Shown: in pieces, positions 1 through 64,000 of the stretch
Layout of the letters: each line of letters opens with the position of its first letter
How positions within the stretch are numbered: the first letter of the stretch is position 1
Virus record (IMG/VR): IMGVR_UViG_3300028025_001180
Direction: 5' to 3' (one strand)
From: a virus
Taxonomy: Duplodnaviria > Heunggongvirae > Uroviricota > Caudoviricetes
DNA length: 64,000 nt
Notes under the pieces: generated by a model
Database searches by the model: none
Told to the model about the DNA's origin: nothing
Seen by the model: the letters and a program-made list of their open reading frames with translations, nothing else
Translations under genes and position numbers: made by a program

Positions 1-38
1 CAGTTCCTATTGTAGGAACGTATAAAGGAAGTAGACAC

Positions 39-272
39 ATGGATGGTATGTGGGTGATACCTAGTATTAGTACAGAACAAATGATTATAGGTATAAAAGA
101 AACTATCAAAACCTACGAGCACAGAAGAAATGAGATGTTGAAAGCACGTGATAGTAGAAGCTGGTTAGAAGTGTGCAAGATATTAAAGAAGTACTACGAC
201 AATGTTCGTAAGATAAATAAAGAGTATACATCAGATATAACAAAACAATTATACATAGAAGCATATGTTTAA
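39..272 (+). CDS. Hypothetical protein. The reading frame is open back to window position 3, so it may be the C-terminal part of a longer gene truncated by the window edge. Its stop overlaps the ATG of the next gene (ATATGTTTAA), suggesting translational coupling.
   Basis: ORF track. The frame upstream of the ATG at 39 has no stop codon back to the window start. Its position is consistent with an operon with the 265..1326 gene. Confidence 0.4.
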   Translation: MDGMWVIPSISTEQMIIGIKETIKTYEHRRNEMLKARDSRSWLEVCKILKKYYDNVRKINKEYTSDITKQLYIEAYV

Positions 273-1326
273 ATATAACTTGAATCTAGTTAATGAATTA
301 TTCTTTGAACTTACACACACTCCTGAGAACAAAGAGTATAAGATAGTATTTTTAGATAAGAAGAAAGAACTATACAGCACCACTCTTAAGAAAGGAATGT
401 GGGCTAAGTATCCTCAAAGATATCTTACTAATTACTTTGTGGAGATATGGGATGGGGAGATGTTGAAAGAAAGAATTAGCTTCATAGATCAGATGAAAGG
501 TAAGCGTGTGTTTATATCTTTTGAATCTAGTTCATTAGGAGATAGCATTGCTTGGATACCATACTGTCTAGAGTTCAAGAACATATACCAATGTGATGTC
601 ATAGTATCTACATTCAAGAATGAACTGTTTGAATCTGTATATCCAGAACTTAAGTTTGTAGGTAGAGGTGTAACAGTAGATAATATCATAGCAATGCTTG
701 AACTAGGATGGTTTTGGGATAAGCTAAAAGAACCTACACACCCTGCCACTATACCATTACAACAAGCAGCATCTAATATATTAAACCTAAAGCACAGAGA
801 GATACAACCTAGGATAGCTTTCACTCCTAAAGAAAGACCTATACTAAATAAATACATCTGTATCTCTACTAGATCTACAGCTCAGTGTAAGCATTGGTAT
901 TATTGGAAAGAGTTAATTAGAGAGTTACAAGAGATGGGATATGCTGTATTTGAGATGTCACAAGAAGCTGATGACTTGGGTGCTGATAAACTAGAAGATA
1001 AATCACTAGATAATGTAATGAACTATCTACACCATGCAGATCATTACATTGGTTTGTCAAGTGGTATAAGCTGGCTCAATTGGGGAATAGAAAAGAAAGG
1101 AACAATGATTTCTAACTTCACAGAAGAAGGTCATGAGTTTCAAAGCAATTGTATACGTATAACTAATAAGAATGTATGTAATGGCTGTTGGAACAATCCT
1201 CTGTTTAAATTCAATAAGGGTGATTGGAACTGGTGTCCTGAAAATGAAAATAGCCCTAGACAGTTTGAATGTCATAAGGCTATTTCAATGGAAGATGTTT
1301 TACTTAGTTTTAAATCTCTTCTGTAG
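265..1326 (+). CDS. Putative GT-B glycosyltransferase of the TibC/BAHT (bacterial autotransporter heptosyltransferase) type, 353 aa.
   Basis: The C-terminus carries a Cys tetrad, CNGC-x15-C-x11-C (C-x2-C-x15-C-x11-C). This matches the spacing I recall for the Fe-binding 'iron-finger' of TibC (C358/C361/C377/C389). There is an upstream SSLGDSIAWIPY Gly-Asp-Ser region. The size is right for a single GT-B protein. No homology search was run. Confidence 0.45.
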   Translation: MFKYNLNLVNELFFELTHTPENKEYKIVFLDKKKELYSTTLKKGMWAKYPQRYLTNYFVEIWDGEMLKERISFIDQMKGKRVFISFESSSLGDSIAWIPYCLEFKNIYQCDVIVSTFKNELFESVYPELKFVGRGVTVDNIIAMLELGWFWDKLKEPTHPATIPLQQAASNILNLKHREIQPRIAFTPKERPILNKYICISTRSTAQCKHWYYWKELIRELQEMGYAVFEMSQEADDLGADKLEDKSLDNVMNYLHHADHYIGLSSGISWLNWGIEKKGTMISNFTEEGHEFQSNCIRITNKNVCNGCWNNPLFKFNKGDWNWCPENENSPRQFECHKAISMEDVLLSFKSLL

Positions 1327-1498
1327 GAACTTCTATTGCTCCTTGAGACTTAGCTAGTTCTAATGCTACAGCTTCAATAAACTTCAATATATCATTGCCA
1401 TACATTGTAGGCAATTTCTCATTAGCATAGTTCATTAATAGTTGAACCTTTTCTGCAGTCAAAGAAGGAACTGGTAGTTGTTTTGTTTCTTGATTCAT
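1310..1498 (-). CDS. Small hypothetical protein, 62 aa. It is the last gene of the minus-strand block and its 3' end overlaps the converging plus-strand gene by 17 nt.
   Basis: ORF track only. Coding-like composition. No motif recognised. Confidence 0.35.
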   Translation of the reverse strand: MNQETKQLPVPSLTAEKVQLLMNYANEKLPTMYGNDILKFIEAVALELAKSQGAIEVPTEEI

Positions 1499-1552
1499 AA
1501 TATATGATTTTTAACAAAGGTAAGTTAACTAAATTAATTACCAAAATTTACT

Positions 1553-1948
1553 TTATTCAATAATTGTAGTTGTTGTTGTGGTGGTTTCTACAGGAGTCTC
1601 TGTTGTTGTTGTTGTAGTTGTAGGTTCTATAGGAGCTTCAGTGGTTGTAGTGGTGGTAGTAATTGGAACAGGAGGTACATAATCACCTGTGATTGTTAGG
1701 TTAAGTTGTTCAGCTACCCAATCCCAAGCATAAGCATCCACTTCCCATTGAGTGTAGGCTTCACCTGTCATATAAAGGTTGCCTTGAGCCACTTGAATAC
1801 CAAGATTACCATCTTCTTGTTCTGTCAATAAGACATAGTAAAATGTAGCACTTGTTCCTAAAGTTACATTTATGGCATAAGCATTTAATATCTTAGCCTC
1901 TAAAATTTGTCCATTGTCCCATATTGAGACAGGTTGAATTGTTTTCAT
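1553..1948 (-). CDS. Hypothetical virion-associated protein, 131 aa, with a C-terminal poly-Thr tail (TTTTTTTEAPIEPTTTTTTTETPVETTTTTTT).
   Basis: ORF track. The poly-Thr linker is the same kind seen in five other structural proteins of the block. It follows the BNR gene after a 27-nt spacer. Confidence 0.55.
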   Translation of the reverse strand: MKTIQPVSIWDNGQILEAKILNAYAINVTLGTSATFYYVLLTEQEDGNLGIQVAQGNLYMTGEAYTQWEVDAYAWDWVAEQLNLTITGDYVPPVPITTTTTTTEAPIEPTTTTTTTETPVETTTTTTTIIE

Positions 1949-1975
1949 TTTTATTTGTTTTTATTTTTATTTTTA

Positions 1976-3658
1976 TTAGCATGTTCCGTCAAACATTTGA
2001 ATAGAAACTGTACCTCCACCAGTTACAACTTGCCCAGCAAATGTTCTACTTGTTCCAGTTGCACTTACGCAAGTAAGATTAGAAGAAGTGTCTATAACCT
2101 CCACAGAGTCATTGCTTATATTTGTATAAGATACAACTATTGTTCTTGATGCCCCAGTTTGCGTTGTTGTTCCAGATGCACCATTACCAGCTGTTATTGG
2201 GAATGTAACACCACTTACTTGCACACCATTAATGGTTATATCTGTAATTGATGTACCAGCAGTATTATTAGTAATATCAACAAAAGCAGGACCTGCCGCA
2301 GTTGTAGTGGTGGTTGTTGTTGGAGTGTTTAATAATGCTTTTCTATATATTTGGCTCCAAGCACGAGCTGTTGTAGCACTGACTATAAAACTAGATCCTC
2401 CATTTATACTATAGTTAAACTGCCCTATATTGTTTAACATCATGGCAATATAATTGTTTGTAATACCTGTAGTGACAGCTGTACCACCAGCTATAGCAAC
2501 ATTATTAGTATACCCATCACTTTGTGCAAAAGAAGTACCTGAATTAATTGATGATATGACTAAAGGTGAAAATGATGAAGGAGAGTAGAATGATGTAGTT
2601 GTAAACTCATTTGTAGCCCCCACCATAACTTGTCCATTATCTGATATAGTTGCAGAGGTAAACCCTACACGTCTTGTGCTAGCAAAATAACTAACTGTGT
2701 TTGAATACCTTTCAGTAAAGCTAGAACCAAAATTGTTTGTAACAAATGCTTTTACTCCTTGTGTTCCACCAAGACCTGGTTCAAGATAGTCAGTTGTTAA
2801 AAACTGATTTTGACCTGTTCCATCTAAGGCAATATCAAAAAATCTTGAAAACTCGCTACCACCACTTCTTGTCCAAGTAGATCCATAGTTAGTTGAGTAA
2901 ATTCTAAATGACCAAGGTCTTGGAGTATTAATCCCTCCTGGATCCACTTCATAAGAATAAACAGCAGTCATATATTGACCATTTCCAGATACAGATATTT
3001 TAAATGGATAATTGTTATACATATTAACATTCATAGAATCTGTATATATAGTACCAAATGAAACACCATAATCTGATGATGCTACAAGTAAAGCCTGTTT
3101 GAGACCTCCTGCACTCAAAGTGTTTGTTAGACCTGCTATACCTATATATTGTCCATTATTAGACATAGCTACACCTGTTGGATAAAGGGTGCCACCAAAA
3201 ACTCCACTTATTAATTTTGCTGTGAATGTAGCTCCTCCATCACTAGATAGATAAACTGTAAGACTTAATGAATTAGTAACAACAGCAATGTATGTTCCTG
3301 TACTATCTCCTGCTATTGCTGTCCAAGTATAAGATGATGTCAAACCTGATAAAGCTGTAAAAGTGTTCCCCCCATCTGTAGATTTATAAGCAGCTGTTCC
3401 TGCCACCCCATACATTACATATGGAGAGGTACTAGTAATTCCTGATAAATCTTCTCTAGTTACTAATTGATTTGATGCTTTGGCAGCATATGTAGGAAGT
3501 GATGTATTTATATTTACATAAGTGTTAGCTTCAGTTTTTGTGATTTGCTTAAGACTGCTTGGTATAGTTGTCTTAGCTGTAAAAAAACCTTGAGTAACAC
3601 CACTTTGTAAGTTATTAAAACTAATGGTCTGATTTTGTTGTAAATCACTATATGCCAT
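1976..3658 (-). CDS. BNR/Asp-box repeat (sialidase-like beta-propeller) protein, 560 aa. Putative receptor-binding or glycan-degrading tail protein.
   Basis: At least six S-x-D-x-G-x-T-F/W type repeats (KSTDGGNTF, SSDGGATF, SSDYGVSF, STNYGSTW, TNNFGSSF, INGGSSF). A poly-Thr linker is followed by a C-terminal domain. It lies immediately downstream of the two tail-fibre genes. Confidence 0.75.
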   Translation of the reverse strand: MAYSDLQQNQTISFNNLQSGVTQGFFTAKTTIPSSLKQITKTEANTYVNINTSLPTYAAKASNQLVTREDLSGITSTSPYVMYGVAGTAAYKSTDGGNTFTALSGLTSSYTWTAIAGDSTGTYIAVVTNSLSLTVYLSSDGGATFTAKLISGVFGGTLYPTGVAMSNNGQYIGIAGLTNTLSAGGLKQALLVASSDYGVSFGTIYTDSMNVNMYNNYPFKISVSGNGQYMTAVYSYEVDPGGINTPRPWSFRIYSTNYGSTWTRSGGSEFSRFFDIALDGTGQNQFLTTDYLEPGLGGTQGVKAFVTNNFGSSFTERYSNTVSYFASTRRVGFTSATISDNGQVMVGATNEFTTTSFYSPSSFSPLVISSINSGTSFAQSDGYTNNVAIAGGTAVTTGITNNYIAMMLNNIGQFNYSINGGSSFIVSATTARAWSQIYRKALLNTPTTTTTTTAAGPAFVDITNNTAGTSITDITINGVQVSGVTFPITAGNGASGTTTQTGASRTIVVSYTNISNDSVEVIDTSSNLTCVSATGTSRTFAGQVVTGGGTVSIQMFDGTC

Positions 3659-3659
3659 A

Positions 3660-6600
3660 TTATTTTAATTTAGCTTCTAATTCTTCAATACGTTTTTCCA
3701 AACTAGCAACCTTTGCCACTAACACTTGTGCGTAAGACAAAGATAAGAAACCATCTTCACTTTCTATCACTGCACTTGGTAATATTTCTTGTAAGTCCTG
3801 TGCGTAGTATCCTAATTCCTCTTTACCATCTTTTATGTATAGCTTAGGCTTTATAGCCTCTATTCCACTAATTATAGGCTTATCACTTATTTCTTTCTTT
3901 AAACGCTTATCTGAAAATTCAAAGAATGATGTAGCTGTGACTGAAGAACTAAATGTAGCAGCACCTGTTGTTGCAATTTTTAATCCTGTTGGGTCGCTTC
4001 CACCTGCAGGTCTTAACCATATACCATTTCCTGATGTAGATTCTAATAATGAAAATGATGAAACTACTTCCCCAACAAACATAGAATTACCTGCTAAAAT
4101 TCTTGAAGTAAACCTTCCTGTACCATTAACATCTAACTTGTATCCACTATCTGTTGTAGTACCTATTAATACGTTACCACCATTTTGATTTAATGCTAAT
4201 GGTTTATAACCTATTAATTGCTCTACTGCTTGTATTGTTCCATATCCCAATGAGTGATAACCAAATATTAATTGAGCATTTGTATTACTTGCTCTTTGTA
4301 TAACAAGTTGCTCATTACCTGCATCTGCTGAAATTGTTAATCTATTTCTAAATATACCTGTACCATTAACATCTAATTTATATCCTGCGTCAGTTGTAGT
4401 TCCTATTAATACATTACCACCGCTTGTGATTCTCATTCGTTCGCTTCCTGCATTCTCAAATATTGTTGCAGCAGATTCAGAGTTATTGATATAAAGATTT
4501 GTACTATCATCTATACCAATAAACGTACCATCGCTTGTACCTTCTCCTGTGTTTGAATTAACTAAGTGTAATTGCGCTCTGTTTGCAGTACCTGCACCAT
4601 AGATTTGTAAAACTCTATTATTTGATGCTTGACCTGTTGCATTTGCAGTTCCTATTCCTAAATTGCCACCACTTGTTATCCTAGCCCATTCTGTATATGT
4701 TAAACCATTTGTACCTAATCTTCCAAATGTTAAAAATCCACCTCCTGCTCCATGTGCAAATAAATCTGTACTATTACCTGCTGCTAAGTCTTGACCTAGT
4801 CCAGCAAATACATTTGTTCCATTATCATACACTAAAAATTTAGCTCCAATTCCTGTTCCAAGTGAAAGTTTTGAATATCCTAAAGGGTTAGTAATTCCAA
4901 TACCAATTCCTGTACCACTTTCATACATTATGCTATTCCCAATAGAACTTGCACTACTCCATTTAGGAATATAGTTGGTAGTACCACTACCTGTTACACC
5001 ACTTCCACCACCTCCTCCAATAGTTACACCATTAATTTGGAATACACCATTAATGTTTACGTTACCATTAACTTGTAAAGCTCCTCCACCTGTAATACCT
5101 GCAGTATTAATTAATACTTGGCTAGCTTGATTAATAGTCATTACAGTAGTTAAAATACTACTTTGTAATGTCTTAAAATATAAAACTCCACCAGTTCCTG
5201 CAAATTTACTTCCTTGTATTTGTGCTTTTGTTTGACCAATATCAGCCTTAAAGTTTAAAAAAGTATCACCTGCACTATTATCACCAGAGATGCTTAATGT
5301 AGCATTTGTTGTAGGTCCACCTACTATTACTTCACCACCGCTTGTGATTCTCATTCGTTCGGTACCATTTGTAATAACACCTAAATCGTGATTAGTAAAA
5401 GTACCAATCAATCCTAAAGACGAATAAGTAATACCAGTTCTTATTGTTCCATTACCAGCTGCAACTGCACCGCCTATTACATCAAGTTTCTCACTTGGAC
5501 TACTCGTTCCGATTCCAACATTACCACCATTAGTTAATACCATTTTAGCAGCACCTCCACCTGTTTGCCAATTATGACTTAAAGCATCATAGTTAAGATT
5601 AGTATAAGCTGAACCTGTATAAGCCTGTATGTCTACTGCAGATGCTTGAGTTAATCTTAATGTGCTTCCTACAAATACGCTACTAGATAACGTAGCAGCA
5701 CCTGTAACTCCTAATGTACCACCAAATGTTCCATTTCCACTTGCAGCAAAATCACCATTGCTACCACCTGTAGCTGATATATTAACTCCTGGTGTACAAA
5801 CGTGAGTTAATGTAGAACCTGTTTGAGCTGACCCTCCAAATGTAACTGTTTCATTGTTTAAAGGATACACCTCAACATTCATTGTACAGACATTAGGAGA
5901 ATTGCTAGTTGCTTCAACTGAAAAGTTTTCATCATTATTACTTATAACTCTTAAAGTTAATAATGTGTAAATACCTGCTTGAGAGGTGATTAAAATATCT
6001 TGGGAATGATTTACTAAGATGTCAGCTGTTACGTTGATAACTACACTTCCAGTGGTGCCTTGCAATGTCATTCTAACAGCAGATGCTAAAGCATTACCTG
6101 TTACATTACAAACCACTGTATATCCTGCATTACTTACATTAGCTGTAGAAACATATCTCTTAACAGCTCTTTCAAGTGAGCTTGAATTAAAGTAATAATC
6201 TGTAGCACTTACAGTGCTTGAGAATGTAGCAGATCTATCAGTAGCAATAGATAACGCAGTTGTAAATGTATTAGAAGTGGCTATATCAGCCCCACCTGAA
6301 ACTCTTATAGTAAAAGGGACTGATGCAAATCCTAAAAAAGGATTCTGTCCTCCTATTTTTACAAACCCTAATCTTGGAACTGCTTGTGCATCTGTTCCAA
6401 TATAAGTGGATTCTCCATTTACACTAATGGTACCAGTAGGTGAAAAGATTATATTATTAGTCCAAGCTCCTCCATTTAAATGCCAAAAAGCTAAATCATA
6501 AGTAGCATCTTGTTGTAAAATCCAACCTCTATTATTTGTACTATCTAATATTGTAAATCTTGAACTACCTCCTACTGTATTTGAACTACCTGCTCCATTT

Positions 6601-8168
6601 GCTATTATTTCAGCAGTAGCTCCTGTAGTTCTAATGTTACCAGTAAATGTAGCAGTTGTACCATTTAAAGCTCCTGTCAACGTACCACCTGCTAAAGGTA
6701 AGTAAGTAGAAGATGCACTACTTGTAGTTAAATATGTATTTGAATCTATACTTCCATCTGCTTTTAAAAACTGAGTTGATGTACCACCGCTTTTTATTAA
6801 ACTATTTGCTGTTACAGAAGATGAGAATGTAGCTGTACCAGTTACTTGGAACCTTGCACCATTACTTGTTTGAGTTCCTATTATTACGTAACCATCAGAT
6901 GTGATACGCATACGTTCAACAACACTTGTAGCAGATGCACCATATCCTGTTCCAAATGAAACACCTGCATCGTTACTGCCATTAAATTGAAGATAACCTA
7001 GCCATGTAGAATCTACCTTTTGTTGTATTCTGAAACCTGCACTTGTCCAAGAAGTACCATTAACAACACGAGTGTTTGTTAATTCTAACAAATCAACACT
7101 ACCTGTATTAACTTGCAATTTTTGAACTAATGATTGGTTTCCTAATGTTGTCCCAAGGGTAGGCCCTACAATATTTAATTTGGATGATGCGTCAGCATTT
7201 CCTCCAATACCTATATTCTTATTTGCATCCCAAGCATAAGGAAACTCTATTTCACTACCAAGACCCTGATCTCCCCATCTTGATGTTAGTAAACGAATAG
7301 ATGATATTCTTACTGATGAAGCATTAGTAGTAGTTATAGTTAGTCTAACAAAGTTGTCCCCACCAAAGGTAGTGATATAAAACCAAGCAGGGATGGCATT
7401 ATAAGTATTTGATGACGTATGTCTAACTGTCCAAGTAACATTGTCCGCAGAAGATTCAAATACAATTGTCTTTGCTGGTGATACCACTGTATATGTAAAT
7501 CCAATACATAACCAACTTGCACTGTTAAAAGAAACTCCTGTCCAAATCCATCTTGCAGAAAGTATAGTTGTACCATTAATAATCTCAATATTTTGGTTTT
7601 GTTTTTGTGCAAATAAATTATTATTTAATGTTGCAGAATTATAAGTAATACCATCAGCTGATGTTTGATATTGAGGTGAGTATAATCCAAATGAAAATAC
7701 ATCATGCCATAGATATGGAGAAATAGGAGATTGTGCAACCTGTGATGTATCAGATGGTATCACTGTATTTGTTAATGATCCATTTTGTTTAAAGCTCTGT
7801 AGGCCAAATGCAAAAATACCTCCAGTAGATGATACGTTTACTAAATTAGTTCCATCAAATGTTAAGTTAGCTTCAGCGTTTGCTGTATTAGTAGTTCCTA
7901 ATGATGTAAGAATTCTATTATCAACAGGATTTGTAATTGTACTAAATCCAGTACCAGACGTACCAGAAGAACCATTGGCACCTGATGTGCCAGATGTTCC
8001 TGTAGTACCACTAGTTCCCTTTGTACCACTTGTACCACTAGATCCTGCTATACCATTGGCTCCTGAGGTTCCACTTGATCCTGCTATACCAGACGTTCCA
8101 GAAGTAGAATAACTGATTGGTACACCACTATCAGTCAAAAGATTATTAGTAATTAAAGCTATGCCCAT
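3660..8168 (-). CDS. Tail fibre, 1502 aa, with an N-terminal collagen-like G-[TS]-[SA] tract, internal 'ERMRITSGGNV-IGTT' fibre repeats, and a C-terminal peptidase-S74 intramolecular chaperone (self-cleaving) domain.
   Basis: The N-terminus is GTSGIAGSSGTSGANG... The repeats ERMRITSDGYVIIGT, ERMRITSGGEVIVGG, ERMRITSGGNVLIGTTTDAGYKLDVNGTG and NGGNVLIGTTTDSGYKLDVNGTG are present. The last 84 aa, SDKRLKKEISDKPI...GYYAQDLQEILPSAV...LSLSYAQVLVAKVASLEKRIEELEAKLK, match the endosialidase/T5-Ltf chaperone consensus SD-R-K-NI...AQEVQEV-PEAV. Confidence 0.88.
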   Translation of the reverse strand: MGIALITNNLLTDSGVPISYSTSGTSGIAGSSGTSGANGIAGSSGTSGTKGTSGTTGTSGTSGANGSSGTSGTGFSTITNPVDNRILTSLGTTNTANAEANLTFDGTNLVNVSSTGGIFAFGLQSFKQNGSLTNTVIPSDTSQVAQSPISPYLWHDVFSFGLYSPQYQTSADGITYNSATLNNNLFAQKQNQNIEIINGTTILSARWIWTGVSFNSASWLCIGFTYTVVSPAKTIVFESSADNVTWTVRHTSSNTYNAIPAWFYITTFGGDNFVRLTITTTNASSVRISSIRLLTSRWGDQGLGSEIEFPYAWDANKNIGIGGNADASSKLNIVGPTLGTTLGNQSLVQKLQVNTGSVDLLELTNTRVVNGTSWTSAGFRIQQKVDSTWLGYLQFNGSNDAGVSFGTGYGASATSVVERMRITSDGYVIIGTQTSNGARFQVTGTATFSSSVTANSLIKSGGTSTQFLKADGSIDSNTYLTTSSASSTYLPLAGGTLTGALNGTTATFTGNIRTTGATAEIIANGAGSSNTVGGSSRFTILDSTNNRGWILQQDATYDLAFWHLNGGAWTNNIIFSPTGTISVNGESTYIGTDAQAVPRLGFVKIGGQNPFLGFASVPFTIRVSGGADIATSNTFTTALSIATDRSATFSSTVSATDYYFNSSSLERAVKRYVSTANVSNAGYTVVCNVTGNALASAVRMTLQGTTGSVVINVTADILVNHSQDILITSQAGIYTLLTLRVISNNDENFSVEATSNSPNVCTMNVEVYPLNNETVTFGGSAQTGSTLTHVCTPGVNISATGGSNGDFAASGNGTFGGTLGVTGAATLSSSVFVGSTLRLTQASAVDIQAYTGSAYTNLNYDALSHNWQTGGGAAKMVLTNGGNVGIGTSSPSEKLDVIGGAVAAGNGTIRTGITYSSLGLIGTFTNHDLGVITNGTERMRITSGGEVIVGGPTTNATLSISGDNSAGDTFLNFKADIGQTKAQIQGSKFAGTGGVLYFKTLQSSILTTVMTINQASQVLINTAGITGGGALQVNGNVNINGVFQINGVTIGGGGGSGVTGSGTTNYIPKWSSASSIGNSIMYESGTGIGIGITNPLGYSKLSLGTGIGAKFLVYDNGTNVFAGLGQDLAAGNSTDLFAHGAGGGFLTFGRLGTNGLTYTEWARITSGGNLGIGTANATGQASNNRVLQIYGAGTANRAQLHLVNSNTGEGTSDGTFIGIDDSTNLYINNSESAATIFENAGSERMRITSGGNVLIGTTTDAGYKLDVNGTGIFRNRLTISADAGNEQLVIQRASNTNAQLIFGYHSLGYGTIQAVEQLIGYKPLALNQNGGNVLIGTTTDSGYKLDVNGTGRFTSRILAGNSMFVGEVVSSFSLLESTSGNGIWLRPAGGSDPTGLKIATTGAATFSSSVTATSFFEFSDKRLKKEISDKPIISGIEAIKPKLYIKDGKEELGYYAQDLQEILPSAVIESEDGFLSLSYAQVLVAKVASLEKRIEELEAKLK
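3663..3914 (-). other. Peptidase-S74-like intramolecular chaperone domain of the 1502-aa fibre. The predicted autocleavage serine is in FSDKRLK.
   Basis: Motif match as described for the parent CDS. Confidence 0.8.
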
Positions 8169-8191
8169 TGTTCAAAGTTAGTTTATTTCTA

Positions 8192-11100
8192 TTATATAAA
8201 TGTAAATTCTCTCCATGATGTACTTGTTTTAACCCATAATCCTTCAACTCCATCAGTTTGATATACTATTAATCCTGTTGCTGGTGACGATATTGCCAAT
8301 CTTTGAGCAGCTGTCATCACAGGAGGTAAGAAACCTTGAGTGGTAGAAGAAACTTGTAAAGCAGCAGTTGCAACTGAAGTGGTTGTTCCTATGTTAGTTG
8401 TACCTGCAACACAAAGACCATTAGTAGGAGCTACAGTTGATGTTGAATAACCTATTGCAACGTTTCCATTTACTTGTAAACGACTGCCTATTAAGTTGTA
8501 AGCTAATGCAATACCAACATTACCTGATGAAGATATTACTAATTTATCTGCATTTGTGCTTGTAAAAAATGATAAATAGTCATTTGTATTATCATAAATT
8601 ATTCTACCTTTAAAATCTGTTCCACTAACTGAAAAATCTATTACACTACCACCTGTTGCACTACCATTCATTTGTAAATATGCATAGTTTGCATCACTAT
8701 GCATATGTAATCCCAATCCTATTGTTGAACTTGAACCTCCTGTTACATATAGCTGAGAAGGGAAACTTGTACTACCAATAGAAGTGTATCCATTTATATA
8801 ACTATTAGAACCCAAAGTTATCAATGCCCCTGTATCTGTAATATTACTATTACCTATTGTAGTTGCACTTGTAAACTTAGCCACTGTGTTTGTAGTACCA
8901 GAAACTGCCACTGATGTTCCAGACGATCCACTAGTTCCAGATGTTCCAGATGAACCAGAGGTTCCGCTTGTTCCTGATGTACCACTAGTACCTTTAGTAC
9001 CACTGGTTCCACTCGAACCAGATGTAGCAGAAGTTCCACTAGATCCACTTGTAGCAGACGTACCTGATGATCCATTAGTACCAGATGTACCACTAGAGCC
9101 AGAAGTTCCACTAGTTCCTGTTGTACCACTTGACCCTGATGTAGCAGACGTGCCAGAACTTCCAGATGTTCCACTTGTACCAGACGACCCACTAGTACCA
9201 CTAGTTGCAGAAGAACCTGAAGATCCACTGGTTCCTGAACTTGCTGAGGTGCCAGAGCTGCCATTTGTTCCTGCAATCCCTGAGCTACCTGAAGTTCCAG
9301 CTGTACCATTACCTCCAGAAGCACCATCAAGATTTACTGTCCATGATGTAAATGTACCAGATCCCACTGTTCTAGTTGGGGCTCCAAATTGAAGAGCTCC
9401 TGTAGATGGGTTGTATGATACCACCTCACACTCTTGAAAGTTTGTAATGCTATTAACTATTATTATAGATTGAGCCACTGAATATGCCAACCCTGTTCCT
9501 ACAGTGATTGTCCCAGCATTGCCTAAAGTGAAGGATGTAGTAGATGTTGTTTGATATCTATCTCCAGATAATCCTGCAGTTCCAGATGTTCCAGACGTAC
9601 CAGTAGAACCACTTGTACCAGATGTTGCTGAAGTTCCAGACGTACCCTTAGTACCACTTGTACCACTTGATCCAGAGCTTGCTGATGTACCAGACGAACC
9701 ACTAGTCCCTGAAGTACCTGAACTACCAGACGAACCACTAGTTGCAGATGTGCCTGAGCTACCACTAGTACCAGATGTTCCAGATGAGCCACTACTACCA
9801 GAAGAAGCTGAAGTACCTGATGAGCCTGATGTAGCACTAGTGCCAGATGAACCTGAGGTTCCACTTGTTCCGCTAGTTCCCTTTGTACCACTAGTTCCAC
9901 TTGAACCACTCGTACCTGCTGTGGCATTTATACCTGAAGTACCAGCAGTAGCATTTAAACCAGATGTTCCAGAGGTACCTTGTAAACCAGAAGTACCTGA
10001 AGTAGCTGAAGTTCCAGATGTACCAGAAGAGCCAGAAGTACCAGAAGTTCCAGACGTACCTCCTCCTACAATAAGAGAAGCCTCAAAATAACTTCCTGTA
10101 CCTGAAGTATTAATATTTTGTGAAGTTGTATTTCCTGTAAAAGCAGTAACTTCTAAATAATCTGTACTTCCATTTAAGTAAATAATTTCATTTATTTGTT
10201 GAGCATACCCAGCACCACTTAATATTTGAGTTTGATTTATGCCAATTTGAGTAGAACCATTTTTTCTAAATTGTATATTAGTTTGATTGTTTGTAACAGC
10301 ACCAGCATCCCACCAAATTTGAGCATTAACATTGTAATATCCAGCAATAGTTGGCTGAAATTTATTTGGTGTGAACCAACTATTAGGATCAACATCATCA
10401 ACAAATGCTACAACTTGGTCAGATCCATTTGTTATAGTTTGTGGTGCATTTTTTATAGCTCTAAAAAGATAATTAGATGCTACTAATCCTGTAGGAGAAA
10501 TACCACTAGACCCACTAGTTCCAGCTGTACCACTGCTTCCAGAAGTACCAGACGTACCAGTAGATCCTGATGTACCTGATGTTGCTGATGTACCACTAGA
10601 TCCAGATGTGCCACTAGATCCAGATGTACCACTGGTTCCACTTGTAGCAGAAGACCCTGAAGTTCCACTAGTGCCTGATGTACCCTTAGTTCCAGATGTT
10701 CCACTTGAACCTGAAGTTGCAGATGTTCCGCTACTACCACTTGATCCACTAGTACCACTTGTTCCAGAAGAACCACTAGTTGCACTCGTACCACTTGATC
10801 CAGATGTTCCACTAGATCCAGAAGTACCACTAGTTGCTGAAGTTCCAGAAGAACCATTTGTTCCACTAGTACCAGATGAACCATTAGTTCCACTTGTGCC
10901 ACTAGTTCCTTTTGTTCCACTAGTTCCACTAGACCCAGCAGTGCCACTTGAACCAGAGGTTCCAGTAGAACCACTTGTTCCACTTGTTCCACTTGATCCA
11001 TTGGTACCACTTGTTCCACTAGAACCTGATGTGCCAGATGAACCAGAGCTTCCACTTGATGCAGAAGTTCCTGAAGATCCTGATGTGCCAGAAGTTGCAG

Positions 11101-14100
11101 ATGAACCACTTGATCCAGATGTACCTGCTGTGCCACTTGAACCACTTGTTGCACTGGTTCCACTTGATCCACTTGTACCACTAGACCCATTGGTTCCAGA
11201 AGAACCAGATGTACCACTAGTTCCAGAACTACCACTTGTTGCAGATGTTCCAGACGTACCAGATGTACCCTTTGTTCCACTAGTTCCACTTGATCCAGAT
11301 GAACCACTTGAAGCTGATGTACCAGAAGATCCAGATGTTCCAGATGTTCCAGAAGTTCCATTCGCTCCAGATGTACCAGAGGTACCAGAAGGAGGAGTAA
11401 ATGTAGTTTGTGCGTATGAATAATTACTTACACCCTCTGTGTAGAAAGTTATTGTATTAGCAGAGCCACCATTATGTTGTGCATAGATTTGACAATATAG
11501 TCTGTCTGTTGCGTTCAATGCAGTTTGACCTAAGAAAAGATCAGTGAAAAACTCTTTGATGACACCAGTGGTCATACCCTCTGTGTCTAAGTTTGTAGTA
11601 CCTAGAAGAGTAGATGCTCCTCCTGTTGTATATTTATATAGCTCTATATCAACTGCTACATTTACATTTGCGTTGATAGAAAAGTGAGTGACCCAAGCCC
11701 AGTTTCCTGAAGGTAGATTTGTAGCATTTGGTATACCTGAATCTGTAGCATAAGTTGCTATTAGTGTACGAACATTTTGTGTAACACTTAGTACCACAGT
11801 TTGTTCAGCAGTACCTGTACCAATAGGTGACCACTCTTTATATGTAGGTGTGCCAAAAGCACTATTTGTATTTACAGATTGATTTAAGTAGTATATAAGA
11901 CCTCCAGCCACACCACTTACACCAGAACTTCCTGCTGTACCAGATGTACCTGAACTGCCTGATGTTCCACTGCTTGCAGACGTACCAGATGTACCTGCTG
12001 TTCCACTTGATCCATTAGTACCACTAGTTCCAGTAGTTCCAGATGTTGCAGAAGTTCCGCTCGATCCATTGGTTCCACTAGTTCCACTAGTTCCAGATGT
12101 ACCTTTTGTACCACTAGTTCCAGAGCTTCCACTAGACGCAGAAGTACCAGAAGAACCAGAAGTAGCACTTGTACCAGAACTTCCATTAGTACCTGCTGTT
12201 CCACTCGAACCAGATGTTCCACTTGTTCCACTAGAACCACTTGAACCAGAAGTTCCTGAACTACCAGATGTTCCAGAGGTTCCACTAGATCCTGACGAGC
12301 CACTTGACGCAGATGTACCTGAAGTAGCAGAACTACCAGAAGTCCCTGAGGACCCATTAGTTCCACTTGAGCCATTGGTTCCAGATGAACCTGAAGAGCC
12401 TGAAGAACCACTGGTTGCAGATGTACCAGATGTTGCACTTGTACCAGAAGAACCAGAAGATCCACTTGTGCCTGAAGAAGCAGAAGTACCAGAAGACCCA
12501 CTAGTTGCAGAGGTTCCACTAGAACCTGCTGTTGCACTTGTACCTGATGAACCAGATGTTGCAGATGTGCCAGATGAGCCACTTGTTCCTGAGCTACCAG
12601 AAGTTCCACTTGTAGCAGATGTACCTGCAGTGGCAGATGTACCAGAACTACCAGCAGTGCCAGACGAACCACTCGTACCACTAGAACCATTGGTACCAGA
12701 TGTACCATTTGATCCAGCTGTACCACTAGTTGCACTAGTTCCATTACTTCCATTTGTGCCACTTGTTCCAGAAGAACCACTGGTGCCACTTGACCCAGAA
12801 GTACCTGCTGTAGCACTAGTTCCTGCTGTACCACTAGATCCAGATGTAGCAGATGTACCAGACGTAGCAGATGAACCAGAAGTTCCTGCTGTTCCAGAAC
12901 TACCATTAGTGCCACTAGTTCCACTAGTGCTACTAGTTCCAGAAGTAGCAGAGGTTCCATTAGACCCACTAGTACCAGAAGTACCAGACGACCCACTTGT
13001 TGCAGAAGTACCACTAGACCCATTTGTTCCAGATGTGCCTGACGATCCACTTGTCGCACTGGTTCCACTAGAACCAGAGGTACCAGATGTTCCTGTTGTG
13101 CCAGAACTACCACTAGTAGCACTTGTTCCACTTGAGCCAGATGTACCAGAAGTACCAGAAGACCCTGAGCTTCCACTTGTACCAGAGCTACCTGATGTAC
13201 CACTAGAACCATTGGTGCCAGCTGTACCAGCACTTCCTGACGTACCTGAGCTACCATCTCCACCTGATGCACCATCTAGATTGACAGTCCAAGTGGAATA
13301 TGTGCCAGAGCCTACAGTTCTGCTAGGAGCACCAAACTGAAGGGCTCCTGTATTAGTATTATAAGAAATTACCTCACATTCTTGGAAATTTACACTATCA
13401 TACACTATGATAATAGACTGTGCCAATGTATAGGCTAGTCCTGTACCAACTGTGATTGTTCCAGCGTTTCCTAATGTAAAAGATGTATTTGATGTTGTTG
13501 CGTATCTATCACCACTTAAACCAGCAGTTCCAGAAGATCCAGAAGAACCAGATGTTCCTGAAGAAGCTGACGTACCTGAAGAAGCAGATGTACCACTGGT
13601 AGCACTAGTCCCACTAGAACCAGATGATGCAGATGTTCCACTCGATCCACTAGTAGCTGAAGTTCCACTAGAACCAGACGTTCCAGAAGTTGCAGATGTA
13701 CCACTGCTGCCACTTGTTCCAGCAGTACCACTACTACCACTTGTACCAGAAGTTGCACTCGTTCCAGAACTTCCAGAAGTAGCTGAAGTTCCACTTGATC
13801 CACTAGTTGCACTTGTGCCACTAGAACCACTTGTTCCAGCAGTTCCACTAGAACCAGAAGTTCCACTTGAAGCTGATGTTCCACTAGTAGCTGATGTGCC
13901 ACTTGAACCACTAGTTGCTGATGTACCACTAGATCCGCTAGTACCACTTGATGCTGATGTACCAGATGTACCTGTTGTACCAGACGTACCTGTAGTTCCA
14001 CTAGACCCACTTGTTCCTGAAGAAGCACTAGTGCCACTAGTTCCACTAGAACCATCTGTTCCAGACGTACCTGATGTTCCTGTTGTTCCAGATGAGCCTG

Positions 14101-15403
14101 ACGTTCCTGCAGTACCAGACGTACCATTTCCACCACTAGCTCCATCTAAGTTAACTGTCCATGAGCTATATGTGCCTCCACCAACAGTTCTTGTTGGTGC
14201 AGCAAACACTAACACACCTGTATTAGTATCATAACTTATAATTTCACATTCTTGGAAATTATTTAAGTCATATACTACAATGATAGATTGTGCTACACTA
14301 TATGCTAATCCTGGAGCCACTGTTAGTGTCCCAGCATTACCTAATGTAAATGTATCTGTAGATGTTGTTCTATATCTATCTCCAGAGATACCTGCAGTAC
14401 CTGAGGAGCCTGATGTTCCTGCTGTTCCATAATAGCTACCTAAACTACCATCACCTCTTATATATTGAGCAGTTGTACCATTTGCTGTGACGTTGATATT
14501 TCCACTTGATGTAACTGGTGCTCCCACTGTAAAAGCAGAAGGCATAGTTAGCCCAACACTAGTTACAGTGCCTACTGACCAACCTCTGTTAGCAGATAAA
14601 TTATATGTAACACCATTAATTGTAAGTGTTCTAGTGCTAGGAACAGGTACATATCCTAACACAGATTCAATATCAAGATTTGTAATAGGAGCAGCTGATG
14701 TAACTAATCCTTTTCCATTTACACCAAACTTTAAGAAAGTATTACTTCCATAAATATTACTATTAACTGGTGCCAAAGTAAGAGTTACAGGAGATCCTGT
14801 CGTACCAATTCCAGTTACATCTCCTACAAAAGATAAAGATGCAGAAGGAACAGCTATAGTTACAGGAGTTACATTTGTAACACGTCCTTTACTATCTACA
14901 GTTACTCTAGGAACTTGTGTAGAAGAACCATATGTACCAGGAGCAGTATTAACTGTTGCTAATGTTAGCACAGCAGATCCAGGACCTGTTGCTGTACCAT
15001 CTCCTGTTAAAGCAGAAATATAATTTCCAGCAGGTTGGTATGGTGTATTATCTAAGCTACCATCTCCCTTAACAAAGTCTGAAGAGGTTCCACCAATTGT
15101 AATATGTTTACCAGCATATAAATCTCCTGTATATGTTAAATCAAAACCTGCAGCTGTAATAATTGTGTCACGTACCATAGTGCCACCAAGTCCCACAGGC
15201 AAGCCTGGTCCAGATTGAAAAACACCATTATTAAATAGATATCCTATTGCAGCTTCCTGAAACTTAGCATCTATTTTTTGTAGAGCAGTTTGTAAACTAT
15301 CATTAGTATTGATGCCAGTGTATACTAAATTAGCACCTTCGTAAAATACGCAAGTAGAATTCAGTATGACTGGACATGGTTCAGTGGAGCAAATTGGATC
15401 CAT
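8192..15403 (-). CDS. Giant tail fibre, 2403 aa. Long imperfect collagen-like (G/A-T/S-S)n tracts alternate with three copies of a ~90-aa globular repeat. Its N-terminal Cys module is shared with two other fibre genes.
   Basis: The N-terminus reads MDPICSTEPCPV...CVFYEGANLVYTGINTNDSLQTALQKIDAKF. There are hundreds of GTSGSSGTSATSG triplets. The triplicated module reads LSGDRY-TTS-TSFTLGNAGTITVGTGLAY-AQSIIIV...NFQECEV-SYN--TGALQFGAP-RTVGSGT--WTVNLDGASGG. The C-terminus reads GFLPPVMTAAQRLAISSPATGLIVYQTDGVEGLWVKTSTSW. Confidence 0.85.
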   Translation of the reverse strand: MDPICSTEPCPVILNSTCVFYEGANLVYTGINTNDSLQTALQKIDAKFQEAAIGYLFNNGVFQSGPGLPVGLGGTMVRDTIITAAGFDLTYTGDLYAGKHITIGGTSSDFVKGDGSLDNTPYQPAGNYISALTGDGTATGPGSAVLTLATVNTAPGTYGSSTQVPRVTVDSKGRVTNVTPVTIAVPSASLSFVGDVTGIGTTGSPVTLTLAPVNSNIYGSNTFLKFGVNGKGLVTSAAPITNLDIESVLGYVPVPSTRTLTINGVTYNLSANRGWSVGTVTSVGLTMPSAFTVGAPVTSSGNINVTANGTTAQYIRGDGSLGSYYGTAGTSGSSGTAGISGDRYRTTSTDTFTLGNAGTLTVAPGLAYSVAQSIIVVYDLNNFQECEIISYDTNTGVLVFAAPTRTVGGGTYSSWTVNLDGASGGNGTSGTAGTSGSSGTTGTSGTSGTDGSSGTSGTSASSGTSGSSGTTGTSGTTGTSGTSASSGTSGSSGTSATSGSSGTSATSGTSASSGTSGSSGTAGTSGSSGTSATSGSSGTSATSGSSGTSATSGTSGSSGTAGTSGSSGTSATSGTSGSSGTSATSGSSGTSASSGSSGTSATSGTSASSGTSASSGTSGSSGSSGTAGLSGDRYATTSNTSFTLGNAGTITVGTGLAYTLAQSIIIVYDSVNFQECEVISYNTNTGALQFGAPSRTVGSGTYSTWTVNLDGASGGDGSSGTSGSAGTAGTNGSSGTSGSSGTSGSSGSSGTSGTSGSSGTSATSGSSGTTGTSGTSGSSGTSATSGSSGTSGTNGSSGTSATSGSSGTSGTSGSNGTSATSGTSSTSGTSGTNGSSGTAGTSGSSATSGTSATSGSSGTAGTSATAGTSGSSGTSGSSGTSGTNGSNGTSATSGTAGSNGTSGTNGSSGTSGSSGTAGSSGTSATAGTSATSGTSGSSGTSGSSGTSATSGSSGTSATAGSSGTSATSGSSGTSASSGTSGSSGSSGTSATSGTSATSGSSGSSGSSGTNGSSGTNGSSGTSGSSATSGTSASSGSSGSSGTSGTSGSSGTSGSSGSSGTSGTSGSSGTAGTNGSSGTSATSGSSGTSASSGSSGTSGTKGTSGTSGTSGTNGSSGTSATSGTTGTSGTNGSSGTAGTSGTSASSGTSGSSGTSGTAGSSGVSGVAGGLIYYLNQSVNTNSAFGTPTYKEWSPIGTGTAEQTVVLSVTQNVRTLIATYATDSGIPNATNLPSGNWAWVTHFSINANVNVAVDIELYKYTTGGASTLLGTTNLDTEGMTTGVIKEFFTDLFLGQTALNATDRLYCQIYAQHNGGSANTITFYTEGVSNYSYAQTTFTPPSGTSGTSGANGTSGTSGTSGSSGTSASSGSSGSSGTSGTKGTSGTSGTSATSGSSGTSGTSGSSGTNGSSGTSGSSGTSATSGSSGTAGTSGSSGSSATSGTSGSSGTSASSGSSGSSGTSGSSGTSGTNGSSGTSGTSGSTGTSGSSGTAGSSGTSGTKGTSGTSGTNGSSGTSGTNGSSGTSATSGTSGSSGTSGSSGTSATSGSSGTSGTSGSSGSSGTSATSGSSGTSGTKGTSGTSGTSGSSATSGTSGTSGSSGTSGSSGTSATSGTSGSTGTSGTSGSSGTAGTSGSSGISPTGLVASNYLFRAIKNAPQTITNGSDQVVAFVDDVDPNSWFTPNKFQPTIAGYYNVNAQIWWDAGAVTNNQTNIQFRKNGSTQIGINQTQILSGAGYAQQINEIIYLNGSTDYLEVTAFTGNTTSQNINTSGTGSYFEASLIVGGGTSGTSGTSGSSGTSGTSATSGTSGLQGTSGTSGLNATAGTSGINATAGTSGSSGTSGTKGTSGTSGTSGSSGTSATSGSSGTSASSGSSGSSGTSGTSGSSGTSATSGSSGSSGTSGTSGSSGTSASSGSSGTSGTKGTSGTSATSGTSGSTGTSGTSGTAGLSGDRYQTTSTTSFTLGNAGTITVGTGLAYSVAQSIIIVNSITNFQECEVVSYNPSTGALQFGAPTRTVGSGTFTSWTVNLDGASGGNGTAGTSGSSGIAGTNGSSGTSASSGTSGSSGSSATSGTSGSSGTSGTSGSSGTSATSGSSGTTGTSGTSGSSGTSGTNGSSGTSATSGSSGTSATSGSSGTSGTKGTSGTSGTSGTSGSSGTSGTSGSSGTSVAVSGTTNTVAKFTSATTIGNSNITDTGALITLGSNSYINGYTSIGSTSFPSQLYVTGGSSSTIGLGLHMHSDANYAYLQMNGSATGGSVIDFSVSGTDFKGRIIYDNTNDYLSFFTSTNADKLVISSSGNVGIALAYNLIGSRLQVNGNVAIGYSTSTVAPTNGLCVAGTTNIGTTTSVATAALQVSSTTQGFLPPVMTAAQRLAISSPATGLIVYQTDGVEGLWVKTSTSWREFTFI
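9313..9590 (-). repeat. Copy 3 of the intragenic ~270-bp direct repeat.
   Basis: The reverse complement translates to GLSGDRYQTTSTTSFTLGNAGTITVGTGLAYSVAQSIIIVNSITNFQECEVVSYNPSTGALQFGAPTRTVGSGTFTSWTVNLDGASGG. Confidence 0.7.
13262..13530 (-). repeat. Copy 2 of the intragenic ~270-bp direct repeat.
   Basis: Same module sequence: LSGDRYRTTSTDTFTLGNAGTLTV...NFQECEIISYDTNTGVLVFAAPTRTVGGGTYSSWTVNLDGASGG. Confidence 0.7.
14129..14400 (-). repeat. Copy 1 of a ~270-bp direct repeat that encodes the conserved globular module inside the 2403-aa fibre.
   Basis: About 70% protein-level identity to the copies at 13262..13530 and 9313..9590. The nucleotide similarity is visible by eye. Confidence 0.7.
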
Positions 15404-15555
15404 ATATTAATAATAATAATGTATAAGTAATTGATATACAAATAGGTGTATACTATGGGAAAGTGTACACCTATATACGCAAAAATAGCGAATTTAATTT
15501 AGTTTCAATGAGTTAGGAAAATTATTCCTACATAATATAGCAATAACTATGCTAT

Positions 15556-18500
15556 TTATTTACCAAATGGTTTAGCCTCAGATTGTGCTTTCATACCAAG
15601 ATCTTTAGCTATATCTGGATAGAACATTAACAGAACAGCATCTACTTGTGAAGCTATAGGGAATCCTTTTAATAAGTATTTAACCACTTGAGTTTTCTCT
15701 GCCTTCTCTTCATCTCCTACACCAAGAGCATACATCTCTGTACCAAAGTTTACAAATAGCTTCTTAAAGTTTTCTAAGTAACTTATTGCTGGGAAGATAC
15801 CTGAGGTGGTTAGGCCTAAGAAGGATGTTGGATTGTAGAAATAAGCAACCTCATCTCTAATCTTATCCATCACTCTAAGCATATACTTATATCTGTTCTT
15901 TGTAGCTCTATCATCATCATCTCCTGGTTCCACTGCTTTGGCACCTATGATTAATGTGGACAATGCAAGATAGAACATGAAGTCTGTCATTTGGTTACGT
16001 ATGTTATTACTTACCAATTCTACAAACTCCCCTTCTGTCATTCTTAGTTCTTTACCTGTATCTTTCTCATAGTCAGATCTTTTTGATTCATAAAGTCTTT
16101 TTATTTGATCGACAAACTTTTGGTCATCTCCTTTTATAGAACTGATTAAGCTATCAACAGAACCCATAAAGTCTTGTGTTAGAAGTCTGAACATGTTTCT
16201 AGTTCTACCCCACTCATAAGCTTCTGTAGCTGAGTTGTATTTTAAGTTACCAAACCTTACGTCTACAAGTCTTGGTATCCAGTTCTTGAACACCATGAAT
16301 GACTTACCATATATATTTAAGTTAATCTTTCTAAGGTCATCCTCAGATAGGTTACCTAACGCATCTTTAGTAATAGCCTGTACCTTTCTTCTAAGCTCAA
16401 TCACACTATCAGACTTTCTGTCTAAGCCTTCCACTACAAGTTCATTACCTTCTACCTTAGCTAGTTTCAAAAAGCCTTTCTCATCAATTAGTCTCTTTAC
16501 CTCTGACTCAAACTTCTCTTTTAATTGACTTCTTTCTTCAGCTGTGCCTGTAAACATATTAGCAAACTCTGGTTGTTTCTTAAGATATTCTCTTACGTTA
16601 AATACCTTACCATCTTCTACAATAGAGTTTTCTAAGTAGCTAAAGAAGTTAATAGACTGCACATATTGATCTCCAGTTCTCATCAAGATCATTAAGAAGT
16701 CTTGTATTCCTTCTTGGCTAAACTTACTAACAGACAACTCTTTAGCAAGGATGTTGTTATAGTTTTCTGTCAAAGGTTGGAAGTATTGTAATGCTCCTAT
16801 GTATTTCTTAGAATCTACACCATTCATTTTACCTGCTAGCATAAACTCATTACGTACAAAGTCTGCCTTTGTAAAGAATTTACCAGCATTGATATAACTC
16901 TGGAAGCTACCACCTAAGAAGTTTGATAGGGCTGATATAGGATTCAATCCTAGCGTCTTCATTTGGAAGACATTATTTAACTGTGTGATTGTCTTGTTTA
17001 AAGATATCTGAGCATCATCATAGTCTTCTGTAAATACCTTTCTACCTAATACTTTGTTTGCTCTCTTACCAAAGTTTGCTATACCTCCTAATAACTGATC
17101 AAAGTTTTCACTTTCTACATACTTCTGACCATACACAATAGCTGCCATCATATCTCTTATAAGCTTAGTGTTGTCAGAGTTGTCTGATGTAGTCTCAACT
17201 GTACCATCAGGTCTGTACTTAGTTTTACCAAAGTAGGAGGTTTTGATGGCTTCTTTGTTTGACTCAACCTTAATAATCACATTTAACTGGTGCTCAATGT
17301 TACTTAAATACTCATAACGAATGGCCATGTTATTTAACAGAGTCATATTTCTGAACAAGTCTTCACTTGCTTCTTCTACAGTTTCTCTAGTAAAGTATTT
17401 AGGAATAGAATACACTGGCTCTTTAGTAATAGGATCTATCTCACCATAACCTACGTCTCCTTCTGTGATAGTTATGTTTCTTAACAAAGACTCACCAAGC
17501 TTATACTCACCCCCCATTACAATCTTTTCTGTAAGACTCTTTCTTACAAATGGTAAAAACACTCTAGCATCTCTACTATTAATATATTTGATTCCTACTA
17601 GATATTCATTTCTATCTTTAATATAATCAAAGAACTCTTTAGCAGGTTTGTTCTCTGGTTTGTTAAGTTCTTTCCATGCTTCAGACTCCCATCTCTCCGC
17701 CTTGGGAAACTTACTAACAAACTCATACAATAACCAACCAGGAGAATCAGTTGTTGATGTATTGTATAAAGCATTAACATCAGCAACCTCTCTCTTCTTC
17801 TCTTTGTTTATACTTTCTTCATCACCAAATCTAGGTTTATCTTCTATTCTCTTAAATTCTTTTTCCTTTTGTTCTTTTAAGAATTCATTATACTTTGATA
17901 CATCAATGTTATCTCTAACCCATTGTGTATCTTTCTCAGCAATCTTACTCTTCAAAGTTTCGTAGAACTCAGAACTAAACTCATTTATTAATTCATTCTT
18001 GTTCTTCTTCTTGATGATATCAAAGTAGTTTTTGTTTGTAAGTCCTTTAGACTTAGCCCACTTATCATACTTCTCTTTAATAGCTAAAAGTTTGTTTCCT
18101 TGTTCTGACGTTTCAATAGACGCAAGACCAAAGGCTCTGTTAGCCATCTTATATAAAATCTCAGCAGACTTAAGCTGTATTACAGATGTAGAGTTAAATA
18201 ACTTACTAAATCCTTTAATAACCTTCTCAGGTTTTAATAAGTCCATAACGTTTACATCTTTTGCAATAACATTCTCAGCAAAGTCTTTTCTTACTTCTTC
18301 AAGATCTGCTTCTAACTCATTTGCACTTTCTGCAGTGTCTCTAATGTCTTGCCACAATGCTTGATCTTTCTCAGACAAGTCTTTCTTGAACAAAGACTTT
18401 AAGTCTGTTGCCAAAGATGTATAAACCATCAGAGAGGTTTCATAAGATAGGATTCTATCAGATAGGTCATTCTTTTGTTTATCTGTAAATGCTCCTGGAT

Positions 18501-20556
18501 CTTTACCTTTCCACTCATTATTATATGTATCTATAACTCTTTGAACGTCAGCATTTAATAACTTAGCCTGTCTAATAAGGGGCTCAACATTCTCTCTCAT
18601 TTGTAATTGTCTAATAGACTCATACAATGAGTTTAATAATTCAGCTTTACTTCTTTTCTCTTCAGGACTAGCTTTCTTAGAAGATATAGTGTCATATATC
18701 TTATTAAGCTTTTCAATCAACGTATCTAGTTTCTTATTACTAGTCTTTTCAGTTTCTAAACCTACAGGTAGTAAGTATGCTAGTTCTTCTTTGTTTAAGT
18801 TTACATCTCCTATCTGAACACCTGTCAACTGTGGTAGCACTCCTTCTTTAGGAATAGCTCCAGAATAAATTGCTCTGATAGGAATCATTCTTGTCTGTTC
18901 AAAGTCTTCTGGCTTAACACCATACCCCTTTTCTATAATAGACTTGTATTGTTTCATTTGTTGTCTCCAAGCACTCACCTTATACCAAGGAACATCTTTA
19001 TATCTTTGAACATTAAGGTCCATAAACTTCCAGTCTAAGATGCTCACCTTTCCTTCAGGAGTAACAGCAATAAAGTCTATAGTACCAGCTACATCACGTG
19101 ATGCATTATATACAGTCATCTCAGCAAGAAACTTTGTATTAGCAGGGAATGTTTCCAAACGAGCTGCCATGTTTCTTTTAAGAATATTATACATATCCTT
19201 GTTCTTAGGATTCAACTGAGATACATATCCATTATCATCAGGTCTTTCATTCTCAGGTCTTAATGTACCATCTTCATTTAAGAAGTAGTTCTTAAGCATG
19301 TGCTCAATATCAGCATGTCCTGCTGTACCTTTTTCTTTCTTAAGATCATCTACAGCTTGGTCATACTCAGACTTAGTCAAGTCTTTGTTAGCAAATCTTG
19401 TGCTATACCAATCCTTAACAAAGTCAGTAACTCTTCTCTTGATTCTATTACCATTGATTAAATAACCAGTGTCATCTTTTGTAATCTGATCACTAGTAAA
19501 TCTTAACTTATCAATTATAGCCTGTTGAGAATTAATGTTTTGTTGGAAATACACACCCTCAGTGTTTCTAATATCATCAACATTTCCAATTTCTTCACCA
19601 CCCAACACCATCATAGCTGCTTGGTCAAAGCCAGACTTAACAAATAATCCTTTAATAAATTCAACTATTTGGTTCCACCAACCTTCCACACTAGCCAATA
19701 GTTCTGGCTTCTCTGTAGAACCTTCATTCTTTTTAATGATAGTCTCAGCTAATATTTTACCAATAGCTTCCACCTTTAACTTTCTGATGTTAGGTTTGCC
19801 ATCAGCAGTTTGATATTGTTTATACTTACCATATGTAGCTAGGACATCAGAGTACATTTTGTAGCTGTTGATTTCTCCTAGTAACTTATTAAATAACTGA
19901 GGATTCTTTTGCTCTAGTATTTCTACAACAAAGTGCATAGCTTCTTCTGTAAGAGCTACATCTTCTTTACCTTGAGTTACCTTTACAAGCTTTTGCATGA
20001 TATCAGCAACACCATTCACGTCTTGCTTAACACCATCTACCTCTATGGCTTGTAGTGTTTTAATATCTACACCTATTCTATTTAAAAGATCTTTAACAAG
20101 ACTTACAGTTTGAGGAGCTGCTTTAGAAGCAGGTATCTCTTCTGTTTGTAATAAAATGCTATCTCCATCAGAGTTGACACCAAACGTAGTGTCATTCTCA
20201 AGATCTAATCTATTAGCCTCAGGTATCTCAAGATCTAATTCAGCCAAAGCTTGGTCAAGCTCAGCTGCATCTTTTGCATTCAAAGCATCCAACTGCTTCA
20301 CTGTAGGAGCAATAATAACTCCCACCTTATCTGAATATGCTTTGGGATAGAATACTTTCCCTAGGGCAATTTCAGAATTGATTGCTTTGTTAAGAGTGTC
20401 TGCCACAGAACGTGATACTCCATAGTAGTTCTCAGGATTAACTTTCTCTCTAGGAGATGTCCTAACTTCTATAAAGTCCTTACCATCAAAGTTCAAGTAA
20501 GGCTTGTTCTGTACATATTTCTCAACTGCAGTTTTTATACCTGTTTGACAACTCAT
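15556..20556 (-). CDS. Large virion (presumptive ejected/cargo) protein, 1666 aa. Its start is coupled to the stop of the 3660-aa gene by a TAATG overlap.
   Basis: A long uninterrupted ORF with coding-like composition. The ATG at 20556 overlaps the TAA of the upstream gene. No catalytic motif recognised. Confidence 0.7.
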   Translation of the reverse strand: MSCQTGIKTAVEKYVQNKPYLNFDGKDFIEVRTSPREKVNPENYYGVSRSVADTLNKAINSEIALGKVFYPKAYSDKVGVIIAPTVKQLDALNAKDAAELDQALAELDLEIPEANRLDLENDTTFGVNSDGDSILLQTEEIPASKAAPQTVSLVKDLLNRIGVDIKTLQAIEVDGVKQDVNGVADIMQKLVKVTQGKEDVALTEEAMHFVVEILEQKNPQLFNKLLGEINSYKMYSDVLATYGKYKQYQTADGKPNIRKLKVEAIGKILAETIIKKNEGSTEKPELLASVEGWWNQIVEFIKGLFVKSGFDQAAMMVLGGEEIGNVDDIRNTEGVYFQQNINSQQAIIDKLRFTSDQITKDDTGYLINGNRIKRRVTDFVKDWYSTRFANKDLTKSEYDQAVDDLKKEKGTAGHADIEHMLKNYFLNEDGTLRPENERPDDNGYVSQLNPKNKDMYNILKRNMAARLETFPANTKFLAEMTVYNASRDVAGTIDFIAVTPEGKVSILDWKFMDLNVQRYKDVPWYKVSAWRQQMKQYKSIIEKGYGVKPEDFEQTRMIPIRAIYSGAIPKEGVLPQLTGVQIGDVNLNKEELAYLLPVGLETEKTSNKKLDTLIEKLNKIYDTISSKKASPEEKRSKAELLNSLYESIRQLQMRENVEPLIRQAKLLNADVQRVIDTYNNEWKGKDPGAFTDKQKNDLSDRILSYETSLMVYTSLATDLKSLFKKDLSEKDQALWQDIRDTAESANELEADLEEVRKDFAENVIAKDVNVMDLLKPEKVIKGFSKLFNSTSVIQLKSAEILYKMANRAFGLASIETSEQGNKLLAIKEKYDKWAKSKGLTNKNYFDIIKKKNKNELINEFSSEFYETLKSKIAEKDTQWVRDNIDVSKYNEFLKEQKEKEFKRIEDKPRFGDEESINKEKKREVADVNALYNTSTTDSPGWLLYEFVSKFPKAERWESEAWKELNKPENKPAKEFFDYIKDRNEYLVGIKYINSRDARVFLPFVRKSLTEKIVMGGEYKLGESLLRNITITEGDVGYGEIDPITKEPVYSIPKYFTRETVEEASEDLFRNMTLLNNMAIRYEYLSNIEHQLNVIIKVESNKEAIKTSYFGKTKYRPDGTVETTSDNSDNTKLIRDMMAAIVYGQKYVESENFDQLLGGIANFGKRANKVLGRKVFTEDYDDAQISLNKTITQLNNVFQMKTLGLNPISALSNFLGGSFQSYINAGKFFTKADFVRNEFMLAGKMNGVDSKKYIGALQYFQPLTENYNNILAKELSVSKFSQEGIQDFLMILMRTGDQYVQSINFFSYLENSIVEDGKVFNVREYLKKQPEFANMFTGTAEERSQLKEKFESEVKRLIDEKGFLKLAKVEGNELVVEGLDRKSDSVIELRRKVQAITKDALGNLSEDDLRKINLNIYGKSFMVFKNWIPRLVDVRFGNLKYNSATEAYEWGRTRNMFRLLTQDFMGSVDSLISSIKGDDQKFVDQIKRLYESKRSDYEKDTGKELRMTEGEFVELVSNNIRNQMTDFMFYLALSTLIIGAKAVEPGDDDDRATKNRYKYMLRVMDKIRDEVAYFYNPTSFLGLTTSGIFPAISYLENFKKLFVNFGTEMYALGVGDEEKAEKTQVVKYLLKGFPIASQVDAVLLMFYPDIAKDLGMKAQSEAKPFGK

Positions 20557-23500
20557 TAGAATTTACATTTAAAGTCTTTAGTACTTAGATCTGTTTCTGT
20601 TTCAGGTTGCGAATTTAATTCATTTTCAACAATACCTGTAAAGTATTTTATGATTTCTGAATTAGGAATTTCATTGTTCACCTTACCTGTATTATTATCT
20701 AGCTCAGAAGGTTTGTTGAATTTATAATATTCAGAAGTGAATTGTCCATCTCCATATAAGTTTACCATCTTGAATACAAACTTTCCTTTATATGTTCTCA
20801 ACGCTTCACCACTTACAAACTTAACTTTCTGATAACCAAACATTTGTCCAATCATAGGATCACCTTTGGCTTTTAGTTCTGCATATCCTGCTCTTGTAAT
20901 AGTCTTGCCAGTCATGAAGTCAATCATCTCACCATACTTAGTAGTGATGATGCGTGGAATAGTTACCATATCATAGCCAGCAGCTTTAGACTTTTCTCCT
21001 ACAGTGATTACAAGTTTATCATTCTCACCAATTCCAATCTCTGGGATTTCTACAAATCCTGTAAACTTGTATTGAGAAATTATTTCATTCTTAAACTCAC
21101 CAATCTCTGTTACAGACTCTTCGTCAATATAAGGAGCAATAGCAGGAGTGATATCTGGGTTTTTCCAATTGTTTCTTTGGAACCAATTGTTGTTAGCAAA
21201 CTCTTGAACGTTTGTATCTACTACAGCTGTGTTTACAATATTCTTCACTTCTGCAGAATAGTCTTCAATAGGAATGATGTTCTTAATAGATACAGCAGAT
21301 TGATATGTACCTTGTATGATAGCTACTTTGATAAGATCTTTGAATAGTTGGTTAGTGTCTAGATTGTCTCTCAACTCTCTCATCATACCAATATACATGT
21401 TCTCATCATAAGCTTCTTTGATATTAGCCTTAAGCTTAATAGTCTTAGGACTGTTTGGTCTTTCTGCAGACACTACAACTAAGTCTTGTAGTATTTGTAC
21501 ATTAGGATATTTTTGTTTATCTTCTTCTAACTTCACTGCTACAGACTCTGGACCAAAAGATAACTCACTGATATTCAATGGGGTCTTTCTACCTGTTTGA
21601 ATAATATAATCAAGCAAGCTTGCTGTAGCTTTCTCAGCCACTCTATTAAATGTATCTTTAGCCATGTAAAACTTCTCAGCATATTGTTGAATAGTATTCT
21701 CAAGTACTCCTCTGAATTCAGATTGGTTAAACTTAAGGATAGCACCCAACGCTGTATTAGATTGATCTAACACAGTTTTTTCTGTACCTAAGAAAGAACT
21801 GTCTAATACTTTCTCTGGAGAACTAATGGCACCTTTAGTTTGTGCACGATCAGTCATCATTTCTTTTCTATAGAAGTCATCAGCATTTCTAAACGTAGTA
21901 GTATCATAATTGATAGCCTGTGTGAAGTTAAAGTTCTCATCAGCTAGAGTAACATAAGATAAGAACTCATTCAGTATCTTGTGTTGTTCAGCATTCTGAG
22001 CTTCAGTCATTGCATTCTTAGCATAAGAAGATATATTATCTTCAAAGTTGCCTTCAGCAATTGTAGCTGCTTGGATAGCTTTTGGATTTGCAGGGAAGTT
22101 TATCTTAGCTTGTTTAATGTAATCAGGATTGCTTATTGCATATCTAGGAGCACCATTAGCATCTAAGTTCTTAATGTGTTCTCTTATGATAGGCTGATTC
22201 ATGAACATAGCCACTGTCTTCATAGGAACACCTGCACGCTCTAACAACATGAATGTACCCACAACTCTATTGCTGTAGATAATCTTCATGATGTATGGGT
22301 CTTTAGCAATATCTACGAAAGCATTCGCATACATTGATAACTTATCAGAGATGTATTTACCAGCCTGGTCTAACATACCAGAAAGTGATATATGCTCAAA
22401 GCCACCATCAGTAAACTTATTATGTTGTAAAGCCATTTCTGTTTGTGGATTCTCTACAAACACATCTGTCTTTTGTGCAAGGGAATTACCTGTAATATTT
22501 ACAGCAGCAATACCAATCCATCTCTTACCAGTCAAGAACGCATGTCTTTGATTAGTCATGTAGTTTCTATCTAGCAATCTATTCTTGATATCACCTTCAT
22601 CTTCTCCTCTCAATGTATCTAAATCACCAGCAATCTCTTTAAGAGTTGTATCTGTATTAGGAGAAGTCAATCTATTAAAGTTCTCTGGTAAAGTTAACAA
22701 CGCTTCAATAGATCTAAAGTATTCATTCTCAAGAGATTGTTTGTAAAGTTTATCTGCTAATGTACCATAGTCATCAACTCTGCTTCCAGAGATTTCACTA
22801 TTGATATCTAACATTGCTTTGATGTCTTCTTCAAGAATAAACTTCTTGATAGCCTCTTTAGCTTGATCTCCATATCCAAAGAATGGTACAGACTTAATCT
22901 CTCCAGAAGGAGTTACATATACATTCTTTAAGTATAGATTTAATTTATCTATGTCAAAGTCAGATCCAGCCTTTGTAGTGATCTCAGAAGGAACCACAAT
23001 TGTCTTACCCATAAATTCAGGTAGGAAACCTTTGATTCTAAATACCTCCATAGAGTTTAAGCCCTGTGTTGGAATACGAAATCCTATACCTTTTAATATC
23101 TCTGATCCTTCTAATAACTTAATTAGTTCTTCATCAGTCTTACCTTTAGGTAATTGTTTCTTGAACCATGCAGGAAGATATACTTCCATGTATGGATCTT
23201 CTTTAGTGTAGAACTTAAGAGCAGACTTCTTTAATCCTTCTCCTCTAGACTCACCAGCTTTCTCCCACATTGTTACAGGAACCTGTACAGCAGGGAAACC
23301 ATTCACCTTAGGAGATACAATAGACTTGTCTACAATTGAATACAAGATGTTCTTGATTTGAATGTAGTTTGTAGATGCTTCGAATGGCATATAAAACTCT
23401 CCAGTTTCAGGATCAATAGATATACTATCAATACCATTCTCAGACATTTCTCTCTTAAGCATCTCTTGTCTCAATGTATCAGCTACAACAGTTTTGTCTT

Positions 23501-26500
23501 TAACAACAAAGTTGTCACCTAGGTCTTCAATACCAAGCTTTCTTAATAACTCTTGATATCCATTTAAGATCATTTCTTTTAATACCTCAGTATTATGTTC
23601 TGCTTTCTTTTTAATATCTTCACTAAGAGCCTTACCATCACTGTATAAGTCAACAGTGGCTAATTTAGTAGGTTGAGAACCAAGAGTTTGTTTGCTATCT
23701 TTGTCATAGCTATTCTCTACTTGGATACCATAAGCATCCCAGCCAACATTGATTGTATTGTTAAATACTTCTTCATTAAAGCTACCATCTTCATTGTATA
23801 ATTTGTGTAACTTCTCAGCTCCTACCTTTCTACCAGAAACTACAATAGCATAGTCATACCCTTCCTTAAACATTTTCTCATAGAATTTGCCAAGGTTAGT
23901 TCCTTTTATAGCTTTGTAATACAAAGGCATTTGTGAAAACTTATCTAACACCAAGTCAGTATAAACTTTACCATATTTATTACCAGATACAATAGGCTTT
24001 AATACATCTGTAACATATATAGGTTCAGGTTGTTCTACTAACGCTTCATCATGTTTACGTAATGCTTCACTTCTGTAAGTGTAGCCAGGAACATTCTGTC
24101 TTGTGTAAGCCATTTGCCATTGATGCCAATCTTCAGCCTCATCAGACCATTGACCATTCTTTAACTTCACCTCTTTGTATGCAGCGTCCATAATCCAAGA
24201 AGCAGCATCTGCTTCATTTGATTTAGGATAGAAACTATCTGTTACATTTACGTCAGCAGCTGTGAACGTCTTAGCAAAGTTCTTATGATCATGATATCCA
24301 TAATCATTAGGAGTTAACTCAACACCAGCTACAGTATTATATTGTTTATTGAACAAGTTGTTAAACTCATCAGAGTTTACAGTGATTCTTCTTGGAGATA
24401 AGAAAGACTTAATACGCTTAGTCTCATCTAATTGATTGCCCTTAATCTCAAACTGATATGGATCACCAAACAAGATCTTGTGGAACTCCACGTTGTTAAT
24501 CATGTAGTTAGCATTAGCAAACTTGATAACATTATTAACATCTTGATCTGTCAAAGCCAACTTATTTAAGCCAGCCTTTTCAGTGAATCTATTCTCTAGT
24601 TCAGGCATTAAGAAATTACCTACTTCTTTACTAGCAATAACCTTTTGTGTCTCCACTAAGTTTTGTCTAGTCTTGACAACAGTGTTATCTAATGACTTTA
24701 ATATGGCTGTGTCTAAATCTTCACGATTTGTATTAATAAAATTATTAATATCTTCTTCTGATGCTCTATTGTCAATAAGCTTTTGTACCTTATTCAACAA
24801 TGTAGCAGGAAGCATATCCTTTAAGAATCTAAGTTCTGTAGCTTTATCTCCTACGTTTCTAAGCTTAGTTCTGTTAGTGCTGTCTTGAGCTAACTTAATC
24901 TCATCCTTTAAGTATCCTAGGAATGTGTCAGTGAATAGCGTATCTATGTTACCAGCAGCTACATCTGTATAGGCAATTGTGTTACCTAAGTCCATCATCC
25001 ATTCTCTAGAACTATCTGCAGGGATTAATACATAATATCTACCATCTAGGTTTTGATTCATTTCTGTAATGTACCTATCACCTATGCTTAGAGAAGATGT
25101 TGTTTGTCCTGCGTTATCTACAACATCCTTAACCCCCTGTATGTATTGTAACTTGATCTCAGCAATTCTATTACCTTCTTCATCAAAGAACTTACCACCT
25201 AGCTTTAACACTTGGCTGTTTGTAGAGAATACATCATTTAACTGAGGCATGTTCTGCTTCAATTCTTCCAATGTGTCAGAAGAGTTAAATACGTATTCTA
25301 ATAAAGAAGGATAGTTTGCATCTGTGTCAGATTGTATTCTATTACCATCTACACCAAAGTATGTGCTGTCTTCTGCAGGAGAAGCAGCCACTGTATATAA
25401 CTTAGCTAACTCATTTAACTGTGTACGAATACCAAGCTTTCTACCACCAAAGCTCATCAACTCATCTGTCTTACTAAGACCTAACTTAATACCACTTACA
25501 GCATCAGAGAAAGCTTTCTTATTCTTAACCTTATTGTATACAGCCATTGGGAACTCGATACCCAACTCTCCTAAGAACTCTATCTTATCTTGAGGAGTCT
25601 TAATGTTGTAATCCTCTTTCTTAACTGTATAAATCTTTCTCTTCTCATCATAGCTAATGATAGAACCAGGCTGTTCAGCCTTAGTCTTCATATTCTCTAT
25701 CCACTCAGATCTTGTTGCAGCAATAGCAGAAGCTTGATTAGCAGGAGCAGTGTATATGTTATTACCATCCATGAACATAGCTAACGCATCAGGTCTTTGT
25801 TTTGTAAACACCTGATAGAAGTTAGTAAACAATCTAATGTCATGAGGTTTATAAGAATTAAAGTCAATCTTACCAGTGGTTAGATTACCACCTAAACGCT
25901 CAAACAATCTAACGTAGTCACTGTTCTGTTTAGCTAACTCATGTAGCTTAGACACAAACTCAGGGATACTTCTTGTGTTAGAAAGTCTATTCATCAAAGT
26001 TGTGAACGCTTGATTAAAAGGCAATAACTTAAGTCCACCAATACTAGATGTATCAGCTTCAGGACGTTTAAGTACTGCACTTGCTTCTTGGTTCAAACCT
26101 TTTGTCTTAATCAAAGTACCAATCAATAACTTAACAGCGTATGGAGAAGACTTCTTAAAATTAACAGTGAATGCTTCAGCTGCATAGTCTTTTCTATTAG
26201 CACCATCATCATTAACTGTAACTCTACTATCTTCATCAAACTCAATTCTGTATGTCTTCAAGAACTCTTTAGTTCTTTCAACTAACTTAACGTATTGATT
26301 CTCAGTGATTTGTGTTGCAGGGTTATCACCTATAACATTGTTCTGTATGTATTTCTCCTTGATTCTATTAAATAAATCAGAAGCTGTAATATCTTCTACA
26401 TTAAACAAAGAGCTGTTGTTGGCAAATATCTCACCAAACACTCTAGCTGTAATGTCTTGTACAAACTCATTAGTTTGTTTAGCATTTATACCTTCAATTT

Positions 26501-29500
26501 TTCTATACTCAGCAGCTTCATTCTTAACAGTTTCAGGAAGTGTTCTATCTGCAAACTCACCTGTATCTATAGCTTTGAATAACTCTTCTTTCAATGTAGG
26601 TTTATTTACAAATGATTTGAAGAAATCCATAATAGCTTTGAAGAAGTTCTTAATCTTTTCTGTAAGGTTTCTAGCAGGTAACTTACCAAGTCTGAACTCA
26701 GCAAAGTCATCAGCTATTCTTTCCTTAGCTTGTTGATCTGTAGCGTTTGCATAATCTATTCTTCTACCAGACTCTCTATCTAAGAAAGAACCTGTTTGAG
26801 CTTTGAACTCATCAAGTATAGCTTGTTGTTCTCCTTGAGATAAGAAACCTTTCCAGATACCTTCAAATATCTCATGGTATTCTGTACCTCTCTGAGCTCC
26901 TTTAAAGAACTTAGCTACACCATTCTCAAATGCTCCCCATGCCTTCTCTGTACTATTGATGTTAATAACATTCTCTAACACTTCATAAGGAATAGTTTTA
27001 GCATTCTTAGCGTGCCATTCTTTAAACAATGCAAGCTCAGTGTCACTTATTCTATCTACATCTGTTCTACCAATTCTTCTATATTCAGCATCACCAATGT
27101 TGATGTTCTTAGGTTGGTCAGGAGTAATGACTTCTTCTTCAACAACAGGAGCTGCAGCTTTTCTTTCACTTAATAACTTAGCTGTAATAACCTCAGCAGC
27201 AAACTTAGCAGCAGTTTGAATAGGTTGATCTAACTCATCAAACTTACCTAAGTCTTTCAACTGTTGTGTAGCAACAGCCATTAGTTGTGGATTGTCAACA
27301 ATCTTTTGGATGTTTGGATTCTCACCAACTAACTCTACAGTAAAGTCACCTTTACTGTCTGTAGTAACTGTATATGTAACATCACCTACATTAGACTTAT
27401 ATGTCTCCACTCCAGGTTCTGCAGGTTTAGCTACAGATTGTTTTGGAAGTTCTAAGCCATTTAGAATAATATACTTTTGTTTATGTGTATAAGGAACAGC
27501 CTCTGTAGGTTTAGCCACAGTGGTTGTCAAAGGAGCTATACGTCCAGATCCATCAGGGTTCTTACTTGCTAACAAATAAGACTGATAGTTCTTCCAGCTT
27601 CTTTGTGCTAACTTACCAGCAGCATCCACATAGAATTCTACAAATGGTTCACCTAGTCCTAAGTTAACTGTGAAGCTATTTACATTATGAAACACTCCTT
27701 GTAAATCACTTATAATAGGAATCTCTTGTTTCTCTATATTAGCAAAGTCATATGTATTAGTTCCAATGTGTAATACAGATCCTTCTATATAAATACGATT
27801 GCTACTTCCTTCACCCACACCTTTTGCTACAGCATCTGCGTTGGTATAGAATGTAACTCCCTGTAAAAATCTCTTATATATCTCATTAAACTTAACTGGC
27901 TTCTTAGCAGCAATTTGTTGCTTAGCTTCATTAGACATCGCTTTGAGTACATTATAAACTGCACTTGCTTGGTCTTTAGTTAAGTTAGAATTGTTTAAAT
28001 ATTCTAATGTATCTTGGTCTTGGAATACAGGTCTGCCATTAGGAAAGTTATAAGTTATACCATCTATATGGTCAACACCTCCTTTAGTCACAACAGTCAA
28101 AACTTGTTGTGTAGCAATTTGATTCTCAGGAACAAGAATACCACCTACAGACTTTTTAACATCATCTGTAATAGCAATACCTTTAGATGGAGTGAAGTTA
28201 AATATTGGATACTCTTCTTCAGCAGCTTCTCTTAAGTCTTTACGATATACTTCGTATGCAGCTAATTCTAATGCAGCTTGTTCTTCTTGACCAGCTCTAT
28301 TTCTAGGTTCACCTTTACTATTGTCTAATTTAGCAGCAGGCATACTTGTAAATACCACCTTATTTAATTCTACTTGCTCACCCACTTTACCAATAGGATT
28401 GCCATCCTTATCTACAAATTGTCTTTCTCCTTTCTTATCTTCTACAAATACAAGACCAATAAAACCATAAACAGGATCATTTAATAAGTCTGTATCAAAG
28501 TTACCTTCTCTAAAAGATAGTTCACCAAGACCAGCTAATCCTAATGCAGCTTCTTGTTTCTGAGTGACAACAATAGCTTTGATGTTCTTATTATTCTTAA
28601 AGGTCTTTACCTTGTTTATAAACTCATTATAACGTGTAACGTTAGGAGCTAATACTTTTTCCCAGTCAATAGAAGCAGACGTAGAAGATGTAAACAATAT
28701 ACCTGCATCTTTCTTAGGAGTTTCTTTAGGACTAGGACTATTCATTAAGTCTTCATCATTGTTGCCTGTTGGGACAACTCCAGATGTAGCAGCAATATCA
28801 GTTTGTGCAGATTTAATCTTATCTGCTACAGCATTCATCTTCTCTCTATTAGCTTGAAGATCAGCTTGTTCTTTTAAATATGTTTCTGAAAGTGCATTGA
28901 ACTCAGTCTCAACAGCATCAATTAATTGTGCATTGTTTAAAGAGTTAATAGATGTTAACTTATCTTCTCCTTCAGGAAGTGTAACACCTGCAAACTCAGG
29001 AGTAGATAATACATTATCAATAGCAGCATCCATTATGTCTTTCAACTCTGGAGACTCTACACCCTCATCTGCTAAATCTAATGTTTCAAAATCTTCAGGA
29101 GTTAAGAAACTTACATTACCTCTAGGTAACTGCACTTCAAACTCACCACCTAATGTTTGAGATAACACCTTAACCTTAGGTGCTAGCGTAAGTGTATTCT
29201 CTTCTTTTCTAACAGGTTGTTTTAAGAAGTACTCTTTACCAACCTCTAGTTTTCTTTCTTTCTTTATAGGAAACAATTCAATCTGTCCTTCTGGAGTAAC
29301 TGGTTGTTCTTCTCCTTCCACCACTGTAACAGGCACTTCTTCTGTAGCACCAAACTCTACGTCAGGCTTGAATTGGAATTCTGTAGGATTAGCCTTGATA
29401 GCATCATACTCATCAATAAACATTTTCCTACGTAAGCCTAGCTCAATGATATCAGACAATGCTGTCTTCAAATCATCCTTAGTCTCAGAAGTTACGTCCA

Positions 29501-31538
29501 TCTCATTAATCTGTGCTAATGATTGTTCAACAGCTTCTTTATTAGGTTTGTTTTCTTTAATGATACTTTGTAAAATATCTTGTGTATTAACACCTGCTGT
29601 GAACAATAGACTGTTTACTTCAGGGATACGCAAGTCATAACTACCTACCTTAGCTAAAGAATACACCATCTTATCTAAGATCTCTGATGTATAGCCAGGT
29701 TGATTACTATATTTTCTACCTAATGAATCATAAAGATCATTAATGTTCTTAGTAATTCTTCCAACATTTTTAATTCTATCTAAGAAATCTTCTCTACTTT
29801 CACCAGCATTTACAATACCATTTGCTACCAACTGTTGAAAGCCTTCTTCTGTAGATGATTGTTGAGAGTAATATGAAAGTTCTTCTCCAATAGAATCCAC
29901 TTTACCATACTTAACTCTTGGCATAATGTAAGATAGAGTGAAGTCATTTTCAAAGTCTTTCTCAGAAACCTTATCATTATTTACAATAGCTTGTTGTCTA
30001 GCCTTTTGAGAACCAATACCAATACCTATGTATCTAGCATAGTCTCCAAGTACAGTTTCAATATTGCTTTGATTCAAAGCACCTAGAGCAATGTCTGTAT
30101 TAGCTCTTCTTAATCCTCCTGTACCTAATATACCTTGTTGTTGAATTGTATTTCTAACTTGTTGGATACCACCAGACAAGCCACCAATTAATATACTCTC
30201 TAATCCTTCTTTAGTAGATATAGCATCTTCTACACCTTTACCAAGTACATTCCCCATAGTGCCACTTAGAGCAGTCAAGAAGTCTTGTGTACCTTGTCTG
30301 TTTCTAAAGGCTCTGTTGAAATAATCATTTGTACCTACTTGGATAGCAAACTGTGCACCTTCTTCAAATGCTTCTGATGGAGCAAAGAATAGTTTTGAAA
30401 CATCCTTTGATCTTTGTAGCAACTTTCCAAACTTAGTAGCTGGCATCACTTCTGTGAATGCAGCACCTTGTCCTTTCTTCTCGATCTGATTAAGTAACAT
30501 CTTATCAGCTCTATTAGAAGAACCTAATATCTTTGGAAGTTGAATATAGTTTGTGCCAGTTAATAATAAAGTATTCATTCCCCAAGTGAAGTTACCAACA
30601 CTACTTACATACTCATCAATCTCTTCTAGGTCAGCACCTGTAGGATTTTTACCATACTTTTTTACATATTGTTCTATTGCTCCTTTTCTAAACTCATTTG
30701 CATTTTGCAAAGCCTCTAATGAAGCTTCACCAAATGTACCCATTGTAGAAGCAACAATTCTTTCAGGATCACTTAGTACTTTAGCTAAAGGAGTCTTTAA
30801 ATATTTCTGAGCTATAGAATTAACTGCACCATCAAATGCAGCAAATTGATTCACTTTAGGAACAGCTTGCATTGCATTCTCTGCAGCAGTCACAGCCTCT
30901 AAACCATAACCACCTCTAACTAATGCATTTGTTGTACCTAATGTTTTTAATAATTTAGCCCAAGCTACACCACCACCAATAGCACCCACTGTATACCCTA
31001 AGTTCTTCATCAACTTATCTGAGAAGAAGTTAGCAGTCCAGATGTTATCAGGAGACCACCAGTCAGCATCTTTTTCTTTTGCTGTATAATAGTTAGGAGC
31101 AATATCTTCTAATCCTTGGATAAATGTTTCATCCATCTTTCTAGTCAAATCATTATTATACAGACTAGAAAACTTTCCATCTTTTATAGCAGAACCAACA
31201 CCATAAACAAGACCAGCTGTACCAGAAACAAGAGAAGCAGTTGCAGTACCAAAAAACTTAATAGCACCATTCTTCCATTTATCTGCACTAGATTGTTGCT
31301 GACCATACATCTCTTCTAAGTCTTCACCAGGTCTAACAGCAGCATATCTATCACCAGAATATAGATTGGACGTAGGAATAGCCTCTATACCTGCTGGTTT
31401 AACAGTACTTAATCCTTGTGTATACAAGTCAGTTATAGAAGGAGTAGGTCCTTTAGATTGTCTAATATCTGTATTTACTACAGGTGTATTTGGAAAACCT
31501 TCAATTGTACCCCCTAAGTTTACTATTTTATCTGGCAT
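20556..31538 (-). CDS. Giant 3660-aa virion protein, candidate virion-packaged RNA polymerase of the crAss-like type. A DFDID Asp triad lies at about aa 2785.
   Basis: This is the single longest ORF. It contains GSDFDIDK, resembling the universal beta-prime Mg-binding motif D-x-D-x-D (NADFDGD in bacterial RNAP). The size and its position among the tail/cargo genes downstream of the head module match the giant vRNAP genes of crAss-like phages. This is motif-level evidence only. Confidence 0.45.
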   Translation of the reverse strand: MPDKIVNLGGTIEGFPNTPVVNTDIRQSKGPTPSITDLYTQGLSTVKPAGIEAIPTSNLYSGDRYAAVRPGEDLEEMYGQQQSSADKWKNGAIKFFGTATASLVSGTAGLVYGVGSAIKDGKFSSLYNNDLTRKMDETFIQGLEDIAPNYYTAKEKDADWWSPDNIWTANFFSDKLMKNLGYTVGAIGGGVAWAKLLKTLGTTNALVRGGYGLEAVTAAENAMQAVPKVNQFAAFDGAVNSIAQKYLKTPLAKVLSDPERIVASTMGTFGEASLEALQNANEFRKGAIEQYVKKYGKNPTGADLEEIDEYVSSVGNFTWGMNTLLLTGTNYIQLPKILGSSNRADKMLLNQIEKKGQGAAFTEVMPATKFGKLLQRSKDVSKLFFAPSEAFEEGAQFAIQVGTNDYFNRAFRNRQGTQDFLTALSGTMGNVLGKGVEDAISTKEGLESILIGGLSGGIQQVRNTIQQQGILGTGGLRRANTDIALGALNQSNIETVLGDYARYIGIGIGSQKARQQAIVNNDKVSEKDFENDFTLSYIMPRVKYGKVDSIGEELSYYSQQSSTEEGFQQLVANGIVNAGESREDFLDRIKNVGRITKNINDLYDSLGRKYSNQPGYTSEILDKMVYSLAKVGSYDLRIPEVNSLLFTAGVNTQDILQSIIKENKPNKEAVEQSLAQINEMDVTSETKDDLKTALSDIIELGLRRKMFIDEYDAIKANPTEFQFKPDVEFGATEEVPVTVVEGEEQPVTPEGQIELFPIKKERKLEVGKEYFLKQPVRKEENTLTLAPKVKVLSQTLGGEFEVQLPRGNVSFLTPEDFETLDLADEGVESPELKDIMDAAIDNVLSTPEFAGVTLPEGEDKLTSINSLNNAQLIDAVETEFNALSETYLKEQADLQANREKMNAVADKIKSAQTDIAATSGVVPTGNNDEDLMNSPSPKETPKKDAGILFTSSTSASIDWEKVLAPNVTRYNEFINKVKTFKNNKNIKAIVVTQKQEAALGLAGLGELSFREGNFDTDLLNDPVYGFIGLVFVEDKKGERQFVDKDGNPIGKVGEQVELNKVVFTSMPAAKLDNSKGEPRNRAGQEEQAALELAAYEVYRKDLREAAEEEYPIFNFTPSKGIAITDDVKKSVGGILVPENQIATQQVLTVVTKGGVDHIDGITYNFPNGRPVFQDQDTLEYLNNSNLTKDQASAVYNVLKAMSNEAKQQIAAKKPVKFNEIYKRFLQGVTFYTNADAVAKGVGEGSSNRIYIEGSVLHIGTNTYDFANIEKQEIPIISDLQGVFHNVNSFTVNLGLGEPFVEFYVDAAGKLAQRSWKNYQSYLLASKNPDGSGRIAPLTTTVAKPTEAVPYTHKQKYIILNGLELPKQSVAKPAEPGVETYKSNVGDVTYTVTTDSKGDFTVELVGENPNIQKIVDNPQLMAVATQQLKDLGKFDELDQPIQTAAKFAAEVITAKLLSERKAAAPVVEEEVITPDQPKNINIGDAEYRRIGRTDVDRISDTELALFKEWHAKNAKTIPYEVLENVININSTEKAWGAFENGVAKFFKGAQRGTEYHEIFEGIWKGFLSQGEQQAILDEFKAQTGSFLDRESGRRIDYANATDQQAKERIADDFAEFRLGKLPARNLTEKIKNFFKAIMDFFKSFVNKPTLKEELFKAIDTGEFADRTLPETVKNEAAEYRKIEGINAKQTNEFVQDITARVFGEIFANNSSLFNVEDITASDLFNRIKEKYIQNNVIGDNPATQITENQYVKLVERTKEFLKTYRIEFDEDSRVTVNDDGANRKDYAAEAFTVNFKKSSPYAVKLLIGTLIKTKGLNQEASAVLKRPEADTSSIGGLKLLPFNQAFTTLMNRLSNTRSIPEFVSKLHELAKQNSDYVRLFERLGGNLTTGKIDFNSYKPHDIRLFTNFYQVFTKQRPDALAMFMDGNNIYTAPANQASAIAATRSEWIENMKTKAEQPGSIISYDEKRKIYTVKKEDYNIKTPQDKIEFLGELGIEFPMAVYNKVKNKKAFSDAVSGIKLGLSKTDELMSFGGRKLGIRTQLNELAKLYTVAASPAEDSTYFGVDGNRIQSDTDANYPSLLEYVFNSSDTLEELKQNMPQLNDVFSTNSQVLKLGGKFFDEEGNRIAEIKLQYIQGVKDVVDNAGQTTSSLSIGDRYITEMNQNLDGRYYVLIPADSSREWMMDLGNTIAYTDVAAGNIDTLFTDTFLGYLKDEIKLAQDSTNRTKLRNVGDKATELRFLKDMLPATLLNKVQKLIDNRASEEDINNFINTNREDLDTAILKSLDNTVVKTRQNLVETQKVIASKEVGNFLMPELENRFTEKAGLNKLALTDQDVNNVIKFANANYMINNVEFHKILFGDPYQFEIKGNQLDETKRIKSFLSPRRITVNSDEFNNLFNKQYNTVAGVELTPNDYGYHDHKNFAKTFTAADVNVTDSFYPKSNEADAASWIMDAAYKEVKLKNGQWSDEAEDWHQWQMAYTRQNVPGYTYRSEALRKHDEALVEQPEPIYVTDVLKPIVSGNKYGKVYTDLVLDKFSQMPLYYKAIKGTNLGKFYEKMFKEGYDYAIVVSGRKVGAEKLHKLYNEDGSFNEEVFNNTINVGWDAYGIQVENSYDKDSKQTLGSQPTKLATVDLYSDGKALSEDIKKKAEHNTEVLKEMILNGYQELLRKLGIEDLGDNFVVKDKTVVADTLRQEMLKREMSENGIDSISIDPETGEFYMPFEASTNYIQIKNILYSIVDKSIVSPKVNGFPAVQVPVTMWEKAGESRGEGLKKSALKFYTKEDPYMEVYLPAWFKKQLPKGKTDEELIKLLEGSEILKGIGFRIPTQGLNSMEVFRIKGFLPEFMGKTIVVPSEITTKAGSDFDIDKLNLYLKNVYVTPSGEIKSVPFFGYGDQAKEAIKKFILEEDIKAMLDINSEISGSRVDDYGTLADKLYKQSLENEYFRSIEALLTLPENFNRLTSPNTDTTLKEIAGDLDTLRGEDEGDIKNRLLDRNYMTNQRHAFLTGKRWIGIAAVNITGNSLAQKTDVFVENPQTEMALQHNKFTDGGFEHISLSGMLDQAGKYISDKLSMYANAFVDIAKDPYIMKIIYSNRVVGTFMLLERAGVPMKTVAMFMNQPIIREHIKNLDANGAPRYAISNPDYIKQAKINFPANPKAIQAATIAEGNFEDNISSYAKNAMTEAQNAEQHKILNEFLSYVTLADENFNFTQAINYDTTTFRNADDFYRKEMMTDRAQTKGAISSPEKVLDSSFLGTEKTVLDQSNTALGAILKFNQSEFRGVLENTIQQYAEKFYMAKDTFNRVAEKATASLLDYIIQTGRKTPLNISELSFGPESVAVKLEEDKQKYPNVQILQDLVVVSAERPNSPKTIKLKANIKEAYDENMYIGMMRELRDNLDTNQLFKDLIKVAIIQGTYQSAVSIKNIIPIEDYSAEVKNIVNTAVVDTNVQEFANNNWFQRNNWKNPDITPAIAPYIDEESVTEIGEFKNEIISQYKFTGFVEIPEIGIGENDKLVITVGEKSKAAGYDMVTIPRIITTKYGEMIDFMTGKTITRAGYAELKAKGDPMIGQMFGYQKVKFVSGEALRTYKGKFVFKMVNLYGDGQFTSEYYKFNKPSELDNNTGKVNNEIPNSEIIKYFTGIVENELNSQPETETDLSTKDFKCKF

Positions 31539-34315
31539 TATCTTTCAGTTAAAAGTGCTTCAATCCACTGTGCGTTTACGTTATTTGTTAAGTTCTGAAG
31601 AACAGCTTGCAAGTTTGGACTACCTGGCATAGTCATTATGTTTGACCTTCTACCATCGCTTCCAAATATATTTGCATAATATAAACCATTTTTATATGTA
31701 ATGTTAGCAGCTGCATCATAGCCACTTCCTCTCAAGTTTATAAAGTTAGGAGTTTTAAGATAGCTATCTCCTTGTATGTAAGTTTGCTTTTCTTTAGGAT
31801 CTCCCTTAGAAGTTTGGTCACCATTTGCTTGGATATAAGTTCTAAGATTAGTTACTTGCTTTGGTTCATATAATGTTGCAGGATTGATACCAAGTCTATT
31901 AGACTCATCATCAGCTACAATCATACCTCCTAATCTCTTATTTTCTTCTCCACCATATGCTACAATCTCTACCATAGGTTTACTTCCAGGTCCTGTAATA
32001 ACTTGTGCTTCATAAGTAACATCTTTACCACCAACATTAGAAGCAAATGCTTTGAAGTCAGGAGAAAGATTCTTCCCTGCTGTGTTATAATTAGCAGCAT
32101 ATCTTGTTAACTTATCTACAATTACTTTATCATCACCAGTATCTCCAGTCAATAAACCAGCTTTTAAGTTTGGCTGAATATTATAATATTGTTTTACAAC
32201 ATCTGCTTTTGTTTTTAAAGCTCCTGCATAATCATCTCCCAACTTATCATATATCTTATTAACTTGAGATAAATCAACAAGATTCATTGCACCCATATTT
32301 GGAACAGGTCCTCCTGCTTTTGCTAAACCTACTAATGCTTTAACTCCTCTAACTGCACCTGTTATAAGTCCTCCTTTACCTTTACCTTGTTGTTCTAATA
32401 GTATAGGTAATAATTCTGCCTTACCTCTCATATCTAATCTAGCTTCAGCTTTCTTAGCTTCTTCTCTTGCAGTTTTATCATTTAAGAATCCAACAGAAGA
32501 CGCATTACCTTTTAGGTAAATCGCCATATCATAAAAGTCTTCTGCATTAAGTTGAACAGGCTTACCTTTAATAAAACCTGCAACAGGTTTAACTCCTTCA
32601 ATTACTTTTGTCTTATCAATATCCTTTCCTAATATATTTCCTGTAACCTCGTTAACTTTAGTTTTAACAGTGTTTAATACATCATAATTTCTTCTTGATT
32701 CACCATATAGATAATAAGCATCTTGAAGATCTGGGTTTCTTTTCTTTTGCTCAGCAGTCATATTATTATAAGCCACTGTAGCTTTATCTCCCCATCTAGC
32801 TCTAAAGTTTTCTGGAGTTTCTTTATTTTGAGCTGCTGTATTATCAAGCAAGTTTTTAATAGCTTGATCTTTACCAATTCCTTGTTTCATCATAGAATCA
32901 AGTTTAGCTTGGTTTCCAGGTACTTTAGATATAGCTGCATTCCAAATAAAGTTATCAGAAGCATTAGTAAAGTTATCTGCAGCATTAGTTAACTCTGATT
33001 CAAACCTAGCAATAAGATCAATGTTACCTGGCATATCAGCTTGTTCAAAACCTGCACCAGCACCAAAGTCATCAGGTATACCATCACCATTAGTATCAAC
33101 ACCTTTGCCTTTGGTTCCTTTCATTTGAGAAAGAAGGATTTGTAATTGTCTATCTTTTTCTTTCTCTGATAATCCTATGTTAAACTTCTTAACATCCCAT
33201 GCCATTCCTTGAGCCCATCTAGATTGTTCATTAGCTTCTTGTTGTAACTTGAAGTTAGCTTCCCAACCTGGGTTGTTCATCAAAGTCTCTTTAGTTTTCA
33301 TCTCACCAAACATTGTGGTGAATCTACTCTTAACATCATCCTTATATAAAAGAGATCTGATAGAATCTGGATTTTCTTGAGCTACAGTCATTATATCATC
33401 ATACTGACTTTTAATGTTATTCTTTCTTAACTCAAGTTGATCTATTTGAGCTTGGACATCCTTGCCTGTGCCTTTTTGTAAAGCAAGTTCATTTATTTGC
33501 TCATCATACTTAGCAATAAGACCTTCTTTTTGTAAGTTGACTTTTTGAGTCAGCATCTCTGGAGAATACCCTCTGTATTCATATTGACCTGAAATATCTA
33601 ATTGTTGACCCACTCTAGAATCAGAAAAGATTTGTTCTATAGTTTGTTTTACCTTCTCTGGGAATCTACCTTCCTGTTCCATTCTTTTCATTACTGGAGA
33701 ATAGATAGGTCTACCTGCTTTATCAACTTTGATGTTACCTTGAGTATCTGTTTCATACACTTGATCAATTGTAAAACCATCAGGCTTTACAGAATCAAAT
33801 GTTTCTTTAGCAAACTTCTGTACATCAAAGTAAGGAATATAACTTGCTGAAAACTTTTGACCAGCTTTGTCAGAAGACAACCAACTGTTAGCTCTTTTGT
33901 TAAAGAACTCAATATTAGCTGGACTAGACTTTCCTTCTTCTACATCTTTCTGTAATCTAGCTAACTCTTTTCTATAATTGGCTGTAGAGTATACAGCATT
34001 CTGAACTGTAGGATCTTTAATAATCTGAGTAGCCATACCACCTACAGAGTTAACTAGTTGTTGATTAGAGAAGTCTCCTGCTGCGACAGTCTTTAACTTA
34101 CTACCCAAGTCATTTAGCTTGGACTGTAAGTACTTTTTGTCAGCATCATTGACAACATCCATACCAGCAATGTTATCTACATACCCTTGGATTTTTTGCA
34201 CACCTTGGTCATACTGTTGTTGCTTTTGAGTGCCAACAGTAACCATTGCTTCTATCAAAGGAGCCTTTGATACGTAGGGGTTAAATGTTTGTATTTGATC
34301 TGTAAACGATGCCAT
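31538..34315 (-). CDS. Large coiled-coil-rich virion protein, 925 aa. It is TAATG-coupled to the 3660-aa gene.
   Basis: ORF track. Its stop overlaps the downstream start (ACTGAAAGATAATGCC). Confidence 0.65.
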   Translation of the reverse strand: MASFTDQIQTFNPYVSKAPLIEAMVTVGTQKQQQYDQGVQKIQGYVDNIAGMDVVNDADKKYLQSKLNDLGSKLKTVAAGDFSNQQLVNSVGGMATQIIKDPTVQNAVYSTANYRKELARLQKDVEEGKSSPANIEFFNKRANSWLSSDKAGQKFSASYIPYFDVQKFAKETFDSVKPDGFTIDQVYETDTQGNIKVDKAGRPIYSPVMKRMEQEGRFPEKVKQTIEQIFSDSRVGQQLDISGQYEYRGYSPEMLTQKVNLQKEGLIAKYDEQINELALQKGTGKDVQAQIDQLELRKNNIKSQYDDIMTVAQENPDSIRSLLYKDDVKSRFTTMFGEMKTKETLMNNPGWEANFKLQQEANEQSRWAQGMAWDVKKFNIGLSEKEKDRQLQILLSQMKGTKGKGVDTNGDGIPDDFGAGAGFEQADMPGNIDLIARFESELTNAADNFTNASDNFIWNAAISKVPGNQAKLDSMMKQGIGKDQAIKNLLDNTAAQNKETPENFRARWGDKATVAYNNMTAEQKKRNPDLQDAYYLYGESRRNYDVLNTVKTKVNEVTGNILGKDIDKTKVIEGVKPVAGFIKGKPVQLNAEDFYDMAIYLKGNASSVGFLNDKTAREEAKKAEARLDMRGKAELLPILLEQQGKGKGGLITGAVRGVKALVGLAKAGGPVPNMGAMNLVDLSQVNKIYDKLGDDYAGALKTKADVVKQYYNIQPNLKAGLLTGDTGDDKVIVDKLTRYAANYNTAGKNLSPDFKAFASNVGGKDVTYEAQVITGPGSKPMVEIVAYGGEENKRLGGMIVADDESNRLGINPATLYEPKQVTNLRTYIQANGDQTSKGDPKEKQTYIQGDSYLKTPNFINLRGSGYDAAANITYKNGLYYANIFGSDGRRSNIMTMPGSPNLQAVLQNLTNNVNAQWIEALLTER

Positions 34316-34401
34316 GGTATTATAATTAGCAAATTTAATTTAAAATATTAGAATTACCAAGAGGTATAACATTTTTTGGTAAATCACTATAACTTAATTA
34401 G

Positions 34402-37400
34402 TTATAGATTTTTTAGAGCTTGAACAATTGCACCATTTCTTCTCTGTCTTGTAGTGCGAGTTTTCTCTTTACTTCCTGTAATAGCACCAGTTTTATCTCT
34501 ACTAACAATCTTTTCATAAAGTTCTTTTATTTGATTTGCTTGTGCACCTGTTAGATTATCTGCACTTATGCCCTCAGGAAGGTTAAATTGGGCAGGAGCA
34601 TTTACATTAAACGCTCTACCACTTGGAGAGAATCTGTAGTTGTACATGTTCTCATAAACGTTAAGTGTTTGATTCTCAAGCTTATTCTGAGCAGTCTTAG
34701 CAGAAATAGATTTAAGAGCTTCAAGGGTCTGAGCTTTAGTATTAGACTTAGCCTGAGCTTGTCTAACGTATTGTTGATCAAGGATTTGTAAGTTTTTAAG
34801 CTGAGCATCATTTAACAAAGCTCTATTCTTATCATATGTCTGCATCTTATTTGCAGCATTAATTCTTGTTTGTTCTCCTAACACTTTGTTCTTAGCTTCT
34901 AGGCTTTGAGACATAATCATTGCTTGGGCTGCTGGATTTGAACCTGCTGCTCTGATGGCTGCTCTAGATTGAGCATCAATAGCATTAAGCTGATCATTCA
35001 AAGAGATATCCATAGGAGTATCTAGCATTGGCTGGAATGTTTGAGCCTGCACAGGTTCTAACTGATTGGTAGCCATAGCATAGTATTCAGGATATAACTC
35101 TTCAGGATCAAGACCTATATTAGTTCTAGGTCTTAACAATGGAGTTAAGTTAGATAGAGCCATTTGACCTAATCCTTTCCAATCAAAACCTGCCTTTTCA
35201 GAATCTTCTGACACAGTAGATAAGTTAGCTGTAGTACTTAGTTTATCACTAGTTGGCTTAGGTGCAACATATCCTGGTTGGTATGGAACTTTTGTATTAG
35301 ATCCTGGTAACTTAGGTATTGCTTGTTGAATAGACTCCATAACATTATATTTTAAACCTCCCATTCCCTCAGGAAGATTACTAACTCCTGGAGTGAATCC
35401 AGAAGGAAGATTATAGTCTGTAATATATTGATTTCTAACAACAGAAGAAGTGTTAGTTGGATTAGATTTATTACTCTTTGCAGACTTAGAATTAGATACT
35501 TTTGAAGACCCTTGTGCAGAAGGTTGTGCAGAAACTTGTGATCCTGTATCACCAAATGTTTCAGGAATTGGAGTAAATCCTAATGTTGAGGTATCTGATG
35601 AAGCAGCTGAAGCAGCTACTGGTGCTGGTTGATTATATGGAGTACCATACATCATTGCTGAATTAAAATCAGGATTAAATGATGCATAGTTTCTAGCACC
35701 AGACATCAATTGATTTGTTAAGTCTTCATTATAAGGTTTATCTACCATATAAGATCTATCATCTGCATTCATTAATGTATTATTAAGTTCTTCATTAAAG
35801 AACCTAGGTTTAGGCTTAGCTCCTAGCATTCTTGCAAACAATGGAAGTTGACCACGTTCAGTTACATAATGCTTAGCTCCCTCATATAGTGTACCACCTG
35901 GTCCTTGAGCTTTTGCTCTTTGTGCAGGAGTAAGAGGACCTCCTGTTAAACCTATTCCATCCTGTGCCATCATACGAGGATCTTTTTCTTTTACTAACTT
36001 ACCTTGAGCCAATTCATCACTCTTTACACCTAGTTCACTAGCTGTATCAAGAATAGCATTTTGAACAGCCCCTAGATTTTGTTTTAAAATAGCTGCGTTT
36101 CTTAATTTCATATTTGCTCCCATAAGTTGAGCTTGACTTGTATTCATTTTCAATTGATCAAAACCACTACTTCCTGTAGTCATGTCTGCTCTTTCTGTAG
36201 CTTGATCTATTAATTTGTTTTGTTTTTTCTCCACATTGCTTATTTCTTCAGCAACATGTTTAAACTTCTTACCTTTTGCATCTGGGATACCAAACTCATC
36301 AGCAGCCATCTTTGATAGTTTCATATTACCAAAGACAACCATATTACTTTCATTTCCACCATCTCTTAACTTAACTGCTGGTTCACCACCTTCAACCTCT
36401 ACACCATTCTCACCAAAGTTAATAGGGATACCACCATTGTCATGAGACCTTCCTTTAAACATTACAGTTTCACCACCATCTGGTAGGAAAGGATTATATG
36501 ATATGGTTTCTGCCTTACCACCTTCAATTACTTCTAAGTCACCACCCATAGCAAATTTTCCACTATGCTCCATAGTCAAAGGTTTTAATTCAGGTCTGCC
36601 AGTAAACATTGCTGCTGCACTAGGAGGTGTATAATACTCATCTTTTAAATGACCACCACTTCTTAGCATGTCTGCATCATGAGGAGGTTTTAATAAGTCT
36701 TTAACATTATACTCACCAAACTTAGCAATTGTTTGTGGTTGCCATGTATGACTAACCCACTTATATTCATCACCTACATCTACCTTACCACCTTGCTCCA
36801 TATATGCACCAAACTGATTTTGTTGAGCTTGTGCAAAAGCAGCCTGCTGTGTATTCATCTCAGCTTTGCTTTTTTCTCTTTGTAACTCTCTAGCTTGTTT
36901 AGCACCACCTAATAAGTTACCACCCACTGTACCAATAAGTCCACCCACCAGACCACCCAATGGTCCACCTATAAGAGTACCAGCTGCTGTACCTACAGCA
37001 CTGCCAATCTGTGCTTGACCTGAGTCTTGAAAATATTCTCCAAACTCTGCTTCAGGAAGATTACCACCTTGTTTATATTGTTTTAACTTCTGAGACTCTA
37101 TTGGTTCATATCCAGCATCTGTATAGATGTCACCAGGATTGTATATGTTCTGAATCTCTGTAGGATTGCCACCAATCATTCTACCATTCTTAGATAAAAA
37201 GTTTGTACCTGATCCATAAGGATTACCTAACTGTCCAGGTTGTATAATCATATCTTCTGGTCTTACATATTTACGTTTAGCTTTCTCTGTAGTTTGTTGA
37301 GCTTGTAAACCTAACTCTGATAACTCTCTAGCTTGATATGCTTTATTTATTGCTTTTCTTTGCGAACCAATTGCTTCGATACCTGCTATGATTCCTGGCA

Positions 37401-37770
37401 CTGCTCCTAGAGCTGCCATACCTGCACCTGCTGCATCAAACCCTCCACTACCTTCTACATTACCAAATCCTTCAGGAGGAGCAACTGTACCATATCCAGC
37501 AGCCATTGTATCAATTCGACTTACAGACTGTCCACTCATAGGCATATTAAACATTCCTGTATTAGGATTAACTGCACCACCATATTGAGCAATAGGAGGA
37601 TTGCCAAAGTCTGTAAGTTGGTGTAACTGTTTGTTCACCATAGACTTACCCATAGCAGCTTTCTTTAACTCTTTACCATGAGCTTTCATAAATGCTTCTT
37701 CTGTAGGATACTTCTTGTAGAATTCCTTCTCAGATTTTACTTTAGCAATCTTTAATATTTGGTCTTTCAT
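34402..37770 (-). CDS. Gly-rich virion protein, 1122 aa, with glycine-zipper hydrophobic segments. It looks like an ejection or tape-measure-type protein.
   Basis: Segments GAGMAALGAVPGIIAGIEAIGS and GTAAGTLIGGPLGGLVGGLIGTVGGNLLGG are typical of membrane-inserting phage ejection and tape-measure proteins. Confidence 0.6.
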   Translation of the reverse strand: MKDQILKIAKVKSEKEFYKKYPTEEAFMKAHGKELKKAAMGKSMVNKQLHQLTDFGNPPIAQYGGAVNPNTGMFNMPMSGQSVSRIDTMAAGYGTVAPPEGFGNVEGSGGFDAAGAGMAALGAVPGIIAGIEAIGSQRKAINKAYQARELSELGLQAQQTTEKAKRKYVRPEDMIIQPGQLGNPYGSGTNFLSKNGRMIGGNPTEIQNIYNPGDIYTDAGYEPIESQKLKQYKQGGNLPEAEFGEYFQDSGQAQIGSAVGTAAGTLIGGPLGGLVGGLIGTVGGNLLGGAKQARELQREKSKAEMNTQQAAFAQAQQNQFGAYMEQGGKVDVGDEYKWVSHTWQPQTIAKFGEYNVKDLLKPPHDADMLRSGGHLKDEYYTPPSAAAMFTGRPELKPLTMEHSGKFAMGGDLEVIEGGKAETISYNPFLPDGGETVMFKGRSHDNGGIPINFGENGVEVEGGEPAVKLRDGGNESNMVVFGNMKLSKMAADEFGIPDAKGKKFKHVAEEISNVEKKQNKLIDQATERADMTTGSSGFDQLKMNTSQAQLMGANMKLRNAAILKQNLGAVQNAILDTASELGVKSDELAQGKLVKEKDPRMMAQDGIGLTGGPLTPAQRAKAQGPGGTLYEGAKHYVTERGQLPLFARMLGAKPKPRFFNEELNNTLMNADDRSYMVDKPYNEDLTNQLMSGARNYASFNPDFNSAMMYGTPYNQPAPVAASAASSDTSTLGFTPIPETFGDTGSQVSAQPSAQGSSKVSNSKSAKSNKSNPTNTSSVVRNQYITDYNLPSGFTPGVSNLPEGMGGLKYNVMESIQQAIPKLPGSNTKVPYQPGYVAPKPTSDKLSTTANLSTVSEDSEKAGFDWKGLGQMALSNLTPLLRPRTNIGLDPEELYPEYYAMATNQLEPVQAQTFQPMLDTPMDISLNDQLNAIDAQSRAAIRAAGSNPAAQAMIMSQSLEAKNKVLGEQTRINAANKMQTYDKNRALLNDAQLKNLQILDQQYVRQAQAKSNTKAQTLEALKSISAKTAQNKLENQTLNVYENMYNYRFSPSGRAFNVNAPAQFNLPEGISADNLTGAQANQIKELYEKIVSRDKTGAITGSKEKTRTTRQRRNGAIVQALKNL

Positions 37771-37788
37771 ATTGAACTATTGTATAAT

Positions 37789-38370
37789 TTATTTATATTT
37801 GTTTAACCAGCCACCATCTTGAGCCAGTGGATATTCTGTAACCATACTACCATCAAACTTATAATCCTTACCAGGATACATCATCTTCCTATCACCTGTA
37901 TCAGATATGCCAAGTACAGGATAGTCAACTCCCTTCATTGTTATTTCATTAGAACCTATCTGTGTTATCTCACCTGGATGAGCCCACTGACCAAGATCAT
38001 CTTTAATGGCAGAACCATTCTTAGATATAGTCTTAGGTTTAAAGTCTAATCCTTCTTGGTAGAACTTCATCTCTTGACCATTCTGAGCACTTGCTTTTGT
38101 CTTCTTAGTATACTTACCATTAGCAGGAGCTGAGCCAGCTACACGTGCGTATGTGAATCCTACAGCACCTGGCATAGATCCCCCCATCTCCATAGTGCCT
38201 CCCCATGCTCCATTATAGTTAAATCCTTTGTTAGTTGTTCCTTCACCTACCCAACCTGGTCCAGCTGTGGAATATCCAGCATTGGCATTCTCTTTCTTGC
38301 CATAGTTATCCTTAGTCTTTTTCTTTAAGACCAATCCTCCTTGTTCATATTTGTCTAACCAGTTAGCCAT
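37789..38370 (-). CDS. Gly/Tyr-rich structural protein, 193 aa. Both termini carry a WL[DN]KY motif (MANWLDKYEQGG ... DGGWLNKYK).
   Basis: ORF track. Its start overlaps the upstream stop by 1 nt (TAATGG). Confidence 0.55.
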   Translation of the reverse strand: MANWLDKYEQGGLVLKKKTKDNYGKKENANAGYSTAGPGWVGEGTTNKGFNYNGAWGGTMEMGGSMPGAVGFTYARVAGSAPANGKYTKKTKASAQNGQEMKFYQEGLDFKPKTISKNGSAIKDDLGQWAHPGEITQIGSNEITMKGVDYPVLGISDTGDRKMMYPGKDYKFDGSMVTEYPLAQDGGWLNKYK

Positions 38371-39236
38371 TATTTGTAAGAGATTTGAGCAGGTGCAATA
38401 ATGAATTGAGAAACTATATGTGCTTCAGAGCTATTGTCAAGAATGTGTCTCACCTTAAGATCCTTAGCTCTTAATGGTTCTTTCTTGAATGATCTTTTTC
38501 CATAATCCATATTCACTTGATTTACAACCTTATCTATTGATAAAGTTTCACAACTTGTTGAAAACAAAGGTAATGCTTTATTCTTAACTAACCCCCAGAA
38601 TGTATTGTATTGATAGAAGTTATCTGACTTAGTATAAGTAATAGTCTTGCTAAACTCATTATATATAGGATAGGTTAAGTACTGACTTAGGTTATTGATT
38701 GGCTTTGGTACAAGTTCTAATATACCTGTGGACTGTTGTCCATTGTATAGAACAGCTTTGTTAAACCATTGATTATCAACCTGTACCTGAGCATTGTCAT
38801 TAAACACACCATCTGGAATAGGTAAGTAATTAAACACCTTACTATAGTCTTTTACATTCTGAAGTATCTCATCATATGTTTGGTAAGCAAATGGATATTC
38901 AATTATGTATGGTTCTATATTACCATAATACTTGTTATAGTTAACTACATCTGTTAGATGTCTCCACATAGATCCTGTGTTACATACAGTGTATTGTAAA
39001 GCAGCTAGTTGTTCTTTAGTAGCTGTACCAATTGTAACATTGATACTAGTAGAACATTTACCTTGAGATTGTATAACTATTGTAGTAACAGCATCAGCAA
39101 CACTAACAGTGTAACCATCAATAAGGTTTTGCTTAGTAATGTCAGTGCCCAAAACTGTCCCTAAGTTATCAGAGATATCAAAGGGTCCTGTTCTGCCACC
39201 TGAGCAAGTTAATCTTATTATTACTGTCTTAGCCAT
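38370..39236 (-). CDS. Hypothetical tail or structural protein, 288 aa.
   Basis: ORF track. Compact spacing within the structural block. Confidence 0.55.
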   Translation of the reverse strand: MAKTVIIRLTCSGGRTGPFDISDNLGTVLGTDITKQNLIDGYTVSVADAVTTIVIQSQGKCSTSINVTIGTATKEQLAALQYTVCNTGSMWRHLTDVVNYNKYYGNIEPYIIEYPFAYQTYDEILQNVKDYSKVFNYLPIPDGVFNDNAQVQVDNQWFNKAVLYNGQQSTGILELVPKPINNLSQYLTYPIYNEFSKTITYTKSDNFYQYNTFWGLVKNKALPLFSTSCETLSIDKVVNQVNMDYGKRSFKKEPLRAKDLKVRHILDNSSEAHIVSQFIIAPAQISYK

Positions 39237-39246
39237 CTATTGTTGT

Positions 39247-42200
39247 TTAGGGTTGTTCTTCAACTGTTCCTTCTAATACACAAGGGTATCCTGTTACCAC
39301 TGCTGTACCAGTTAGGTTACAATACGTAATTATTGTGGTTGTTGTAGTTGTGGTTGGAGAAGGTATTTCTGTAACTGCTATTGCTGTGACATCACATCCT
39401 TCATTTAAGCCAGAATAGAAGAAGTTATTTTCTCCTATATAGAAGTTAGGTAGGTACGTATGGAAACTCACCCAGCTCTTTGTATTCAAGTTAAATGATG
39501 CAGTCCATGATTTATTACAGAAGTATTCAAGGTCTGTCACCTCAACATATTTCTTAACTTCAATATCACCAGCTATAGGTTGGTTAACATAAAACTCTTT
39601 AGCCACCTCATCATAGAACACATCCTTAGTTGGCTGAGGAATGTAGTCTAACTTAGTAATAATGATTCTTTCAAACTTACTATCAAATACACCATGAAGA
39701 CCAATGTTTTTGAAATGGTTATCTGTATCTACTGTTGGGAAGTATCTCAAGATTTCAAATGCCAAATGGTCTGTAAAGAACCTATTAAGACCAGAACCAA
39801 ACCCTGAAATTTCCTGTGCTTGCGTACCTTGAATTAAAAAGACTTGACCTCTCTTAGCATCAATAGTTACTTGTCCTTGAGGTATCTTAAGTAACATCTT
39901 ATTTTGACAACCAACAAATCCAAGATCTGTCTCAGCAAAATCAATTGGAGGTGCATTGTTACTACTAAATAAAGAAGGATTACCTAAATATGCAGCCTGA
40001 GGATTACTTGTTTCAATAGTTAATAAGTTACCATACAATAATGTTTTATTCTCAAATCTAGCTAATGTAGCTCTATTTTGTATACCATCTAATGATATTA
40101 ACTTACCATAGTTTTGAGGGAAATCAAAGAAACTCACTGGGCGATATATCAACCAACTGTTTATTCTGTTATCAGAATAGCTTTGTTGTGCATCAGAATA
40201 TATTGCTCTGAATGGAAAGTCTCTATAACACAATTGCTTTACCCAGTCTGCTGGTAAATGAGAGAAGAAGTTTTCTGTATTCTGCTTAGAGAAGGTTGTA
40301 TTGTAATAATATGTATTATCAAAAGCAATAGGAACTCTACTTTCTTGGAACCAACTATCAGGGATGCCTGAGCTCACGTGTGGGTAGAAGTCACCCTCTA
40401 AGTTATTGAATGCCTGACGTAAGTCTACATTAATAGAACTTTCTACATAATAGTAAGGAATACCATAAGCAAACAAATACATCTTACCATCATACACATA
40501 ATTCAAAGAACCAGCTGTAACTGTTCCAATAGGAGGTGTAGTGGAACTTGTTGTAGTGCTTGTAGATGTTTCTACAGCACTGTCATTAGGACAGTCAAGA
40601 TAGTTTGCTTTGGTGGATATAATATTCTTCATTAACGTGCTCCCCACATAATAATCAGATAGTATAGATCTAGCTGAATACCAGTATTGTGGATAGGCTA
40701 TGTTACCAATCTCATCATAGTATATATCAGAATCATCAGGAGCATTTACTCTATTATCTATAAAGAATGGAAGCTTTGTCTTAAATCCAAATCTACCAAT
40801 ATATGTATCTCCTCCAAATATAGTCTCAATAGTAGATGGTGAAACAAGTCTTGTTTGGAATCCTGTATCAATAGTTTGATACGAATATATCTGTCCCCAT
40901 TGAGCATTATTAATAACCTTTATAGAACCATAATAAGATACTACCTTAATATCTCTTTGAGCCTCAGGGCTAGCACAGTTACCTGCTTCTGAAATTGTAA
41001 ACCTTGAATTATCACTAATCTGACTTACACCTGCTATAACAAGAGATGACGTTTGATTAGGATATGGCAAAGGAGCTACTGTAAAAGGTACACCATCTCT
41101 ACTATCAATAGTTTTGATATAAACTGAAGATTCTCTATTCCAGTTGTTAAGATCATAGTTATCTCCTACTGATTGTACACCAGGGAATACATATTGAGAT
41201 TTGTCAAGTTGTCTTTGTTTGATTCCTTGATTATTAGGAATATCTGCACTATAGTCATAGCTAGATCTAGAGTTGAAAGAATAAGCAAAGTTTTTTCTAC
41301 TGATACCATTTACATAAATTTGTAAGTAAGTCTGGTATGCTGTAAAGAAAGCTATAGCACTAAATCCTCCAAGGTCTGCTATTCTCTTACTAGAGTTTAA
41401 TGCATCAACTTGTGTTTGTTCAGTGAGAAGTTTATATTTAGAATGCTTCTCCACCTCAACAAAGTGAGCTTTACCACCACCAAACAATACACTTTCTAAC
41501 TTAAGAACATTGCCTAATGTAGGCTGTCCAAAAGAGGTTTCTGGAGAATTGAAAACTTGTCTATAAGCAGAATCAGGATTGTTAAATCCATTTAACTTAT
41601 TTGGATAGCACTCAATATTTTGATTAGTGTTAGTAACAACAACAGTAGCTTTAGGGTTTCCACTAGTACGTACTGGAACCGTTGTTGAGTTTACTGTTAC
41701 AGGATTACCAAAACTAACTGTAATATTTGTAAGAGCGTCTGTAATTGGATCTGTATATTGAAAAACAGTAGATCCAAGTATAGAACTAGTTACAGTTAAT
41801 ACATATGCTGTGTTTGTAATATTAGTAAATGTAGCACTTCCTGTTATGACTGTAGGAAGTGTAATAGAACATATCTCACTAGTTCCAACAGCAAATGCTT
41901 GACTATCTATTTCTCCTGTAAAACAGTTTGTATATTGTAATGTACCAGCAGTAGTGGCTACTATTTGATATGTATCACATTGAGAATTGTAAGCATTGTT
42001 TCTCTCAAGTAAGAATGGATCTTCATTTAAGTCATTATAAGGATAGTTAGGATAGTAATAGTAAGTAGCATTAGGATCACTAGGATTTTCTCTAGTGTAC
42101 TTACCTACGTTTCTAAGAATACCTTTGGCAATGATAGACTTGTTAGTACTTCTATTACCTCTTACTATTTTAAATCCAACAATAGATGCCTTCTCTGCAT

Positions 42201-43956
42201 CTGTTAAACTAGAGCTTTGAATAGCAAACGCTACTTGTTGTACATCTATTTTTACACCTATTGGATAGATTGCATTAGCAGTTTGCATAACTGGTTCTAT
42301 CTGACCTCCAACATATACAACGCTTGGACTCTCAAAGTAAGGACTTACAAGAACATCAGGAAACTTATGATGTCTAATAGGTTGATCAGCAAGATCTCCC
42401 CATACGTCCACATTACATGGATATTTCTCTGAAGACTCCCAATATGCAAATTCTCCAGACTGGTAAGGATACGCATCTCCTATTCTAGGAGTGTCTTCTG
42501 TAGGAGCAGGATATGTTGTAGATACACTTGCAGTGTTATATATTTTCCAATATGGTTGAGGAGCTCCATCTCCAATGTAATCAGCATTATCTGTTGTTAC
42601 ATCTGACTCAGAAAACTCATTAAAGTTCTTTGCTCTACCAGGAATATGGAAACCATCTGTTTGTTTACCATTGGCTAATAAAAATACTATTTCAAACGCA
42701 TATACCTCATCTCTCAAATATCCTCTCAAGTTAGCTGTATAAAAACCATCAGCATAGGTATTACCAGCTGGTAGTTTATATGTCTCCCATTGAAGTTGTA
42801 TTTGATTAGCAATGCTTTGATAGTTGATTCTATCAATAGAAGTTAAGTTGTCCCAAACTATGACATCTTGTACGTTTGTTACATCTTGAGCAATATCATA
42901 ATAAGGAAACTTTTCAAGAACGTCTGCAAGACTCAAAGGAATCTGAGTTGTATTCTGTCCTGTATAAGTGATTGATGTAGATTTTTCTTGAATGTTATAT
43001 GTTCCCACTAATTCTACAGTGGTACCATTATTAATGGTCTTTATAACAGCTAAGTTAAAGTATTGGAAGTATCCTGTAACATCTAAGTTAGTAATATTTA
43101 ATACAATAGATTCACCTACAGAATATTGAAAATCAGGAGTGGTCACTTCTGTATTTGCAATAGATGTAGGATTAGTTACAGAATAGTAAGATGTATAAGC
43201 ATCTCCTGAAGCATTACCATATTGAATAGCAAACTGATAAGTACCTGCTTTTAAATCTCCTCCTACAACAATATCAGAAACTTCTATATTAGGAATTTGA
43301 AAGTTAGGTTGTACATTTAACTTATTACAATCTAATGTTGCTTGGATTTGGGGATCACAAGTCTGATCATTTAGGTAGTTGGTAATGTAAGGAACCTGTT
43401 CAATGTTGATAAATCTTCTTGGATTTAACCCATCAGTCCAATATACTTCTGTAGTACAGTTAGTTATCTTATGTACAGCTTTGTGTATTGGATAGTTTAT
43501 GTCAAAGTTTAAGCATGGAGAATTAGCACAAACTGTTAGTTCTGTATCAGGAATAGGAGTACAAAGTGTGTGGTATACACAGTCATTGTTATCCATATAT
43601 CCTATCTCACTTCCTCCTGTTTCAGGATTTGCTAAGAAGAATATATGTTTGTTTTTCTCTTGAATGAAATGTGTTCCAATAAGTTGGTATCCTTCAGGGA
43701 ACTCTAGACAAGCTTCATTACTTGGCTCATTCTGATAACTTACAGAATTGGAGTCAAAGTTTTCTAATGCTGCGTTTAGAGCATAGGAAAGCTTACCCTT
43801 CTGTACTTGATTTACAGAAGAGTCCATATCTAATCCAACTCTGCCAAGATTGTATTCTTGTCTTATGTTGGAAGGTCCTTGATTATCTATTCCATCCACT
43901 GCCATATCTTGAGCTTCTATTTGGTAATTCATATTGTGCAAAGCGTTGTAAGTCAT
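39247..43956 (-). CDS. Large tail structural protein, 1569 aa. It is a candidate tail hub or muzzle-type protein with a poly-Thr linker near the C-terminus.
   Basis: A long ORF with a TTTTTTTIITYC linker. The start as listed in the ORF track overlaps the upstream gene by 74 nt, so the true start may be a downstream Met (43932, 43905 or 43833). Confidence 0.65.
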   Translation of the reverse strand: MTYNALHNMNYQIEAQDMAVDGIDNQGPSNIRQEYNLGRVGLDMDSSVNQVQKGKLSYALNAALENFDSNSVSYQNEPSNEACLEFPEGYQLIGTHFIQEKNKHIFFLANPETGGSEIGYMDNNDCVYHTLCTPIPDTELTVCANSPCLNFDINYPIHKAVHKITNCTTEVYWTDGLNPRRFINIEQVPYITNYLNDQTCDPQIQATLDCNKLNVQPNFQIPNIEVSDIVVGGDLKAGTYQFAIQYGNASGDAYTSYYSVTNPTSIANTEVTTPDFQYSVGESIVLNITNLDVTGYFQYFNLAVIKTINNGTTVELVGTYNIQEKSTSITYTGQNTTQIPLSLADVLEKFPYYDIAQDVTNVQDVIVWDNLTSIDRINYQSIANQIQLQWETYKLPAGNTYADGFYTANLRGYLRDEVYAFEIVFLLANGKQTDGFHIPGRAKNFNEFSESDVTTDNADYIGDGAPQPYWKIYNTASVSTTYPAPTEDTPRIGDAYPYQSGEFAYWESSEKYPCNVDVWGDLADQPIRHHKFPDVLVSPYFESPSVVYVGGQIEPVMQTANAIYPIGVKIDVQQVAFAIQSSSLTDAEKASIVGFKIVRGNRSTNKSIIAKGILRNVGKYTRENPSDPNATYYYYPNYPYNDLNEDPFLLERNNAYNSQCDTYQIVATTAGTLQYTNCFTGEIDSQAFAVGTSEICSITLPTVITGSATFTNITNTAYVLTVTSSILGSTVFQYTDPITDALTNITVSFGNPVTVNSTTVPVRTSGNPKATVVVTNTNQNIECYPNKLNGFNNPDSAYRQVFNSPETSFGQPTLGNVLKLESVLFGGGKAHFVEVEKHSKYKLLTEQTQVDALNSSKRIADLGGFSAIAFFTAYQTYLQIYVNGISRKNFAYSFNSRSSYDYSADIPNNQGIKQRQLDKSQYVFPGVQSVGDNYDLNNWNRESSVYIKTIDSRDGVPFTVAPLPYPNQTSSLVIAGVSQISDNSRFTISEAGNCASPEAQRDIKVVSYYGSIKVINNAQWGQIYSYQTIDTGFQTRLVSPSTIETIFGGDTYIGRFGFKTKLPFFIDNRVNAPDDSDIYYDEIGNIAYPQYWYSARSILSDYYVGSTLMKNIISTKANYLDCPNDSAVETSTSTTTSSTTPPIGTVTAGSLNYVYDGKMYLFAYGIPYYYVESSINVDLRQAFNNLEGDFYPHVSSGIPDSWFQESRVPIAFDNTYYYNTTFSKQNTENFFSHLPADWVKQLCYRDFPFRAIYSDAQQSYSDNRINSWLIYRPVSFFDFPQNYGKLISLDGIQNRATLARFENKTLLYGNLLTIETSNPQAAYLGNPSLFSSNNAPPIDFAETDLGFVGCQNKMLLKIPQGQVTIDAKRGQVFLIQGTQAQEISGFGSGLNRFFTDHLAFEILRYFPTVDTDNHFKNIGLHGVFDSKFERIIITKLDYIPQPTKDVFYDEVAKEFYVNQPIAGDIEVKKYVEVTDLEYFCNKSWTASFNLNTKSWVSFHTYLPNFYIGENNFFYSGLNEGCDVTAIAVTEIPSPTTTTTTTIITYCNLTGTAVVTGYPCVLEGTVEEQP

Positions 43957-44857
43957 TTCTTACTCTTCTTTGCTTAGTCCATGCGTCTTGCTTCTTTATT
44001 TCAATGTTAGCCATGATGAACGCTTCATCATGTAGCTGTTTGTAGTATACTAACTTCTGCTGTATTTGATTGAAAGTTTCATCATTGATTTGATTAGACA
44101 ATGTTTCAAACACCTTGTATTTAATAAAGGCTTCTACAAACTCTCTAATACGATAGTTATCAGGAATTAACTGATTACCTACAGCATCGTAGTCTGTAGC
44201 ATAGAATATCATATGAACAACACCAGAACTAAAGTTAGTGACAAACTTATTATCTCTAATATCAAAGCTATCATAACCAGCACTTCCTGGAGTGAACTCA
44301 CGTACAGGAGGTACACTTGAATAGAATTGCCAAGCATCTGTATAACTTACATCACATCTGTTTTGACAAGAAATATTACCTGGTTTTAATAGATATTCTT
44401 TTCTTATCCCTCTAGCAATCTGTTGATTAGTTTTGTATACAGTTTGTATAATCTCAGGCATACAGCTACCATCACATCCTACATTACCACAACATGGACT
44501 AGGAATAGTACAGTCTGTTACAATAGGACTCACTTGAATAGTTGTTTGTGTAGCAGCTTGAGAATAGAATGAGTTAGCTGTTTGATATGGATAGTTAGAT
44601 GGTATCTCTGTACACATCCAAGCTTCTCTAACAGCAAAGAAGTTGTCAGGAAGTCTAGCTTCATAACCAGAAATATCTAATGTTTGTTCAGCAATAACAT
44701 AACTTGATCTGCCCAACTTTTGTAGACATTTGTCTAAGTAAGTAGGGAACATCAAATCATCCACTGCTCCTGTGTCAAAATAAGATTTTAACTCTTCTTT
44801 AACAGTTGAATAAACTGGTTCAGGTGAGACAAAATTGTACTTGTAGTAGTATGCCAT
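43883..44857 (-). CDS. Cys-rich structural protein, 324 aa (CCGNVGCDGSC).
   Basis: ORF track. Consistent orientation and spacing. Confidence 0.55.
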   Translation of the reverse strand: MAYYYKYNFVSPEPVYSTVKEELKSYFDTGAVDDLMFPTYLDKCLQKLGRSSYVIAEQTLDISGYEARLPDNFFAVREAWMCTEIPSNYPYQTANSFYSQAATQTTIQVSPIVTDCTIPSPCCGNVGCDGSCMPEIIQTVYKTNQQIARGIRKEYLLKPGNISCQNRCDVSYTDAWQFYSSVPPVREFTPGSAGYDSFDIRDNKFVTNFSSGVVHMIFYATDYDAVGNQLIPDNYRIREFVEAFIKYKVFETLSNQINDETFNQIQQKLVYYKQLHDEAFIMANIEIKKQDAWTKQRRVRNDLQRFAQYELPNRSSRYGSGWNR

Positions 44858-44863
44858 GTTCTT

Positions 44864-45340
44864 TTATTTTTTCCACTCACAATAAATGTGTTGGTATTTA
44901 TCATCTGTTTTTATGTAATGTGACAGCAATCTAGAAGTAGTACGAGAAGGTTTGAAATACCAAAGATTTATATTACGAATCCTAGTGGACTCTTTAAACC
45001 ACATCCAACCAAAGAAGAACCCCTCTGTATGGAAGTTGAAGTTGTAAATGATTTTTCCCTTTTGTTTTGTCTTCTGCCAATCAACTGGTAGATTGACCAT
45101 CTCCTTTCCATCAACTGTCTTTGTTTTCTTTCTCTTCTTTTTATTGATAGAGAACTCACCAAAGCCAAAAGGAAGCCTTGCTTTCTCTCCTGTTTCTAGA
45201 ATGTAGTTTTTAAAATTGTCATTATATAAATATATAATGTTTCGCCACTCATCAAATGTAATTTTAATAGTGGGATGTTTCTTACAAAAGTTACTGTAGT
45301 TTTCTTTACTAGAGCTTCTCCAGTCTATCTTAGTACGCAT
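44864..45340 (-). CDS. Basic hypothetical protein, 158 aa.
   Basis: ORF track. Its start overlaps the upstream stop (shared coordinate 45340). Confidence 0.5.
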   Translation of the reverse strand: MRTKIDWRSSSKENYSNFCKKHPTIKITFDEWRNIIYLYNDNFKNYILETGEKARLPFGFGEFSINKKKRKKTKTVDGKEMVNLPVDWQKTKQKGKIIYNFNFHTEGFFFGWMWFKESTRIRNINLWYFKPSRTTSRLLSHYIKTDDKYQHIYCEWKK

Positions 45341-46077
45341 TAGCTTGTTGGTTTTGCATTGGGAGCTTGTCCATCAATGCCATCAAATGTTTGGTCTGTT
45401 TTAATGCTAAAGTATGTCGATAATAGTTTTTGAGAAGTAAGTTGTAACACTTGTGTTATTAAGTAACCAGGACATCCATATTCCTTGTCTAATGGATTTA
45501 TACAATAATCTTCATCACTAACTTGAGGTATATTCCCACAAGCACAACCATCAGGATATAAAATGCTATTTGGAACATCTTCTTCAAAGAAGGCAGATAT
45601 TCTAACTGATTGTAAATTAGGATTGTTGATATATAAGTACCCACCATTTGCTATCCAATAGTATTGTTCAGCTTTGATAATAGGTAGTTTTAATAGATTT
45701 AAGTATCTATTGATTGTAATCTCTTTGAATCTTTTACCATTACCTCCCATAGCGTTTATAGAATAAACACCTTGGATTAAGTATTGATAGTTTCCCTCAC
45801 TGATGCGAGGAAGTTTATATCTGCTTCTTGCAACTTGACATGGTTCCACATATTCACAACAATCAGAGATGGGCACCTCTATCATTTCCAAACAAGGAAG
45901 TGTTTGGAATACAGTGTCAGTAGCCCAAAGCTTTCTGAGATTGGTCTCACGTTTGATTAGTAAAAGTGTGTTGTTCTTGATTTCAGACGCAACTACTCTA
46001 TCAGTAATTAGATTATCTGTAGTGAGCAATTTATGTACTGAACGTACATCTGAAACCATTTGTCTTAATGTTGCCAT
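45340..46077 (-). CDS. Cys-containing hypothetical structural protein, 245 aa.
   Basis: ORF track. Start and stop are coupled with the neighbouring genes. Confidence 0.5.
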   Translation of the reverse strand: MATLRQMVSDVRSVHKLLTTDNLITDRVVASEIKNNTLLLIKRETNLRKLWATDTVFQTLPCLEMIEVPISDCCEYVEPCQVARSRYKLPRISEGNYQYLIQGVYSINAMGGNGKRFKEITINRYLNLLKLPIIKAEQYYWIANGGYLYINNPNLQSVRISAFFEEDVPNSILYPDGCACGNIPQVSDEDYCINPLDKEYGCPGYLITQVLQLTSQKLLSTYFSIKTDQTFDGIDGQAPNAKPTS

Positions 46078-47327
46078 TATAAATACTGTTTGAATATATT
46101 TGTCATTCCATCACAGTCATCTATTAAAAATCCTGTTACTTCTGCCTTGGACATTGTGTGACCCATCTTGTCGTCCCAAAGACTTTTAGCATTTGAAAAT
46201 GCTGGAATTTGATAAAACTTTATACCATTAAAATCATGACTCACCTCATGGTGTTTGTCTCCTGTGAAGATGTAGAACTTGCTATGACTAGACCAATGTT
46301 CTCTAAACTCTATTGGAAATAAGGCTGCAAGCTTAGCTGGTTTGATAGCATCTCCATGGTTAAACATTAATGCTGAATCACCATAGCTTACGTACTTTCT
46401 ATACTTAGGAGAACAATCAAATGTTAATCTGTCTACGTTCCTGAAGTAGGTTTGTAACCAATTAACCATATGCCACCCTACAAACTCATCATGATTACCT
46501 GCTACATAGACTACATTAACAGTCTGAGCATATTGTAATAACATTGTAATCATTAACACCTCATGTCCACAGATGTATTCAAAAGATGTATGATATGTAT
46601 GTGTATTCTGTTGAGGAGTTCCTTTTGTAGTGGCATTAGTATACTCACTGTTAAACTCATCAGATCCTATTATATAAGTTATGTTCTCTAAGTTGTTGGA
46701 TAACTGAGCTTGATTAGCTATCAGTTCCACCTTGTACATAATGTTAGCTAGTCTGTCTGCTACATTATTGTTACCATCTATGTCCCATTTGTTTAAGTGA
46801 GAGTCTTGTTTGTTAATAAGTAACATACCATTTGGTTTGTTAAAATCAACCTTAGGGCTCATAACTTCTTGAGAAACAGGCTTATATGAAGCTAAAAAGT
46901 CTACAAACACATCTTGAAAAACTTGCTCTGTAGACTTCTTCCCTAACCATGCTTTGACTTGCCAATGAGGATTGTTTCCATTTCCCCAGAAGTTTTGGAC
47001 ATATTTGGTTATCTCCCACTTCTCTGTATCTATCTTACACTTCTCAATGAGTTCATCAAGACTTTTAACTTCTTCACTAAAATTAGCTACAACCTCTCCT
47101 GTACCCTTAGCCAAATCTTCTGTAAACTTAATCACTGCATTTTCTAACTCAGCAACGTAGTTTCCTATCTCAGCAGCTTCTTCACTTTGTTCTTGATTTC
47201 TTAATTCTTTTAATAGCTCATCCACCTCAAACTCTGTAATTCCAAGCTTATCAGCATAGAACTTTTTACTTTTTTTCCAGTGTAGAATCTCTTCTAGCTG
47301 TTGTAGCAAGGATTGATTTTCAGGCAT
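46077..47327 (-). CDS. Calcineurin-like metallophosphoesterase-fold protein, 416 aa, with an N-terminal coiled-coil. The motif set is incomplete, so it may be divergent or catalytically altered.
   Basis: VYVAGNHDEF (GNHD/E motif III) plus FNHGD and FTGDKHH. The canonical N-terminal GDxHG and GDxxDRG motifs are not recognisable. Confidence 0.55.
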   Translation of the reverse strand: MPENQSLLQQLEEILHWKKSKKFYADKLGITEFEVDELLKELRNQEQSEEAAEIGNYVAELENAVIKFTEDLAKGTGEVVANFSEEVKSLDELIEKCKIDTEKWEITKYVQNFWGNGNNPHWQVKAWLGKKSTEQVFQDVFVDFLASYKPVSQEVMSPKVDFNKPNGMLLINKQDSHLNKWDIDGNNNVADRLANIMYKVELIANQAQLSNNLENITYIIGSDEFNSEYTNATTKGTPQQNTHTYHTSFEYICGHEVLMITMLLQYAQTVNVVYVAGNHDEFVGWHMVNWLQTYFRNVDRLTFDCSPKYRKYVSYGDSALMFNHGDAIKPAKLAALFPIEFREHWSSHSKFYIFTGDKHHEVSHDFNGIKFYQIPAFSNAKSLWDDKMGHTMSKAEVTGFLIDDCDGMTNIFKQYL

Positions 47328-47435
47328 ATGTAGTTTAGTTTAGTTAAAATTACTGTAAAGGTAAGAACTATTTCTGACATTTTCAAAATTTTACTAACTA
47401 ATTTAATTATATAGAATAACTTTTTTAGTTAGAGT

Positions 47436-47470
47436 TTAAACAAAAACCCCCAGGGTAGAAACCCTAGGGG
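47436..47470 (-). terminator. Intrinsic terminator downstream of the 208-aa gene.
   Basis: The minus-strand RNA reads CCCCUAGGGU-uucu-ACCCUGGGGG (9 of 10 bp, GC-rich) followed by UUUUUGUUU. It sits 40 nt past the stop at 47510. Confidence 0.7.
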
Positions 47471-47509
47471 AGACCTTCTGTAAACCAACAAACAGAGGTT
47501 TTTAACTAT

Positions 47510-48136
47510 TTATGAACTACAGCTAGCATTTAAACTAAATGAACCAGAGCTAGTGAAACAGTTCACTGTGTCTGTTCTTAAGCGATAGCTACCTGCAGAT
47601 AATGTGTTAAGAGCCAAATCAGATGTCCAACTACCTGGAGCAGAACCTACCTGAGTATAGTTGAATGTGTACAACACTGTATCATTAGCAGCATTCATAA
47701 TGTACGCTGTATAAGTTCTTGTACCACTTCCAGAGTAGTAATATCCACCAGGAGTGATTAGAGCTGTATTTCCTGCAGTCACTGTGAACAGAGCTGATTC
47801 TCCACCTGCACATGATGCCACCGCACTTGTATCACCAGTTAAACATGCTGGAACTGGTGTAGTTGATGTACTTGTTGTAGAAGTAGAAGAAGTACTAGTA
47901 GTAGTAGTGGTAGTTGCACCACTTAAAAGCATATCTAGATAATTTGTACAAGTGCCTGTAGATTGTGCTCTGATAACAGATGCTGCATCTGGTACACCTG
48001 TAAGGCTATATCCTGCCAATAATGCAGCTCTAGATACTCCTGTTGCTAATGGTGTAGTATATCCATCTACATTTGAAAAAAGGTTAAAGGGACCTACATC
48101 TGTCCCTGCTAAAGTTAATGTTACTAATACTGTCAT
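47510..48136 (-). CDS. Ser/Thr-rich surface protein, 208 aa, with a poly-Thr/Ser linker. Candidate fibre distal domain or decoration protein.
   Basis: TTTTTTSTSSTSTTSTSTT linker. It starts 14 nt after the 86-aa anchor-module ORF and is followed by a strong terminator. Confidence 0.6.
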   Translation of the reverse strand: MTVLVTLTLAGTDVGPFNLFSNVDGYTTPLATGVSRAALLAGYSLTGVPDAASVIRAQSTGTCTNYLDMLLSGATTTTTTSTSSTSTTSTSTTPVPACLTGDTSAVASCAGGESALFTVTAGNTALITPGGYYYSGSGTRTYTAYIMNAANDTVLYTFNYTQVGSAPGSWTSDLALNTLSAGSYRLRTDTVNCFTSSGSFSLNASCSS

Positions 48137-48150
48137 AATTTTTTTTTATT

Positions 48151-48411
48151 TTATGGACACTCACTCAATAGGTTACAAAGCATACTTTTTAACTGTACGT
48201 TATTTCCAATAGCAGTTAAAATTGCTTGTGCTAATGCTGTTGGGTCTAGTTCACTATCTATTTTTTCAATAGCAACTGTTAAACAATCATGTGTTTGAAT
48301 GCCTGAATAAGGTAAGTTAGGTCCACTATAATATACGCAATTTGAATTAATCTCAGAACAGCAATCATTTGATTGATATCCTCCACAGTTCATTCCTGGT
48401 AAACAAGCCAT
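48151..48411 (-). CDS. ORF of 86 aa consisting only of the conserved N-terminal fibre-anchor module.
   Basis: MACLPGMNCGGYQSNDCCSEINSNCVYYSGPNLPYSGIQTHDCLTVAIEKID aligns with the N-termini of the 2403-aa and 376-aa fibres. Confidence 0.5.
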   Translation of the reverse strand: MACLPGMNCGGYQSNDCCSEINSNCVYYSGPNLPYSGIQTHDCLTVAIEKIDSELDPTALAQAILTAIGNNVQLKSMLCNLLSECP

Positions 48412-48430
48412 TTATTGTTGGTTTAATATG

Positions 48431-49561
48431 TTAAGGAATATACATAATGTAATATGCACCTATCACAGGTTGGATATTTGCATGTGCTGCTCCGCTACCT
48501 GTAGATTCTACTGTAACAGATGTACTTGTAGAAGCCACTGTAATACCTGTTGTACTAGTTACAGCTTGGATATCTTTAGGAGATGTATTACCAACAGCAA
48601 TTGTTCCACTACCACCAGTTACACCACTCTGTCCAATAGCATGTGTATGACCTGGGTCATTTAATGTAACAGTTGTATTTGCTACAGCATTGTGGGCATG
48701 TGCAGGTAGTTGTGGTGTAGTTAAAGTTATAGTGTTTGCTCCTGATGTGGTGTACAAAGAATAGTTTGGGTTGCCAGCATTAGCTGGATTTACCGCAGCA
48801 TCTAAAGAAGCACCTGGTACATTGTTAATAGCACCAACTGCTACACGTCCTCTTTTATCTGGAGTGCCATTTAATCCATTACACAAATACACTTTGAAGA
48901 AACCATTTGCTGGGATGCCAATACCTGATCCATCAAAATTTGATATTGACCCATAGTATTCATAGGCTACATAAGGAACCATTTTTAAATACTGTTGATT
49001 AGAGTTACCACTACCTTGACCAGCTATATAAGCTGCTATCAAAGCATCCAAGTCTGCTAACTTAACATAGTTTGTATCTACATCAAGCTCAAGAGCAACT
49101 AGGTCAGCCACTGTTGTACAAAGCTTATTTATAATAGCTTGGACAATAGCATGTGTATCTGAGCTAGATGTTACTCCTGTTAAACAACCAATTGTATAGT
49201 CAGCATTTAATGTAGTTATATCAGCAGCAACTGCAGTTATTTGAGTTTGTAAATTACAAACTACTTTAACTAATGTTTGGAACAATTGTTCAGAAGTCCA
49301 CTGATTTGTACCTACAGGAGTAGGTAAATAACCATTTACAATTGCACAACGTATACCTGAGGCAATAGTAATTTTGTCACCTGTTCCACTTAATAAAGGA
49401 ACTAGTTTATCAATTATATTTTCTATAACTAATTGAAGATTATCTCCAGATGTTATATCTAAAGGCACACTATCAAGACCTGTATAGGTAACACATTGAT
49501 CAGATACAACTTGTACGCATCCATTATAACAAGGTTCAGGAGGGCAATTTGAACAAGACAT
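48431..49561 (-). CDS. Tail fibre, 376 aa, with a phage tail-collar domain (MdpB-like) and the shared N-terminal Cys anchor module.
   Basis: KRGRVAVGAIN...TITLTTPQLPAHAHN and the C-terminal AHANIQPVIGAYYIMYIP match the tail-collar domain signatures (R-G-R-x-x-x-G; Q-[LM]-P-x-H-x-H; QPY-x-x-x-Y-I). The N-terminus reads CPPEPCYNGCV...CVTYTGLDSVPLDITSGDNLQLVIENIIDKL. Confidence 0.75.
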   Translation of the reverse strand: MSCSNCPPEPCYNGCVQVVSDQCVTYTGLDSVPLDITSGDNLQLVIENIIDKLVPLLSGTGDKITIASGIRCAIVNGYLPTPVGTNQWTSEQLFQTLVKVVCNLQTQITAVAADITTLNADYTIGCLTGVTSSSDTHAIVQAIINKLCTTVADLVALELDVDTNYVKLADLDALIAAYIAGQGSGNSNQQYLKMVPYVAYEYYGSISNFDGSGIGIPANGFFKVYLCNGLNGTPDKRGRVAVGAINNVPGASLDAAVNPANAGNPNYSLYTTSGANTITLTTPQLPAHAHNAVANTTVTLNDPGHTHAIGQSGVTGGSGTIAVGNTSPKDIQAVTSTTGITVASTSTSVTVESTGSGAAHANIQPVIGAYYIMYIP

Positions 49562-49568
49562 TTTTAAT

Positions 49569-49835
49569 TTATTTATGAATTAACACTTTAACTCTACTAG
49601 CTATTTGGGACACAGTGAATCTTATGGCATAATCTGGATTACAATATTTATAGGTTAATATCCTTTTGTAATTCAAAAGATCACCAATCACAGGACCAGG
49701 TAGATAGTTAGTCATAGAGAAGATGATATTGTTGTATTCTTGTTTAGCTAGATCTGTAAGTTTACAATCAATATCAGTAAGTAAAGCAGGAATGCTAGCA
49801 CATTCTATACAGTTAGTTAATCTTGGCTGTAACAT
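49569..49835 (-). CDS. Hypothetical protein, 88 aa.
   Basis: ORF track. It overlaps by 20 nt the untracked 44-aa Cys-rich ORF in another frame. Confidence 0.45.
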   Translation of the reverse strand: MLQPRLTNCIECASIPALLTDIDCKLTDLAKQEYNNIIFSMTNYLPGPVIGDLLNYKRILTYKYCNPDYAIRFTVSQIASRVKVLIHK

Positions 49836-49947
49836 ATTTAATCAGATTTGTAGCTTGTTTTGCAGCATAATTACATGCTGAACATAAGCCATTAATTAAT
49901 TGACATCCACAGCCCACTTTGGTTCCACAATTTCTACAGTTTGCCAT
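49816..49947 (-). CDS. Untracked 44-aa Cys-rich ORF, MANCRNCGTKVGCGCQLINGLCSACNYAAKQATNLIKYVTAKIN. It has a zinc-ribbon-like C-x2-C-x5-CxC-x6-C-x2-C pattern.
   Basis: Hand translation of the minus strand. The ATG lies 2 nt after the upstream stop. It fills an otherwise unusual 113-nt gap in a compact operon and ends at TAA (49813-49815). Confidence 0.4.
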
Positions 49948-49948
49948 C

Positions 49949-50554
49949 TTAATAAAAATTTATAATATAGTTATTTCCTGTGCAACCACAGTTATTTCTA
50001 ATAAAGTTATTTAACATGCGATCTGCTTGCATGTATAATTTGTTTGCTGTATCTACAGCACAGTTATTTGCAGCAGCTATTGATCCTGAAATCATGTAGT
50101 AAATACTATTTAAGTTTACCTTTGCTTGTGTTCTAATAGCTGAATCACACTCCATTAAGTCAAGTTTCATAAATGCATTATCAAACTTCTCTTGTATCAA
50201 CTCAGTACGCATAATGTTCTTTTCTACATTATACGTTATAGCAGGAGAAACTGTATATTTCAAATAGTAAATACCATCTGGTAAAGGAATCAAAGGTTCA
50301 CCAACAGCAGACAGTCCTAAAGATGTAGAATTGAATATATTAAACTCATTAGGAGTGAAAGGTAAAGAAACCACCCCAAAGTTAGGAACAGTGATTTCTA
50401 TTGTAGGGGCAGTTACAACAGGAGGATTTGTATCATATGTTGATGCATCAGCAACACCCAAAGTTAAAGTGTTGTAAGTTGGTATTACTAGTATATCTAA
50501 GACCATGTTATTTAAAATAATAATGCCAGAGGATTTGAGAATTAATCCTCTCAC
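49949..50554 (-). CDS. Hypothetical structural protein, 201 aa as listed in the ORF track. The true start is probably Met17 (ATG at 50506), because the tracked start is a GTG that sits inside a terminator hairpin.
   Basis: The track start translates GTG AGA GGA. Nucleotides 50525-50562 form the hairpin GCCAGAGG...CCUCUGGC followed by a U-rich tract on the minus strand. Confidence 0.55.
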   Translation of the reverse strand: MRGLILKSSGIIILNNMVLDILVIPTYNTLTLGVADASTYDTNPPVVTAPTIEITVPNFGVVSLPFTPNEFNIFNSTSLGLSAVGEPLIPLPDGIYYLKYTVSPAITYNVEKNIMRTELIQEKFDNAFMKLDLMECDSAIRTQAKVNLNSIYYMISGSIAAANNCAVDTANKLYMQADRMLNNFIRNNCGCTGNNYIINFY

Positions 50555-50562
50555 CCTCTGGC
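50510..50562 (-). terminator. Probable intrinsic terminator or attenuator after the 386-aa gene.
   Basis: The minus-strand RNA reads GCCAGAGG-(22 nt with internal GAGA/UCUC pairing)-CCUCUGGC, then AUUAUUAUUUUAAAU. Confidence 0.5.
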
Positions 50563-50589
50563 ATAGGTTAATATGATGCTACCTTTTTC

Positions 50590-51750
50590 TTAAGGGATCA
50601 AAGTAGTTGTTGTTGAAGTACTAGGCCATACAGTAGTTGTAGTGCTAGTAGTAGTGATACAAGCAGTGTCACCAGCTACAGCTCCTAAAGCAGCAACTAA
50701 TATAGCTTCGATAGCTGTTGTTTGATTCTCAGGAACAGCGATGATTACCATGCTATCTTCCATGATATAGTCACCCCATTGGTAAGCACTCTTATCATAC
50801 TCATTGAATTTGATATAGTACAAATCATAGATTTGACCATCAGTTACCCAAGACTCAAAGTTCTCGTTGTAACCATTCATTCTGTATAAATGCTTTAAGT
50901 AACCAGCTTGGTAGCTATAGAAGTTCTTCTCTAATTGTTGAACTTCAGCAGAAGTACCAACAGCATAGTTAGATCTTTGACGAATGATTGGCTCAGCAAC
51001 TCTATTACAAGGATCATCAACAATGAAGTCAGCAGTTGTAGCTGGACCAGCAAAGATGAAAGTTCTAAAGTAGAATCTGTCATACTCAAAAGGGAATGCA
51101 GCAACATCACAAGGCTGACCATATTTAGTTAATGGCTTACCAGTAATACGTAAGAATGCACTTTGATTGTTACCAAGTCTTTGGAATTGATAGAAATCAC
51201 TCAAATAGATATTGTCTGGGTTGTCACCAGGAGCTCTAGATTCTAACTTAAGAATCAAAGCATCAATCAATGCAGGCACATCTACATCTGTACAAGGATC
51301 ACCACCACATTCTAAACATGGAGCGTTTACTGTTACAGAACGAGTGAAACCATTGAAGTACAATGTGTTCAAGTAGCTAGAGAAACCACGTAAAGTTAAG
51401 GTGATAATTTCACCTGGTTTTACTGTGAAATCAACTACGTCAGTTACTTGATTCACTGGAGTAGGACAGCCTAAAGACTTGTACCACTCAGTTACATTTG
51501 AAGTACATCCAGATCCACTAGGACATCCTTTGATCTTGTCAGATCTTTTAGAGCCTTGTAAATACGTGTTTGTTCTACCTTGAGCAACATAGAAATAAGG
51601 GGCAGCAGCAACGTTAGCAGCTGTGGCAACAGTGTAGTCATTTAGGAAAATACCTACTTGACCAGCTGTTAAATTCTGTGTAGATCCAGAGCTAGGTAAT
51701 GTGTTTCCTACTGGTACTACAAAGAGGGTGGTTAGTGAAAAATCCGCCAT
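50590..51750 (-). CDS. Structural protein, 386 aa, with a C-terminal poly-Thr/Ser tail. Candidate head-tail or decoration component.
   Basis: ORF track. ACITTTSTTTTVWPSTSTTTT linker. It is followed by a terminator-like hairpin. Confidence 0.6.
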   Translation of the reverse strand: MADFSLTTLFVVPVGNTLPSSGSTQNLTAGQVGIFLNDYTVATAANVAAAPYFYVAQGRTNTYLQGSKRSDKIKGCPSGSGCTSNVTEWYKSLGCPTPVNQVTDVVDFTVKPGEIITLTLRGFSSYLNTLYFNGFTRSVTVNAPCLECGGDPCTDVDVPALIDALILKLESRAPGDNPDNIYLSDFYQFQRLGNNQSAFLRITGKPLTKYGQPCDVAAFPFEYDRFYFRTFIFAGPATTADFIVDDPCNRVAEPIIRQRSNYAVGTSAEVQQLEKNFYSYQAGYLKHLYRMNGYNENFESWVTDGQIYDLYYIKFNEYDKSAYQWGDYIMEDSMVIIAVPENQTTAIEAILVAALGAVAGDTACITTTSTTTTVWPSTSTTTTLIP

Positions 51751-51777
51751 TTTGTTTTATATTTAAATTGTAAAAAA

Positions 51778-52509
51778 TTATTCGTTTGTTTGTATCCTAT
51801 AGATTGAACTTTGAACAGCACTTTGGTTTTCTGTATACATTGCCAAGTTTTGTACTGTAAGATCTAATAACTCATCTTCTAGATATAGTTCAAGTTCACA
51901 GTCTTCATCAAAAGAAGGTTGTCCATCTAACATGATATATCCTGTCTTGTTAATGTACACTGGATATCTCATATATGATATGTAAATATCTTTTGGTGTA
52001 AACGTTCCATCTGTAAATACAGATATCTCGTCAGAGGATAAGAAGTTAAATGTTTCTTGATATTCAAAAGAAGGCTTGTAGTTGTCATTAGTTAATATGA
52101 ACTGAATGTCACCATGCTTAGCCAAGTCTCTATTTATCCATATCTTTCTATCTGTACATCTCCCTTTGTCTGCTAATATATAACTATCAAGATAGAACAT
52201 ATATTTTGGGACCAAAGTATTTAGATTTGCAAAGTATTGATTTAACTCATCATTCTTTAACACTAATGGCAAAGGTTGATGGTTATAGGTGATAACTAAA
52301 CTTTGAAGGTCTTCATAGCGTTTTTTAAACGCATCCAACCCATAACCAGAGTTTGTACTAGTACCATCAACCTTTTGCTTTATTAGCTTTATCTGAGCTT
52401 CGTTAAGTGCTAGAATCTTATCTTCTAGGTTAATTTGTTGATGCTCATTTGTTGATAGTTTATTTAGTTTCTGATCAATCTTGTATAATAAACTATCTAC
52501 TGGGATCAT
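51778..52509 (-). CDS. Hypothetical head-completion or connector protein, 243 aa.
   Basis: ORF track. It has an ATGA overlap with the upstream gene. Confidence 0.5.
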   Translation of the reverse strand: MIPVDSLLYKIDQKLNKLSTNEHQQINLEDKILALNEAQIKLIKQKVDGTSTNSGYGLDAFKKRYEDLQSLVITYNHQPLPLVLKNDELNQYFANLNTLVPKYMFYLDSYILADKGRCTDRKIWINRDLAKHGDIQFILTNDNYKPSFEYQETFNFLSSDEISVFTDGTFTPKDIYISYMRYPVYINKTGYIMLDGQPSFDEDCELELYLEDELLDLTVQNLAMYTENQSAVQSSIYRIQTNE

Positions 52510-53471
52510 AATGAGGCTATTTTTTTTCCTTTCAATTTGCCTTCCAAAGTCAATAACTGATCTTGGTTGTCTTCATCTGCAAGGAATTTAACTAAATCAT
52601 CTTCGTCAACTGCTATTTCAAATTCACCTTCGAAAACTCTACCATTAGGTCTCACTCTATAAACTGAATGAGCAACAGCTTGTTTTACTAGGTCTTTAAT
52701 ATGTAGCAAGTTTTCCTTCATATCTGCAAATCTGTTGAACACCTCAATTGGGTTCAAACCTTGATATTTGCCATTCTTGAATTCTGTTTGTTTTAGGAGG
52801 TTATCCACCTGATTGTAAACTGCTTCTTCTTTAGAATCATCAGATACTGGAAGACCAAGTAAACGAGCTACTTTCTTCTTCTTCTCAGGAGTCATAGAAT
52901 CAAACTTAATAATAGCTTTATTAATAAGTTGCTTCTTTTTAAACATCACCTTGTTTTCAATCTCATCATCTGCAACATAATATTGAATGTCTGCAGGATA
53001 TTCACCACGCTCCCAAGCTTGATAGCTAGAAGCAATTGTTGGATGAACTCTTAACCATGAGAATGCTAGCTCTTGCAATGGCATTGACAAATCATAAAAA
53101 TTGTCGCCATCCATAAGCTTAACAGGTTGTACGTGTAATGAATCATCAGTAGACGTTGATAAGCCATAGTTCCAGAAAGTAGAACGAGGACTTAAGTCAA
53201 CATTTAATGCTGCTTCAAGTTTATCTCTTAATTCTGTTACTCTTTCAACCTCCATCTCTCTTTCAAGAGGATCAGAGATTCTTCTGATGTAAGCAGCCTT
53301 TGGATCTAAGCCTGTTCTGTACTGACCATCCAATTCTTTATAAGGATATTTGAAAACTCCTGTACCAGGAATTCTTGTATACCCTCTTGATGCAAGTCCA
53401 CCTTGCATTGTTTGTAATTGAGAATTGTTGTAATCTTTTTTAATAGTAGAGATTTTTCCTATCTTGCCCAT
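52506..53471 (-). CDS. Hypothetical head-associated protein, 321 aa.
   Basis: ORF track. It is the first gene downstream of the capsid-gene intergenic structure. Confidence 0.5.
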   Translation of the reverse strand: MGKIGKISTIKKDYNNSQLQTMQGGLASRGYTRIPGTGVFKYPYKELDGQYRTGLDPKAAYIRRISDPLEREMEVERVTELRDKLEAALNVDLSPRSTFWNYGLSTSTDDSLHVQPVKLMDGDNFYDLSMPLQELAFSWLRVHPTIASSYQAWERGEYPADIQYYVADDEIENKVMFKKKQLINKAIIKFDSMTPEKKKKVARLLGLPVSDDSKEEAVYNQVDNLLKQTEFKNGKYQGLNPIEVFNRFADMKENLLHIKDLVKQAVAHSVYRVRPNGRVFEGEFEIAVDEDDLVKFLADEDNQDQLLTLEGKLKGKKIASL

Positions 53472-53560
53472 ATGTAGTTGTTTTTATTTGGTTTATTTGC
53501 AGATGGTCCCCATCGAAGGGAACACTGTACAGAATTTACTTGTACCTGTCCATCTGTGTT

Positions 53561-53610
53561 AGAAGACTCCCCCACTGGGATGTGGGGGGAAAGTCTTCTG
53601 ATTTTTTTAT
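53561..53610 (+). terminator. GC-rich hairpin plus T7 run in the 190-bp intergenic region after the capsid gene. It is oriented as a plus-strand intrinsic terminator. The same hairpin forms in the minus-strand transcript 3' of the capsid gene.
   Basis: AGAAGACU-CCCCCAC-uggGAU-GUGGGGG-gaa-AGUCUUCU (15 bp, 3-nt bulge) followed by GAUUUUUUUAU on the plus strand. This is an unusual GC island in AT-rich DNA. Confidence 0.5.
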
Positions 53611-53661
53611 GCGAAACACCAAGGGTGTCAGTCTAAGAATACTATCCTTAGAGGGGCATTA

Positions 53662-55215
53662 TTAGAATTGAGGAATCTCTTCAATCAATACTGTTCTAGA
53701 TAAATCTTCAATGAATACATCACAACGATCTTTCATCCAGATTTCATATCCTGGGAATTTGTTCGCAGAACTCATACCTTGAGACTTAGCAAAGCCTAAG
53801 TGGTGACGAGTACCATCGATATAACCCCAAGTCATAGAAGGTGCACCCTTCATACGTACTTCACGAATGTTATTGATCATAGAACCATCAGACATTGGAG
53901 ATACATCAAACACCATAAATACTGGAGTTGACTTCTTGTTTTGTCCAAATTCTAAATTTGTTTGAGGTAAGTCTAATTCTTTCAAGTGAATTAATTCAAC
54001 ACGACCAGTCTCACGAGTTACCATTGCATCGAATGCAAAGTTGTAAGTGATGTGTTGTCCTTCTCCTTGCATGTATCTGTTACCAGAATCAGCCATGAAA
54101 GTTAAACCAGAGTTCAAAGCGTCATTCTTCAAAGCTTGTTGGAACACGTCAAAACCAGCTTCGTTAGTGTACATTTTAACTCTTCTATCTTTAACATCAA
54201 CACGTCTGTAGAATAAGTCACCAAACACTGAACGAATCAAGTTTGCAGTGAACTCACCACGATTGTATTGAACTAAGTTACCATTGTTACGCATTCTGTG
54301 GTAAACACCAGCAGATGTACGCTTTAATTCTTGCTTAGAACCATTAGTCTTCACAGTTCCAGGACGAGCCCAGATCATACGCTTAACTTTTAATTCTAAC
54401 ATAGACTTACGCATCCAGAACTCAATAAATGGTTCCCACTTAACATCGTTACGAGTTAAAGGTAATTGGTTACGTCTTTGAGGAGCATATACTAAGATAT
54501 CTAAAGGTTTGCCAGAAGCATCTCTCATCATCTTGTCATCAGCCCACTCTGTAATTTTGTGCTCATAACCATATGCAGAACCTAAAGATTCAAACATTGT
54601 GATTTGCTCACCTAAACGAGGAAGACCTAATAAGTCTTGATCAAACTCACCAATTGCAGCATCAACTAATTCTAGTTCGATACCAACTTGTAAGAATGTA
54701 CCACTTACGAAATCAACTGTAGGATTGTCACTCACCAAAGTGAAAGTGTACAAGAAGCCCATATTCCAAGGAACAGGATCTTTTACTACATAGAAACGAG
54801 GACCATACTGACGAGTACCTACAGAAATGATAGCGTTCTTAGAGAACTCATTAGTGTCGATAATCAATTGGAACTCTTGACCATCAATACCAGGCTTGGA
54901 TAACTCCAAAGTGCTAGTAGGAACGTCAATGATTTTTGGGAACTTGTAAGGAACTTGTACTTGCCATTTCCAAGCATCACTGTTATTATCGATATAGTAA
55001 GGAGTAGACTTGTTAATCATGTCTAAGAAGTCATTACTATAAAGAGAACTCTGAGTGTACAAACTGATAATCTTCTTATCATAGTCTGCAGGCTCTGTAG
55101 AGTGAAAGCTCTCTAAGTGGTTTGAGTCAGTCAACTTACCTACTGCACGCTTATCCATAGAAGCGACACGAGCATAAGTAAATCCAGTTAAACCTGGAAT
55201 TGTTTGAATTGCCAT
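53662..55215 (-). CDS. Major capsid protein candidate, 517 aa.
   Basis: About 500 aa, immediately downstream of an acidic scaffold-like gene and followed by a strong RNA hairpin. Order is terminase-portal-scaffold-capsid. No fold-level proof. Confidence 0.55.
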   Translation of the reverse strand: MAIQTIPGLTGFTYARVASMDKRAVGKLTDSNHLESFHSTEPADYDKKIISLYTQSSLYSNDFLDMINKSTPYYIDNNSDAWKWQVQVPYKFPKIIDVPTSTLELSKPGIDGQEFQLIIDTNEFSKNAIISVGTRQYGPRFYVVKDPVPWNMGFLYTFTLVSDNPTVDFVSGTFLQVGIELELVDAAIGEFDQDLLGLPRLGEQITMFESLGSAYGYEHKITEWADDKMMRDASGKPLDILVYAPQRRNQLPLTRNDVKWEPFIEFWMRKSMLELKVKRMIWARPGTVKTNGSKQELKRTSAGVYHRMRNNGNLVQYNRGEFTANLIRSVFGDLFYRRVDVKDRRVKMYTNEAGFDVFQQALKNDALNSGLTFMADSGNRYMQGEGQHITYNFAFDAMVTRETGRVELIHLKELDLPQTNLEFGQNKKSTPVFMVFDVSPMSDGSMINNIREVRMKGAPSMTWGYIDGTRHHLGFAKSQGMSSANKFPGYEIWMKDRCDVFIEDLSRTVLIEEIPQF

Positions 55216-55250
55216 TGTTATACTTTTTTAATTTTTGTTATATAAATTGT

Positions 55251-56525
55251 TTATTGAAACCAAGAAGTGGATCTAGCTGACTGTTTAGATTTCACTGAAC
55301 TCTTCTGGGCTTGTCTGGCAACCTCACCAAATAACTCATTTGATTTTTTGGTGATACCTGTCTTTTGAATAGTAGATAATGTAGGGTCTTTTTCTAAGAT
55401 CTTCATTATCAATGCAAGCTTTACTTTTGTTGCATGATTCTCAGGACGTTTCAGCTCCAGTATAGTACGATCAAAATCTGTAAGAGTTTCTCCAGATGCT
55501 GTCTTGTACTTGTCTGTTACTAGGAAATCTTGTAGTTCACCAGCTAATTTAGGGTTAATTGGTATGCCATCAAATTCTTTAGCTTTAATCTTATCCTGTA
55601 AAACTTGGTTTACATTTTGTAAGTATTGTTGCTTGATGGCTTGTTGCTCTTGCAATTGAGCTTGTTTATCTTGCTCTAATTGTTGAAGCTTTGTAGCTTC
55701 TTTCTTTATTAAGACTTTATGATGTTTAGCAGCAACAGTTTCTAAATCACCATAGTTTTTAAGTCTTTCAACCTCTGTTGTAACATCTTCAGGATCAAAC
55801 CCTTGATCTGTTAATGCTTGTTTGATAACAGCAACTTGATTACTCTCATCGCTTAAATCCATCTCAGAGAAAGACTTGATTTGATTAAATGCACCAAAGT
55901 AGTCTTTTGGACTAACTCCTTTTACAAATATGGCATCAAACGCTTCTTGATAATCTTCTCCAAACTGACCAATGAAGTTGTTTACTATTTCAATAGCTCC
56001 CTTCTTCTTCTCTGCTTGGAACTTCTCCAAGAAAGCTTCAGGGCTATCAATAACTGTTTCTTCTTCATCTTCGTCTTGTGAAAAGACACCTAGTTTTAAA
56101 AGATCTTTTGATAAAGCTTCGAACTGGTTAGGAACTCCTTCTTCACCATCTTCGTCATCTTCATCACTATCTTCTTGATTATCAGCACCTTTTGCAACTG
56201 GTTTCTTATCTGTTGCAGGAGCTTCATCATCTTCTTCAGCATCTTCATCTTCTCCATATAAGAAACTTTGAATGTCCTTTTCAGGAGCTTCGTCTTTCTT
56301 ATCATCTTCTGGAGCAGGAGTAGATGCAGCTGTTTGTTTAGAAGTAGTTTTCTTTGTTGGAGCAGGAGCAGGTTCATCTTTAATGTCCTGAATGTCATCA
56401 GGATTAGATGTAGCACTTTCAGGAGATAACAAGTCATTTAATAACTCTTGATTTCCCATTCCCATATCCATAGTATCTTGAATACTAAAGTTGCCCATTT
56501 GGGGCATATCTAGATTTTCAGCCAT
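55251..56525 (-). CDS. Scaffolding-like protein, 424 aa. The N-terminal half is highly acidic (DEDDE runs) and the C-terminus has coiled-coil-like heptads.
   Basis: Composition: EDEDAEEDDEAP, SDEDDEDGEEG. C-terminal heptad-like QLEQDKQAQLQEQQAIKQQ. It lies directly upstream of the capsid gene. Confidence 0.5.
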   Translation of the reverse strand: MAENLDMPQMGNFSIQDTMDMGMGNQELLNDLLSPESATSNPDDIQDIKDEPAPAPTKKTTSKQTAASTPAPEDDKKDEAPEKDIQSFLYGEDEDAEEDDEAPATDKKPVAKGADNQEDSDEDDEDGEEGVPNQFEALSKDLLKLGVFSQDEDEEETVIDSPEAFLEKFQAEKKKGAIEIVNNFIGQFGEDYQEAFDAIFVKGVSPKDYFGAFNQIKSFSEMDLSDESNQVAVIKQALTDQGFDPEDVTTEVERLKNYGDLETVAAKHHKVLIKKEATKLQQLEQDKQAQLQEQQAIKQQYLQNVNQVLQDKIKAKEFDGIPINPKLAGELQDFLVTDKYKTASGETLTDFDRTILELKRPENHATKVKLALIMKILEKDPTLSTIQKTGITKKSNELFGEVARQAQKSSVKSKQSARSTSWFQ

Positions 56526-56644
56526 ATGTAGTTGAGTTTTAATTGGTTTTGTATGTAAAAGTAAATTAACTTAAGTTACTAGCAAAGAGAGGAGCCTTTA
56601 TATTGATCATTATTCAGTATAATATAGCATTAATATTTTTTACT

Positions 56645-57175
56645 CTAATCTAATTTGTTAAGAAAATTGTCATTTATAAGTCTATAACTTCTGATTGGGG
56701 CAAGGTCTGTTAGCGTAACTTGTTGAACATCAACCCCCCACTTCCTAGCTTCCACCCTAACTTTCTTAGTTAATGTGTTATCTAATTCAGAATCTGTACA
56801 TTCCTCCATAGTCATTGACATAATAACGTTTTTTATTATGCTTTGAGACATGTCTGACAATGCATCTTGTGCATCAAACACTTCAAGTAGAAATATCTTT
56901 ACGTCTGATATCTTGTATTTTACAACTCCCTTGACAACAATGTTTTGTTTATCTAGGGTATACAAAGACTGAGCGTCTAAGCTAAGTGTTGTAACTACTA
57001 CATGCTGATCTATCACTTCGTCAAAGAAAGGAACTTTAAAATGTATGCCTGGAAGCAACACTTGATTAAACTTTCCAAATCTTAGAAGTACAGCCTGTTC
57101 ATAGTCTCTGATGATGATGAATGGTAGAATATGATTCCACCATTCAATCAATACATCAATTAGTTTATCAAACAT
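56645..57175 (-). CDS. SPFH/band-7 (stomatin/prohibitin/HflKC-like) domain protein, 176 aa, with no N-terminal transmembrane segment.
   Basis: YEQAVLLRFGKFNQVLLPGIHFKVPFFDEV...VTTLSLDAQSLYTLDKQNIVVKGVVKYKISD...EARKWGVDVQQVTLTDLAP follows the SPFH consensus (ERAVV-RLGK...GPG-HF-IPF...V-V...TKDN-V-VDAVV-YRV-DP...WG-EV--V-I-DI-P). Confidence 0.65.
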   Translation of the reverse strand: MFDKLIDVLIEWWNHILPFIIIRDYEQAVLLRFGKFNQVLLPGIHFKVPFFDEVIDQHVVVTTLSLDAQSLYTLDKQNIVVKGVVKYKISDVKIFLLEVFDAQDALSDMSQSIIKNVIMSMTMEECTDSELDNTLTKKVRVEARKWGVDVQQVTLTDLAPIRSYRLINDNFLNKLD

Positions 57176-57177
57176 AT

Positions 57178-59760
57178 TTATTTGGTTTTCTTAGCTCTAC
57201 CTTTAGCGTTCTCTTTAGCTACAGCAAGATCATTAGCTTGATTCTCTCTAGCTATCTTTAACTTCTCTCTTTCTATCTCTAGCTTCTGAGAAGCAAGTTG
57301 GTTCTTGCTTTGTACATCCATCATCTTAGCTTGGTAATCTCTTTCAGCCTTTGACTGAGCCAAAGCCAGTTTGTCAATTTCTAGCACATCAGGAGTACCA
57401 CTGGTATCAAGATCTGATAAAGGACCACTCTTAGATTCAGCTGCAATAAGAGCAATTTCTTTCTTATTGATTCTATCAAGCTCAGCTTGGTAGTTTTCAT
57501 TAGCTAGTTTTTCTTCTGCTTGTATTTGAGCCGCTTCAATCTGAGCCTGAGCAATTTGTTGTGTTTGTTCAATTTCTTGTTGCTTTTGTTGTAACTGAGC
57601 GTTCTGCATAGACTCTTGTCTATCCTTCAATTTCTTAAACACCTGCTTCATTTGTCTCATTGAGTTGGTGCTATATAGTTCAATTACATCATGTAAAGAT
57701 CCACCATTTTGTATAACAGCTTGAGACAATCCTCTAATTTCATTAAACATTTGTCTATCTTCAGGTCTGTTAGTTAAGAATACCTTTAAGTCTCTAAAAC
57801 GTAAGTCTGTACCATTTACAGATACAAATGCAGATTCTCCCTCAGACGTAATATAAGATATAGTAGACTGTGGTTTCTTACTCTCAACGTATAAAGCTGC
57901 ATCAATAATTGATTGATATAGCTGACCTAGTACATATTCATGTGCTACAAACAAAGGTTCTGTCTGAGCATAAGATTGTGTAATAGCTGCGTTAGTACCT
58001 GTTGCTGATTCACTAGCTTGTACAGATCCTAGTCTTTGTCTTGACATACCTATCAATTCCCAACACTCATTCTTAAGTTGTTGTGCTAGAGTATATCTTG
58101 CTTGGATCTCCTGCGTACGTGTAAGGTCTAAGCTGGTGTATTGGTTAAATGAGCTTGGGCTCTTTAAGTTTTCAGGGCTGTCATCTACAAATACCACACC
58201 TCTGTTACGAGCTTCCATTTCCCAAATATCAAGAGCATCTTGAGCATCTCCATCCTTAGGAATAGGAATGTGTCTGATAGACATTAATTGCACCTTACCC
58301 ACTTCCTTCTCAAGTAGCTTATATAACTGGTTCATACACACATTATATAAAACTTGGAAAGGCTTCATCATATCTACAAGGCTCTTAGCCTCTGTATTCT
58401 TCACCTCAAATACTTGACCAATGATTGGACAGTAAGGTAATAAGTTATAAGGTTTGATATGGTAGATGTCTGGACCAATCTTAATACCTTGGTACCATTG
58501 GTTAATCCATCCCCACTCTAATGAAATTTCTGTAGGAATTGTTTTAGATTTATAGTCTTCATCTACTAACATAGATTGTTCATTACCCATCTCATCTGTA
58601 TATATCAACTTTCCTATCTTCTTTTTAGAAATCCAATAAGATCTTACTACTACATACTTATAACCAAAAGAGCTAACGTTTGATGTTAGTCCTAAGAAAT
58701 CCTGAAGACCATCATTGTTCTCTTTCATCTCAGACTCAATGATCATTCTAGTCTGTAGGACTAATGGATCATATGTATCATATTGAACAGAGTCATTACC
58801 AGGAATAGCATTAGGATTACCTAAGTTAGATTCACGTACGTTGATAAGACCATAGTCTTGTAATGAACTACGTAAGTGGTCAATCTCATCTTTAGTTAAG
58901 TCTGGAATAGACTCAATGATTTCAGACAACTCCATAACCTGTACAGTACCAGCAGCATATGCTCCTTGACTTCTACCAGTTGTATCTGATATATACTTTC
59001 TATCTGGAGTGGTTAAGAACCAAGTGTTCTTAGGATTAGCTACTTCTACATTAAATCCTGTCTTTGAGTTGTCCTCATAGATGTGGAAGAATTCTCTAGA
59101 AGAAATCAAAAGATCTCTAAAAGCATCTTCAGACTTTTCTTTTAATACAAACTCAGCTTTCTCAGCAGTTAATATATGGTTTGCCCATTTCTCTGCTATA
59201 GATGTATAACTATCAAGTTCATCTTTTACTTGTTCTAATGTTTTCTCCTGTAACTCCTCGTCTGAAATCTCTACACCATCAAATGCTGCTTTCTCTAATA
59301 TCTTTCTTTGTGCTTGAGAAACAACATAGTCTTGTAATAGTTGAGTTTTAAATTCAAGCTCTTCAGCTTTACTATCATCATCAAATGCCTTTACACGAAA
59401 TGCATCAGGTCTTTTAGAGATCTCTCCTACTAACTCATTAATAGGAGTGGTCATTATAGAATAATGTTTTACATAGGCAGGAAGAGCTAGATCTGCTGTG
59501 AGCACATCTGTGAAACTTCTTACTTCTGGTTCTTGGTAGAAATCTTCTCTTCTTAAAATACCTTTTACAAGGTCATAGTTTTTAACAAATGTATCTCTGT
59601 TCTTTACATACTCAGCATAGGCTTTGTTAGCAAAGTAATCCATTGTATTTTTAATCCAACTCTCATCCATCTTTTCTTTCTCAGTCTTGAACTGATCAGG
59701 GAAAATGTTAAGATAGGCATACCTGATTGTTGCGTCTTTCGTGTATCTTATAATTGCCAT
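57178..59760 (-). CDS. Portal protein candidate, 860 aa.
   Basis: It lies immediately downstream of the large terminase and has a size typical of crAss-like portals. The C-terminus is a charged coiled-coil. Confidence 0.55.
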   Translation of the reverse strand: MAIIRYTKDATIRYAYLNIFPDQFKTEKEKMDESWIKNTMDYFANKAYAEYVKNRDTFVKNYDLVKGILRREDFYQEPEVRSFTDVLTADLALPAYVKHYSIMTTPINELVGEISKRPDAFRVKAFDDDSKAEELEFKTQLLQDYVVSQAQRKILEKAAFDGVEISDEELQEKTLEQVKDELDSYTSIAEKWANHILTAEKAEFVLKEKSEDAFRDLLISSREFFHIYEDNSKTGFNVEVANPKNTWFLTTPDRKYISDTTGRSQGAYAAGTVQVMELSEIIESIPDLTKDEIDHLRSSLQDYGLINVRESNLGNPNAIPGNDSVQYDTYDPLVLQTRMIIESEMKENNDGLQDFLGLTSNVSSFGYKYVVVRSYWISKKKIGKLIYTDEMGNEQSMLVDEDYKSKTIPTEISLEWGWINQWYQGIKIGPDIYHIKPYNLLPYCPIIGQVFEVKNTEAKSLVDMMKPFQVLYNVCMNQLYKLLEKEVGKVQLMSIRHIPIPKDGDAQDALDIWEMEARNRGVVFVDDSPENLKSPSSFNQYTSLDLTRTQEIQARYTLAQQLKNECWELIGMSRQRLGSVQASESATGTNAAITQSYAQTEPLFVAHEYVLGQLYQSIIDAALYVESKKPQSTISYITSEGESAFVSVNGTDLRFRDLKVFLTNRPEDRQMFNEIRGLSQAVIQNGGSLHDVIELYSTNSMRQMKQVFKKLKDRQESMQNAQLQQKQQEIEQTQQIAQAQIEAAQIQAEEKLANENYQAELDRINKKEIALIAAESKSGPLSDLDTSGTPDVLEIDKLALAQSKAERDYQAKMMDVQSKNQLASQKLEIEREKLKIARENQANDLAVAKENAKGRAKKTK

Positions 59761-61802
59761 TATGAAAACAATTTATTTCGTTTATATTTATTTCTTGATT
59801 GTCCAAACATGTTATTCCTAGCTTCAGTGAAAAGTAAATTACCTCTTTTCTTATTGAACATAGAAGCCACTCTCTCATCTGATGTGCCACCTATCTTACC
59901 CATTATTGGGTCCATCTTCATTGCTTGAGCGATGGCTAACTCTGCAGCAATGATTCTATCAAAGTTACCTTGATCATTGTATTGAATAATCTCTTCAAGC
60001 AATACAGGATCAAATATCTTACTTACACCCAAGACTTCTCTAATCACCTCACCTGCATCATTCTTCTCTACAAAAATAGGAGCTTCCATATACTTCTTAA
60101 GACATGTGTGAAGATAGTCAATTATCTTCTGACTTGAACGATGAATTCCATAATCTCTTTTTACAGTGGTATTAGGAACAATCTCTTTAAGCCAGTCAGG
60201 TTGTCTCTCTAGATAGTGAGCATCCCCTTTAGCCTTCATATATTCGATAAATGATATATCATCATTCTCACACAGTGTTCTAGCGTTATAATACTTAATA
60301 AGAAATCTAGCCTGTTCTTCCCAAGTTTCTTTCTTATCAGGTCTTGCACAATACGAAGCTACGAACATATCTTGATACTTCTCACCACTAATTTCATGCA
60401 TCCTTTTATATATGTATACAGATCCAAGTGAACTTGAATATGCAGACTTACCTTGTCTATATGGATCGACCCCTGCTACGTACAATCCATAAGGTGGATT
60501 ATCTACAGGGAATTCGTATATAACAATAGGTGCTTCTTTCAGGTCTGAGTTCTTTAGAGGGAAGTTAGAGATGGGTAATTTATCTGTAAACTCATGAGCT
60601 ATCTTCTCTCCATCATGAAATAAAACAACAGGAGTTCCTGTTCTTTCTTGATTTAATAATCTAGTCTTCTGTCTCTTAGCACTGTCAATATCAAATATAT
60701 TTGTGTCCTCATTCAAGAAGATATCATCTACTTCCTGAGGATAGTACATTTTTTCTTTTAAATAGGCTATTCTATCTCCAGCTTTCTTAAGTCTTTCTAA
60801 GTTGTCATTAGTAATCTGAGTTGCCTTCTCTTCATTACTTACAAGCATTTTTACATTATGTAAGTCTGAGGTGGATGGTTCGTTCAAATATGATCCTAGT
60901 GTAGAATCCTCCTTTGCCTCCATTCTATACTTATGAGAAATGAAAAGACCATGTACACGCTTGTCATCTTTACTATTATTATATGTAAGGAAATTAAAGT
61001 TGTCTACGTCAAACATCAAGGATTTAGCATCCATGAATTTCTTCATGTCCCCACCAGTCCCAGTAAGTATGGGGCTACATCCCCAACCATAGGGTGTAGT
61101 GAAACCTGGAATAGCAGCCTGTAAGCCTCTAAGGAAATTCCCTTTACCAATCTCATCTATAATTAATTTACGTGGTTTTGTACCTGCAATTGCCTCTTCA
61201 TTATTACCTTCATCAAGGTTACGTATTAGAATGGAAGAGAATGGGATACGTTCACCAGACTTGGTCTTTATACCTAGAGTCACTTGGTTCTTCCAGTTGT
61301 CCTCAATTCTCTGCCATCTCCAATACTCAGGAATGAAATTCAATCCTTTGTCAATCTTATCAGTGATCAGTTTAATATCTGGGGCATTTAAACCTGCAAT
61401 AATATTCTGACTGTTCTCATCAAAGGTGGCACCCCATGCAATATAGGATGCTTCTAAAACTGACTTGGCAAAACGTCTAATACCTAGAATGACTAAGCCT
61501 CTCTTTTCTTGTTGGGCCCTGTCAATTTCGTTTGTCACAAGCCACTCATTATCTCTTAAAAAAGGATTGGCATATTTCTGTGCAATCCTTCCTCTTTCAT
61601 CTATTACGTCAACTTCTGTATGCCATATGTTCAAGTGCCAATACAAAAATGGGTTAATGTAAACACCTCCCATCATAGCTCCATTTAAACATAGCTCTCT
61701 GTGAAAGTCAAAGAATGGCTTACACTCCTGAGAGTCTTTATCAGGAATACGCTTCTGATTTATAAACCAGTCTTTATAATCTATATTTTGTAGTTCTATC
61801 AT
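59760..61802 (-). CDS. Terminase large subunit, 680 aa.
   Basis: Walker A-like LVILGIRRFAKSVLE (terminase-type R-x-x-G/A-K-S). Walker B-like KPRKLIIDEIG. Downstream nuclease-domain acidic motifs (YVAGVDPY). Position upstream of the portal. Confidence 0.75.
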   Translation of the reverse strand: MIELQNIDYKDWFINQKRIPDKDSQECKPFFDFHRELCLNGAMMGGVYINPFLYWHLNIWHTEVDVIDERGRIAQKYANPFLRDNEWLVTNEIDRAQQEKRGLVILGIRRFAKSVLEASYIAWGATFDENSQNIIAGLNAPDIKLITDKIDKGLNFIPEYWRWQRIEDNWKNQVTLGIKTKSGERIPFSSILIRNLDEGNNEEAIAGTKPRKLIIDEIGKGNFLRGLQAAIPGFTTPYGWGCSPILTGTGGDMKKFMDAKSLMFDVDNFNFLTYNNSKDDKRVHGLFISHKYRMEAKEDSTLGSYLNEPSTSDLHNVKMLVSNEEKATQITNDNLERLKKAGDRIAYLKEKMYYPQEVDDIFLNEDTNIFDIDSAKRQKTRLLNQERTGTPVVLFHDGEKIAHEFTDKLPISNFPLKNSDLKEAPIVIYEFPVDNPPYGLYVAGVDPYRQGKSAYSSSLGSVYIYKRMHEISGEKYQDMFVASYCARPDKKETWEEQARFLIKYYNARTLCENDDISFIEYMKAKGDAHYLERQPDWLKEIVPNTTVKRDYGIHRSSQKIIDYLHTCLKKYMEAPIFVEKNDAGEVIREVLGVSKIFDPVLLEEIIQYNDQGNFDRIIAAELAIAQAMKMDPIMGKIGGTSDERVASMFNKKRGNLLFTEARNNMFGQSRNKYKRNKLFS

Positions 61803-62131
61803 TTTCTATTTGCTAAGAACTCAGCAGCTGCTCCTGATAGCTCGCCTTTTCCTCTCACTTCCACCTTAGCTTCTTCCATGTTTCTTAACTTATCTACCAC
61901 TTCTACTAGAGCAAGGTAGTTTTTCATTGTCTCTTGTACAAACTTACCTTGAGCTTCAATAGATGCTATGACCATAGGTAACATGCCTCCTTTAGCTGTA
62001 GGTTTCCACTCAATCCTATCTTTCAATTCATGTAGTGGATTAGCATCAACGTATTGTTTCCATGAAACAAGTTGTGTCTCAGCCCATTCAAGCTCTGTAT
62101 TTATATATGTAGTTTTCTTAATAGTCGCCAT
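61799..62131 (-). CDS. Small protein, 110 aa, overlapping the terminase start. Possible small terminase or packaging accessory protein.
   Basis: Position only. ATGA overlap with the large terminase gene. Confidence 0.3.
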   Translation of the reverse strand: MATIKKTTYINTELEWAETQLVSWKQYVDANPLHELKDRIEWKPTAKGGMLPMVIASIEAQGKFVQETMKNYLALVEVVDKLRNMEEAKVEVRGKGELSGAAAEFLANRK

Positions 62132-62402
62132 CTTCTTCTTCTTCTTTTAGAATGTTATCAAGATCCATGCCCTCTTTAATTATCTTTTCTAACTCAGATT
62201 CCTCTGTATGAGGAACATCCATTTCTATTTCAGACTTATATTTGCTAAGAGCAAATGCTAGCTCTTTATCTGTTATACCCCAAATGTCACCATATCCATC
62301 AAGAGCTGTAGCTAAGTGTCTTCCCAAATTGTATGTAGGGAAGTCTTTATGTAGTTCTTGCAGTATAGATATCACTTCTGTATAGTGAGTCTTTTTACTC
62401 AT
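62118..62402 (-). CDS. Small acidic hypothetical protein, 94 aa.
   Basis: ORF track. Confidence 0.4.
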   Translation of the reverse strand: MSKKTHYTEVISILQELHKDFPTYNLGRHLATALDGYGDIWGITDKELAFALSKYKSEIEMDVPHTEESELEKIIKEGMDLDNILKEEEEDGDY

Positions 62403-62406
62403 TGTA

Positions 62407-62664
62407 TTATATTAACTGGTTTATATCGTCATCTGTTAGTTTACCTGAACCAATCTCCAAGTCTAACTCATCTATCTCTCCAAAGTTCTTTTTGCCTTCT
62501 TCTGTCATGTAATCTTTTGTAAACACTATTGCCATACTATCAAAGTCAGTACCTGGTTTTCCAGATATGTCAATATAATCTATCCCCTGATTATAAAGGC
62601 TAACTAACGTCTCAATCAGAGCGTCCAGTGGAATCTTCTGAATCTTCACTTCCTTGTTTTCCAT
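62407..62664 (-). CDS. Small acidic hypothetical protein, 85 aa.
   Basis: ORF track. Its 5' end overlaps the 115-aa ORF by 53 nt. Confidence 0.4.
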   Translation of the reverse strand: MENKEVKIQKIPLDALIETLVSLYNQGIDYIDISGKPGTDFDSMAIVFTKDYMTEEGKKNFGEIDELDLEIGSGKLTDDDINQLI

Positions 62665-62959
62665 ATACTGTTTGTATTAGTTGTTCTTCATCCTCTCTTG
62701 ATTCCATCTCTGCCACCCACTTTTCTATAGGGCAAGCACAAGATAAACACCTAGTTTTTGCTGCTAGGGTGCAGCCACAATGTGTACAATGCTTATCAAA
62801 CCTTCTAGGTTTCTTAGGTCTGTTTTCAGAACACCATTCACAGGCATCACAAATAGCCATACGTTGTTGGCTAATTTCTCTAATTTGCTCTTTCATATCG
62901 TCAGCTGGGAATAGGTTATTCTTCCAGCCCTCGTATATCTGAGAGAAGTTGATCTTCAT
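62612..62959 (-). CDS. Zinc-ribbon-type Cys-rich protein, 115 aa.
   Basis: CDACEWC ... CTHCGC ... CLSCAC Cys clusters (C-x2-C-x2-C, C-x2-C-x-C, C-x2-C-x-C). Confidence 0.5.
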   Translation of the reverse strand: MKINFSQIYEGWKNNLFPADDMKEQIREISQQRMAICDACEWCSENRPKKPRRFDKHCTHCGCTLAAKTRCLSCACPIEKWVAEMESREDEEQLIQTVYGKQGSEDSEDSTGRSD

Positions 62960-63302
62960 AGGTAATTTTACTTTTTAGTAAATTGATCAGAGCTTCTGTT
63001 TTTTCTAGTGTCACCTGAGAGGAACGTTTCTTCTGTTCAGAGGTTTCAGCACTGGCTATGAACTCAAGCATTAGGTTTTTCTTCCTAGTCAAGTCTTCTA
63101 GACGTTTCTTAGCTTTCTTCTCGTTGAAATAAAACTTCCCAAACCCAGAGATTTCGATACTGTTATTTGTGTCCATCGCCTCGTTGGCAGATTGAAACTG
63201 GTGGTTTATCACTGTCTCAATCATCTTCTCAGAAATCATCATCTTCACAGCAAGGGTTCTGACTAGGTAGTCTTTGACAGACATACTTATAGGCTTATCC
63301 AT
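62916..63302 (-). CDS. HU/IHF-like DNA-binding protein, 128 aa, with a divergent C-terminal half.
   Basis: The N-terminal half follows the HU pattern (SVKDYLVRTLA...EKMIETVI...FQSANEAM...IEISGFGKF), including the GFGKF signature. The canonical R-N-P-x-T-G beta-arm is not recognisable. Confidence 0.55.
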   Translation of the reverse strand: MDKPISMSVKDYLVRTLAVKMMISEKMIETVINHQFQSANEAMDTNNSIEISGFGKFYFNEKKAKKRLEDLTRKKNLMLEFIASAETSEQKKRSSQVTLEKTEALINLLKSKITYEDQLLSDIRGLEE

Positions 63303-63660
63303 GTGTTAGAGTTATTTGTAATACAAGATCTTTTTCGAAGTTGAGCAAGATGATGGGATTAACCTTCACCTTTGTCCCATCCTTTACAAATATCCCCATC
63401 TTCTTCAGCTTGGAAATAATGTTGTTTATAGCTGGGGACGTACTGTCGTATGTCTCACAAAACTCCTTACGTATGTTAGCGTAAGAGATGTTTCCCTTTA
63501 TGGCAGCAAAGGCTATCAATTGTATCTCTCTCTTTGTAAGCTTCAATTCATTCACAGCTGACAAGATCCTATAATACTTCTCAGCCATAGGAATAACATC
63601 CTCCACTGAAGTTTTTAGTCGTTGTACAATTGGTTTTGCTTCCATAATTAGTTGATACAA
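63295..63660 (-). CDS. Putative winged-helix DNA-binding protein or transcription regulator, 121 aa.
   Basis: The stretch ISKLKKMGIFVKDGTKVKVNP resembles a wHTH recognition helix plus wing. Weak. Confidence 0.3.
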   Translation of the reverse strand: MYQLIMEAKPIVQRLKTSVEDVIPMAEKYYRILSAVNELKLTKREIQLIAFAAIKGNISYANIRKEFCETYDSTSPAINNIISKLKKMGIFVKDGTKVKVNPIILLNFEKDLVLQITLTHG

Positions 63661-63723
63661 AGGTATGTATATCTGGACGATCTACAAATAACTAAATTAG
63701 TTATTATAAAACTTAATGCTATA

Positions 63724-63966
63724 TTATGCATCAAATTTCCTAAAGATCATTAAAAAGGTAAATAATAACAGTCCCACTCTTAACTCCTGCTCTAATCCCC
63801 CATCTGTCAACTCATAGTTTCTATTAGATATACCTAGTTCAAAGTTGTTGTAGTCTTTAGGTAGGAATTCTATACCTATCTCCCATTCATCAAAATGTAC
63901 AAATCCCCATATACAAACAACAACACTTAAGAGACCAACAATACAACCAAGTAATAATACTACCAT
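63724..63966 (-). CDS. Small membrane protein, 80 aa, with an N-terminal transmembrane helix.
   Basis: MVVLLLGCIVGLLSVVVCIWGF hydrophobic segment. Confidence 0.4.
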   Translation of the reverse strand: MVVLLLGCIVGLLSVVVCIWGFVHFDEWEIGIEFLPKDYNNFELGISNRNYELTDGGLEQELRVGLLLFTFLMIFRKFDA

Positions 63967-64000
63967 ATGTCTAAGCTTTTATTAGTGAGGAGGTATTAGC

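What the first reader, a model, noticed from the sequence alone, without database searches (positions are those of the whole stretch)
265..1326. Phage-encoded TibC/BAHT-like glycosyltransferase with an iron-finger Cys tetrad, next to fibres made of Ser/Thr-rich repeats
The only sizeable plus-strand gene encodes a 353-aa protein whose C-terminus has the spacing C-x2-C-x15-C-x11-C. That is the spacing I recall for the Fe(III)-coordinating Cys358/361/377/389 of TibC, the dodecameric autotransporter heptosyltransferase. TibC/AAH enzymes O-heptosylate serines in the repeated strand-loop-strand beta-helix units of autotransporter adhesins. Here the gene sits about 1 kb from two giant tail fibres built from hundreds of G-T/S-S triplets and beta-helix-like ERMRITSGGNV-IGT repeats. 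It is also near six proteins with poly-Thr linkers. A phage that glycosylates its own fibres, or modifies host surface proteins, with a BAHT-family enzyme would to my knowledge be undescribed. The gene is translationally coupled (ATATGTTTAA) to an upstream ORF that enters from beyond the window, so this may be a two-gene modification module.
Basis: partly seen in the sequence, partly recalled or inferred. Interest (0 to 1): 0.75.

Follow-up and report, generated by a model that had tools for sequence, protein, structure and literature searches.

The report
Phage TibC-like glycosyltransferase beside collagen-like fibres
A crAss-like environmental phage carries a genuine but trimmed relative of the bacterial enzyme TibC, which puts sugars on adhesin proteins. 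The enzyme closes a seven-gene sugar-modification cluster that most likely decorates the phage's own serine/threonine-rich, collagen-like tail fibres.

Summary
ORF 265-1326 (+) encodes a 353-aa protein with C305-x2-C308-x15-C324-x11-C336.

**Family.** It scores 227 bits against NCBIfam TIGR04414 (Aah/TibC O-heptosyltransferase; cutoff 200). It matches TibC 4RAP at E 9e-39, and its AlphaFold model superposes on TibC (TM 0.83). The four Cys align with TibC's iron-binding Cys339/342/358/370. Catalytic Asp and the Thr/Lys/Trp donor contacts are conserved. It lacks TibC's beta-hairpin thumb, which is needed for the dodecamer, and Arg286, the adenine contact. No autotransporter gene is nearby.

**Context.** The gene is the last of a seven-gene plus-strand island: GT9, GT4, unknown, methyltransferase, GT2-like, GT4, BAHT. 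It converges on poly-Thr proteins and collagen-like fibres made of (Gly-Thr/Ser-Ser)n, with 313 triplets in one protein.

**Association.** BAHT-like genes sit next to (G-S/T-S)n proteins in most of about 150 related phage contigs. The same holds in two unrelated phages and in several distant bacterial genomes. GT4-BAHT fusions are common. Where relatives add 2OG oxygenases, the fibre triplets gain proline (p=1e-6).

**Reading.** Most likely a cytoplasmic O-glycosyltransferase that primes the phage's own fibres. This is inferred, not shown, and the donor sugar is unknown. Databases already auto-label such proteins, but no paper describes them.

The parts
1..272 (+). C-terminal 89 codons of a 335-aa GT4-family (Glycos_transf_1) glycosyltransferase that starts beyond the window. 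Its stop overlaps the BAHT start by 8 nt (ATGTTTAA).
   Evidence: 99% identical to residues 247-335 of the L001 protein and 84% to the L006 340-aa protein. Pfam PF00534/PF13692 hit the full-length protein in L175, the same phage. In other phages this GT4 is fused directly N-terminal to the BAHT domain.
265..1326 (+). BAHT-like (Aah/TibC family) protein O-glycosyltransferase, 353 aa. It has an N-terminal beta-barrel (aa 1-72), a two-lobed catalytic domain and a Cys4 finger insert. It has no beta-hairpin thumb.
   Evidence: TIGR04414 227 bits, cutoff 200. TibC 4RAP E 8.8e-39. AF2 pLDDT 85.8, Foldseek to TibC TM 0.83. Thumb deletion and residue mapping.
541..543 (+). Codon for Asp93, equivalent to the TibC catalytic base Asp110.
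   Evidence: Aligned. Invariant in 41 homologues and in all 144 aligned BAHT domains. Role taken from PMC4358343.
877..891 (+). Codons for Thr205 to Lys209, equivalent to TibC Thr226 and Lys230 (beta-phosphate contacts of the donor).
   Evidence: Role taken from PMC4358343.
1072..1074 (+). Codon for Trp270, equivalent to TibC Trp305 (sugar O4 contact).
   Evidence: invariant in all 144 aligned BAHT domains.
1177..1272 (+). Cys305-x2-Cys308-x15-Cys324-x11-Cys336, the metal (iron) finger insert.
   Evidence: Aligns with TibC Cys339/342/358/370. Invariant. Metal identity was not testable, and the AF2 model is of low confidence here (aa 318-333, pLDDT below 50).
1310..1498 (-). 62-aa ORF convergent with the BAHT gene, overlapping its 3' end by 17 nt. 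Also called as a gene in the same phage and in a 95%-identical strain variant. Function unknown.
1553..1948 (-). 131-aa protein with three T7 runs at its C-terminus. Homologues occupy this position next to BAHT in most related phage loci. It is a candidate acceptor or fibre-associated protein.
   Evidence: No Pfam or PHROG hit.
1976..3658 (-). 560-aa protein with seven Asp-box/BNR-like motifs, a T7 linker and a C-terminal domain. Probably a tail-associated propeller protein.
   Evidence: No Pfam or PHROG hit.
3660..8168 (-). 1502-aa tail fibre. It has an N-terminal collagen-like (G-T/S-S) tract (aa 24-72), three RMRITSGG-type motifs and a C-terminal Peptidase_S74 intramolecular chaperone domain.
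   Evidence: Pfam Collagen and Peptidase_S74. Tail-fibre PHROGs. Motifs.
8192..15403 (-). 2403-aa collagen-like fibre protein with 313 G-x-y triplets (X = Thr/Ser in 300, Y = Ser/Thr in 259) and 44% Ser+Thr overall. It is the proposed main acceptor.
   Evidence: Pfam Collagen E 2e-117, 16 stretches. Tail-fibre PHROGs. Composition.

Best explanation
ORF 265-1326 encodes a soluble, cytoplasmic protein O-glycosyltransferase of the Aah/TibC (BAHT) family. It keeps the family's N-terminal beta-barrel, catalytic Asp, donor-phosphate and sugar contacts and the Cys4 metal finger. It has lost the beta-hairpin thumb that builds the TibC dodecamer and the Arg that reads adenine.

It is the last gene of a seven-gene plus-strand island: GT9, large GT4, 328-aa unknown, SAM methyltransferase, GT2-like, GT4, BAHT. 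The island is embedded in the structural module of a crAss-like phage.

Proposed mechanism (inferred). During infection the BAHT-like enzyme transfers the first sugar from a nucleotide sugar to Ser/Thr hydroxyls of the phage's own fibre proteins before or during assembly. The main target is the Pro-free collagen-like (Gly-Thr/Ser-Ser)n tracts, and possibly the poly-Thr linkers. The co-encoded GT4, GT2 and GT9 enzymes extend the glycan and the methyltransferase caps it. In relatives, sulfotransferase plus APS kinase and prolyl-hydroxylase-like oxygenases add further modifications. A glycan coat would stabilise a proline-free triple helix and protect or tune the host-recognition fibres.

Shown: family membership, fold, conserved catalytic residues, island composition, and the genomic association with (G-S/T-S)n proteins. 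Inferred: acceptor, donor sugar, order of enzyme action and biological role.
For: **Family and fold**
- TIGR04414 227 bits against a cutoff of 200. TibC E 8.8e-39, 31% identity.
- AF2 pLDDT 85.8. Foldseek to TibC E 1.6e-24, TM 0.83; WaaC/WaaF only about 1e-6.
- D93, T205, K209, W270 and Cys4 align with TibC D110, T226, K230, W305 and C339/342/358/370. They are invariant or nearly so in 41 close homologues and 144 aligned BAHT domains.

**Island**
- L175 is 100% identical to window 1-11326 and shows the seven-gene operon.
- None of the enzymes has a TM segment, and there is no flippase, polymerase or ligase.

**Functional linkage within the island**
- GT4-BAHT, MT-GT4-BAHT, GT2-GT4-BAHT and BAHT-DUF6165 fusions occur among the nearest cluster representatives and in at least three phage lineages.

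**Link to the fibres**
- In the IMG/VR loci (L009-L078) BAHT lies beside poly-Thr proteins and (G-T/S-S)n fibre genes, immediately convergent with them in most. Among the metagenome loci, 22 of the 26 with at least 5 kb downstream have such a gene.
- The same pairing recurs in lineages where synteny cannot be inherited from this phage group. These are Microcystis phage Mel-JY01, the 735-kb phage LR756501, an Ignavibacteriaceae contig, a Saprospirales MAG and three Arenicellales loci.
- In two of the three Arenicellales loci BAHT is flanked on both sides, and in the third on one side, by small (GSS/GTS)n lipoproteins within 1.2 kb. No other gene in these loci matched the phage island's glycosyltransferases.
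- Negative control: the closest isolated relative, Leptolyngbya phage Lbo-JY46, has no BAHT and no collagen-like run.

**Island content tracks fibre chemistry**
- All six non-redundant loci with island 2OG-Fe(II) oxygenases have 7-27% Pro at triplet position X. Only 1 of 38 loci without them reaches 5% (Fisher p = 1e-6).

**Precedent**
- BAHTs glycosylate their protein substrates in the cytoplasm (PMC4358343).
- Thr glycosylation converts (Gly-Pro-Thr)10 from coil to triple helix, and the BclA collagen-like region is O-glycosylated (PMC11923368).
- Mycobacteriophage virions are glycosylated by phage glycosyltransferases (cited in PMC12619734).
Against: - There is no biochemical or proteomic evidence, so the acceptor is inferred from gene neighbourhood only.
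- Within the large phage clade the synteny may simply be inherited. The truly independent lineages number about six.
- One huge phage, LR756504, has BAHT with no collagen-like gene within 12 kb.
- Collagen-like fibres exist in many phages without BAHT (PHROG 1806 and others), so the enzyme is not generally required.
- TibC recognises a folded strand-loop-strand beta-helix, not a G-x-y tract. No autotransporter-like repeat was detected in the fibres.
- Arg286 is Val here, and Thr or Val in 72 of 78 phage loci. R286A cripples TibC, so the donor may not be ADP-heptose.
- No heptose-activation genes were seen in the 74 kb available.
- The GT9 and GT4 content also fits polysaccharide or LPS-core chemistry, which is the usual reading of glycosyltransferases next to tail-fibre genes (PMC7029224).
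Confidence: 0.55

Rival explanations
1. The island remodels the host cell envelope rather than the virion. BAHT and GT9 would add heptose or other sugars to the LPS core or O-chain, or build a surface polysaccharide. The effect would be to block superinfection or to stop progeny adsorbing to debris.
For: - This is the standard interpretation of glycosyltransferase clusters next to tail-fibre genes in aquatic phages (PMC7029224).
- The island includes a plain GT9 that weakly matches the LPS heptosyltransferases I and II, GT4 and GT2-like enzymes, and in relatives sulfotransferase plus APS kinase.
- LPS-core glycosyltransferases are also soluble or peripheral enzymes without TM segments (my own knowledge; compare).
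Against: - The window protein is TibC-like, not WaaC-like (227 bits against 15.9 bits). It keeps the beta-barrel and metal finger, which in TibC contact the protein substrate.
- No Wzx, Wzy, WaaL or Gtr-type membrane proteins are present.
- Island oxygenase content co-varies with the proline content of the fibre repeats, which LPS chemistry would not predict.
- In the Arenicellales loci BAHT sits with (GSS)n lipoproteins and with none of the phage island's glycosyltransferases.
Confidence: 0.15
2. The enzyme glycosylates the virion, but on the poly-Thr linkers or the small poly-Thr protein encoded next to it (1553-1948), in the manner of mucin-type linkers. The collagen-like tracts would not be the target.
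For: - Homologues of the 131-aa poly-Thr protein lie immediately downstream of BAHT in most phage loci.
- T7 runs occur in four virion-module proteins of the window.
- Mycobacteriophage glycans sit on the C-termini of capsid and tail-tube subunits (cited).
Against: - Outside this phage clade the poly-Thr proteins are absent, while the (G-S/T-S)n partner persists: Mel-JY01, LR756501, Ignavibacteriaceae and Arenicellales.
- Characterised BAHTs modify Ser (PMC4358343).
Confidence: 0.12
3. The enzyme modifies a host protein, for example an autotransporter or repeat adhesin or lipoprotein of the host, as canonical BAHTs do. This would alter host surface properties during infection.
For: - The family precedent is autotransporter adhesins (PMC4358343).
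- The Arenicellales homologues sit next to cellular lipoproteins.
Against: - No autotransporter or adhesin gene lies in the window or in the 9.7 kb to its left.
- The likely hosts are Bacteroidota, and the enzyme's conserved neighbours are phage fibre genes.
- A lytic phage gains little from glycosylating slowly exported host adhesins.
Confidence: 0.08
4. The island hypermodifies phage DNA with sugars, including heptose, to evade restriction.
For: - Phage GT-B enzymes can attach heptose and other sugars to 5hmC (bioRxiv 10.1101/2023.12.21.572611).
- The island contains a methyltransferase, and in relatives 2OG oxygenases.
Against: - The DNA glycosyltransferases are T4 beta-GT-like and sit next to C5-cytosine methyltransferase, TET-like 5mYOX or ThyS.
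- Here the methyltransferase is a Methyltransf_23-type enzyme, and the oxygenases are P4H/PKHD-type (PF13640, PF13759, TIGR02466).
- The fold is TibC.
- The island sits in the structural module and tracks fibre composition.
Confidence: 0.03

Closest known systems
TibC / AAH (bacterial autotransporter heptosyltransferases, BAHT; NCBIfam TIGR04414; PDB 4RAP, 4RB4)
   Same: - Homologous over the full length: 31% identity, above the curated HMM cutoff.
- Same fold, including the N-terminal beta-barrel.
- Same catalytic Asp, the same Thr/Lys phosphate contacts and Trp sugar contact.
- Same C-x2-C-x15-C-x11-C finger.
- Soluble cytoplasmic enzyme.
- Ser at the TibC-Pro300 / AAH-Ser294 position, as in AAH.
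   Different: - A 10-residue deletion removes the beta-hairpin thumb (Phe265/Val266) that links the dimers into the dodecamer.
- Arg286, the adenine N1 contact, is Val.
- There is no autotransporter partner.
- It is phage-encoded and embedded in a multi-enzyme island.
- The likely acceptor is a collagen-like G-T/S-S tract rather than a strand-loop-strand beta-helix.
- Donor and metal are unverified.
LPS heptosyltransferases WaaC / WaaF / WaaQ (GT9, PF01075)
   Same: GT-B, GT9 superfamily. Weak Pfam and structural similarity (20 bits; Foldseek E about 1e-6). A plain GT9 paralogue is the first gene of the same island.
   Different: No beta-barrel or metal finger in WaaC/WaaF. Scores are far below family cutoffs (15.9 bits against 185). 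Their acceptor is Kdo2-lipid A, not a protein.
Virion glycosylation in mycobacteriophages (Freeman et al. 2023, as cited in PMC12619734)
   Same: Phage-encoded glycosyltransferases decorate the phage's own structural proteins on Ser/Thr-rich segments in the cytoplasm.
   Different: - Different glycosyltransferase families and different hosts (Actinobacteria).
- The targets there are the C-terminal tails of capsid and tail-tube subunits. Here the major head protein has no Thr run and only 13% Ser+Thr, and the candidates are fibres.
- Not demonstrated here.
O-glycosylated collagen-like proteins (Bacillus BclA; Riftia cuticle collagen; glycosylated (Gly-Pro-Thr)10 peptides), as summarised in PMC11923368
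   Same: G-x-y repeats with Thr in place of hydroxyproline. Glycosylation of Thr is known to stabilise the triple helix.
   Different: Those systems use other glycosyltransferases. The repeats here are Pro-free G-T/S-S. No BAHT-family enzyme has been linked to collagen-like proteins in the literature I could search.
Giant-virus capsid and fibril glycosylation clusters (chloroviruses, mimivirus); from my own knowledge plus the title of PMC9614988
   Same: Virus-encoded multi-glycosyltransferase clusters, some with methyltransferases, build glycans on virion proteins independently of host machinery. Mimivirus also hydroxylates and glycosylates collagen-like proteins.
   Different: These are eukaryotic viruses with different enzyme families, and no BAHT-type enzyme is known there.

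Membership tests
BAHT (Aah/TibC O-heptosyltransferase family, TIGR04414) | Full-length match to the family HMM above the curated cutoff | tested here: met
   227 bits against a cutoff of 200, E 3.5e-67, protein 24-349 on profile 28-371 of 374. phmmer to TibC E 8.8e-39.
BAHT (Aah/TibC O-heptosyltransferase family, TIGR04414) | Protomer architecture: N-terminal flattened beta-barrel plus a two-lobed GT-B-like catalytic domain | tested here: met
   The AF2 model (pLDDT 85.8) has seven strands in aa 3-72 followed by alternating strand-helix lobes. Foldseek to 4RAP: TM 0.83 over 373 columns.
BAHT (Aah/TibC O-heptosyltransferase family, TIGR04414) | Cys4 iron-finger insert (TibC Cys339/342/358/370) | tested here: met
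   C305/308/324/336 align one to one with the TibC ligands. Invariant and kept in about 97% of 144 domains. Iron versus zinc cannot be decided from sequence.
BAHT (Aah/TibC O-heptosyltransferase family, TIGR04414) | Catalytic base Asp110 and donor contacts Thr226, Lys230, Trp305 | tested here: met
   D93, T205, K209 and W270. D, K and W are invariant in all 144 aligned domains.
BAHT (Aah/TibC O-heptosyltransferase family, TIGR04414) | Arg286 contacting adenine N1 (basis of ADP-sugar specificity; R286A abolished or largely diminished heptosylation) | tested here: not met
   Val251 in the window protein. Thr or Val in 72 of 78 phage loci and never Arg there. Variable across the wider family: T45, R29, V24.
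   A 10-residue gap lies opposite TibC 'ygqgfvwnhi'. The segment is 18 aa against 28-29 aa in TibC. The short form occurs in 72 of 78 phage loci. The oligomeric state itself is not testable here.
BAHT (Aah/TibC O-heptosyltransferase family, TIGR04414) | Genetic pairing with an autotransporter adhesin substrate (TibA, AIDA-I) | tested here: not met
   No autotransporter, AIDA or pertactin domain in the five downstream proteins (Pfam) or in the 9.7 kb upstream. The neighbours are phage fibre genes.
BAHT (Aah/TibC O-heptosyltransferase family, TIGR04414) | ADP-heptose-dependent O-heptosylation of Ser | not testable with these tools
   This needs an enzyme assay. No heptose-activation genes were seen in the 74 kb available, and the rest of the genome is not available.
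GT9 LPS heptosyltransferases (WaaC/WaaF) | Match to the equivalog HMMs or to Pfam PF01075 above cutoff | tested here: not met
   PF01075 20.3 bits against a cutoff of 22. TIGR02193 15.9 bits against 185.3.
Phage virion self-glycosylation systems (mycobacteriophage type) | Phage glycosyltransferase genes within or beside the structural module, plus Ser/Thr-rich acceptor segments on virion proteins | tested here: met
   The island is embedded in the structural module. (G-T/S-S)n and T7 tracts occur in the neighbouring virion proteins.
Phage virion self-glycosylation systems (mycobacteriophage type) | Glycans demonstrated on virion proteins | not testable with these tools
   Requires mass spectrometry or glycostaining of virions.
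Phage DNA sugar-hypermodification clusters | T4 beta-GT-like or GT-A DNA glycosyltransferase next to a C5-cytosine methyltransferase, 5mYOX/TET or ThyS | tested here: not met
   The fold is TibC. The methyltransferase is Methyltransf_23-type, and no TET/JBP or ThyS lies in the island. Criteria.
Collagen-like triple-helix repeat proteins (acceptor candidates) | Long uninterrupted G-x-y runs matching Pfam Collagen | tested here: met
   2403-aa protein: PF01391 E 2e-117, 16 stretches. 1502-aa protein: 27.3 bits against a cutoff of 27.2. 313 triplets. Actual triple-helix formation is not testable.

The most novel reading that the evidence does not exclude
A thumb-less, Arg286-less offshoot of the autotransporter heptosyltransferases may be a dedicated 'collagen-tract O-glycosyltransferase'. 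It would prime Ser/Thr of proline-free (Gly-Ser/Thr-Ser)n repeats, so that glycosylation takes the place of hydroxyproline in stabilising the triple helix.

Phages of a widespread aquatic crAss-like lineage, and some unrelated phages and bacteria, would combine it with swappable GT4, GT2, GT9, methyl-, sulfo- and hydroxylase modules. The result would be a hypervariable glycan code written on their host-recognition fibres. That would be a new acceptor class and a new biological role for the BAHT family, and a new layer of phage host-range and evasion variation.
Probability: 0.35. Interest if true: 0.8.

Novelty: new variant of a known kind. Interest (0 to 1): 0.6.

Why it matters
BAHTs are known only as virulence-associated enzymes that heptosylate autotransporter adhesins in Proteobacteria.

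This work shows that the family has a much larger environmental branch. There are 1279 clusters at 50% identity, many of them fused to other glycosyltransferases. Much of the branch is phage-borne and is consistently paired with (Gly-Ser/Thr-Ser)n collagen-like proteins.

If the inferred activity is real, several things follow.
- It adds a second, mechanistically distinct example of bacteriophage virion glycosylation.
- It explains how proline-free collagen-like fibres could fold.
- It reinterprets the glycosyltransferase islands next to tail-fibre genes in aquatic phages, which are usually read as host LPS modification.
- It offers compact cytoplasmic enzymes for glyco-engineering of repeat proteins.

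It also warns that the automatic product name 'autotransporter strand-loop-strand O-heptosyltransferase' given to these phage proteins is probably wrong about the acceptor and possibly about the sugar.

Tried and rejected
**Searches that gave nothing useful**
- PHROGs: no family for the protein or for the upstream fragment.
- Megablast of window 1-20000 against phages: no match.
- Promoter and terminator scan of 1-2200: nothing above the shuffles.
- Literature searches for phage plus O-heptosyltransferase, TibC or phage-encoded heptosyltransferase, and for collagen-like plus phage plus glycosylation: no paper describes a phage BAHT. 'TibC' mostly matched unrelated text.
- The Freeman 2023 paper could not be opened and is cited second-hand.
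- The afdb50 fold library was not available.
- One Pfam call failed on wrong coordinates.
- The genome-contig scan used a single narrow pattern and returned only 11 loci. The metagenome scan returned 80 loci, nearly all from the same phage clade. Independent lineages therefore remain few.

**Ideas considered and rejected**
- The ERMRITSGGNV-IGT motif as the acceptor. It occurs only three times, far apart, in one fibre, is present in few related loci, and there is no autotransporter-type repeat domain.
- A zinc ribbon unrelated to TibC. The Cys align with the iron finger.
- DNA hypermodification (criteria not met).
- A recently acquired island. GC content is the same as the rest of the genome.

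**Not possible**
- Deciding the donor sugar or finding heptose-activation genes. Only 74 kb of the genome could be read.
- Checking the Cys4 geometry.
Full report
**1. The observation**

- The window has an ATG-initiated ORF at 265-1326 (+) of 353 aa. Every other plus-strand ORF of 120 aa or more lies antisense inside a long minus-strand gene, so it is the only credible plus-strand gene.
- Its C-terminus reads NKNVC305-NG-C308-WNNPLFKFNKGDWNW-C324-PENENSPRQFE-C336-HKAI, which is C-x2-C-x15-C-x11-C.
- The start codon overlaps the stop of an upstream ORF by 8 nt (ATGTTTAA). That ORF runs off the window start.

**2. What the protein is**

- NCBIfam TIGR04414 ('autotransporter strand-loop-strand O-heptosyltransferase', Aah/TibC) matches at 227 bits, E 3.5e-67, over residues 24-349. 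This is above the curated cutoff of 200. LPS heptosyltransferase I scores only 15.9 bits, and Pfam Glyco_transf_9 is just below its cutoff (20.3 against 22).
- The only solved structures matched by sequence are TibC 4RAP and 4RB4 (E 8.8e-39, 31% identity).
- An AlphaFold2 model built on 41 homologues (pLDDT 85.8, pTM 0.85) has a seven-stranded N-terminal barrel (aa 3-72) followed by two alpha/beta lobes.
- Foldseek places all TibC chains first (E 1.6e-24, TM 0.83). The GT9 enzymes WaaC and WaaF follow only at E about 1e-6.

*Residue mapping against the TibC paper (PMC4358343)*

| TibC residue | Role in TibC | Window protein |
|---|---|---|
| Asp110 | catalytic base | D93 |
| Thr226, Lys230 | beta-phosphate contacts | T205, K209 |
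| Trp305 | heptose O4 contact | W270 |
| Cys339/342/358/370 | iron ligands | C305/308/324/336 |
| Pro300 (Ser294 in AAH) | heptose stereoselectivity | Ser265 (AAH-like) |

- These residues are invariant in 41 close homologues. D, K and W are invariant in all 144 aligned BAHT domains, and the Cys tetrad is kept in about 97% of them.

*Two TibC features are missing*

- A 10-residue deletion removes the beta-hairpin thumb (TibC 'ygqgfvwnhi', with Phe265/Val266).
- Arg286 is Val251. In TibC this Arg contacts adenine N1 and R286A abolished or largely diminished heptosylation.
- Both losses are typical of the phage clade. The short thumb segment occurs in 72 of 78 loci, and the Arg position is Thr or Val in 72 of 78 and never Arg.
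- Family membership is therefore firm. 'Dodecameric' and 'ADP-heptose' should not be assumed.

**3. The genome around it**

- The window is a phage structural module on the minus strand:
  - TerL (59760-61802), portal (57178-59760) and major head protein (53662-55215).
  - crAss tail-ring proteins 1 and 2, above the Pfam cutoffs (43883-44857 and 45340-46077).
- The nearest TerL relatives are Leptolyngbya phage Lbo-JY46 (39%), Cellulophaga phage phi17:2 (32%) and crAss-like phages.
- Downstream of the BAHT gene and convergent with it lie five genes:
  - a 62-aa ORF;
  - a 131-aa protein ending in three T7 runs;
  - a 560-aa protein with seven Asp-box-like motifs and a T7 linker;
  - a 1502-aa tail fibre with a collagen-like N-terminus and a C-terminal Peptidase_S74 chaperone domain;
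  - a 2403-aa collagen-like fibre (Pfam Collagen E 2e-117).

- The 2403-aa protein has 313 G-x-y triplets with X = Thr196/Ser104 and Y = Ser250. It contains essentially no proline.

**4.

- An ENA contig (L175) is 100% identical to window 1-11326 and supplies the 9.7 kb to the left.
- The BAHT gene is the last of a plus-strand operon:
  - a GT9 protein (268-312 aa);
  - an 881-aa GT4;
  - a 328-aa protein of unknown function;
  - a 183-aa SAM methyltransferase;
  - a 230-aa GT2-like protein;
  - a 335-aa GT4, whose last 89 codons are window 3-269 (99% identity to a strain variant);
  - the BAHT-like enzyme.
- A DUF6165 gene and the lysis region (GH19) lie further left.
- None of the island enzymes has a transmembrane segment.

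**5. Relatives**

- The protein has 1273 homologues with E of 1e-10 or better at 90% clustering. JGI already names many of them 'autotransporter strand-loop-strand O-heptosyltransferase'.
- An exhaustive search of 1.84 billion representatives finds 1279 clusters with E of 1e-3 or better.
- The nearest are mostly multidomain fusions: GT4-BAHT, GT2-GT4-BAHT, MT-GT4-BAHT-FkbM, tandem BAHT-DUF6165. These are the same domains that appear as separate genes here. This Rosetta-stone evidence indicates that the island works as one pathway.
- GenBank phages hold only four records: Microcystis phage Mel-JY01, where the domain is hidden in a 1227-aa 'methyltransferase FkbM', and three huge-phage assemblies.
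- No PHROG covers the family.
- BFVD has two viral structures. One is named 'Glycosyltransferase Aah/TibC [uncultured Caudovirales phage]'.

**6. Evidence on the acceptor**

I fetched 70 IMG/VR loci and 80 metagenome loci, called ORFs and labelled them by homology.

*Within the phage clade*
- BAHT is either stand-alone at the end of the glycosyltransferase operon or fused into a protein of 670-1400 aa.
- In the viral set it lies immediately beside small poly-Thr proteins and large (G-T/S-S)n fibre genes, convergent with them in most loci.
- Among the metagenome loci, 22 of the 26 with at least 5 kb downstream have such a gene.
- Accessory genes vary from locus to locus: methyltransferase, GT2, DUF6445, APS kinase plus sulfotransferase, and 2OG-Fe(II) oxygenases of the P4H/PKHD type.
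- Shared ancestry could explain this synteny, so I looked for independent cases.

*Independent lineages*
- In Mel-JY01 a (GTS)n protein of at least 1016 aa lies 1.7 kb upstream of the BAHT fusion. GenBank annotates its antisense strand instead.
- In the 735-kb phage LR756501 a collagen-like protein is divergent from a GT4 gene followed by a GT4-BAHT fusion.
- An Ignavibacteriaceae contig carries GT4, a BAHT fusion and a 1104-aa (GTS)n protein.
- A Saprospirales MAG shows the same pairing.
- In three Arenicellales loci BAHT is a lone glycosyltransferase. It is flanked on both sides in two loci, and on one side in the third, by small lipoproteins made of (GSS/GTS)n with poly-Asp tails, all within 1.2 kb. 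No such gene occurs elsewhere in the 21-kb loci.
- Of 12 BAHT lineages defined by single linkage at 55% identity, 7 have such a partner within 5 kb, and most of the rest have short flanks.
- As a negative control, Lbo-JY46 lacks BAHT and has no collagen-like run in any frame.

*Covariation between island and fibre*
- All six non-redundant loci whose island carries 2OG oxygenases have 7-27% proline at triplet position X.
- Only 1 of 38 loci without them reaches 5% (Fisher p = 1e-6, Mann-Whitney p = 7e-8).
- The related loci are not fully independent. Even so, this is what is expected if the island enzymes act on the fibre repeats.

**7. Mechanism proposed**

- BAHTs are among the few bacterial protein O-glycosyltransferases that work in the cytoplasm with nucleotide sugars on proteins before export (PMC4358343). 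That suits virion proteins.
- The conserved partner is the (G-S/T-S)n tract. I therefore propose that the enzyme primes its Ser/Thr, and perhaps the poly-Thr linkers. The other island enzymes would then extend and cap the glycan.
- A rationale exists in the literature (PMC11923368):
  - Ac-(Gly-Pro-Thr)10 is a random coil until its threonines are galactosylated.
  - Glycosylated Thr replaces hydroxyproline in a vent-worm collagen.
  - The BclA collagen-like region is O-glycosylated.
- Phage virion glycosylation is known in mycobacteriophages (cited).
- All of this section is inference. The donor is unknown, and the loss of Arg286 argues for caution about ADP-heptose.

**8. Rivals**

- Host LPS or O-chain remodelling is the usual reading of glycosyltransferases beside fibre genes (PMC7029224) and remains possible. 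It does not explain the TibC-type protein-binding modules, the Arenicellales pairing or the proline/oxygenase covariation. No membrane components are present.
- DNA hypermodification is unlikely, because the required T4 beta-GT-like enzyme and C5-MT, 5mYOX or ThyS neighbours are absent.
- Host-protein modification and a poly-Thr-only acceptor cannot be excluded.

**9. Novelty and verdict**

- The enzyme family is known, and pipelines already name these phage proteins.
- I found no paper describing a phage BAHT or a BAHT-collagen link.
- I classify it as a new variant of a known kind. It is thumb-less and Arg286-less, phage-borne and embedded in an island, and it probably has a new acceptor class.
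  - the island has seven genes, not two;
  - the partner is a collagen-like tract rather than a beta-helix motif;
  - 'dodecameric heptosyltransferase' should not be carried over.
- Interest 0.6.

Noticed in passing
window 1976-3658 (-): The 560-aa protein has seven evenly spaced Asp-box/BNR-like motifs ([ST]x[DN]xGx[TS][FWY] at aa 93, 138, 194, 255, 307, 370 and 417), then a T7 linker and a C-terminal domain of about 100 aa. This suggests a seven-bladed propeller, perhaps a sialidase-like or carbohydrate-binding tail protein. It has no Pfam or PHROG hit.
   Followed up: partly
window 43883-44857, 45340-46077 and 56645-57175 (-): Pfam CrAss_Ring_1 and CrAss_Ring_2 (crAss-like tail ring proteins) hit above their cutoffs, and there is an SPFH/Band-7 protein next to the portal gene. 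The phage therefore has a crAss-like tail, although its TerL is only 26-39% identical to any isolate.
   Followed up: partly
window 15556-20556 and 20556-31538 (-): Two giant ORFs (1666 and 3660 aa) have no Pfam hit (only the 1666-aa ORF was scanned) and no confident PHROG match. Only a marginal exonuclease PHROG hit (E 3e-6) falls on part of the 1666-aa protein. Homologues of the 1666-aa protein follow the collagen-like fibre gene in many related loci.
   Followed up: no
window 8854-14234, both strands; L008 (PP395634.1) 739-2298: The (G-T/S-S)n coding repeats raise GC to 0.41-0.47 and create long spurious antisense ORFs (158-452 aa). The same artefact appears to be annotated as a real CDS in GenBank for Microcystis phage Mel-JY01: the minus-strand 'PEVPRVPLVP...' protein. 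The plus-strand collagen-like gene of at least 1016 aa is not annotated there.
   Followed up: yes
window 3967 onward, compared with L001 and L002: A strain variant is 95% identical to window 1-3967. The alignment then breaks into mosaic pieces of 91-97% inside the fibre genes. The glycosylation island is conserved while the fibres are hypervariable.
   Followed up: partly
L006 3184-4122 (+); equivalent gene at L175 3332-4138: The first gene of the island is a GT9 paralogue of 268-312 aa without the beta-barrel. It has its own C-terminal Cys cluster (...SCGLHC...C...ETFECH), which resembles the BAHT finger. It matches the LPS heptosyltransferase HMMs and TIGR04414 only weakly.
   Followed up: partly
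L086, L088 and L091 (Arenicellales genomes), within 1.2 kb of the BAHT gene: Small predicted lipoproteins (lipobox, then (GSS/GTS)n, then a poly-Asp tail) flank a lone BAHT homologue (both sides in L086 and L088, one side in L091), together with a conserved 294-351-aa protein of unknown function. This is a possible cellular counterpart of the phage system.
   Followed up: partly
L004, L016, L021, L022, L019, L061-L066 and others: Relatives of the island carry APS kinase plus sulfotransferase, a conserved 130-aa protein, and/or up to five 2OG-Fe(II) oxygenases. This implies sulfated and hydroxylated fibre or glycan variants. Oxygenase presence tracks proline in the fibre triplets.
   Followed up: partly
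L081 (Sediminibacterium MAG) and L090 (Lutibacter MAG): Short contigs binned into Bacteroidota MAGs carry the phage-type arrangement (DUF6165, fused BAHT, poly-Thr protein). This is a weak hint that the hosts of this phage clade are Bacteroidota.
   Followed up: no

Follow-up and report, generated by a model that had tools for sequence, protein, structure and literature searches.

A long, segmented collagen-like fibre gene of an uncultured crAss-like phage and its linkage to a TibC-like glycosyltransferase gene

What kind of fibre does a phage gene encode when more than half of it consists of a single amino acid triplet, and is its DNA thereby unstable? Both questions are raised by a 7.2-kb gene in a 64,000-nt stretch of uncultured phage DNA, referred to here as the window. 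Collagen-like repeats have been proposed as recombination hotspots in phages (PMC7242381; Duplessis and Moineau 2001, as summarised in PMC5601072), and the original prediction for this locus described a hyper-repetitive collagen-like fibre with a built-in hotspot for slippage and recombination.

The open reading frame is present at the predicted position, and its product is matched by Pfam Collagen (PF01391) in 22 separate stretches (E=2e-117), at 383 bits where the cutoff is 27.2, which upholds the collagen-like reading. The many long open reading frames on both strands, attributed earlier to repetitiveness, are indeed all nested inside the triplet tracts. Elsewhere, the window has matches to terminase, portal and major head proteins, the portal being ~25% identical to crAss-like portals. 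The fibre gene is located at the distal end of this crAss-like structural block, next to a second fibre gene with tail-fibre PHROG matches and a Peptidase_S74 chaperone (Table 1). Megablast with the gene and tblastn with its N-terminal domain returned no matches among 50,697 GenBank phages. When the gene start was scanned for exact matches, IMG/VR contained no identical contig, and the metagenome collection gave a single diverged relative, contig L117. None of the non-collagen domains had a credible match in Pfam, PHROGs or NCBIfam; weak matches to Rad51, TraI_C and TBP-TOTE were rejected as noise.

Table 1. Features of the fibre locus in window coordinates; aa refers to positions in the encoded protein.
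Feature	Position	Strand	Remarks
Group-1 (GT4-type) glycosyltransferase gene, 3' end	3..272	plus	Runs off the window start; overlaps the start of the TibC-like gene
TibC-like (BAHT-family) protein O-glycosyltransferase gene	265..1326	plus	phmmer against PDB 4rap, E=8.8e-39; convergent with the fibre genes
Second fibre gene	3660..8168	minus	1,502 aa; 17-triplet G-T/S-S tract at aa 22-72; C-terminal endosialidase chaperone (Peptidase_S74)
Whole fibre ORF	8192..15403	minus	2,403 aa; Pfam Collagen match
N-terminal domain	14429..15403	minus	aa 1-325; 56-84% identical in 17 orthologues
Collagen-like tract 1	14375..14428	minus	6 triplets
Module copy 1	core 14144..14374	minus	Core 77 aa; 88 aa with G-[IL]-SGDRY and DGASGG edges, 14129-14392
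Collagen-like tract 2	13505..14143	minus	71 triplets
Module copy 2	core 13274..13504	minus	88 aa, 13259-13522; predicted small all-beta barrel
Collagen-like tract 3	11897..13273	minus	153 triplets
Insert A	11387..11896	minus	About aa 1170-1340; predicted beta jelly roll, galactose-binding / carbohydrate-binding-module type
Collagen-like tract 4	10496..11386	minus	99 triplets
Insert B	10061..10495	minus	aa 1637-1781; putative divergent C1q/TNF-like domain
Collagen-like tract 5	9557..10060	minus	56 triplets
Module copy 3	core 9326..9556	minus	88 aa, 9311-9574
Collagen-like tract 6	8912..9325	minus	46 triplets
C-terminal tip	8192..8911	minus	aa 2165-2403; last ~70 aa with TTQGFLPPxMTxAQ...SPxxGLxVYxT...W

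The fibre alternates between collagen-like tracts and globular domains. Its first ~54 residues, which contain Cys, are conserved across many related fibres and form a putative virion-docking peptide; tail-fibre-type repeats (GxYGS..VTVDxKGRVT), spotted by eye, follow. The three ~90-aa modules that had been described were recovered as ~88-aa units, and the expected similarity at the protein level is evident (74-83% identity, with 67-73% at the DNA level). An independent repeat search recovers them as a 3-copy family at 72-75%. For the structure of the module, the original prediction had proposed a computational model, and AF2 yields a small all-beta barrel (pLDDT 81.5). In BFVD it matches proteins of uncultured phages annotated as 'collagen triple helix repeat' or tail-fibre proteins, with TM-scores of up to 0.93, and the structures that it matches best are those of tail and tailspike proteins.

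The module has no Pfam model. An exhaustive profile search retrieved 1,952 cluster representatives at E<=1e-3 and was required here, a word-indexed homologue search having given 5 fragments alone; in IMG/VR the module occurs in 413 stretches. Module counts were made by hmmsearch --max, as the default bias filters undercount modules in collagen-rich proteins. A scan of 185,579 species genomes found one locus, in an uncultured MAG, which is weak evidence that the module may be phage-restricted because the peptide patterns used were narrow.

The distinct insert predicted at about aa 1150-1400 is present within slightly narrower limits (insert A) and recurs in many orthologues as a ~170-aa node. 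Its profile had no matches among PDB sequences; the fold was assigned by fold search, from a jelly-roll model of moderate confidence (pLDDT 70.8). Insert B, which the original prediction lacked, has 80 homologues. Pfam C1q (PF00386) is matched by 7 of the 28 that were aligned (best E=2.5e-7), and the top five PDB matches of its profile, hence five of the best seven, are C1q-family proteins (E=0.007-0.02). The window's own copy stays below the Pfam C1q threshold and has no match by itself; its assignment as a divergent C1q-like domain is thus transitive, through its homologues. The predicted C-terminal tip is likewise a separate domain. Its terminal motif is common to many Bacteroidota and phage proteins, and homologues of the motif carry the precomputed annotation PF26696. 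BLASTP matches of this domain obtained without composition correction were discarded as low-complexity noise.

As a whole, these components suggest that the uncultured crAss-like phage makes a very long, segmented virion fibre, probably a homotrimer, which evolves by cassette exchange and would be glycosylated by the TibC-like enzyme, a reading that we consider reasonably probable. The N-terminal domain, with its conserved ~54 residues, would most likely dock the fibre to the particle. The six tracts would most likely fold into collagen-type triple-helical rods, which at full extension may total ~370 nm (1,293 residues x ~0.29 nm). Between the rods would sit globular nodes, namely three beta-barrels, one carbohydrate-binding-like jelly roll and one C1q-like domain, with the tip ending the protein. 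The nodes could plausibly fix chain register and trimerisation and supply ligand-binding sites along the shaft. Finally, the TibC-like enzyme may glycosylate the Ser/Thr residues occupying almost all X and Y positions, and these sugars could stabilise the proline-free helix, coat the fibre, or both.

The enzymatic part of this model begins with the gene at the window start. Residues 20-341 of its product align to residues 37-375 of TibC (phmmer), and the match to Pfam Glyco_transf_9 is marginal (20.3 bits for the window copy and 25.7 bits for that of L117; cutoff 22). The residues with known roles in TibC (PMC4358343) are largely retained. More specifically, the catalytic base Asp110 aligns to D93, the iron-finger Cys339/342/358/370 to C305, C308, C324 and C336, and the sugar-binding Thr226, Lys230 and Trp305 to T205, K209 and W270. 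The sugar-binding Arg286 aligns to V251, which may reflect either another donor sugar or an alignment error at this site; because of this replacement, the donor may not be ADP-heptose. The overlapping upstream gene belongs to another glycosyltransferase type: the window DNA here is 93% identical at the nucleotide level to L117 484-1793, and the full L117 open reading frame at 42-755 matches Pfam Glyco_trans_1_4 (E=6e-8).

Within the window, the TibC-like gene is 6.9 kb from the fibre gene, with two other genes between them. Among 34 de-replicated related fibre loci (non-redundant, with at least 5 kb of downstream sequence), it is found 0.5-4 kb downstream of the fibre in 29, while the other 5 have no such gene within the available sequence. 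Its orientation is convergent with the fibre in 38 of 41 cases, and the linked enzymes are 37-93% identical to that of the window. By comparison, just 4 of the 50,697 GenBank phage records carry a TibC-like gene, and two of these are the sole records with the module. No autotransporter is encoded near the window enzyme; the repetitive, Ser-rich products of nearby genes are the fibres. As the loci were found through the fibre, inherited synteny could explain part of the linkage. Taken together, homology and linkage suggest that the Ser/Thr-saturated fibre is probably O-glycosylated.

It is somewhat unlikely, to our judgement, that the enzyme instead targets host envelope glycans or another substrate, its location reflecting a shared 'host-interaction' gene island. 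In aquatic phages, hypervariable tail-fibre regions often contain glycosyltransferases, which tend to be interpreted in this way (PMC7029224, PMC10202952), those near fibre genes being mostly read as modifiers of host LPS or phage DNA (PMC7029224). Superinfection exclusion and DNA/LPS modification would be candidate roles. The loss of Arg286 also fits a different substrate, as does Microcystis phage Mel-JY01, in which a TibC-like domain is joined to further domains under a methyltransferase annotation, although its genomic context is uninformative. Against this stand the characterised family members, which glycosylate proteins, on serines of repetitive adhesins (PMC4358343), and a linkage to Ser/Thr-saturated fibres that survives down to 37% enzyme identity. 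Furthermore, among orthologues sharing the N-terminal anchor (at least 4 kb of downstream sequence), the gene is present in 3 of 4 collagen-bearing and 0 of 3 collagen-free loci, though these numbers are small.

Whether the tracts are collagen at all depends on their register and composition. The six tracts hold 431 (G/A)-(T/S)-S triplets; at 1,293 aa or 3.9 kb, they make up 54% of the gene and fall short of the ~5 kb originally estimated. The three-residue register typical of collagen is unbroken throughout, the Gly position being occupied by 371 G, 59 A and 1 S. Neighbouring non-Gly residues at this position never occur, against 8.2±2.5 expected, and such an absence was reached by 0 of 5,000 shuffles. 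The X position is T or S, and the Y position is S followed by A, N, T and K in descending order; the tracts contain no Pro, 7 Lys and few charged residues. A similar composition characterises 106 family fibres with 21,644 triplets, in which Ser and Thr make up 86% of X and 83% of Y and Pro 0.35%. Other collagens are stabilised at X/Y by Pro/Hyp or, in the Scl proteins of streptococci, by charged pairs, a composition that the tracts do not show. With no proline and 14% Ala at the Gly position, they would form a weak helix under the rules of animal and streptococcal collagens.

These features would also suit tracts that are not triple helices but extended, heavily glycosylated mucin-like or other non-collagen spacers tethering the globular domains; disordered 'bottle-brush' linkers and another glycine-rich polyproline-II assembly are examples. 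The absence of Pro, the few charged residues and the Ala content are all compatible with such spacers, as is Ser/Thr saturation next to a linked protein O-glycosyltransferase gene, and the Pfam Collagen match derives mostly from composition and periodicity. A disordered linker, however, needs no perfect 3-residue register across 431 triplets, nor would it avoid adjacent non-Gly residues or limit insertions and deletions to multiples of 3 aa. The C1q-like domain among the tracts argues in the same direction, as the domain of C1q and collagen X adjoins a collagen helix. We therefore judge non-collagen spacers unlikely and retain the triple-helical rods as the preferred reading.

A second question concerns the attachment site, since the protein could be a capsid-decorating head fibre and not a tail fibre. 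The crAss-like phage crAss001 carries both kinds, each docking through short N-terminal peptides, and its trimeric head fibres bind capsid hexon pockets via residues 1-38 (PMC10172136). The window fibre matches no tail PHROG, and ~370 nm would be extreme for a tail fibre. Position and folds speak against a head fibre: the gene adjoins the fibre gene with the Peptidase_S74 chaperone and tail-fibre PHROG matches, tail-fibre-type repeats are visible by eye in the N-terminal domain, and the module is structurally closest to tail and tailspike proteins. Attachment to the head is, in our view, unlikely.

Turning to the DNA, the label 'hyper-repetitive' holds for the protein but not for the gene, in which tract self-identity is 60-66% and exact direct repeats reach at most 23 nt, compared with 26.6±2.6 in synonymous-codon shuffles. 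Repeated 18-mers number 61 against 103±20 in these shuffles (z=-2.07; 2% of shuffles as low), TRF arrays match at 63-85%, and Ser is mostly encoded by TCN (TCT 40%, TCA 21%), with AGY, the codon originally named, at ~36%. Codons of the fibre gene are scrambled at least as far as chance allows. In the module copies, third codon positions are 43-53% identical and near saturation, and each copy is as similar to modules from other phages as it is to its two paralogues; concerted evolution was rejected on this ground. The repeat test has power, because it detects recent repeats in relatives, such as a 299-nt exact repeat in L001 (z=+28). An assembly artefact was likewise rejected, and the gene is not hard to assemble because no exact repeat exceeds 23 nt.

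A slipped-strand or homologous-recombination hotspot requires long near-perfect DNA repeats, so the built-in hotspot is unsupported for this gene, which does not appear to behave as a slippage-prone simple-sequence locus. Nor did the proposed shuffling of modules with two neighbouring fibre genes, both said to share GTSGSSGT-type tracts, find support: a short tract is present in the second fibre gene only, the longest exact match shared at the DNA level is 20 nt, and the other neighbour, at 15556-20556, has no collagen tract. That the tracts act as a contingency-type hotspot, with slippage and repeat recombination generating frequent length variants in the population and module swaps with neighbours, is very unlikely in view of these data and of a relative's 3,572-aa fibre that is indel-free and at least 99.9% identical in contigs from five samples, even though in-frame tract indels separate moderately diverged relatives, some family members carry long exact repeats (L001 299 nt, L038 96 nt; z=+14 to +28) and a virophage collagen-like gene lost 81 nt in a mutant that arose on a new host (PMC7242381).

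Over evolutionary time, by contrast with the hotspot, the predicted variation in fibre length and the predicted module shuffling are borne out, as length, module number and domain content all differ between relatives. Among fibres sharing the N-terminal anchor, length varies between 608 and >3,658 aa, and 0-3 modules are present. In contig L117, which carries a 656-aa orthologue, identity collapses exactly where the first collagen tract begins: nucleotide identity to the window is 87-100% over nt 1-960, up to the first tract, then 58-73%, after which the sequences are unalignable. In 8 of 10 related pairs, identity drops abruptly at a collagen tract or shortly beyond it, placing breakpoints at collagen-repeat boundaries, as expected for exchangeable fibre domains of the S. 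thermophilus-phage type; in 3 of these 8, the low-identity stretch is flanked by collagen on both sides. The best relative of each window domain sits in a different contig, and indels within the tracts of moderately diverged relatives span 3-87 aa, always in multiples of 3 aa. The comparisons support a fibre family that would evolve through the exchange of cassettes joined at tract edges and, from time to time, through in-frame indels, and such exchange would account for the very different lengths and domain sets found on one anchor.

Phage fibres of the collagen-like kind have been described before, as has the swapping of their domains at collagen repeats, and the finding as first posed is therefore ordinary. 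The window fibre does belong to a large family of fibres from uncultured phages, whose marks are a G-T-S repeat free of proline and a beta-barrel domain without a Pfam model. It also illustrates that extreme repetitiveness of a protein is compatible with DNA scrambled to chance level or slightly beyond, and cautions that a 'simple-sequence hotspot' should not be read off a translation. The pairing with a TibC-like gene offers a concrete, testable route to glycosylated phage fibres, and glycosylation is a possible answer to how a Pro-free triple helix is stabilised, which is relevant to phage host recognition and to the engineering of recombinant collagens. More tentatively, and with less confidence than we place in the fibre model itself, the family may represent an undescribed and widespread phage system in which a TibC-type enzyme and a partner glycosyltransferase densely glycosylate proline-free (G-T-S)n fibres with beta-barrel nodes. 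Sugars would there replace Pro/Hyp as the stabiliser, and the fibre would be a glycan-coated filament hundreds of nm long, serving adhesion to the environment or protection from it. If true, collagen-like sequences would gain a new class in the glycosylated (G-T-S)n fibres, and BAHT enzymes a new role beyond autotransporter virulence factors.

Among characterised systems, the EPclA-D side-tail-fibre proteins of E. coli O157 prophages, like other bacterial or phage collagen-like proteins, share with the proposed window fibre a Gly-X-Y triple-helical stalk between globular trimerisation domains in phage fibres; they appear as rods with knobs, and a role in host attachment has been proposed (PMC3368898). 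They differ in having a single collagen domain of conventional composition, whereas the window fibre has six tracts with 431 triplets, Pro-free, with Thr/Ser filling almost all of X/Y and 14% Ala at Gly. Its nodes (beta-barrel, jelly roll and C1q-like domain) are unrelated to PfN, PCoil and PfC of EPclA-D. With C1q, collagen X and Bacillus BclA, whose collagen stalk bears a C1q/TNF-like trimeric head, the fibre would share a C1q-type jelly roll joined to a collagen-like helix; this domain is internal here, with collagen on both sides, and C-terminal in the other three. In C1q, the two termini normally sit on one face of the domain. BclA is O-glycosylated and provides a precedent for a Thr-rich collagen-like region bearing O-linked sugars. 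The transferase linked to the window fibre is of the TibC type, unlike the glycosylation machinery of BclA.

Phage-encoded modification of the virion would have a parallel in mycobacteriophages, which differ from the window system in enzymes, substrates and phage groups. The substrates there are reportedly the C-termini of capsid or tail-tube proteins. That mycobacteriophage-encoded glycosyltransferases modify the phages' own structural proteins is mentioned in PMC11256854 and PMC12894461.

The antireceptors of S. thermophilus phages, as summarised in PMC5601072 (Duplessis and Moineau 2001), contain collagen-like repeats that separate host-range domains and were proposed as exchange sites. Breakpoints in the window family also lie at collagen-tract edges, in another phage lineage and at another scale. 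The repeat DNA here is too degenerate for ordinary homologous recombination, and exchange would therefore be rare and evolutionary, not a built-in high-frequency switch.

The closest parallel for the enzyme is the BAHT family of bacterial autotransporter heptosyltransferases (TibC, AAH), whose members form a dodecameric ring and heptosylate serines of adjacent repetitive autotransporters (PMC4358343). The window enzyme differs in being phage-encoded, and its presumed substrate is a collagen-like fibre, not a beta-helical autotransporter. It aligns with TibC over almost its entire length, retaining the catalytic Asp, each of the four iron-finger Cys and all but one of the four sugar-binding residues. 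Moreover, just as tibC adjoins tibA, its gene lies close to one for a surface protein that is rich in Ser and highly repetitive.

The fibre ORF is real, and the Pfam Collagen model matches 22 stretches of its product (E=2e-117). The original prediction described this protein largely correctly. The three module copies lie within a few bases of where they had been placed and are similar at the protein level (74-83% identity; 67-73% in DNA), and an independent repeat search grouped them as a three-copy family with 72-75% identity. The expected insert (aa 1171-1340) and distinct C-terminus were likewise found, and the nested long ORFs on both strands, which had been ascribed to repetitiveness, are all confined to the triplet tracts. 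Some details required correction. The triplet share of the gene, put at about 5 kb, comes to 431 triplets, or 3.9 kb; serine codons, given as AGY, are mainly TCN; a second globular insert (insert B) had been missed; and of the two neighboring fibre genes said to share the tracts, only the second fibre carries one, of 17 triplets.

Genes of the window and domain layout of the fibre protein
Feature	Position	Strand	Details
Group-1 glycosyltransferase gene, 3' end	3-272	+	just upstream of TibC-like gene; extends past window start
TibC-like gene	265-1326	+	
560-aa ORF	1976-3658	-	downstream of second fibre
Second fibre	3660-8168	-	endosialidase-chaperone domain; comes after fibre gene
Fibre	8192-15403	-	2,403 aa
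1,666-aa ORF	15556-20556	-	directly upstream of fibre
3,660-aa ORF	20556-31538	-	
First overlapping ORF	39247-43956	-	structural block
Second overlapping ORF	43883-44857	-	structural block
Exonuclease-like ORF	46077-47327	-	within virion structural block
Major head protein	53662-55215	-	
Portal	57178-59760	-	about 25% identity to crAss-like portals
Large terminase	59760-61802	-	
N-terminal domain	aa 1-325		
Collagen-like tract	aa 326-343		6 triplets
Module 1	aa 344-420		88-aa version with its edges, nt 14129-14392
Collagen-like tract	aa 421-633		71 triplets
Module 2	aa 634-710		88-aa version with its edges, nt 13259-13522
Collagen-like tract	aa 711-1169		153 triplets
Insert A	aa 1170-1339		
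Collagen-like tract	aa 1340-1636		99 triplets
Insert B	aa 1637-1781		
Collagen-like tract	aa 1782-1949		56 triplets
Module 3	aa 1950-2026		88-aa version with its edges, nt 9311-9574
Collagen-like tract	aa 2027-2164		46 triplets
C-terminal domain	aa 2165-2403		

The module is covered by no model in Pfam, PHROG, or NCBIfam. A word-indexed search returned five fragments only. When 1.84 billion cluster representatives were searched with a profile, 1,952 proteins passed E<=1e-3 and 857 passed E<=1e-10, and a single protein could contain as many as 11 stretches matching the module profile. IMG/VR contains 413 matching stretches. Insert B has 80 homologues. Pfam C1q is matched by 7 of the 28 that were aligned (best E=2.5e-7), and the top five PDB matches of the homologue profile are all C1q-family proteins (E=0.007-0.02), including C1q-related factor, collagen X NC1, and C1q. 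On the strength of these sequence matches, we take insert B to be a probable C1q domain of divergent sequence, unusually placed with a collagen tract on either side.

The last ~70 residues of the fibre carry a motif common to many Bacteroidota and phage proteins, assigned to PF26696 in the database's precomputed Pfam annotation. The final ~45 residues (window 8195-8400, minus strand) are near-identical to the C-terminus of an otherwise unrelated metagenomic protein, P0244, and the motif is also present, after the signal peptide, in a protein from Bacteroidota (Aquipluma) with a terminal BclA_C domain (entries P0244 and P0319). This sharing is a weak hint of a Bacteroidota host and of exchange with cellular surface proteins.

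The TibC-like gene product matches the TibC glycosyltransferase (PDB 4rap) over nearly its full length (E=8.8e-39). TibC defines the bacterial autotransporter heptosyltransferases (BAHT), which hyperglycosylate the adhesins TibA and AIDA-I (PMC4358343). The catalytic Asp110, Thr226, Lys230, Trp305, and four iron-finger cysteines are retained; Arg286 is not conserved. Relative to the fibre genes, both this gene and the adjacent group-1 glycosyltransferase gene are in convergent orientation. Of 117 related loci, 44 contain a TibC-like gene, and so do 29 of the 34 de-replicated loci in which 5 kb or more of sequence follows the last fibre gene that bears a module. The TibC-like gene lies 0.5-4 kb from that fibre gene and is convergent with the fibre in 38 of 41 cases, with only 37-93% identity between these enzymes and the window copy. 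Among 50,697 GenBank phage records, only four carry a TibC-like gene, and two of the four are the sole records with the module. In these two, LR756501 and LR756503 (a 735-kb uncultured phage), module and TibC-like gene (107757-108029 and 580168-581181) are ~470 kb apart. An enzyme of this kind could also act on host glycans and not on the fibre; set beside the adhesin substrates of its family and its recurrent position next to the fibre, we regard this as rather unlikely. In the literature searched, no report tying BAHT enzymes to phage fibres was found, which does not in itself prove novelty.

In the window tracts, the Gly position holds 371 Gly, 59 Ala, and one Ser, the second position Thr or Ser, and the third Ser > Ala > Asn > Thr > Lys, with no proline at all. 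No tract contains a register shift anywhere between the globular domains that it connects, and the triplets bordering globular domains have Gly throughout. Consecutive Ala at Gly positions never occur (8.2±2.5 expected; 0 of 5,000 shuffles this low), and every collagen-tract indel in related fibres is a multiple of three residues. The strict register, the lack of adjacent Ala, and the three-residue indels are better explained by a structure with a genuine period of three residues, namely a collagen-type helix, than by a featureless linker. The tract composition, however, violates the usual stability rules of collagen, and across 106 family fibres Ser and Thr make up 86% of second and 83% of third positions, with 0.35% proline. 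Such tracts might be glycosylated spacers of a non-collagen type, which appears unlikely beside their periodicity.

The genes of the structural block all lie on the minus strand and include large virion proteins besides those tabulated; G+C in the window is ~35%. No close relative of the fibre gene was found among the 50,697 GenBank phages. The fibre gene occupies the distal end of the block. Its product could be a head fibre instead of a tail fibre; with the second fibre as its neighbor, this reading appears unlikely. The 560-aa ORF, which has no Pfam or PHROG match, contains, on visual inspection, recurrent S-x-D-G-G-x-T-F motifs that look like BNR/Asp-box (sialidase-type) repeats. The 1,666-aa ORF has weak sub-threshold matches only (PHROG exonuclease, E=3e-6; Pfam PD-(D/E)XK, E=0.05). 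The 3,660-aa ORF, with zero Pfam or PHROG matches, could from its position be a candidate giant cargo or virion-RNA-polymerase-type protein of crAss-like phages. The exonuclease-like ORF is of the SbcD/Mre11 DNA-repair type (PHROG 704, E=4e-45), and the 74-nt overlap of the two overlapping ORFs could reflect an alternative start or a programmed frameshift.

A hotspot of slippage and recombination had been proposed for the fibre gene, an idea stated earlier for collagen repeats (PMC7242381). The longest exact direct repeat in the 7.2-kb gene is 23 nt, versus 26.6±2.6 nt on average when synonymous codons are permuted between sites that encode the same residue, and 61 repeated 18-mers were observed versus 103±20 (z=-2.07; 2% of shuffles this low). 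TRF arrays match at 63-85%, identity between the modules at third codon positions is 43-53%, and no module is closer to its own paralogues than to modules of other phages. The shuffle test has power, since it detected a 299-nt exact repeat in L001 (585-7922; z=+28) and enrichment of long exact repeats (z=+10 to +28) in this contig and in L038 (5252-15967; 96-nt repeat), L010, L061, L077, and L018. L035 (z=-3.5) and L084 (z=-3.3) are depleted like the window. The L084 orthologue (10001-18781), on the same N-terminal anchor, has no module and is depleted despite a single unbroken tract of ~1,500 aa (~500 triplets). The family thus splits into recently duplicating, recombination-prone genes and codon-scrambled ones, and the window gene is scrambled as far as chance allows or slightly more. 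A DNA-level hotspot is thus not supported in this gene, and slippage is a very improbable source of its diversity; the modular shuffling foreseen in the original prediction is supported by the mosaicism of relatives.

Over evolution, the fibre locus is plastic. Seventeen fibres share the N-terminal domain (51-84% identity); their lengths run from 608 to >3,658 aa, their module counts from 0 to 3, and their collagen content from 0 to 1,518 aa. The best relatives of the individual domains lie on different contigs (N-terminus, L089/L004; insert A, L085/L025; insert B, L019; C-terminus, L030). The metagenome contig Ga0315905_10009637 (L117) encodes a 656-aa orthologue that, over its first 960 nt, shares 87-100% identity with the window; identity falls to 58-73% exactly at the start of the first collagen tract, and the remainder is unrelated. 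In L117, 3.6 kb takes the place of 12.1 kb of the window. The downstream glycosyltransferase genes are 93% identical in DNA, with wholly different fibre genes in between. The counterpart of the 1,666-aa product shares only 30% identity, versus ~93% DNA identity for the fibre N-terminus, which marks an abrupt mosaic switch right at the start codon of the fibre. A 47-aa "neck" (SGTTNT.xKFTxxxTIGNSNITDxGxLITL) at the beginning of the C-terminal domain of the window fibre (aa 2168-2214) recurs with 68% identity inside the separate 980-aa second fibre of L117 (2376-5318, minus strand; aa 128-174), so the window gene may combine parts split between two L117 genes. Of 10 related pairs, 8 show a fall in identity, from at least 90% to 10-30%, that sets in at a collagen tract or shortly beyond it, and in three of the eight a low-identity stretch is flanked by collagen tracts on both sides. 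Moderately diverged pairs differ by in-frame collagen indels of 3-87 aa; a relative's 3,572-aa fibre shows zero indels across five samples. S. thermophilus phages offer a precedent for exchange at such boundaries (PMC5601072).

Taken together, we propose that the fibre is a homotrimer, docked through its N-terminus, that would extend as a chain of triple-helical rods measuring ~370 nm if straight (~0.29 nm per residue). Globular nodes would join the rods, set their register, and offer binding surfaces on the carbohydrate-binding-like domain, the C1q-like domain, and the tip. The linked TibC-like enzyme probably attaches O-linked sugars to the Ser/Thr side chains, and such glycosylation would make up for the missing proline. 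Diversity would arise from infrequent swapping of cassettes at the tract boundaries, with an occasional indel of whole triplets, and not from rapid slippage.

The first ~54 residues, with three cysteines, show conservation across several fibres encoded on related contigs, consistent with the docking of crAss001 fibres via short N-terminal peptides (PMC10172136). Collagen-like phage fibres are an already known kind. What distinguishes the window fibre is its proline-free G-T-S repeat, a node domain without a family model, and a conserved, previously unremarked pairing with what is, by homology, a protein O-glycosyltransferase.

Follow-up and report, generated by a model that had tools for sequence, protein, structure and literature searches.

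In-frame fusion of a gp67-type gene to a two-barrel, probably virion-packaged RNA polymerase gene in a crAss-like phage

The window, that is, the whole 64,000-nt stretch of viral DNA analysed here, contains a giant open reading frame (ORF) encoding 3660 aa, made up of an N-terminal module, a zincin-like junction domain and a two-barrel RNA polymerase (RNAP) (Table 1). As the initial annotation had pointed out, TAATG stop/start overlaps link this ORF to its 925-aa and 1666-aa neighbours. The 925-aa gene also precedes the giant gene in a close relative (L004), and the 1666-aa gene resembles crAss001 gp49 (phmmer, 2.5e-7) and Lbo-JY46 XAI97381 (blastp, 2e-5). The crAss-like context proposed for the locus is borne out: the giant gene lies downstream of the genes for the muzzle protein, TerL, portal, and MCP, in the same gene order as g071…g067-g066-g065 of phage phi14:2, and the muzzle protein marks the genome as crAss-like. 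By terminase, the closest isolate is a Leptolyngbya cyanophage (39% identity). Related crAss-like phages infect mainly Bacteroidota. The phage itself is an environmental one, probably from fresh water.

Table 1 Coordinates of the giant ORF, its parts, and neighbouring genes in the window.
Feature	Position (nt)	Strand	Basis or remark
1666-aa gene, downstream	15556..20556	-	gp65/gp49-type RNAP-associated protein by position and weak similarity; third block member
Giant ORF, 3660 aa	20556..31538	-	fused N-module, zincin-like domain, and two-barrel virion RNAP
RNAP module, aa 1637-3660 (2024 aa)	20556..26630	-	equivalent of the separate RNAP of relative L001 and of gp66/crAss001 gp50
Modelled catalytic core, aa 2250-3250	21789..24791	-	both double-psi beta-barrels, connector, bridge-helix/trigger-loop region
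Long helix, aa 2991-3022	22473..22568	-	model helix 742-773; position of gp66 bridge helix (native residues 1529-1559)
DFDID catalytic aspartate triad, aa 2860-2864	22947..22961	-	aligned to gp66 1361-DFDID-1365
SGRKVG, aa 2568-2573, just ahead of connector	23820..23837	-	candidate basic motif of beta-like barrel
Junction domain, aa ~1486-1780	26199..27083	-	homologous to crAss001 gp47 C-terminal domain; zincin-like by motif only
Fusion point relative to split relative L001	26628..26648	-	N1631 codon (AAC) opposite L001 TAA stop
ERIAD, aa 1606-1610	26709..26723	-	candidate third metal ligand, gluzincin-like ExxxD
HEIFE, aa 1555-1559	26862..26876	-	HExxE variant of HExxH metal-binding motif
Probable inter-module linker, aa ~1450-1485 (…AAAPVVEEEVITPDQPKN…)	27084..27191	-	pLDDT <50 in model of aa 1400-2300
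N-module, aa 1 to ~1450	27189..31538	-	homologous to crAss001 gp47 N-terminal and middle parts and phi14:2 gp67 N-terminus
Conserved N-terminal domain, aa ~60-340	30519..31361	-	tblastn matches and alignment; LPNYYT and NLG[FY]xxGA motifs
Uncharged Gly/Ser/Thr-rich hydrophobic segment, aa 95-118 (FFGTATASLVSGTAGLVYGVGSAI)	31185..31256	-	Kyte-Doolittle scan; candidate membrane-inserting helix
925-aa cargo-type gene, upstream, TAATG-coupled	31538..34315	-	homologous to Lbo-JY46 XAI97383, 4e-18
Crassvirus muzzle protein	39247..43956	-	Pfam PF25731 crAss_MUZ 7.5e-30; phrog_37948 2.8e-99

The initial annotation had read the giant ORF as a virion RNAP on the strength of the aspartate triad in GSDFDIDK, and this reading holds, as the C-terminal ~2000 aa are homologous to phi14:2 gp66 (PDB 6VR4). 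The triad occupies exactly the nucleotides reported; its residue number, given as ~2785, was ~75 too low. A motif scan found DFDID to be the sole D.D.D of the protein and found no D.D.D in ten neighbouring large ORFs. Given the protein's own composition, 3660 residues would be expected to contain ~0.9 DxDxD, 0.04 DFDxD, and 0.003 DFDID by chance, so a bare DxDxD would not be significant; significance attaches to the full DFDID motif and, above all, to the place it takes in the gp66 alignment. Searches of PHROGs and Pfam gave no match to the giant ORF, and Pfam searches of its subregions at E ≤ 10 returned noise only. Homologue searches were run with the protein queried as aa 1–1800 and aa 1401–3200. 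With phmmer against the PDB, the sole match was 6VR4 (E = 1.8e-27), in two stretches (q2326–2875 and q2930–3120). Within this alignment TKAGSDFDIDKL of the giant ORF is placed opposite TKTGSDFDIDKM of gp66, with DFDID in register, and the second stretch, equivalent to 6VR4 chain 1484–1670, covers the bridge-helix/trigger-loop region. The RNAP module matched gp66 and crAss001 gp50 in blastp (5e-35 and 3e-25, respectively), and GSDFDxDKL is invariant across 38 homologues (alignment A2). The gp66 protein is a Mg-dependent DNA-dependent RNAP that is delivered with the DNA, and changing any Asp of its DFDID abolishes activity (Drobysheva et al., bioRxiv 10.1101/2020.03.07.982082).

The predicted model of the catalytic core contains two double-psi beta-barrels and a connector in one chain, a fold like that of gp66 and QDE-1, and every significant fold match of this core is a two-barrel RNAP. 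DFDID lies in an ordered part of this confident model (pLDDT 73–81 nearby, 83.6 overall). None of the refuting outcomes listed in the initial annotation (no double-psi beta-barrel fold around the motif, a disordered or different fold, no RNAP match) was observed. The SGRKVG motif is aligned to DGVKVG of gp66 by phmmer; its S, K, and G are invariant (S319, K322, and G324 of A2), and its R is conserved in at least 90% of the sequences. We provisionally allot SGRKVG to the beta-type barrel. Candidate basic residues of this barrel are K2571 of this motif, K2514, and K2374/R2375/K2377/R2383, which are invariant and upstream of the connector. The N-terminal half of the RNAP (aa 1780–2300) gave no structural match to 6VR4 in Foldseek, though it is colinear in length. 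We conclude that aa ~1637–3660 form a single-chain RNAP with two barrels and belong to the phi14:2 gp66 family, that DFDID is the Mg-binding triad inside the beta-prime-like barrel, and that the beta-like barrel, connector, and bridge-helix/trigger-loop region are arranged in the gp66 order. Two other assignments were rejected. A T7-like single-subunit right-hand fold of the N4 kind is ruled out by the uniformly two-barrel fold matches, and a beta-prime subunit of a multisubunit RNAP was discarded because the Gly at position 4 of NADFDGD and the beta-prime architecture are both missing.

The gene had been estimated to exceed the usual virion RNAP genes by about 1.5 kb, an excess attributed to extra N-terminal cargo domains. 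Relative to gp66 (2180 aa) the excess is considerably larger, ~1480 residues or ~4.4 kb, and the cargo attribution is sound, in that aa 1–1450 and the junction domain match gp47 and gp67, which are separate virion proteins in crAss001 and phi14:2. In blastp, q99–718 aligned with gp47 109–818 at E = 6.6e-21, and the N-module matched gp67 at E = 2e-4. The conserved N-terminal domain is common to gp47, gp67, Lbo-JY46 XAI97382, and a NIOZ-UU157 protein, and tblastn extended its matches over crAss001 gp47, IAS virus, phi17:2, and cr111_1. A Gly-rich region, also anticipated, was found as the segment at aa 95–118, which is hydrophobic in every aligned homologue. Homology is restricted to the N-module side in 53 database proteins, and the module is a separate gene in many relatives; none of the 47 homologues retrieved with the N-terminal query contains DFDxD. 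Residues 1 to ~1450 are a gp47/gp67-type module.

A probable linker separates this module from the junction domain, and many relatives' stand-alone RNAP genes begin right after the linker, at q1489–1497. A profile built from 63 junction-domain segments matched gp47 2085–2314 at E = 2.4e-28, which identifies aa ~1486–1780 as the equivalent of the domain at the C-terminal end of crAss001 gp47. Invariant in this domain are G1535, H1555, E1556, and E1606. Where crAss001 gp47 and distant homologues carry HExxH, the giant ORF has the HExxE variant HEIFE (H1555, E1556, E1559). Some 50 residues further on, E1606 in ERIAD is invariant (E127 of alignment A4), as are E207 and D211 in alignment A3; as a candidate, E1606 is consistent with the third metal ligand of a zincin. 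Only noise was returned when the junction-domain profile was searched against PDB sequences and when each member of the family was searched against Pfam. Foldseek of the aa 1400–2300 model against the PDB gave no match at E ≤ 0.001, and the pLDDT of this model is <50 in the zincin motif region. Compared by hhalign with the aligned motif regions of four gp65/gp49-type sequences, the junction domain gave a probability of 23% over 30 columns.

The 3660-aa chain could be a polyprotein, a precursor cut near the linker or junction domain to give a cargo protein resembling gp47/gp67 and a free RNAP of ~2000–2170 aa, both then acting as in phi14:2; cleavage would fall to the zincin-like domain of the chain itself, to the one in the 1666-aa neighbour, or to a protease of the host. 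We regard such processing as quite possible, though short of probable. Drobysheva et al. (bioRxiv 10.1101/2020.03.07.982082) proposed it for fused forms and remarked on a zincin-like protease encoded within the block, and in phage polyvalent proteins the domain usually proposed to carry out processing is a zincin-like peptidase (PMC5512222). The HExxH-type domain is placed between the two modules, next to a linker of low model confidence (aa 1450–1485), and the parts are made as separate proteins in relatives. However, the second metal-binding His is replaced by Glu in HEIFE and the 1666-aa neighbour has EEAMH, neither being a canonical zincin motif, and the profile and fold searches, in a region modelled at pLDDT <50, yielded no zincin match. 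Nor does the choice between HExxE and HExxH track the fused or split state, since two fused proteins (P0095 and P0098) have HExxH. The gp50 protein of phage N4 is packaged as one full-length chain. Yet N4 gp50, too, carries an HExxH domain (PMC13434306).

Relatives with separate modules are split at no fewer than three different points, with many RNAP genes beginning at q1489–1537. With N, Z, and R denoting the N-module, junction domain, and RNAP, the arrangements are [N][Z+R], [N+Z][R], [N+Z+R], and, in a single instance, a break within Z. Because these relatives encode the modules as separate proteins, covalent linkage is not needed for function. Across the junction itself, 23 database proteins of 29–93% identity are continuous, and the frame is open in L004 (93% identity), L005 (90%), and P0049–P0051 (all 88–93%). 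An apparent split of L004 into 751 aa and 3011 aa is not real and reflects a run of N in the scaffold; the start of L005 is a contig edge, and a seemingly stand-alone 2024-aa RNAP (P0052) likewise begins at a contig edge, with an open frame upstream. The in-frame fusion of two genes is genuine. Thus, of the unusually large virion RNAP fusion suggested by the initial annotation, the fusion stands, with 23 spanning relatives, but it is not unusual within its group. Fusion of the RNAP with both of its neighbours into one huge polyprotein has been reported for some crAss-like phages (Drobysheva et al., bioRxiv 10.1101/2020.03.07.982082), and crAss-like RNAP genes reach ~6000 aa according to a review (PMC10136315). 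A fused RNAP of this kind is already known in the literature, and the giant ORF adds one more case.

The split relative L001 bears on whether two products are made here, the full-length chain plus a separate RNAP initiated at internal Met1637 or at a start near aa 1489. M1637 is aligned exactly with the ATG of the separate RNAP gene of L001, and many relatives start at q1489–1537, as would suit such a scheme; we nonetheless find it improbable. The sequence separating the stop of L001 from its ATG still reads as conserved coding sequence (FFKGI in L001, FFKAI here), and in gp47 the domain across the M1637 position runs on without a break, which argues for M1637 being an ordinary Met inside the chain. 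It is very unlikely that sequencing or assembly deleted a stop codon by error and so merged two adjacent genes: the L001 genes are in the same frame, one TAA apart, and a single wrong base might in theory be enough to join or separate them, but the independent assemblies from other samples (L004, L005, and P0049–P0051, at 88–93% identity) are open there, as are divergent proteins at 29–54% identity. That DFDID arose by coincidence, as an acidic pentapeptide of some structural or cargo protein without polymerase activity, can be dismissed, even with about one DxDxD expected by chance in a protein this size, as the motif is aligned and invariant, the region around it is homologous to an RNAP proven by biochemistry, and the predicted fold is in agreement.

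Together, these data make it highly likely that the giant ORF is the virion RNAP gene of a crAss-like phage fused in frame to the gp67-type gene that precedes it. By extension from the phi14:2 and crAss001 experiments, the giant protein would be made late and packed in the capsid cargo zone with its 925-aa and 1666-aa neighbours, would be threaded through the tail either before the DNA or together with it, and would refold in the cytoplasm, where the RNAP would transcribe early genes independently of the host's rifampicin-sensitive RNAP. For packaging, ejection, and activity alike, we infer from homologues at 20–25% identity. The N-module may exit first, its hydrophobic Gly-rich segment joining an envelope-spanning conduit or anchoring at the entry site, and the RNAP would follow on the same chain. 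On a single chain, the 1:1 ratio and the order of ejection would therefore be fixed, as proposed for the domains of N4 gp50. This ejection role of the N-module is suggested by one clear hydrophobic segment and by analogy to N4, whose polymerase fold is unrelated. A broader reading, which we consider rather doubtful, is that in this clade the gp47/gp67-type protein, the HExxH-type domain, and the two-barrel RNAP are one functional unit whose gene has been repeatedly fused and split. The fused form would then be an uncleaved, N4-like ejection protein of anchor, linker, and polymerase, convergent on an unrelated fold, with HExxE serving some nonproteolytic purpose, for instance in binding metal, in regulation, or in blocking the cleft.

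These results confirm the presence of the hallmark virion RNAP in a divergent crAss-like phage from the environment. The fusion is evidence of the Rosetta-stone type that the gp47/gp67-type “RNAP-associated” protein works physically with the catalytic RNAP, and the variable break points and the HExxE motif provide concrete constructs for testing whether such giant proteins undergo processing. The value of the case is incremental, because the enzyme family, the motif, its packaging, and fused forms have all been published already.

Compared with phi14:2, the giant ORF has the identical DFDID, 24% identity to gp66 (PDB 6VR4) over ~800 residues, a closely similar length from the linker to the C-terminus (~2175 aa vs 2180 aa), and a like neighbourhood of muzzle gene, small cargo genes, gp67-type gene, RNAP, and gp65-type gene. 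In phi14:2, however, g067 (1797 aa) stands alone and its stop codon overlaps the start of g066, whereas a single ORF is present here, and the HExxH-type motif, absent from gp66, is in gp65. The N-module and junction domain match crAss001 gp47 at both ends (109–818 and 2085–2314), and the catalytic part matches gp50, which carries DFDVD. The gp47 and gp50 genes of crAss001 are nevertheless on opposite strands, ~4 kb apart, and gp47 has a canonical HEAFH in place of HEIFE and a longer middle region. Virions of crAss001 contain gp47, gp49, and gp50 by mass spectrometry (PMC10172136). As far as the fused “huge polyprotein” blocks (Yutin et al. 2018) are described by Drobysheva et al., they likewise join the RNAP covalently to neighbouring virion proteins, but here two of the three proteins are fused and the gp65-type gene is separate.

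The 3500-aa gp50 of N4 works like the giant protein without being related to it in sequence or fold. It, too, is a giant chain with an N-terminal ejection/anchoring domain, a linker, a polymerase, and an HExxH-type domain, and it is packaged, ejected, and transcribes early genes; both the anchoring model for its N-terminal domain and the HExxH domain have been described (PMC13434306). Its polymerase is of the T7-like single-subunit, right-hand type rather than two-barrel, and its HExxH domain follows the polymerase, whereas the corresponding domain here precedes the RNAP. Neurospora QDE-1 and the beta-prime subunit of multisubunit RNAPs are more distant, at ~10% identity, with most of the protein lacking a counterpart. 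Position 4 of the catalytic motif is Ile here and a universal Gly in beta-prime, and, unlike in cellular RNAPs, both barrels are carried by one chain.

When the whole giant, the protein of the 3660-codon ORF, was searched against all PDB sequences with phmmer, 6VR4 was the single match (E = 1.8e-27), in two stretches that pair residues 2326-2875 and 2930-3120 with chain positions 862-1390 and 1484-1670. 6VR4 is gp66, the virion-packaged DNA-dependent RNA polymerase (RNAP) of the crAss-like phage phi14:2; Mg-dependent RNA synthesis by gp66 needs every Asp of its site 1361-DFDID-1365, and its bridge helix and trigger loop occupy residues 1529-1559 and 1598-1636 (bioRxiv 10.1101/2020.03.07.982082). 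Both landmarks fall within the second stretch. The translation of the giant includes …EITTKAGSDFDIDKLNLYLKN…, and phmmer sets its TKAGSDFDIDKL opposite TKTGSDFDIDKM of gp66. DFDID was found at the nucleotides where the initial annotation had placed it; the residue number given there, about 2785, was some 75 too low. Scanning the whole protein found DxDxD once, as DFDID, and ten large neighboring ORFs lacked DxDxD. The composition of the giant predicts about 0.9 DxDxD and 0.003 DFDID by chance; a bare DxDxD triad is no proof by itself, and the surrounding context is.

A tblastn search of phage genomes matched RNAP genes of 136 records, mostly crAss-like (uncultured gut crAss-like, Bacteroides, Cellulophaga, and Flavobacterium phages). 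In an alignment of 38 homologues, G-S-D-F-D-x-D-K-L is invariant, as are several basic residues before the connector, such as K2571 in SGRKVG (DGVKVG in gp66), which are candidates by sequence for the conserved Lys/Arg of the beta-like barrel. With these 38 homologues as input, AlphaFold2 modeled residues 2250-3250 with a mean pLDDT of 83.6 (73-81 around the motif) and a pTM of 0.79, and Foldseek matched this core to 6VR4 (E = 6.4e-30) and QDE-1 (E about 1e-4). The RNAP reading therefore holds on all three points that the initial annotation named as able to overturn it: a DPBB fold is present, the motif is not disordered, and an RNAP is matched. The N-terminal half of the RNAP module (aa 1780-2300; 24639-26199, minus strand) was modeled at pLDDT about 75-90 and, in length, runs colinear with residues about 300-850 of gp66; Foldseek matched this model to neither 6VR4 nor any other structure. 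The giant, in which a gp66-family two-barrel RNAP is joined covalently, via an HExxH-type domain, to a gp47/gp67-type module, is a new divergent member of the known crAss-like virion RNAP family; both the observation and the RNAP-fusion interpretation of the initial annotation were correct.

The giant exceeds gp66 by about 1480 residues, and its extra N-terminal part is, as had been proposed, of cargo type. Residues 99-718 match crAss001 gp47 109-818 (6.6e-21), a profile of residues 1480-1800 matches gp47 2085-2314 (2.4e-28), and the N-terminal region matches the phi14:2 gp67 N-terminus more weakly (2e-4). crAss001 gp47 is annotated as a "putative RNA-polymerase subunit"; mass spectrometry identifies gp47, gp49, and gp50 as virion cargo proteins (PMC10172136), and the phi14:2 particle contains gp65 and gp67 (bioRxiv 10.1101/2020.03.07.982082). 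All 47 database homologues found with an aa 1-1800 query lack DFDxD, and most are 1500-2000 aa long; therefore, the N-module (aa 1 to ~1450) is a separate gene in most relatives. Its conservation is highest at aa about 60-340, where it has an uncharged, hydrophobic segment rich in Gly/Ser/Thr (aa 95-118), another hydrophobic stretch rich in Gly, and the LPNYYT and NLG[FY]xxGA motifs; gp47, gp67, one protein of a Leptolyngbya phage, and one of the marine virus NIOZ-UU157 have these features too.

Coordinates of the giant, its motif, and landmark genes
Feature	Coordinates (nt)	Strand	Basis or position
Giant ORF, 3660 codons	20556..31538	minus	
DFDID, aa 2860-2864	22947-22961	minus	translation of giant ORF
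Crassvirus muzzle protein	39247..43956	minus	Pfam crAss_MUZ 7.5e-30
TerL	59760..61802	minus	upstream of giant
Portal	57178..59760	minus	upstream of giant
Major head protein	53662..55215	minus	upstream of giant
1666-aa gene, gp65/gp49-type RNAP-associated protein	15556-20556	minus	downstream of giant

The gene order (muzzle, small genes, 1122 aa, 925 aa, giant, 1666 aa) mirrors g071…g068-g067-g066-g065 of phi14:2, and TAATG overlaps join the giant to its 925-aa and 1666-aa neighbors, as initially described. Collagen-like and other tail-fiber genes follow downstream on the minus strand. Among them, the 2403-aa ORF 8192-15403 (minus), mostly collagen-like G-[ST]-[SAT] triplet arrays with repeated globular segments between, is probably a tail fiber; the repeat also generates, as by-products, the plus-strand ORFs within it (8886-9392, 10608-11423, 12069-13340, 13452-14234) and the minus-strand ORFs nested there. 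The structural block also holds an SbcD/Mre11-like "DNA repair exonuclease" gene (46077-47327, minus; phrog_704, 3.6e-45), flanked by a tail-fiber-like gene (48431-49561) and the muzzle region. The large terminase is nearest, among isolates, to that of the cyanophage Leptolyngbya phage Lbo-JY46 (PP438436.1; 38.9% identity), closer than to that of any Bacteroidota phage. The Lbo-JY46 block XAI97383-97382-97381 corresponds to the 925-aa gene, N-module, and 1666-aa gene, and these three proteins lack DFDxD. The 1666-aa protein has EEAMH at aa 204-208, where crAss001 gp49 has EEFAH, phi14:2 gp65 HEIMH, and XAI97381 HEFMH; its aa about 400-626 weakly match PD-(D/E)XK/exonuclease profiles.

Between the two modules of the giant, aa about 1450-1485 (AAAPVVEEEVITPDQPKN; pLDDT below 50) look like a linker, and aa about 1486-1780 are the domain that forms the C-terminus of crAss001 gp47, with the signature GTEYHEIFEGIW. 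Distant homologues, gp47, and a few clade members carry GT.YHE..H (zincin-type HExxH); most clade members, the giant included, carry HExxE. In a 16-sequence alignment chosen for diversity, only G1535, H1555, E1556, and E1606 are invariant, and E1606, within ERIAD about 50 residues after HExxE, occupies the place expected of a third ligand of gluzincin type. The motif region is modeled poorly. Since Foldseek, PDB profile, and Pfam searches returned no zincin fold or profile match for this domain, and hhalign gave a probability of only 23% against the gp65/gp49-type motif region, we call it "zincin-like by motif" and not a zincin family member.

Relatives differ in where the chain is broken. The junction domain stays with the N-module in crAss001 and locus L008 (12 nt between genes), and with the RNAP in L009 and the many RNAP genes starting at positions equivalent to 1489-1537. 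L001 (46-53% identity) encodes the two parts separately: the stop codon of gene A (1743 aa), TAA, aligns to the AAC codon of N1631 and is followed by fifteen in-frame bases encoding FFKGI (FFKAI in the giant) and an ATG aligned to M1637. This one in-frame TAA (within 11060-11240, ENA KRAE22-1 scaffold_3350) lies inside a domain unbroken in crAss001 gp47; a sequencing error, read-through, and a recent nonsense mutation are all possible explanations. Apparent breaks in L004 (a run of N) and L005 (a contig edge, the frame open upstream) were rejected. Where the junction domain lies, and the fact that relatives have split genes, would also suit post-translational cleavage of the giant into separate proteins, the main alternative, to which we give somewhat less than an even chance. 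Against cleavage, the junction has HEIFE and the 1666-aa neighbor EEAMH, so both HExxH-type motifs of the transcription block are non-canonical. Moreover, N4 gp50 is packaged uncleaved. This protein carries an HExxH domain (PMC13434306). Internal initiation at M1637, where the L001 ATG aligns, is an improbable minor alternative. Relatives at 88-93% identity are fused, P0049-P0051 cross the junction, and 23 of the 110 retrieved proteins (29-93% identity) cover both its sides; an assembly artifact is effectively excluded, as is a chance DFDID.

The fusion, initially considered unusually large, is common in the clade, and fused forms are published: in some crAss-like phages, the RNAP and two neighbors form a huge polyprotein (bioRxiv 10.1101/2020.03.07.982082), and RNAP genes reach ~6000 aa (review, PMC10136315). 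The arrangement is thus not new in kind; what we add is modest: the fusion partner is traced to gp47/gp67, an HExxE variant is described at the junction, and the alternative break points are catalogued.

By precomputed annotation, ten related RNAP proteins (P0056, P0059, P0063, P0066, P0071, P0078, P0088, P0095, P0106, P0107) bear Pfam domains that the giant lacks: PF08719 (YbiA/NADAR), PF13532 (2OG-Fe(II) oxygenase), PF25176, PF00583 (acetyltransferase), and PIF1/UvrD/AAA_30-type helicase domains. Judging from how far these proteins extend past their alignment with the giant, the domains are mostly C-terminal, and injected polymerases seem to serve also as vehicles for accessory enzymes, like polyvalent proteins. 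Homing elements are dense in crAss-like phages, which fits a GIY-YIG endonuclease gene among the L008 cargo genes, directly upstream of the gene for the N-module (6608-7465, Logan ERR12350085_8350).

By analogy with its homologues, the giant would be synthesized late, packed into the capsid cargo zone, ejected through the tail partly unfolded, and refolded to transcribe early genes independently of host RNAP. The N-module may leave first, its hydrophobic segments helping to form an envelope conduit or to anchor to it, and the polymerase would follow on the same chain. This scheme resembles the model proposed for N4 gp50, which runs NTD, linker, RNAP, and HExxH-containing CTD (PMC13434306). The likeness extends to function alone, since the polymerase of N4 adopts a T7-like fold, unlike the two-barrel RNAP of the giant.
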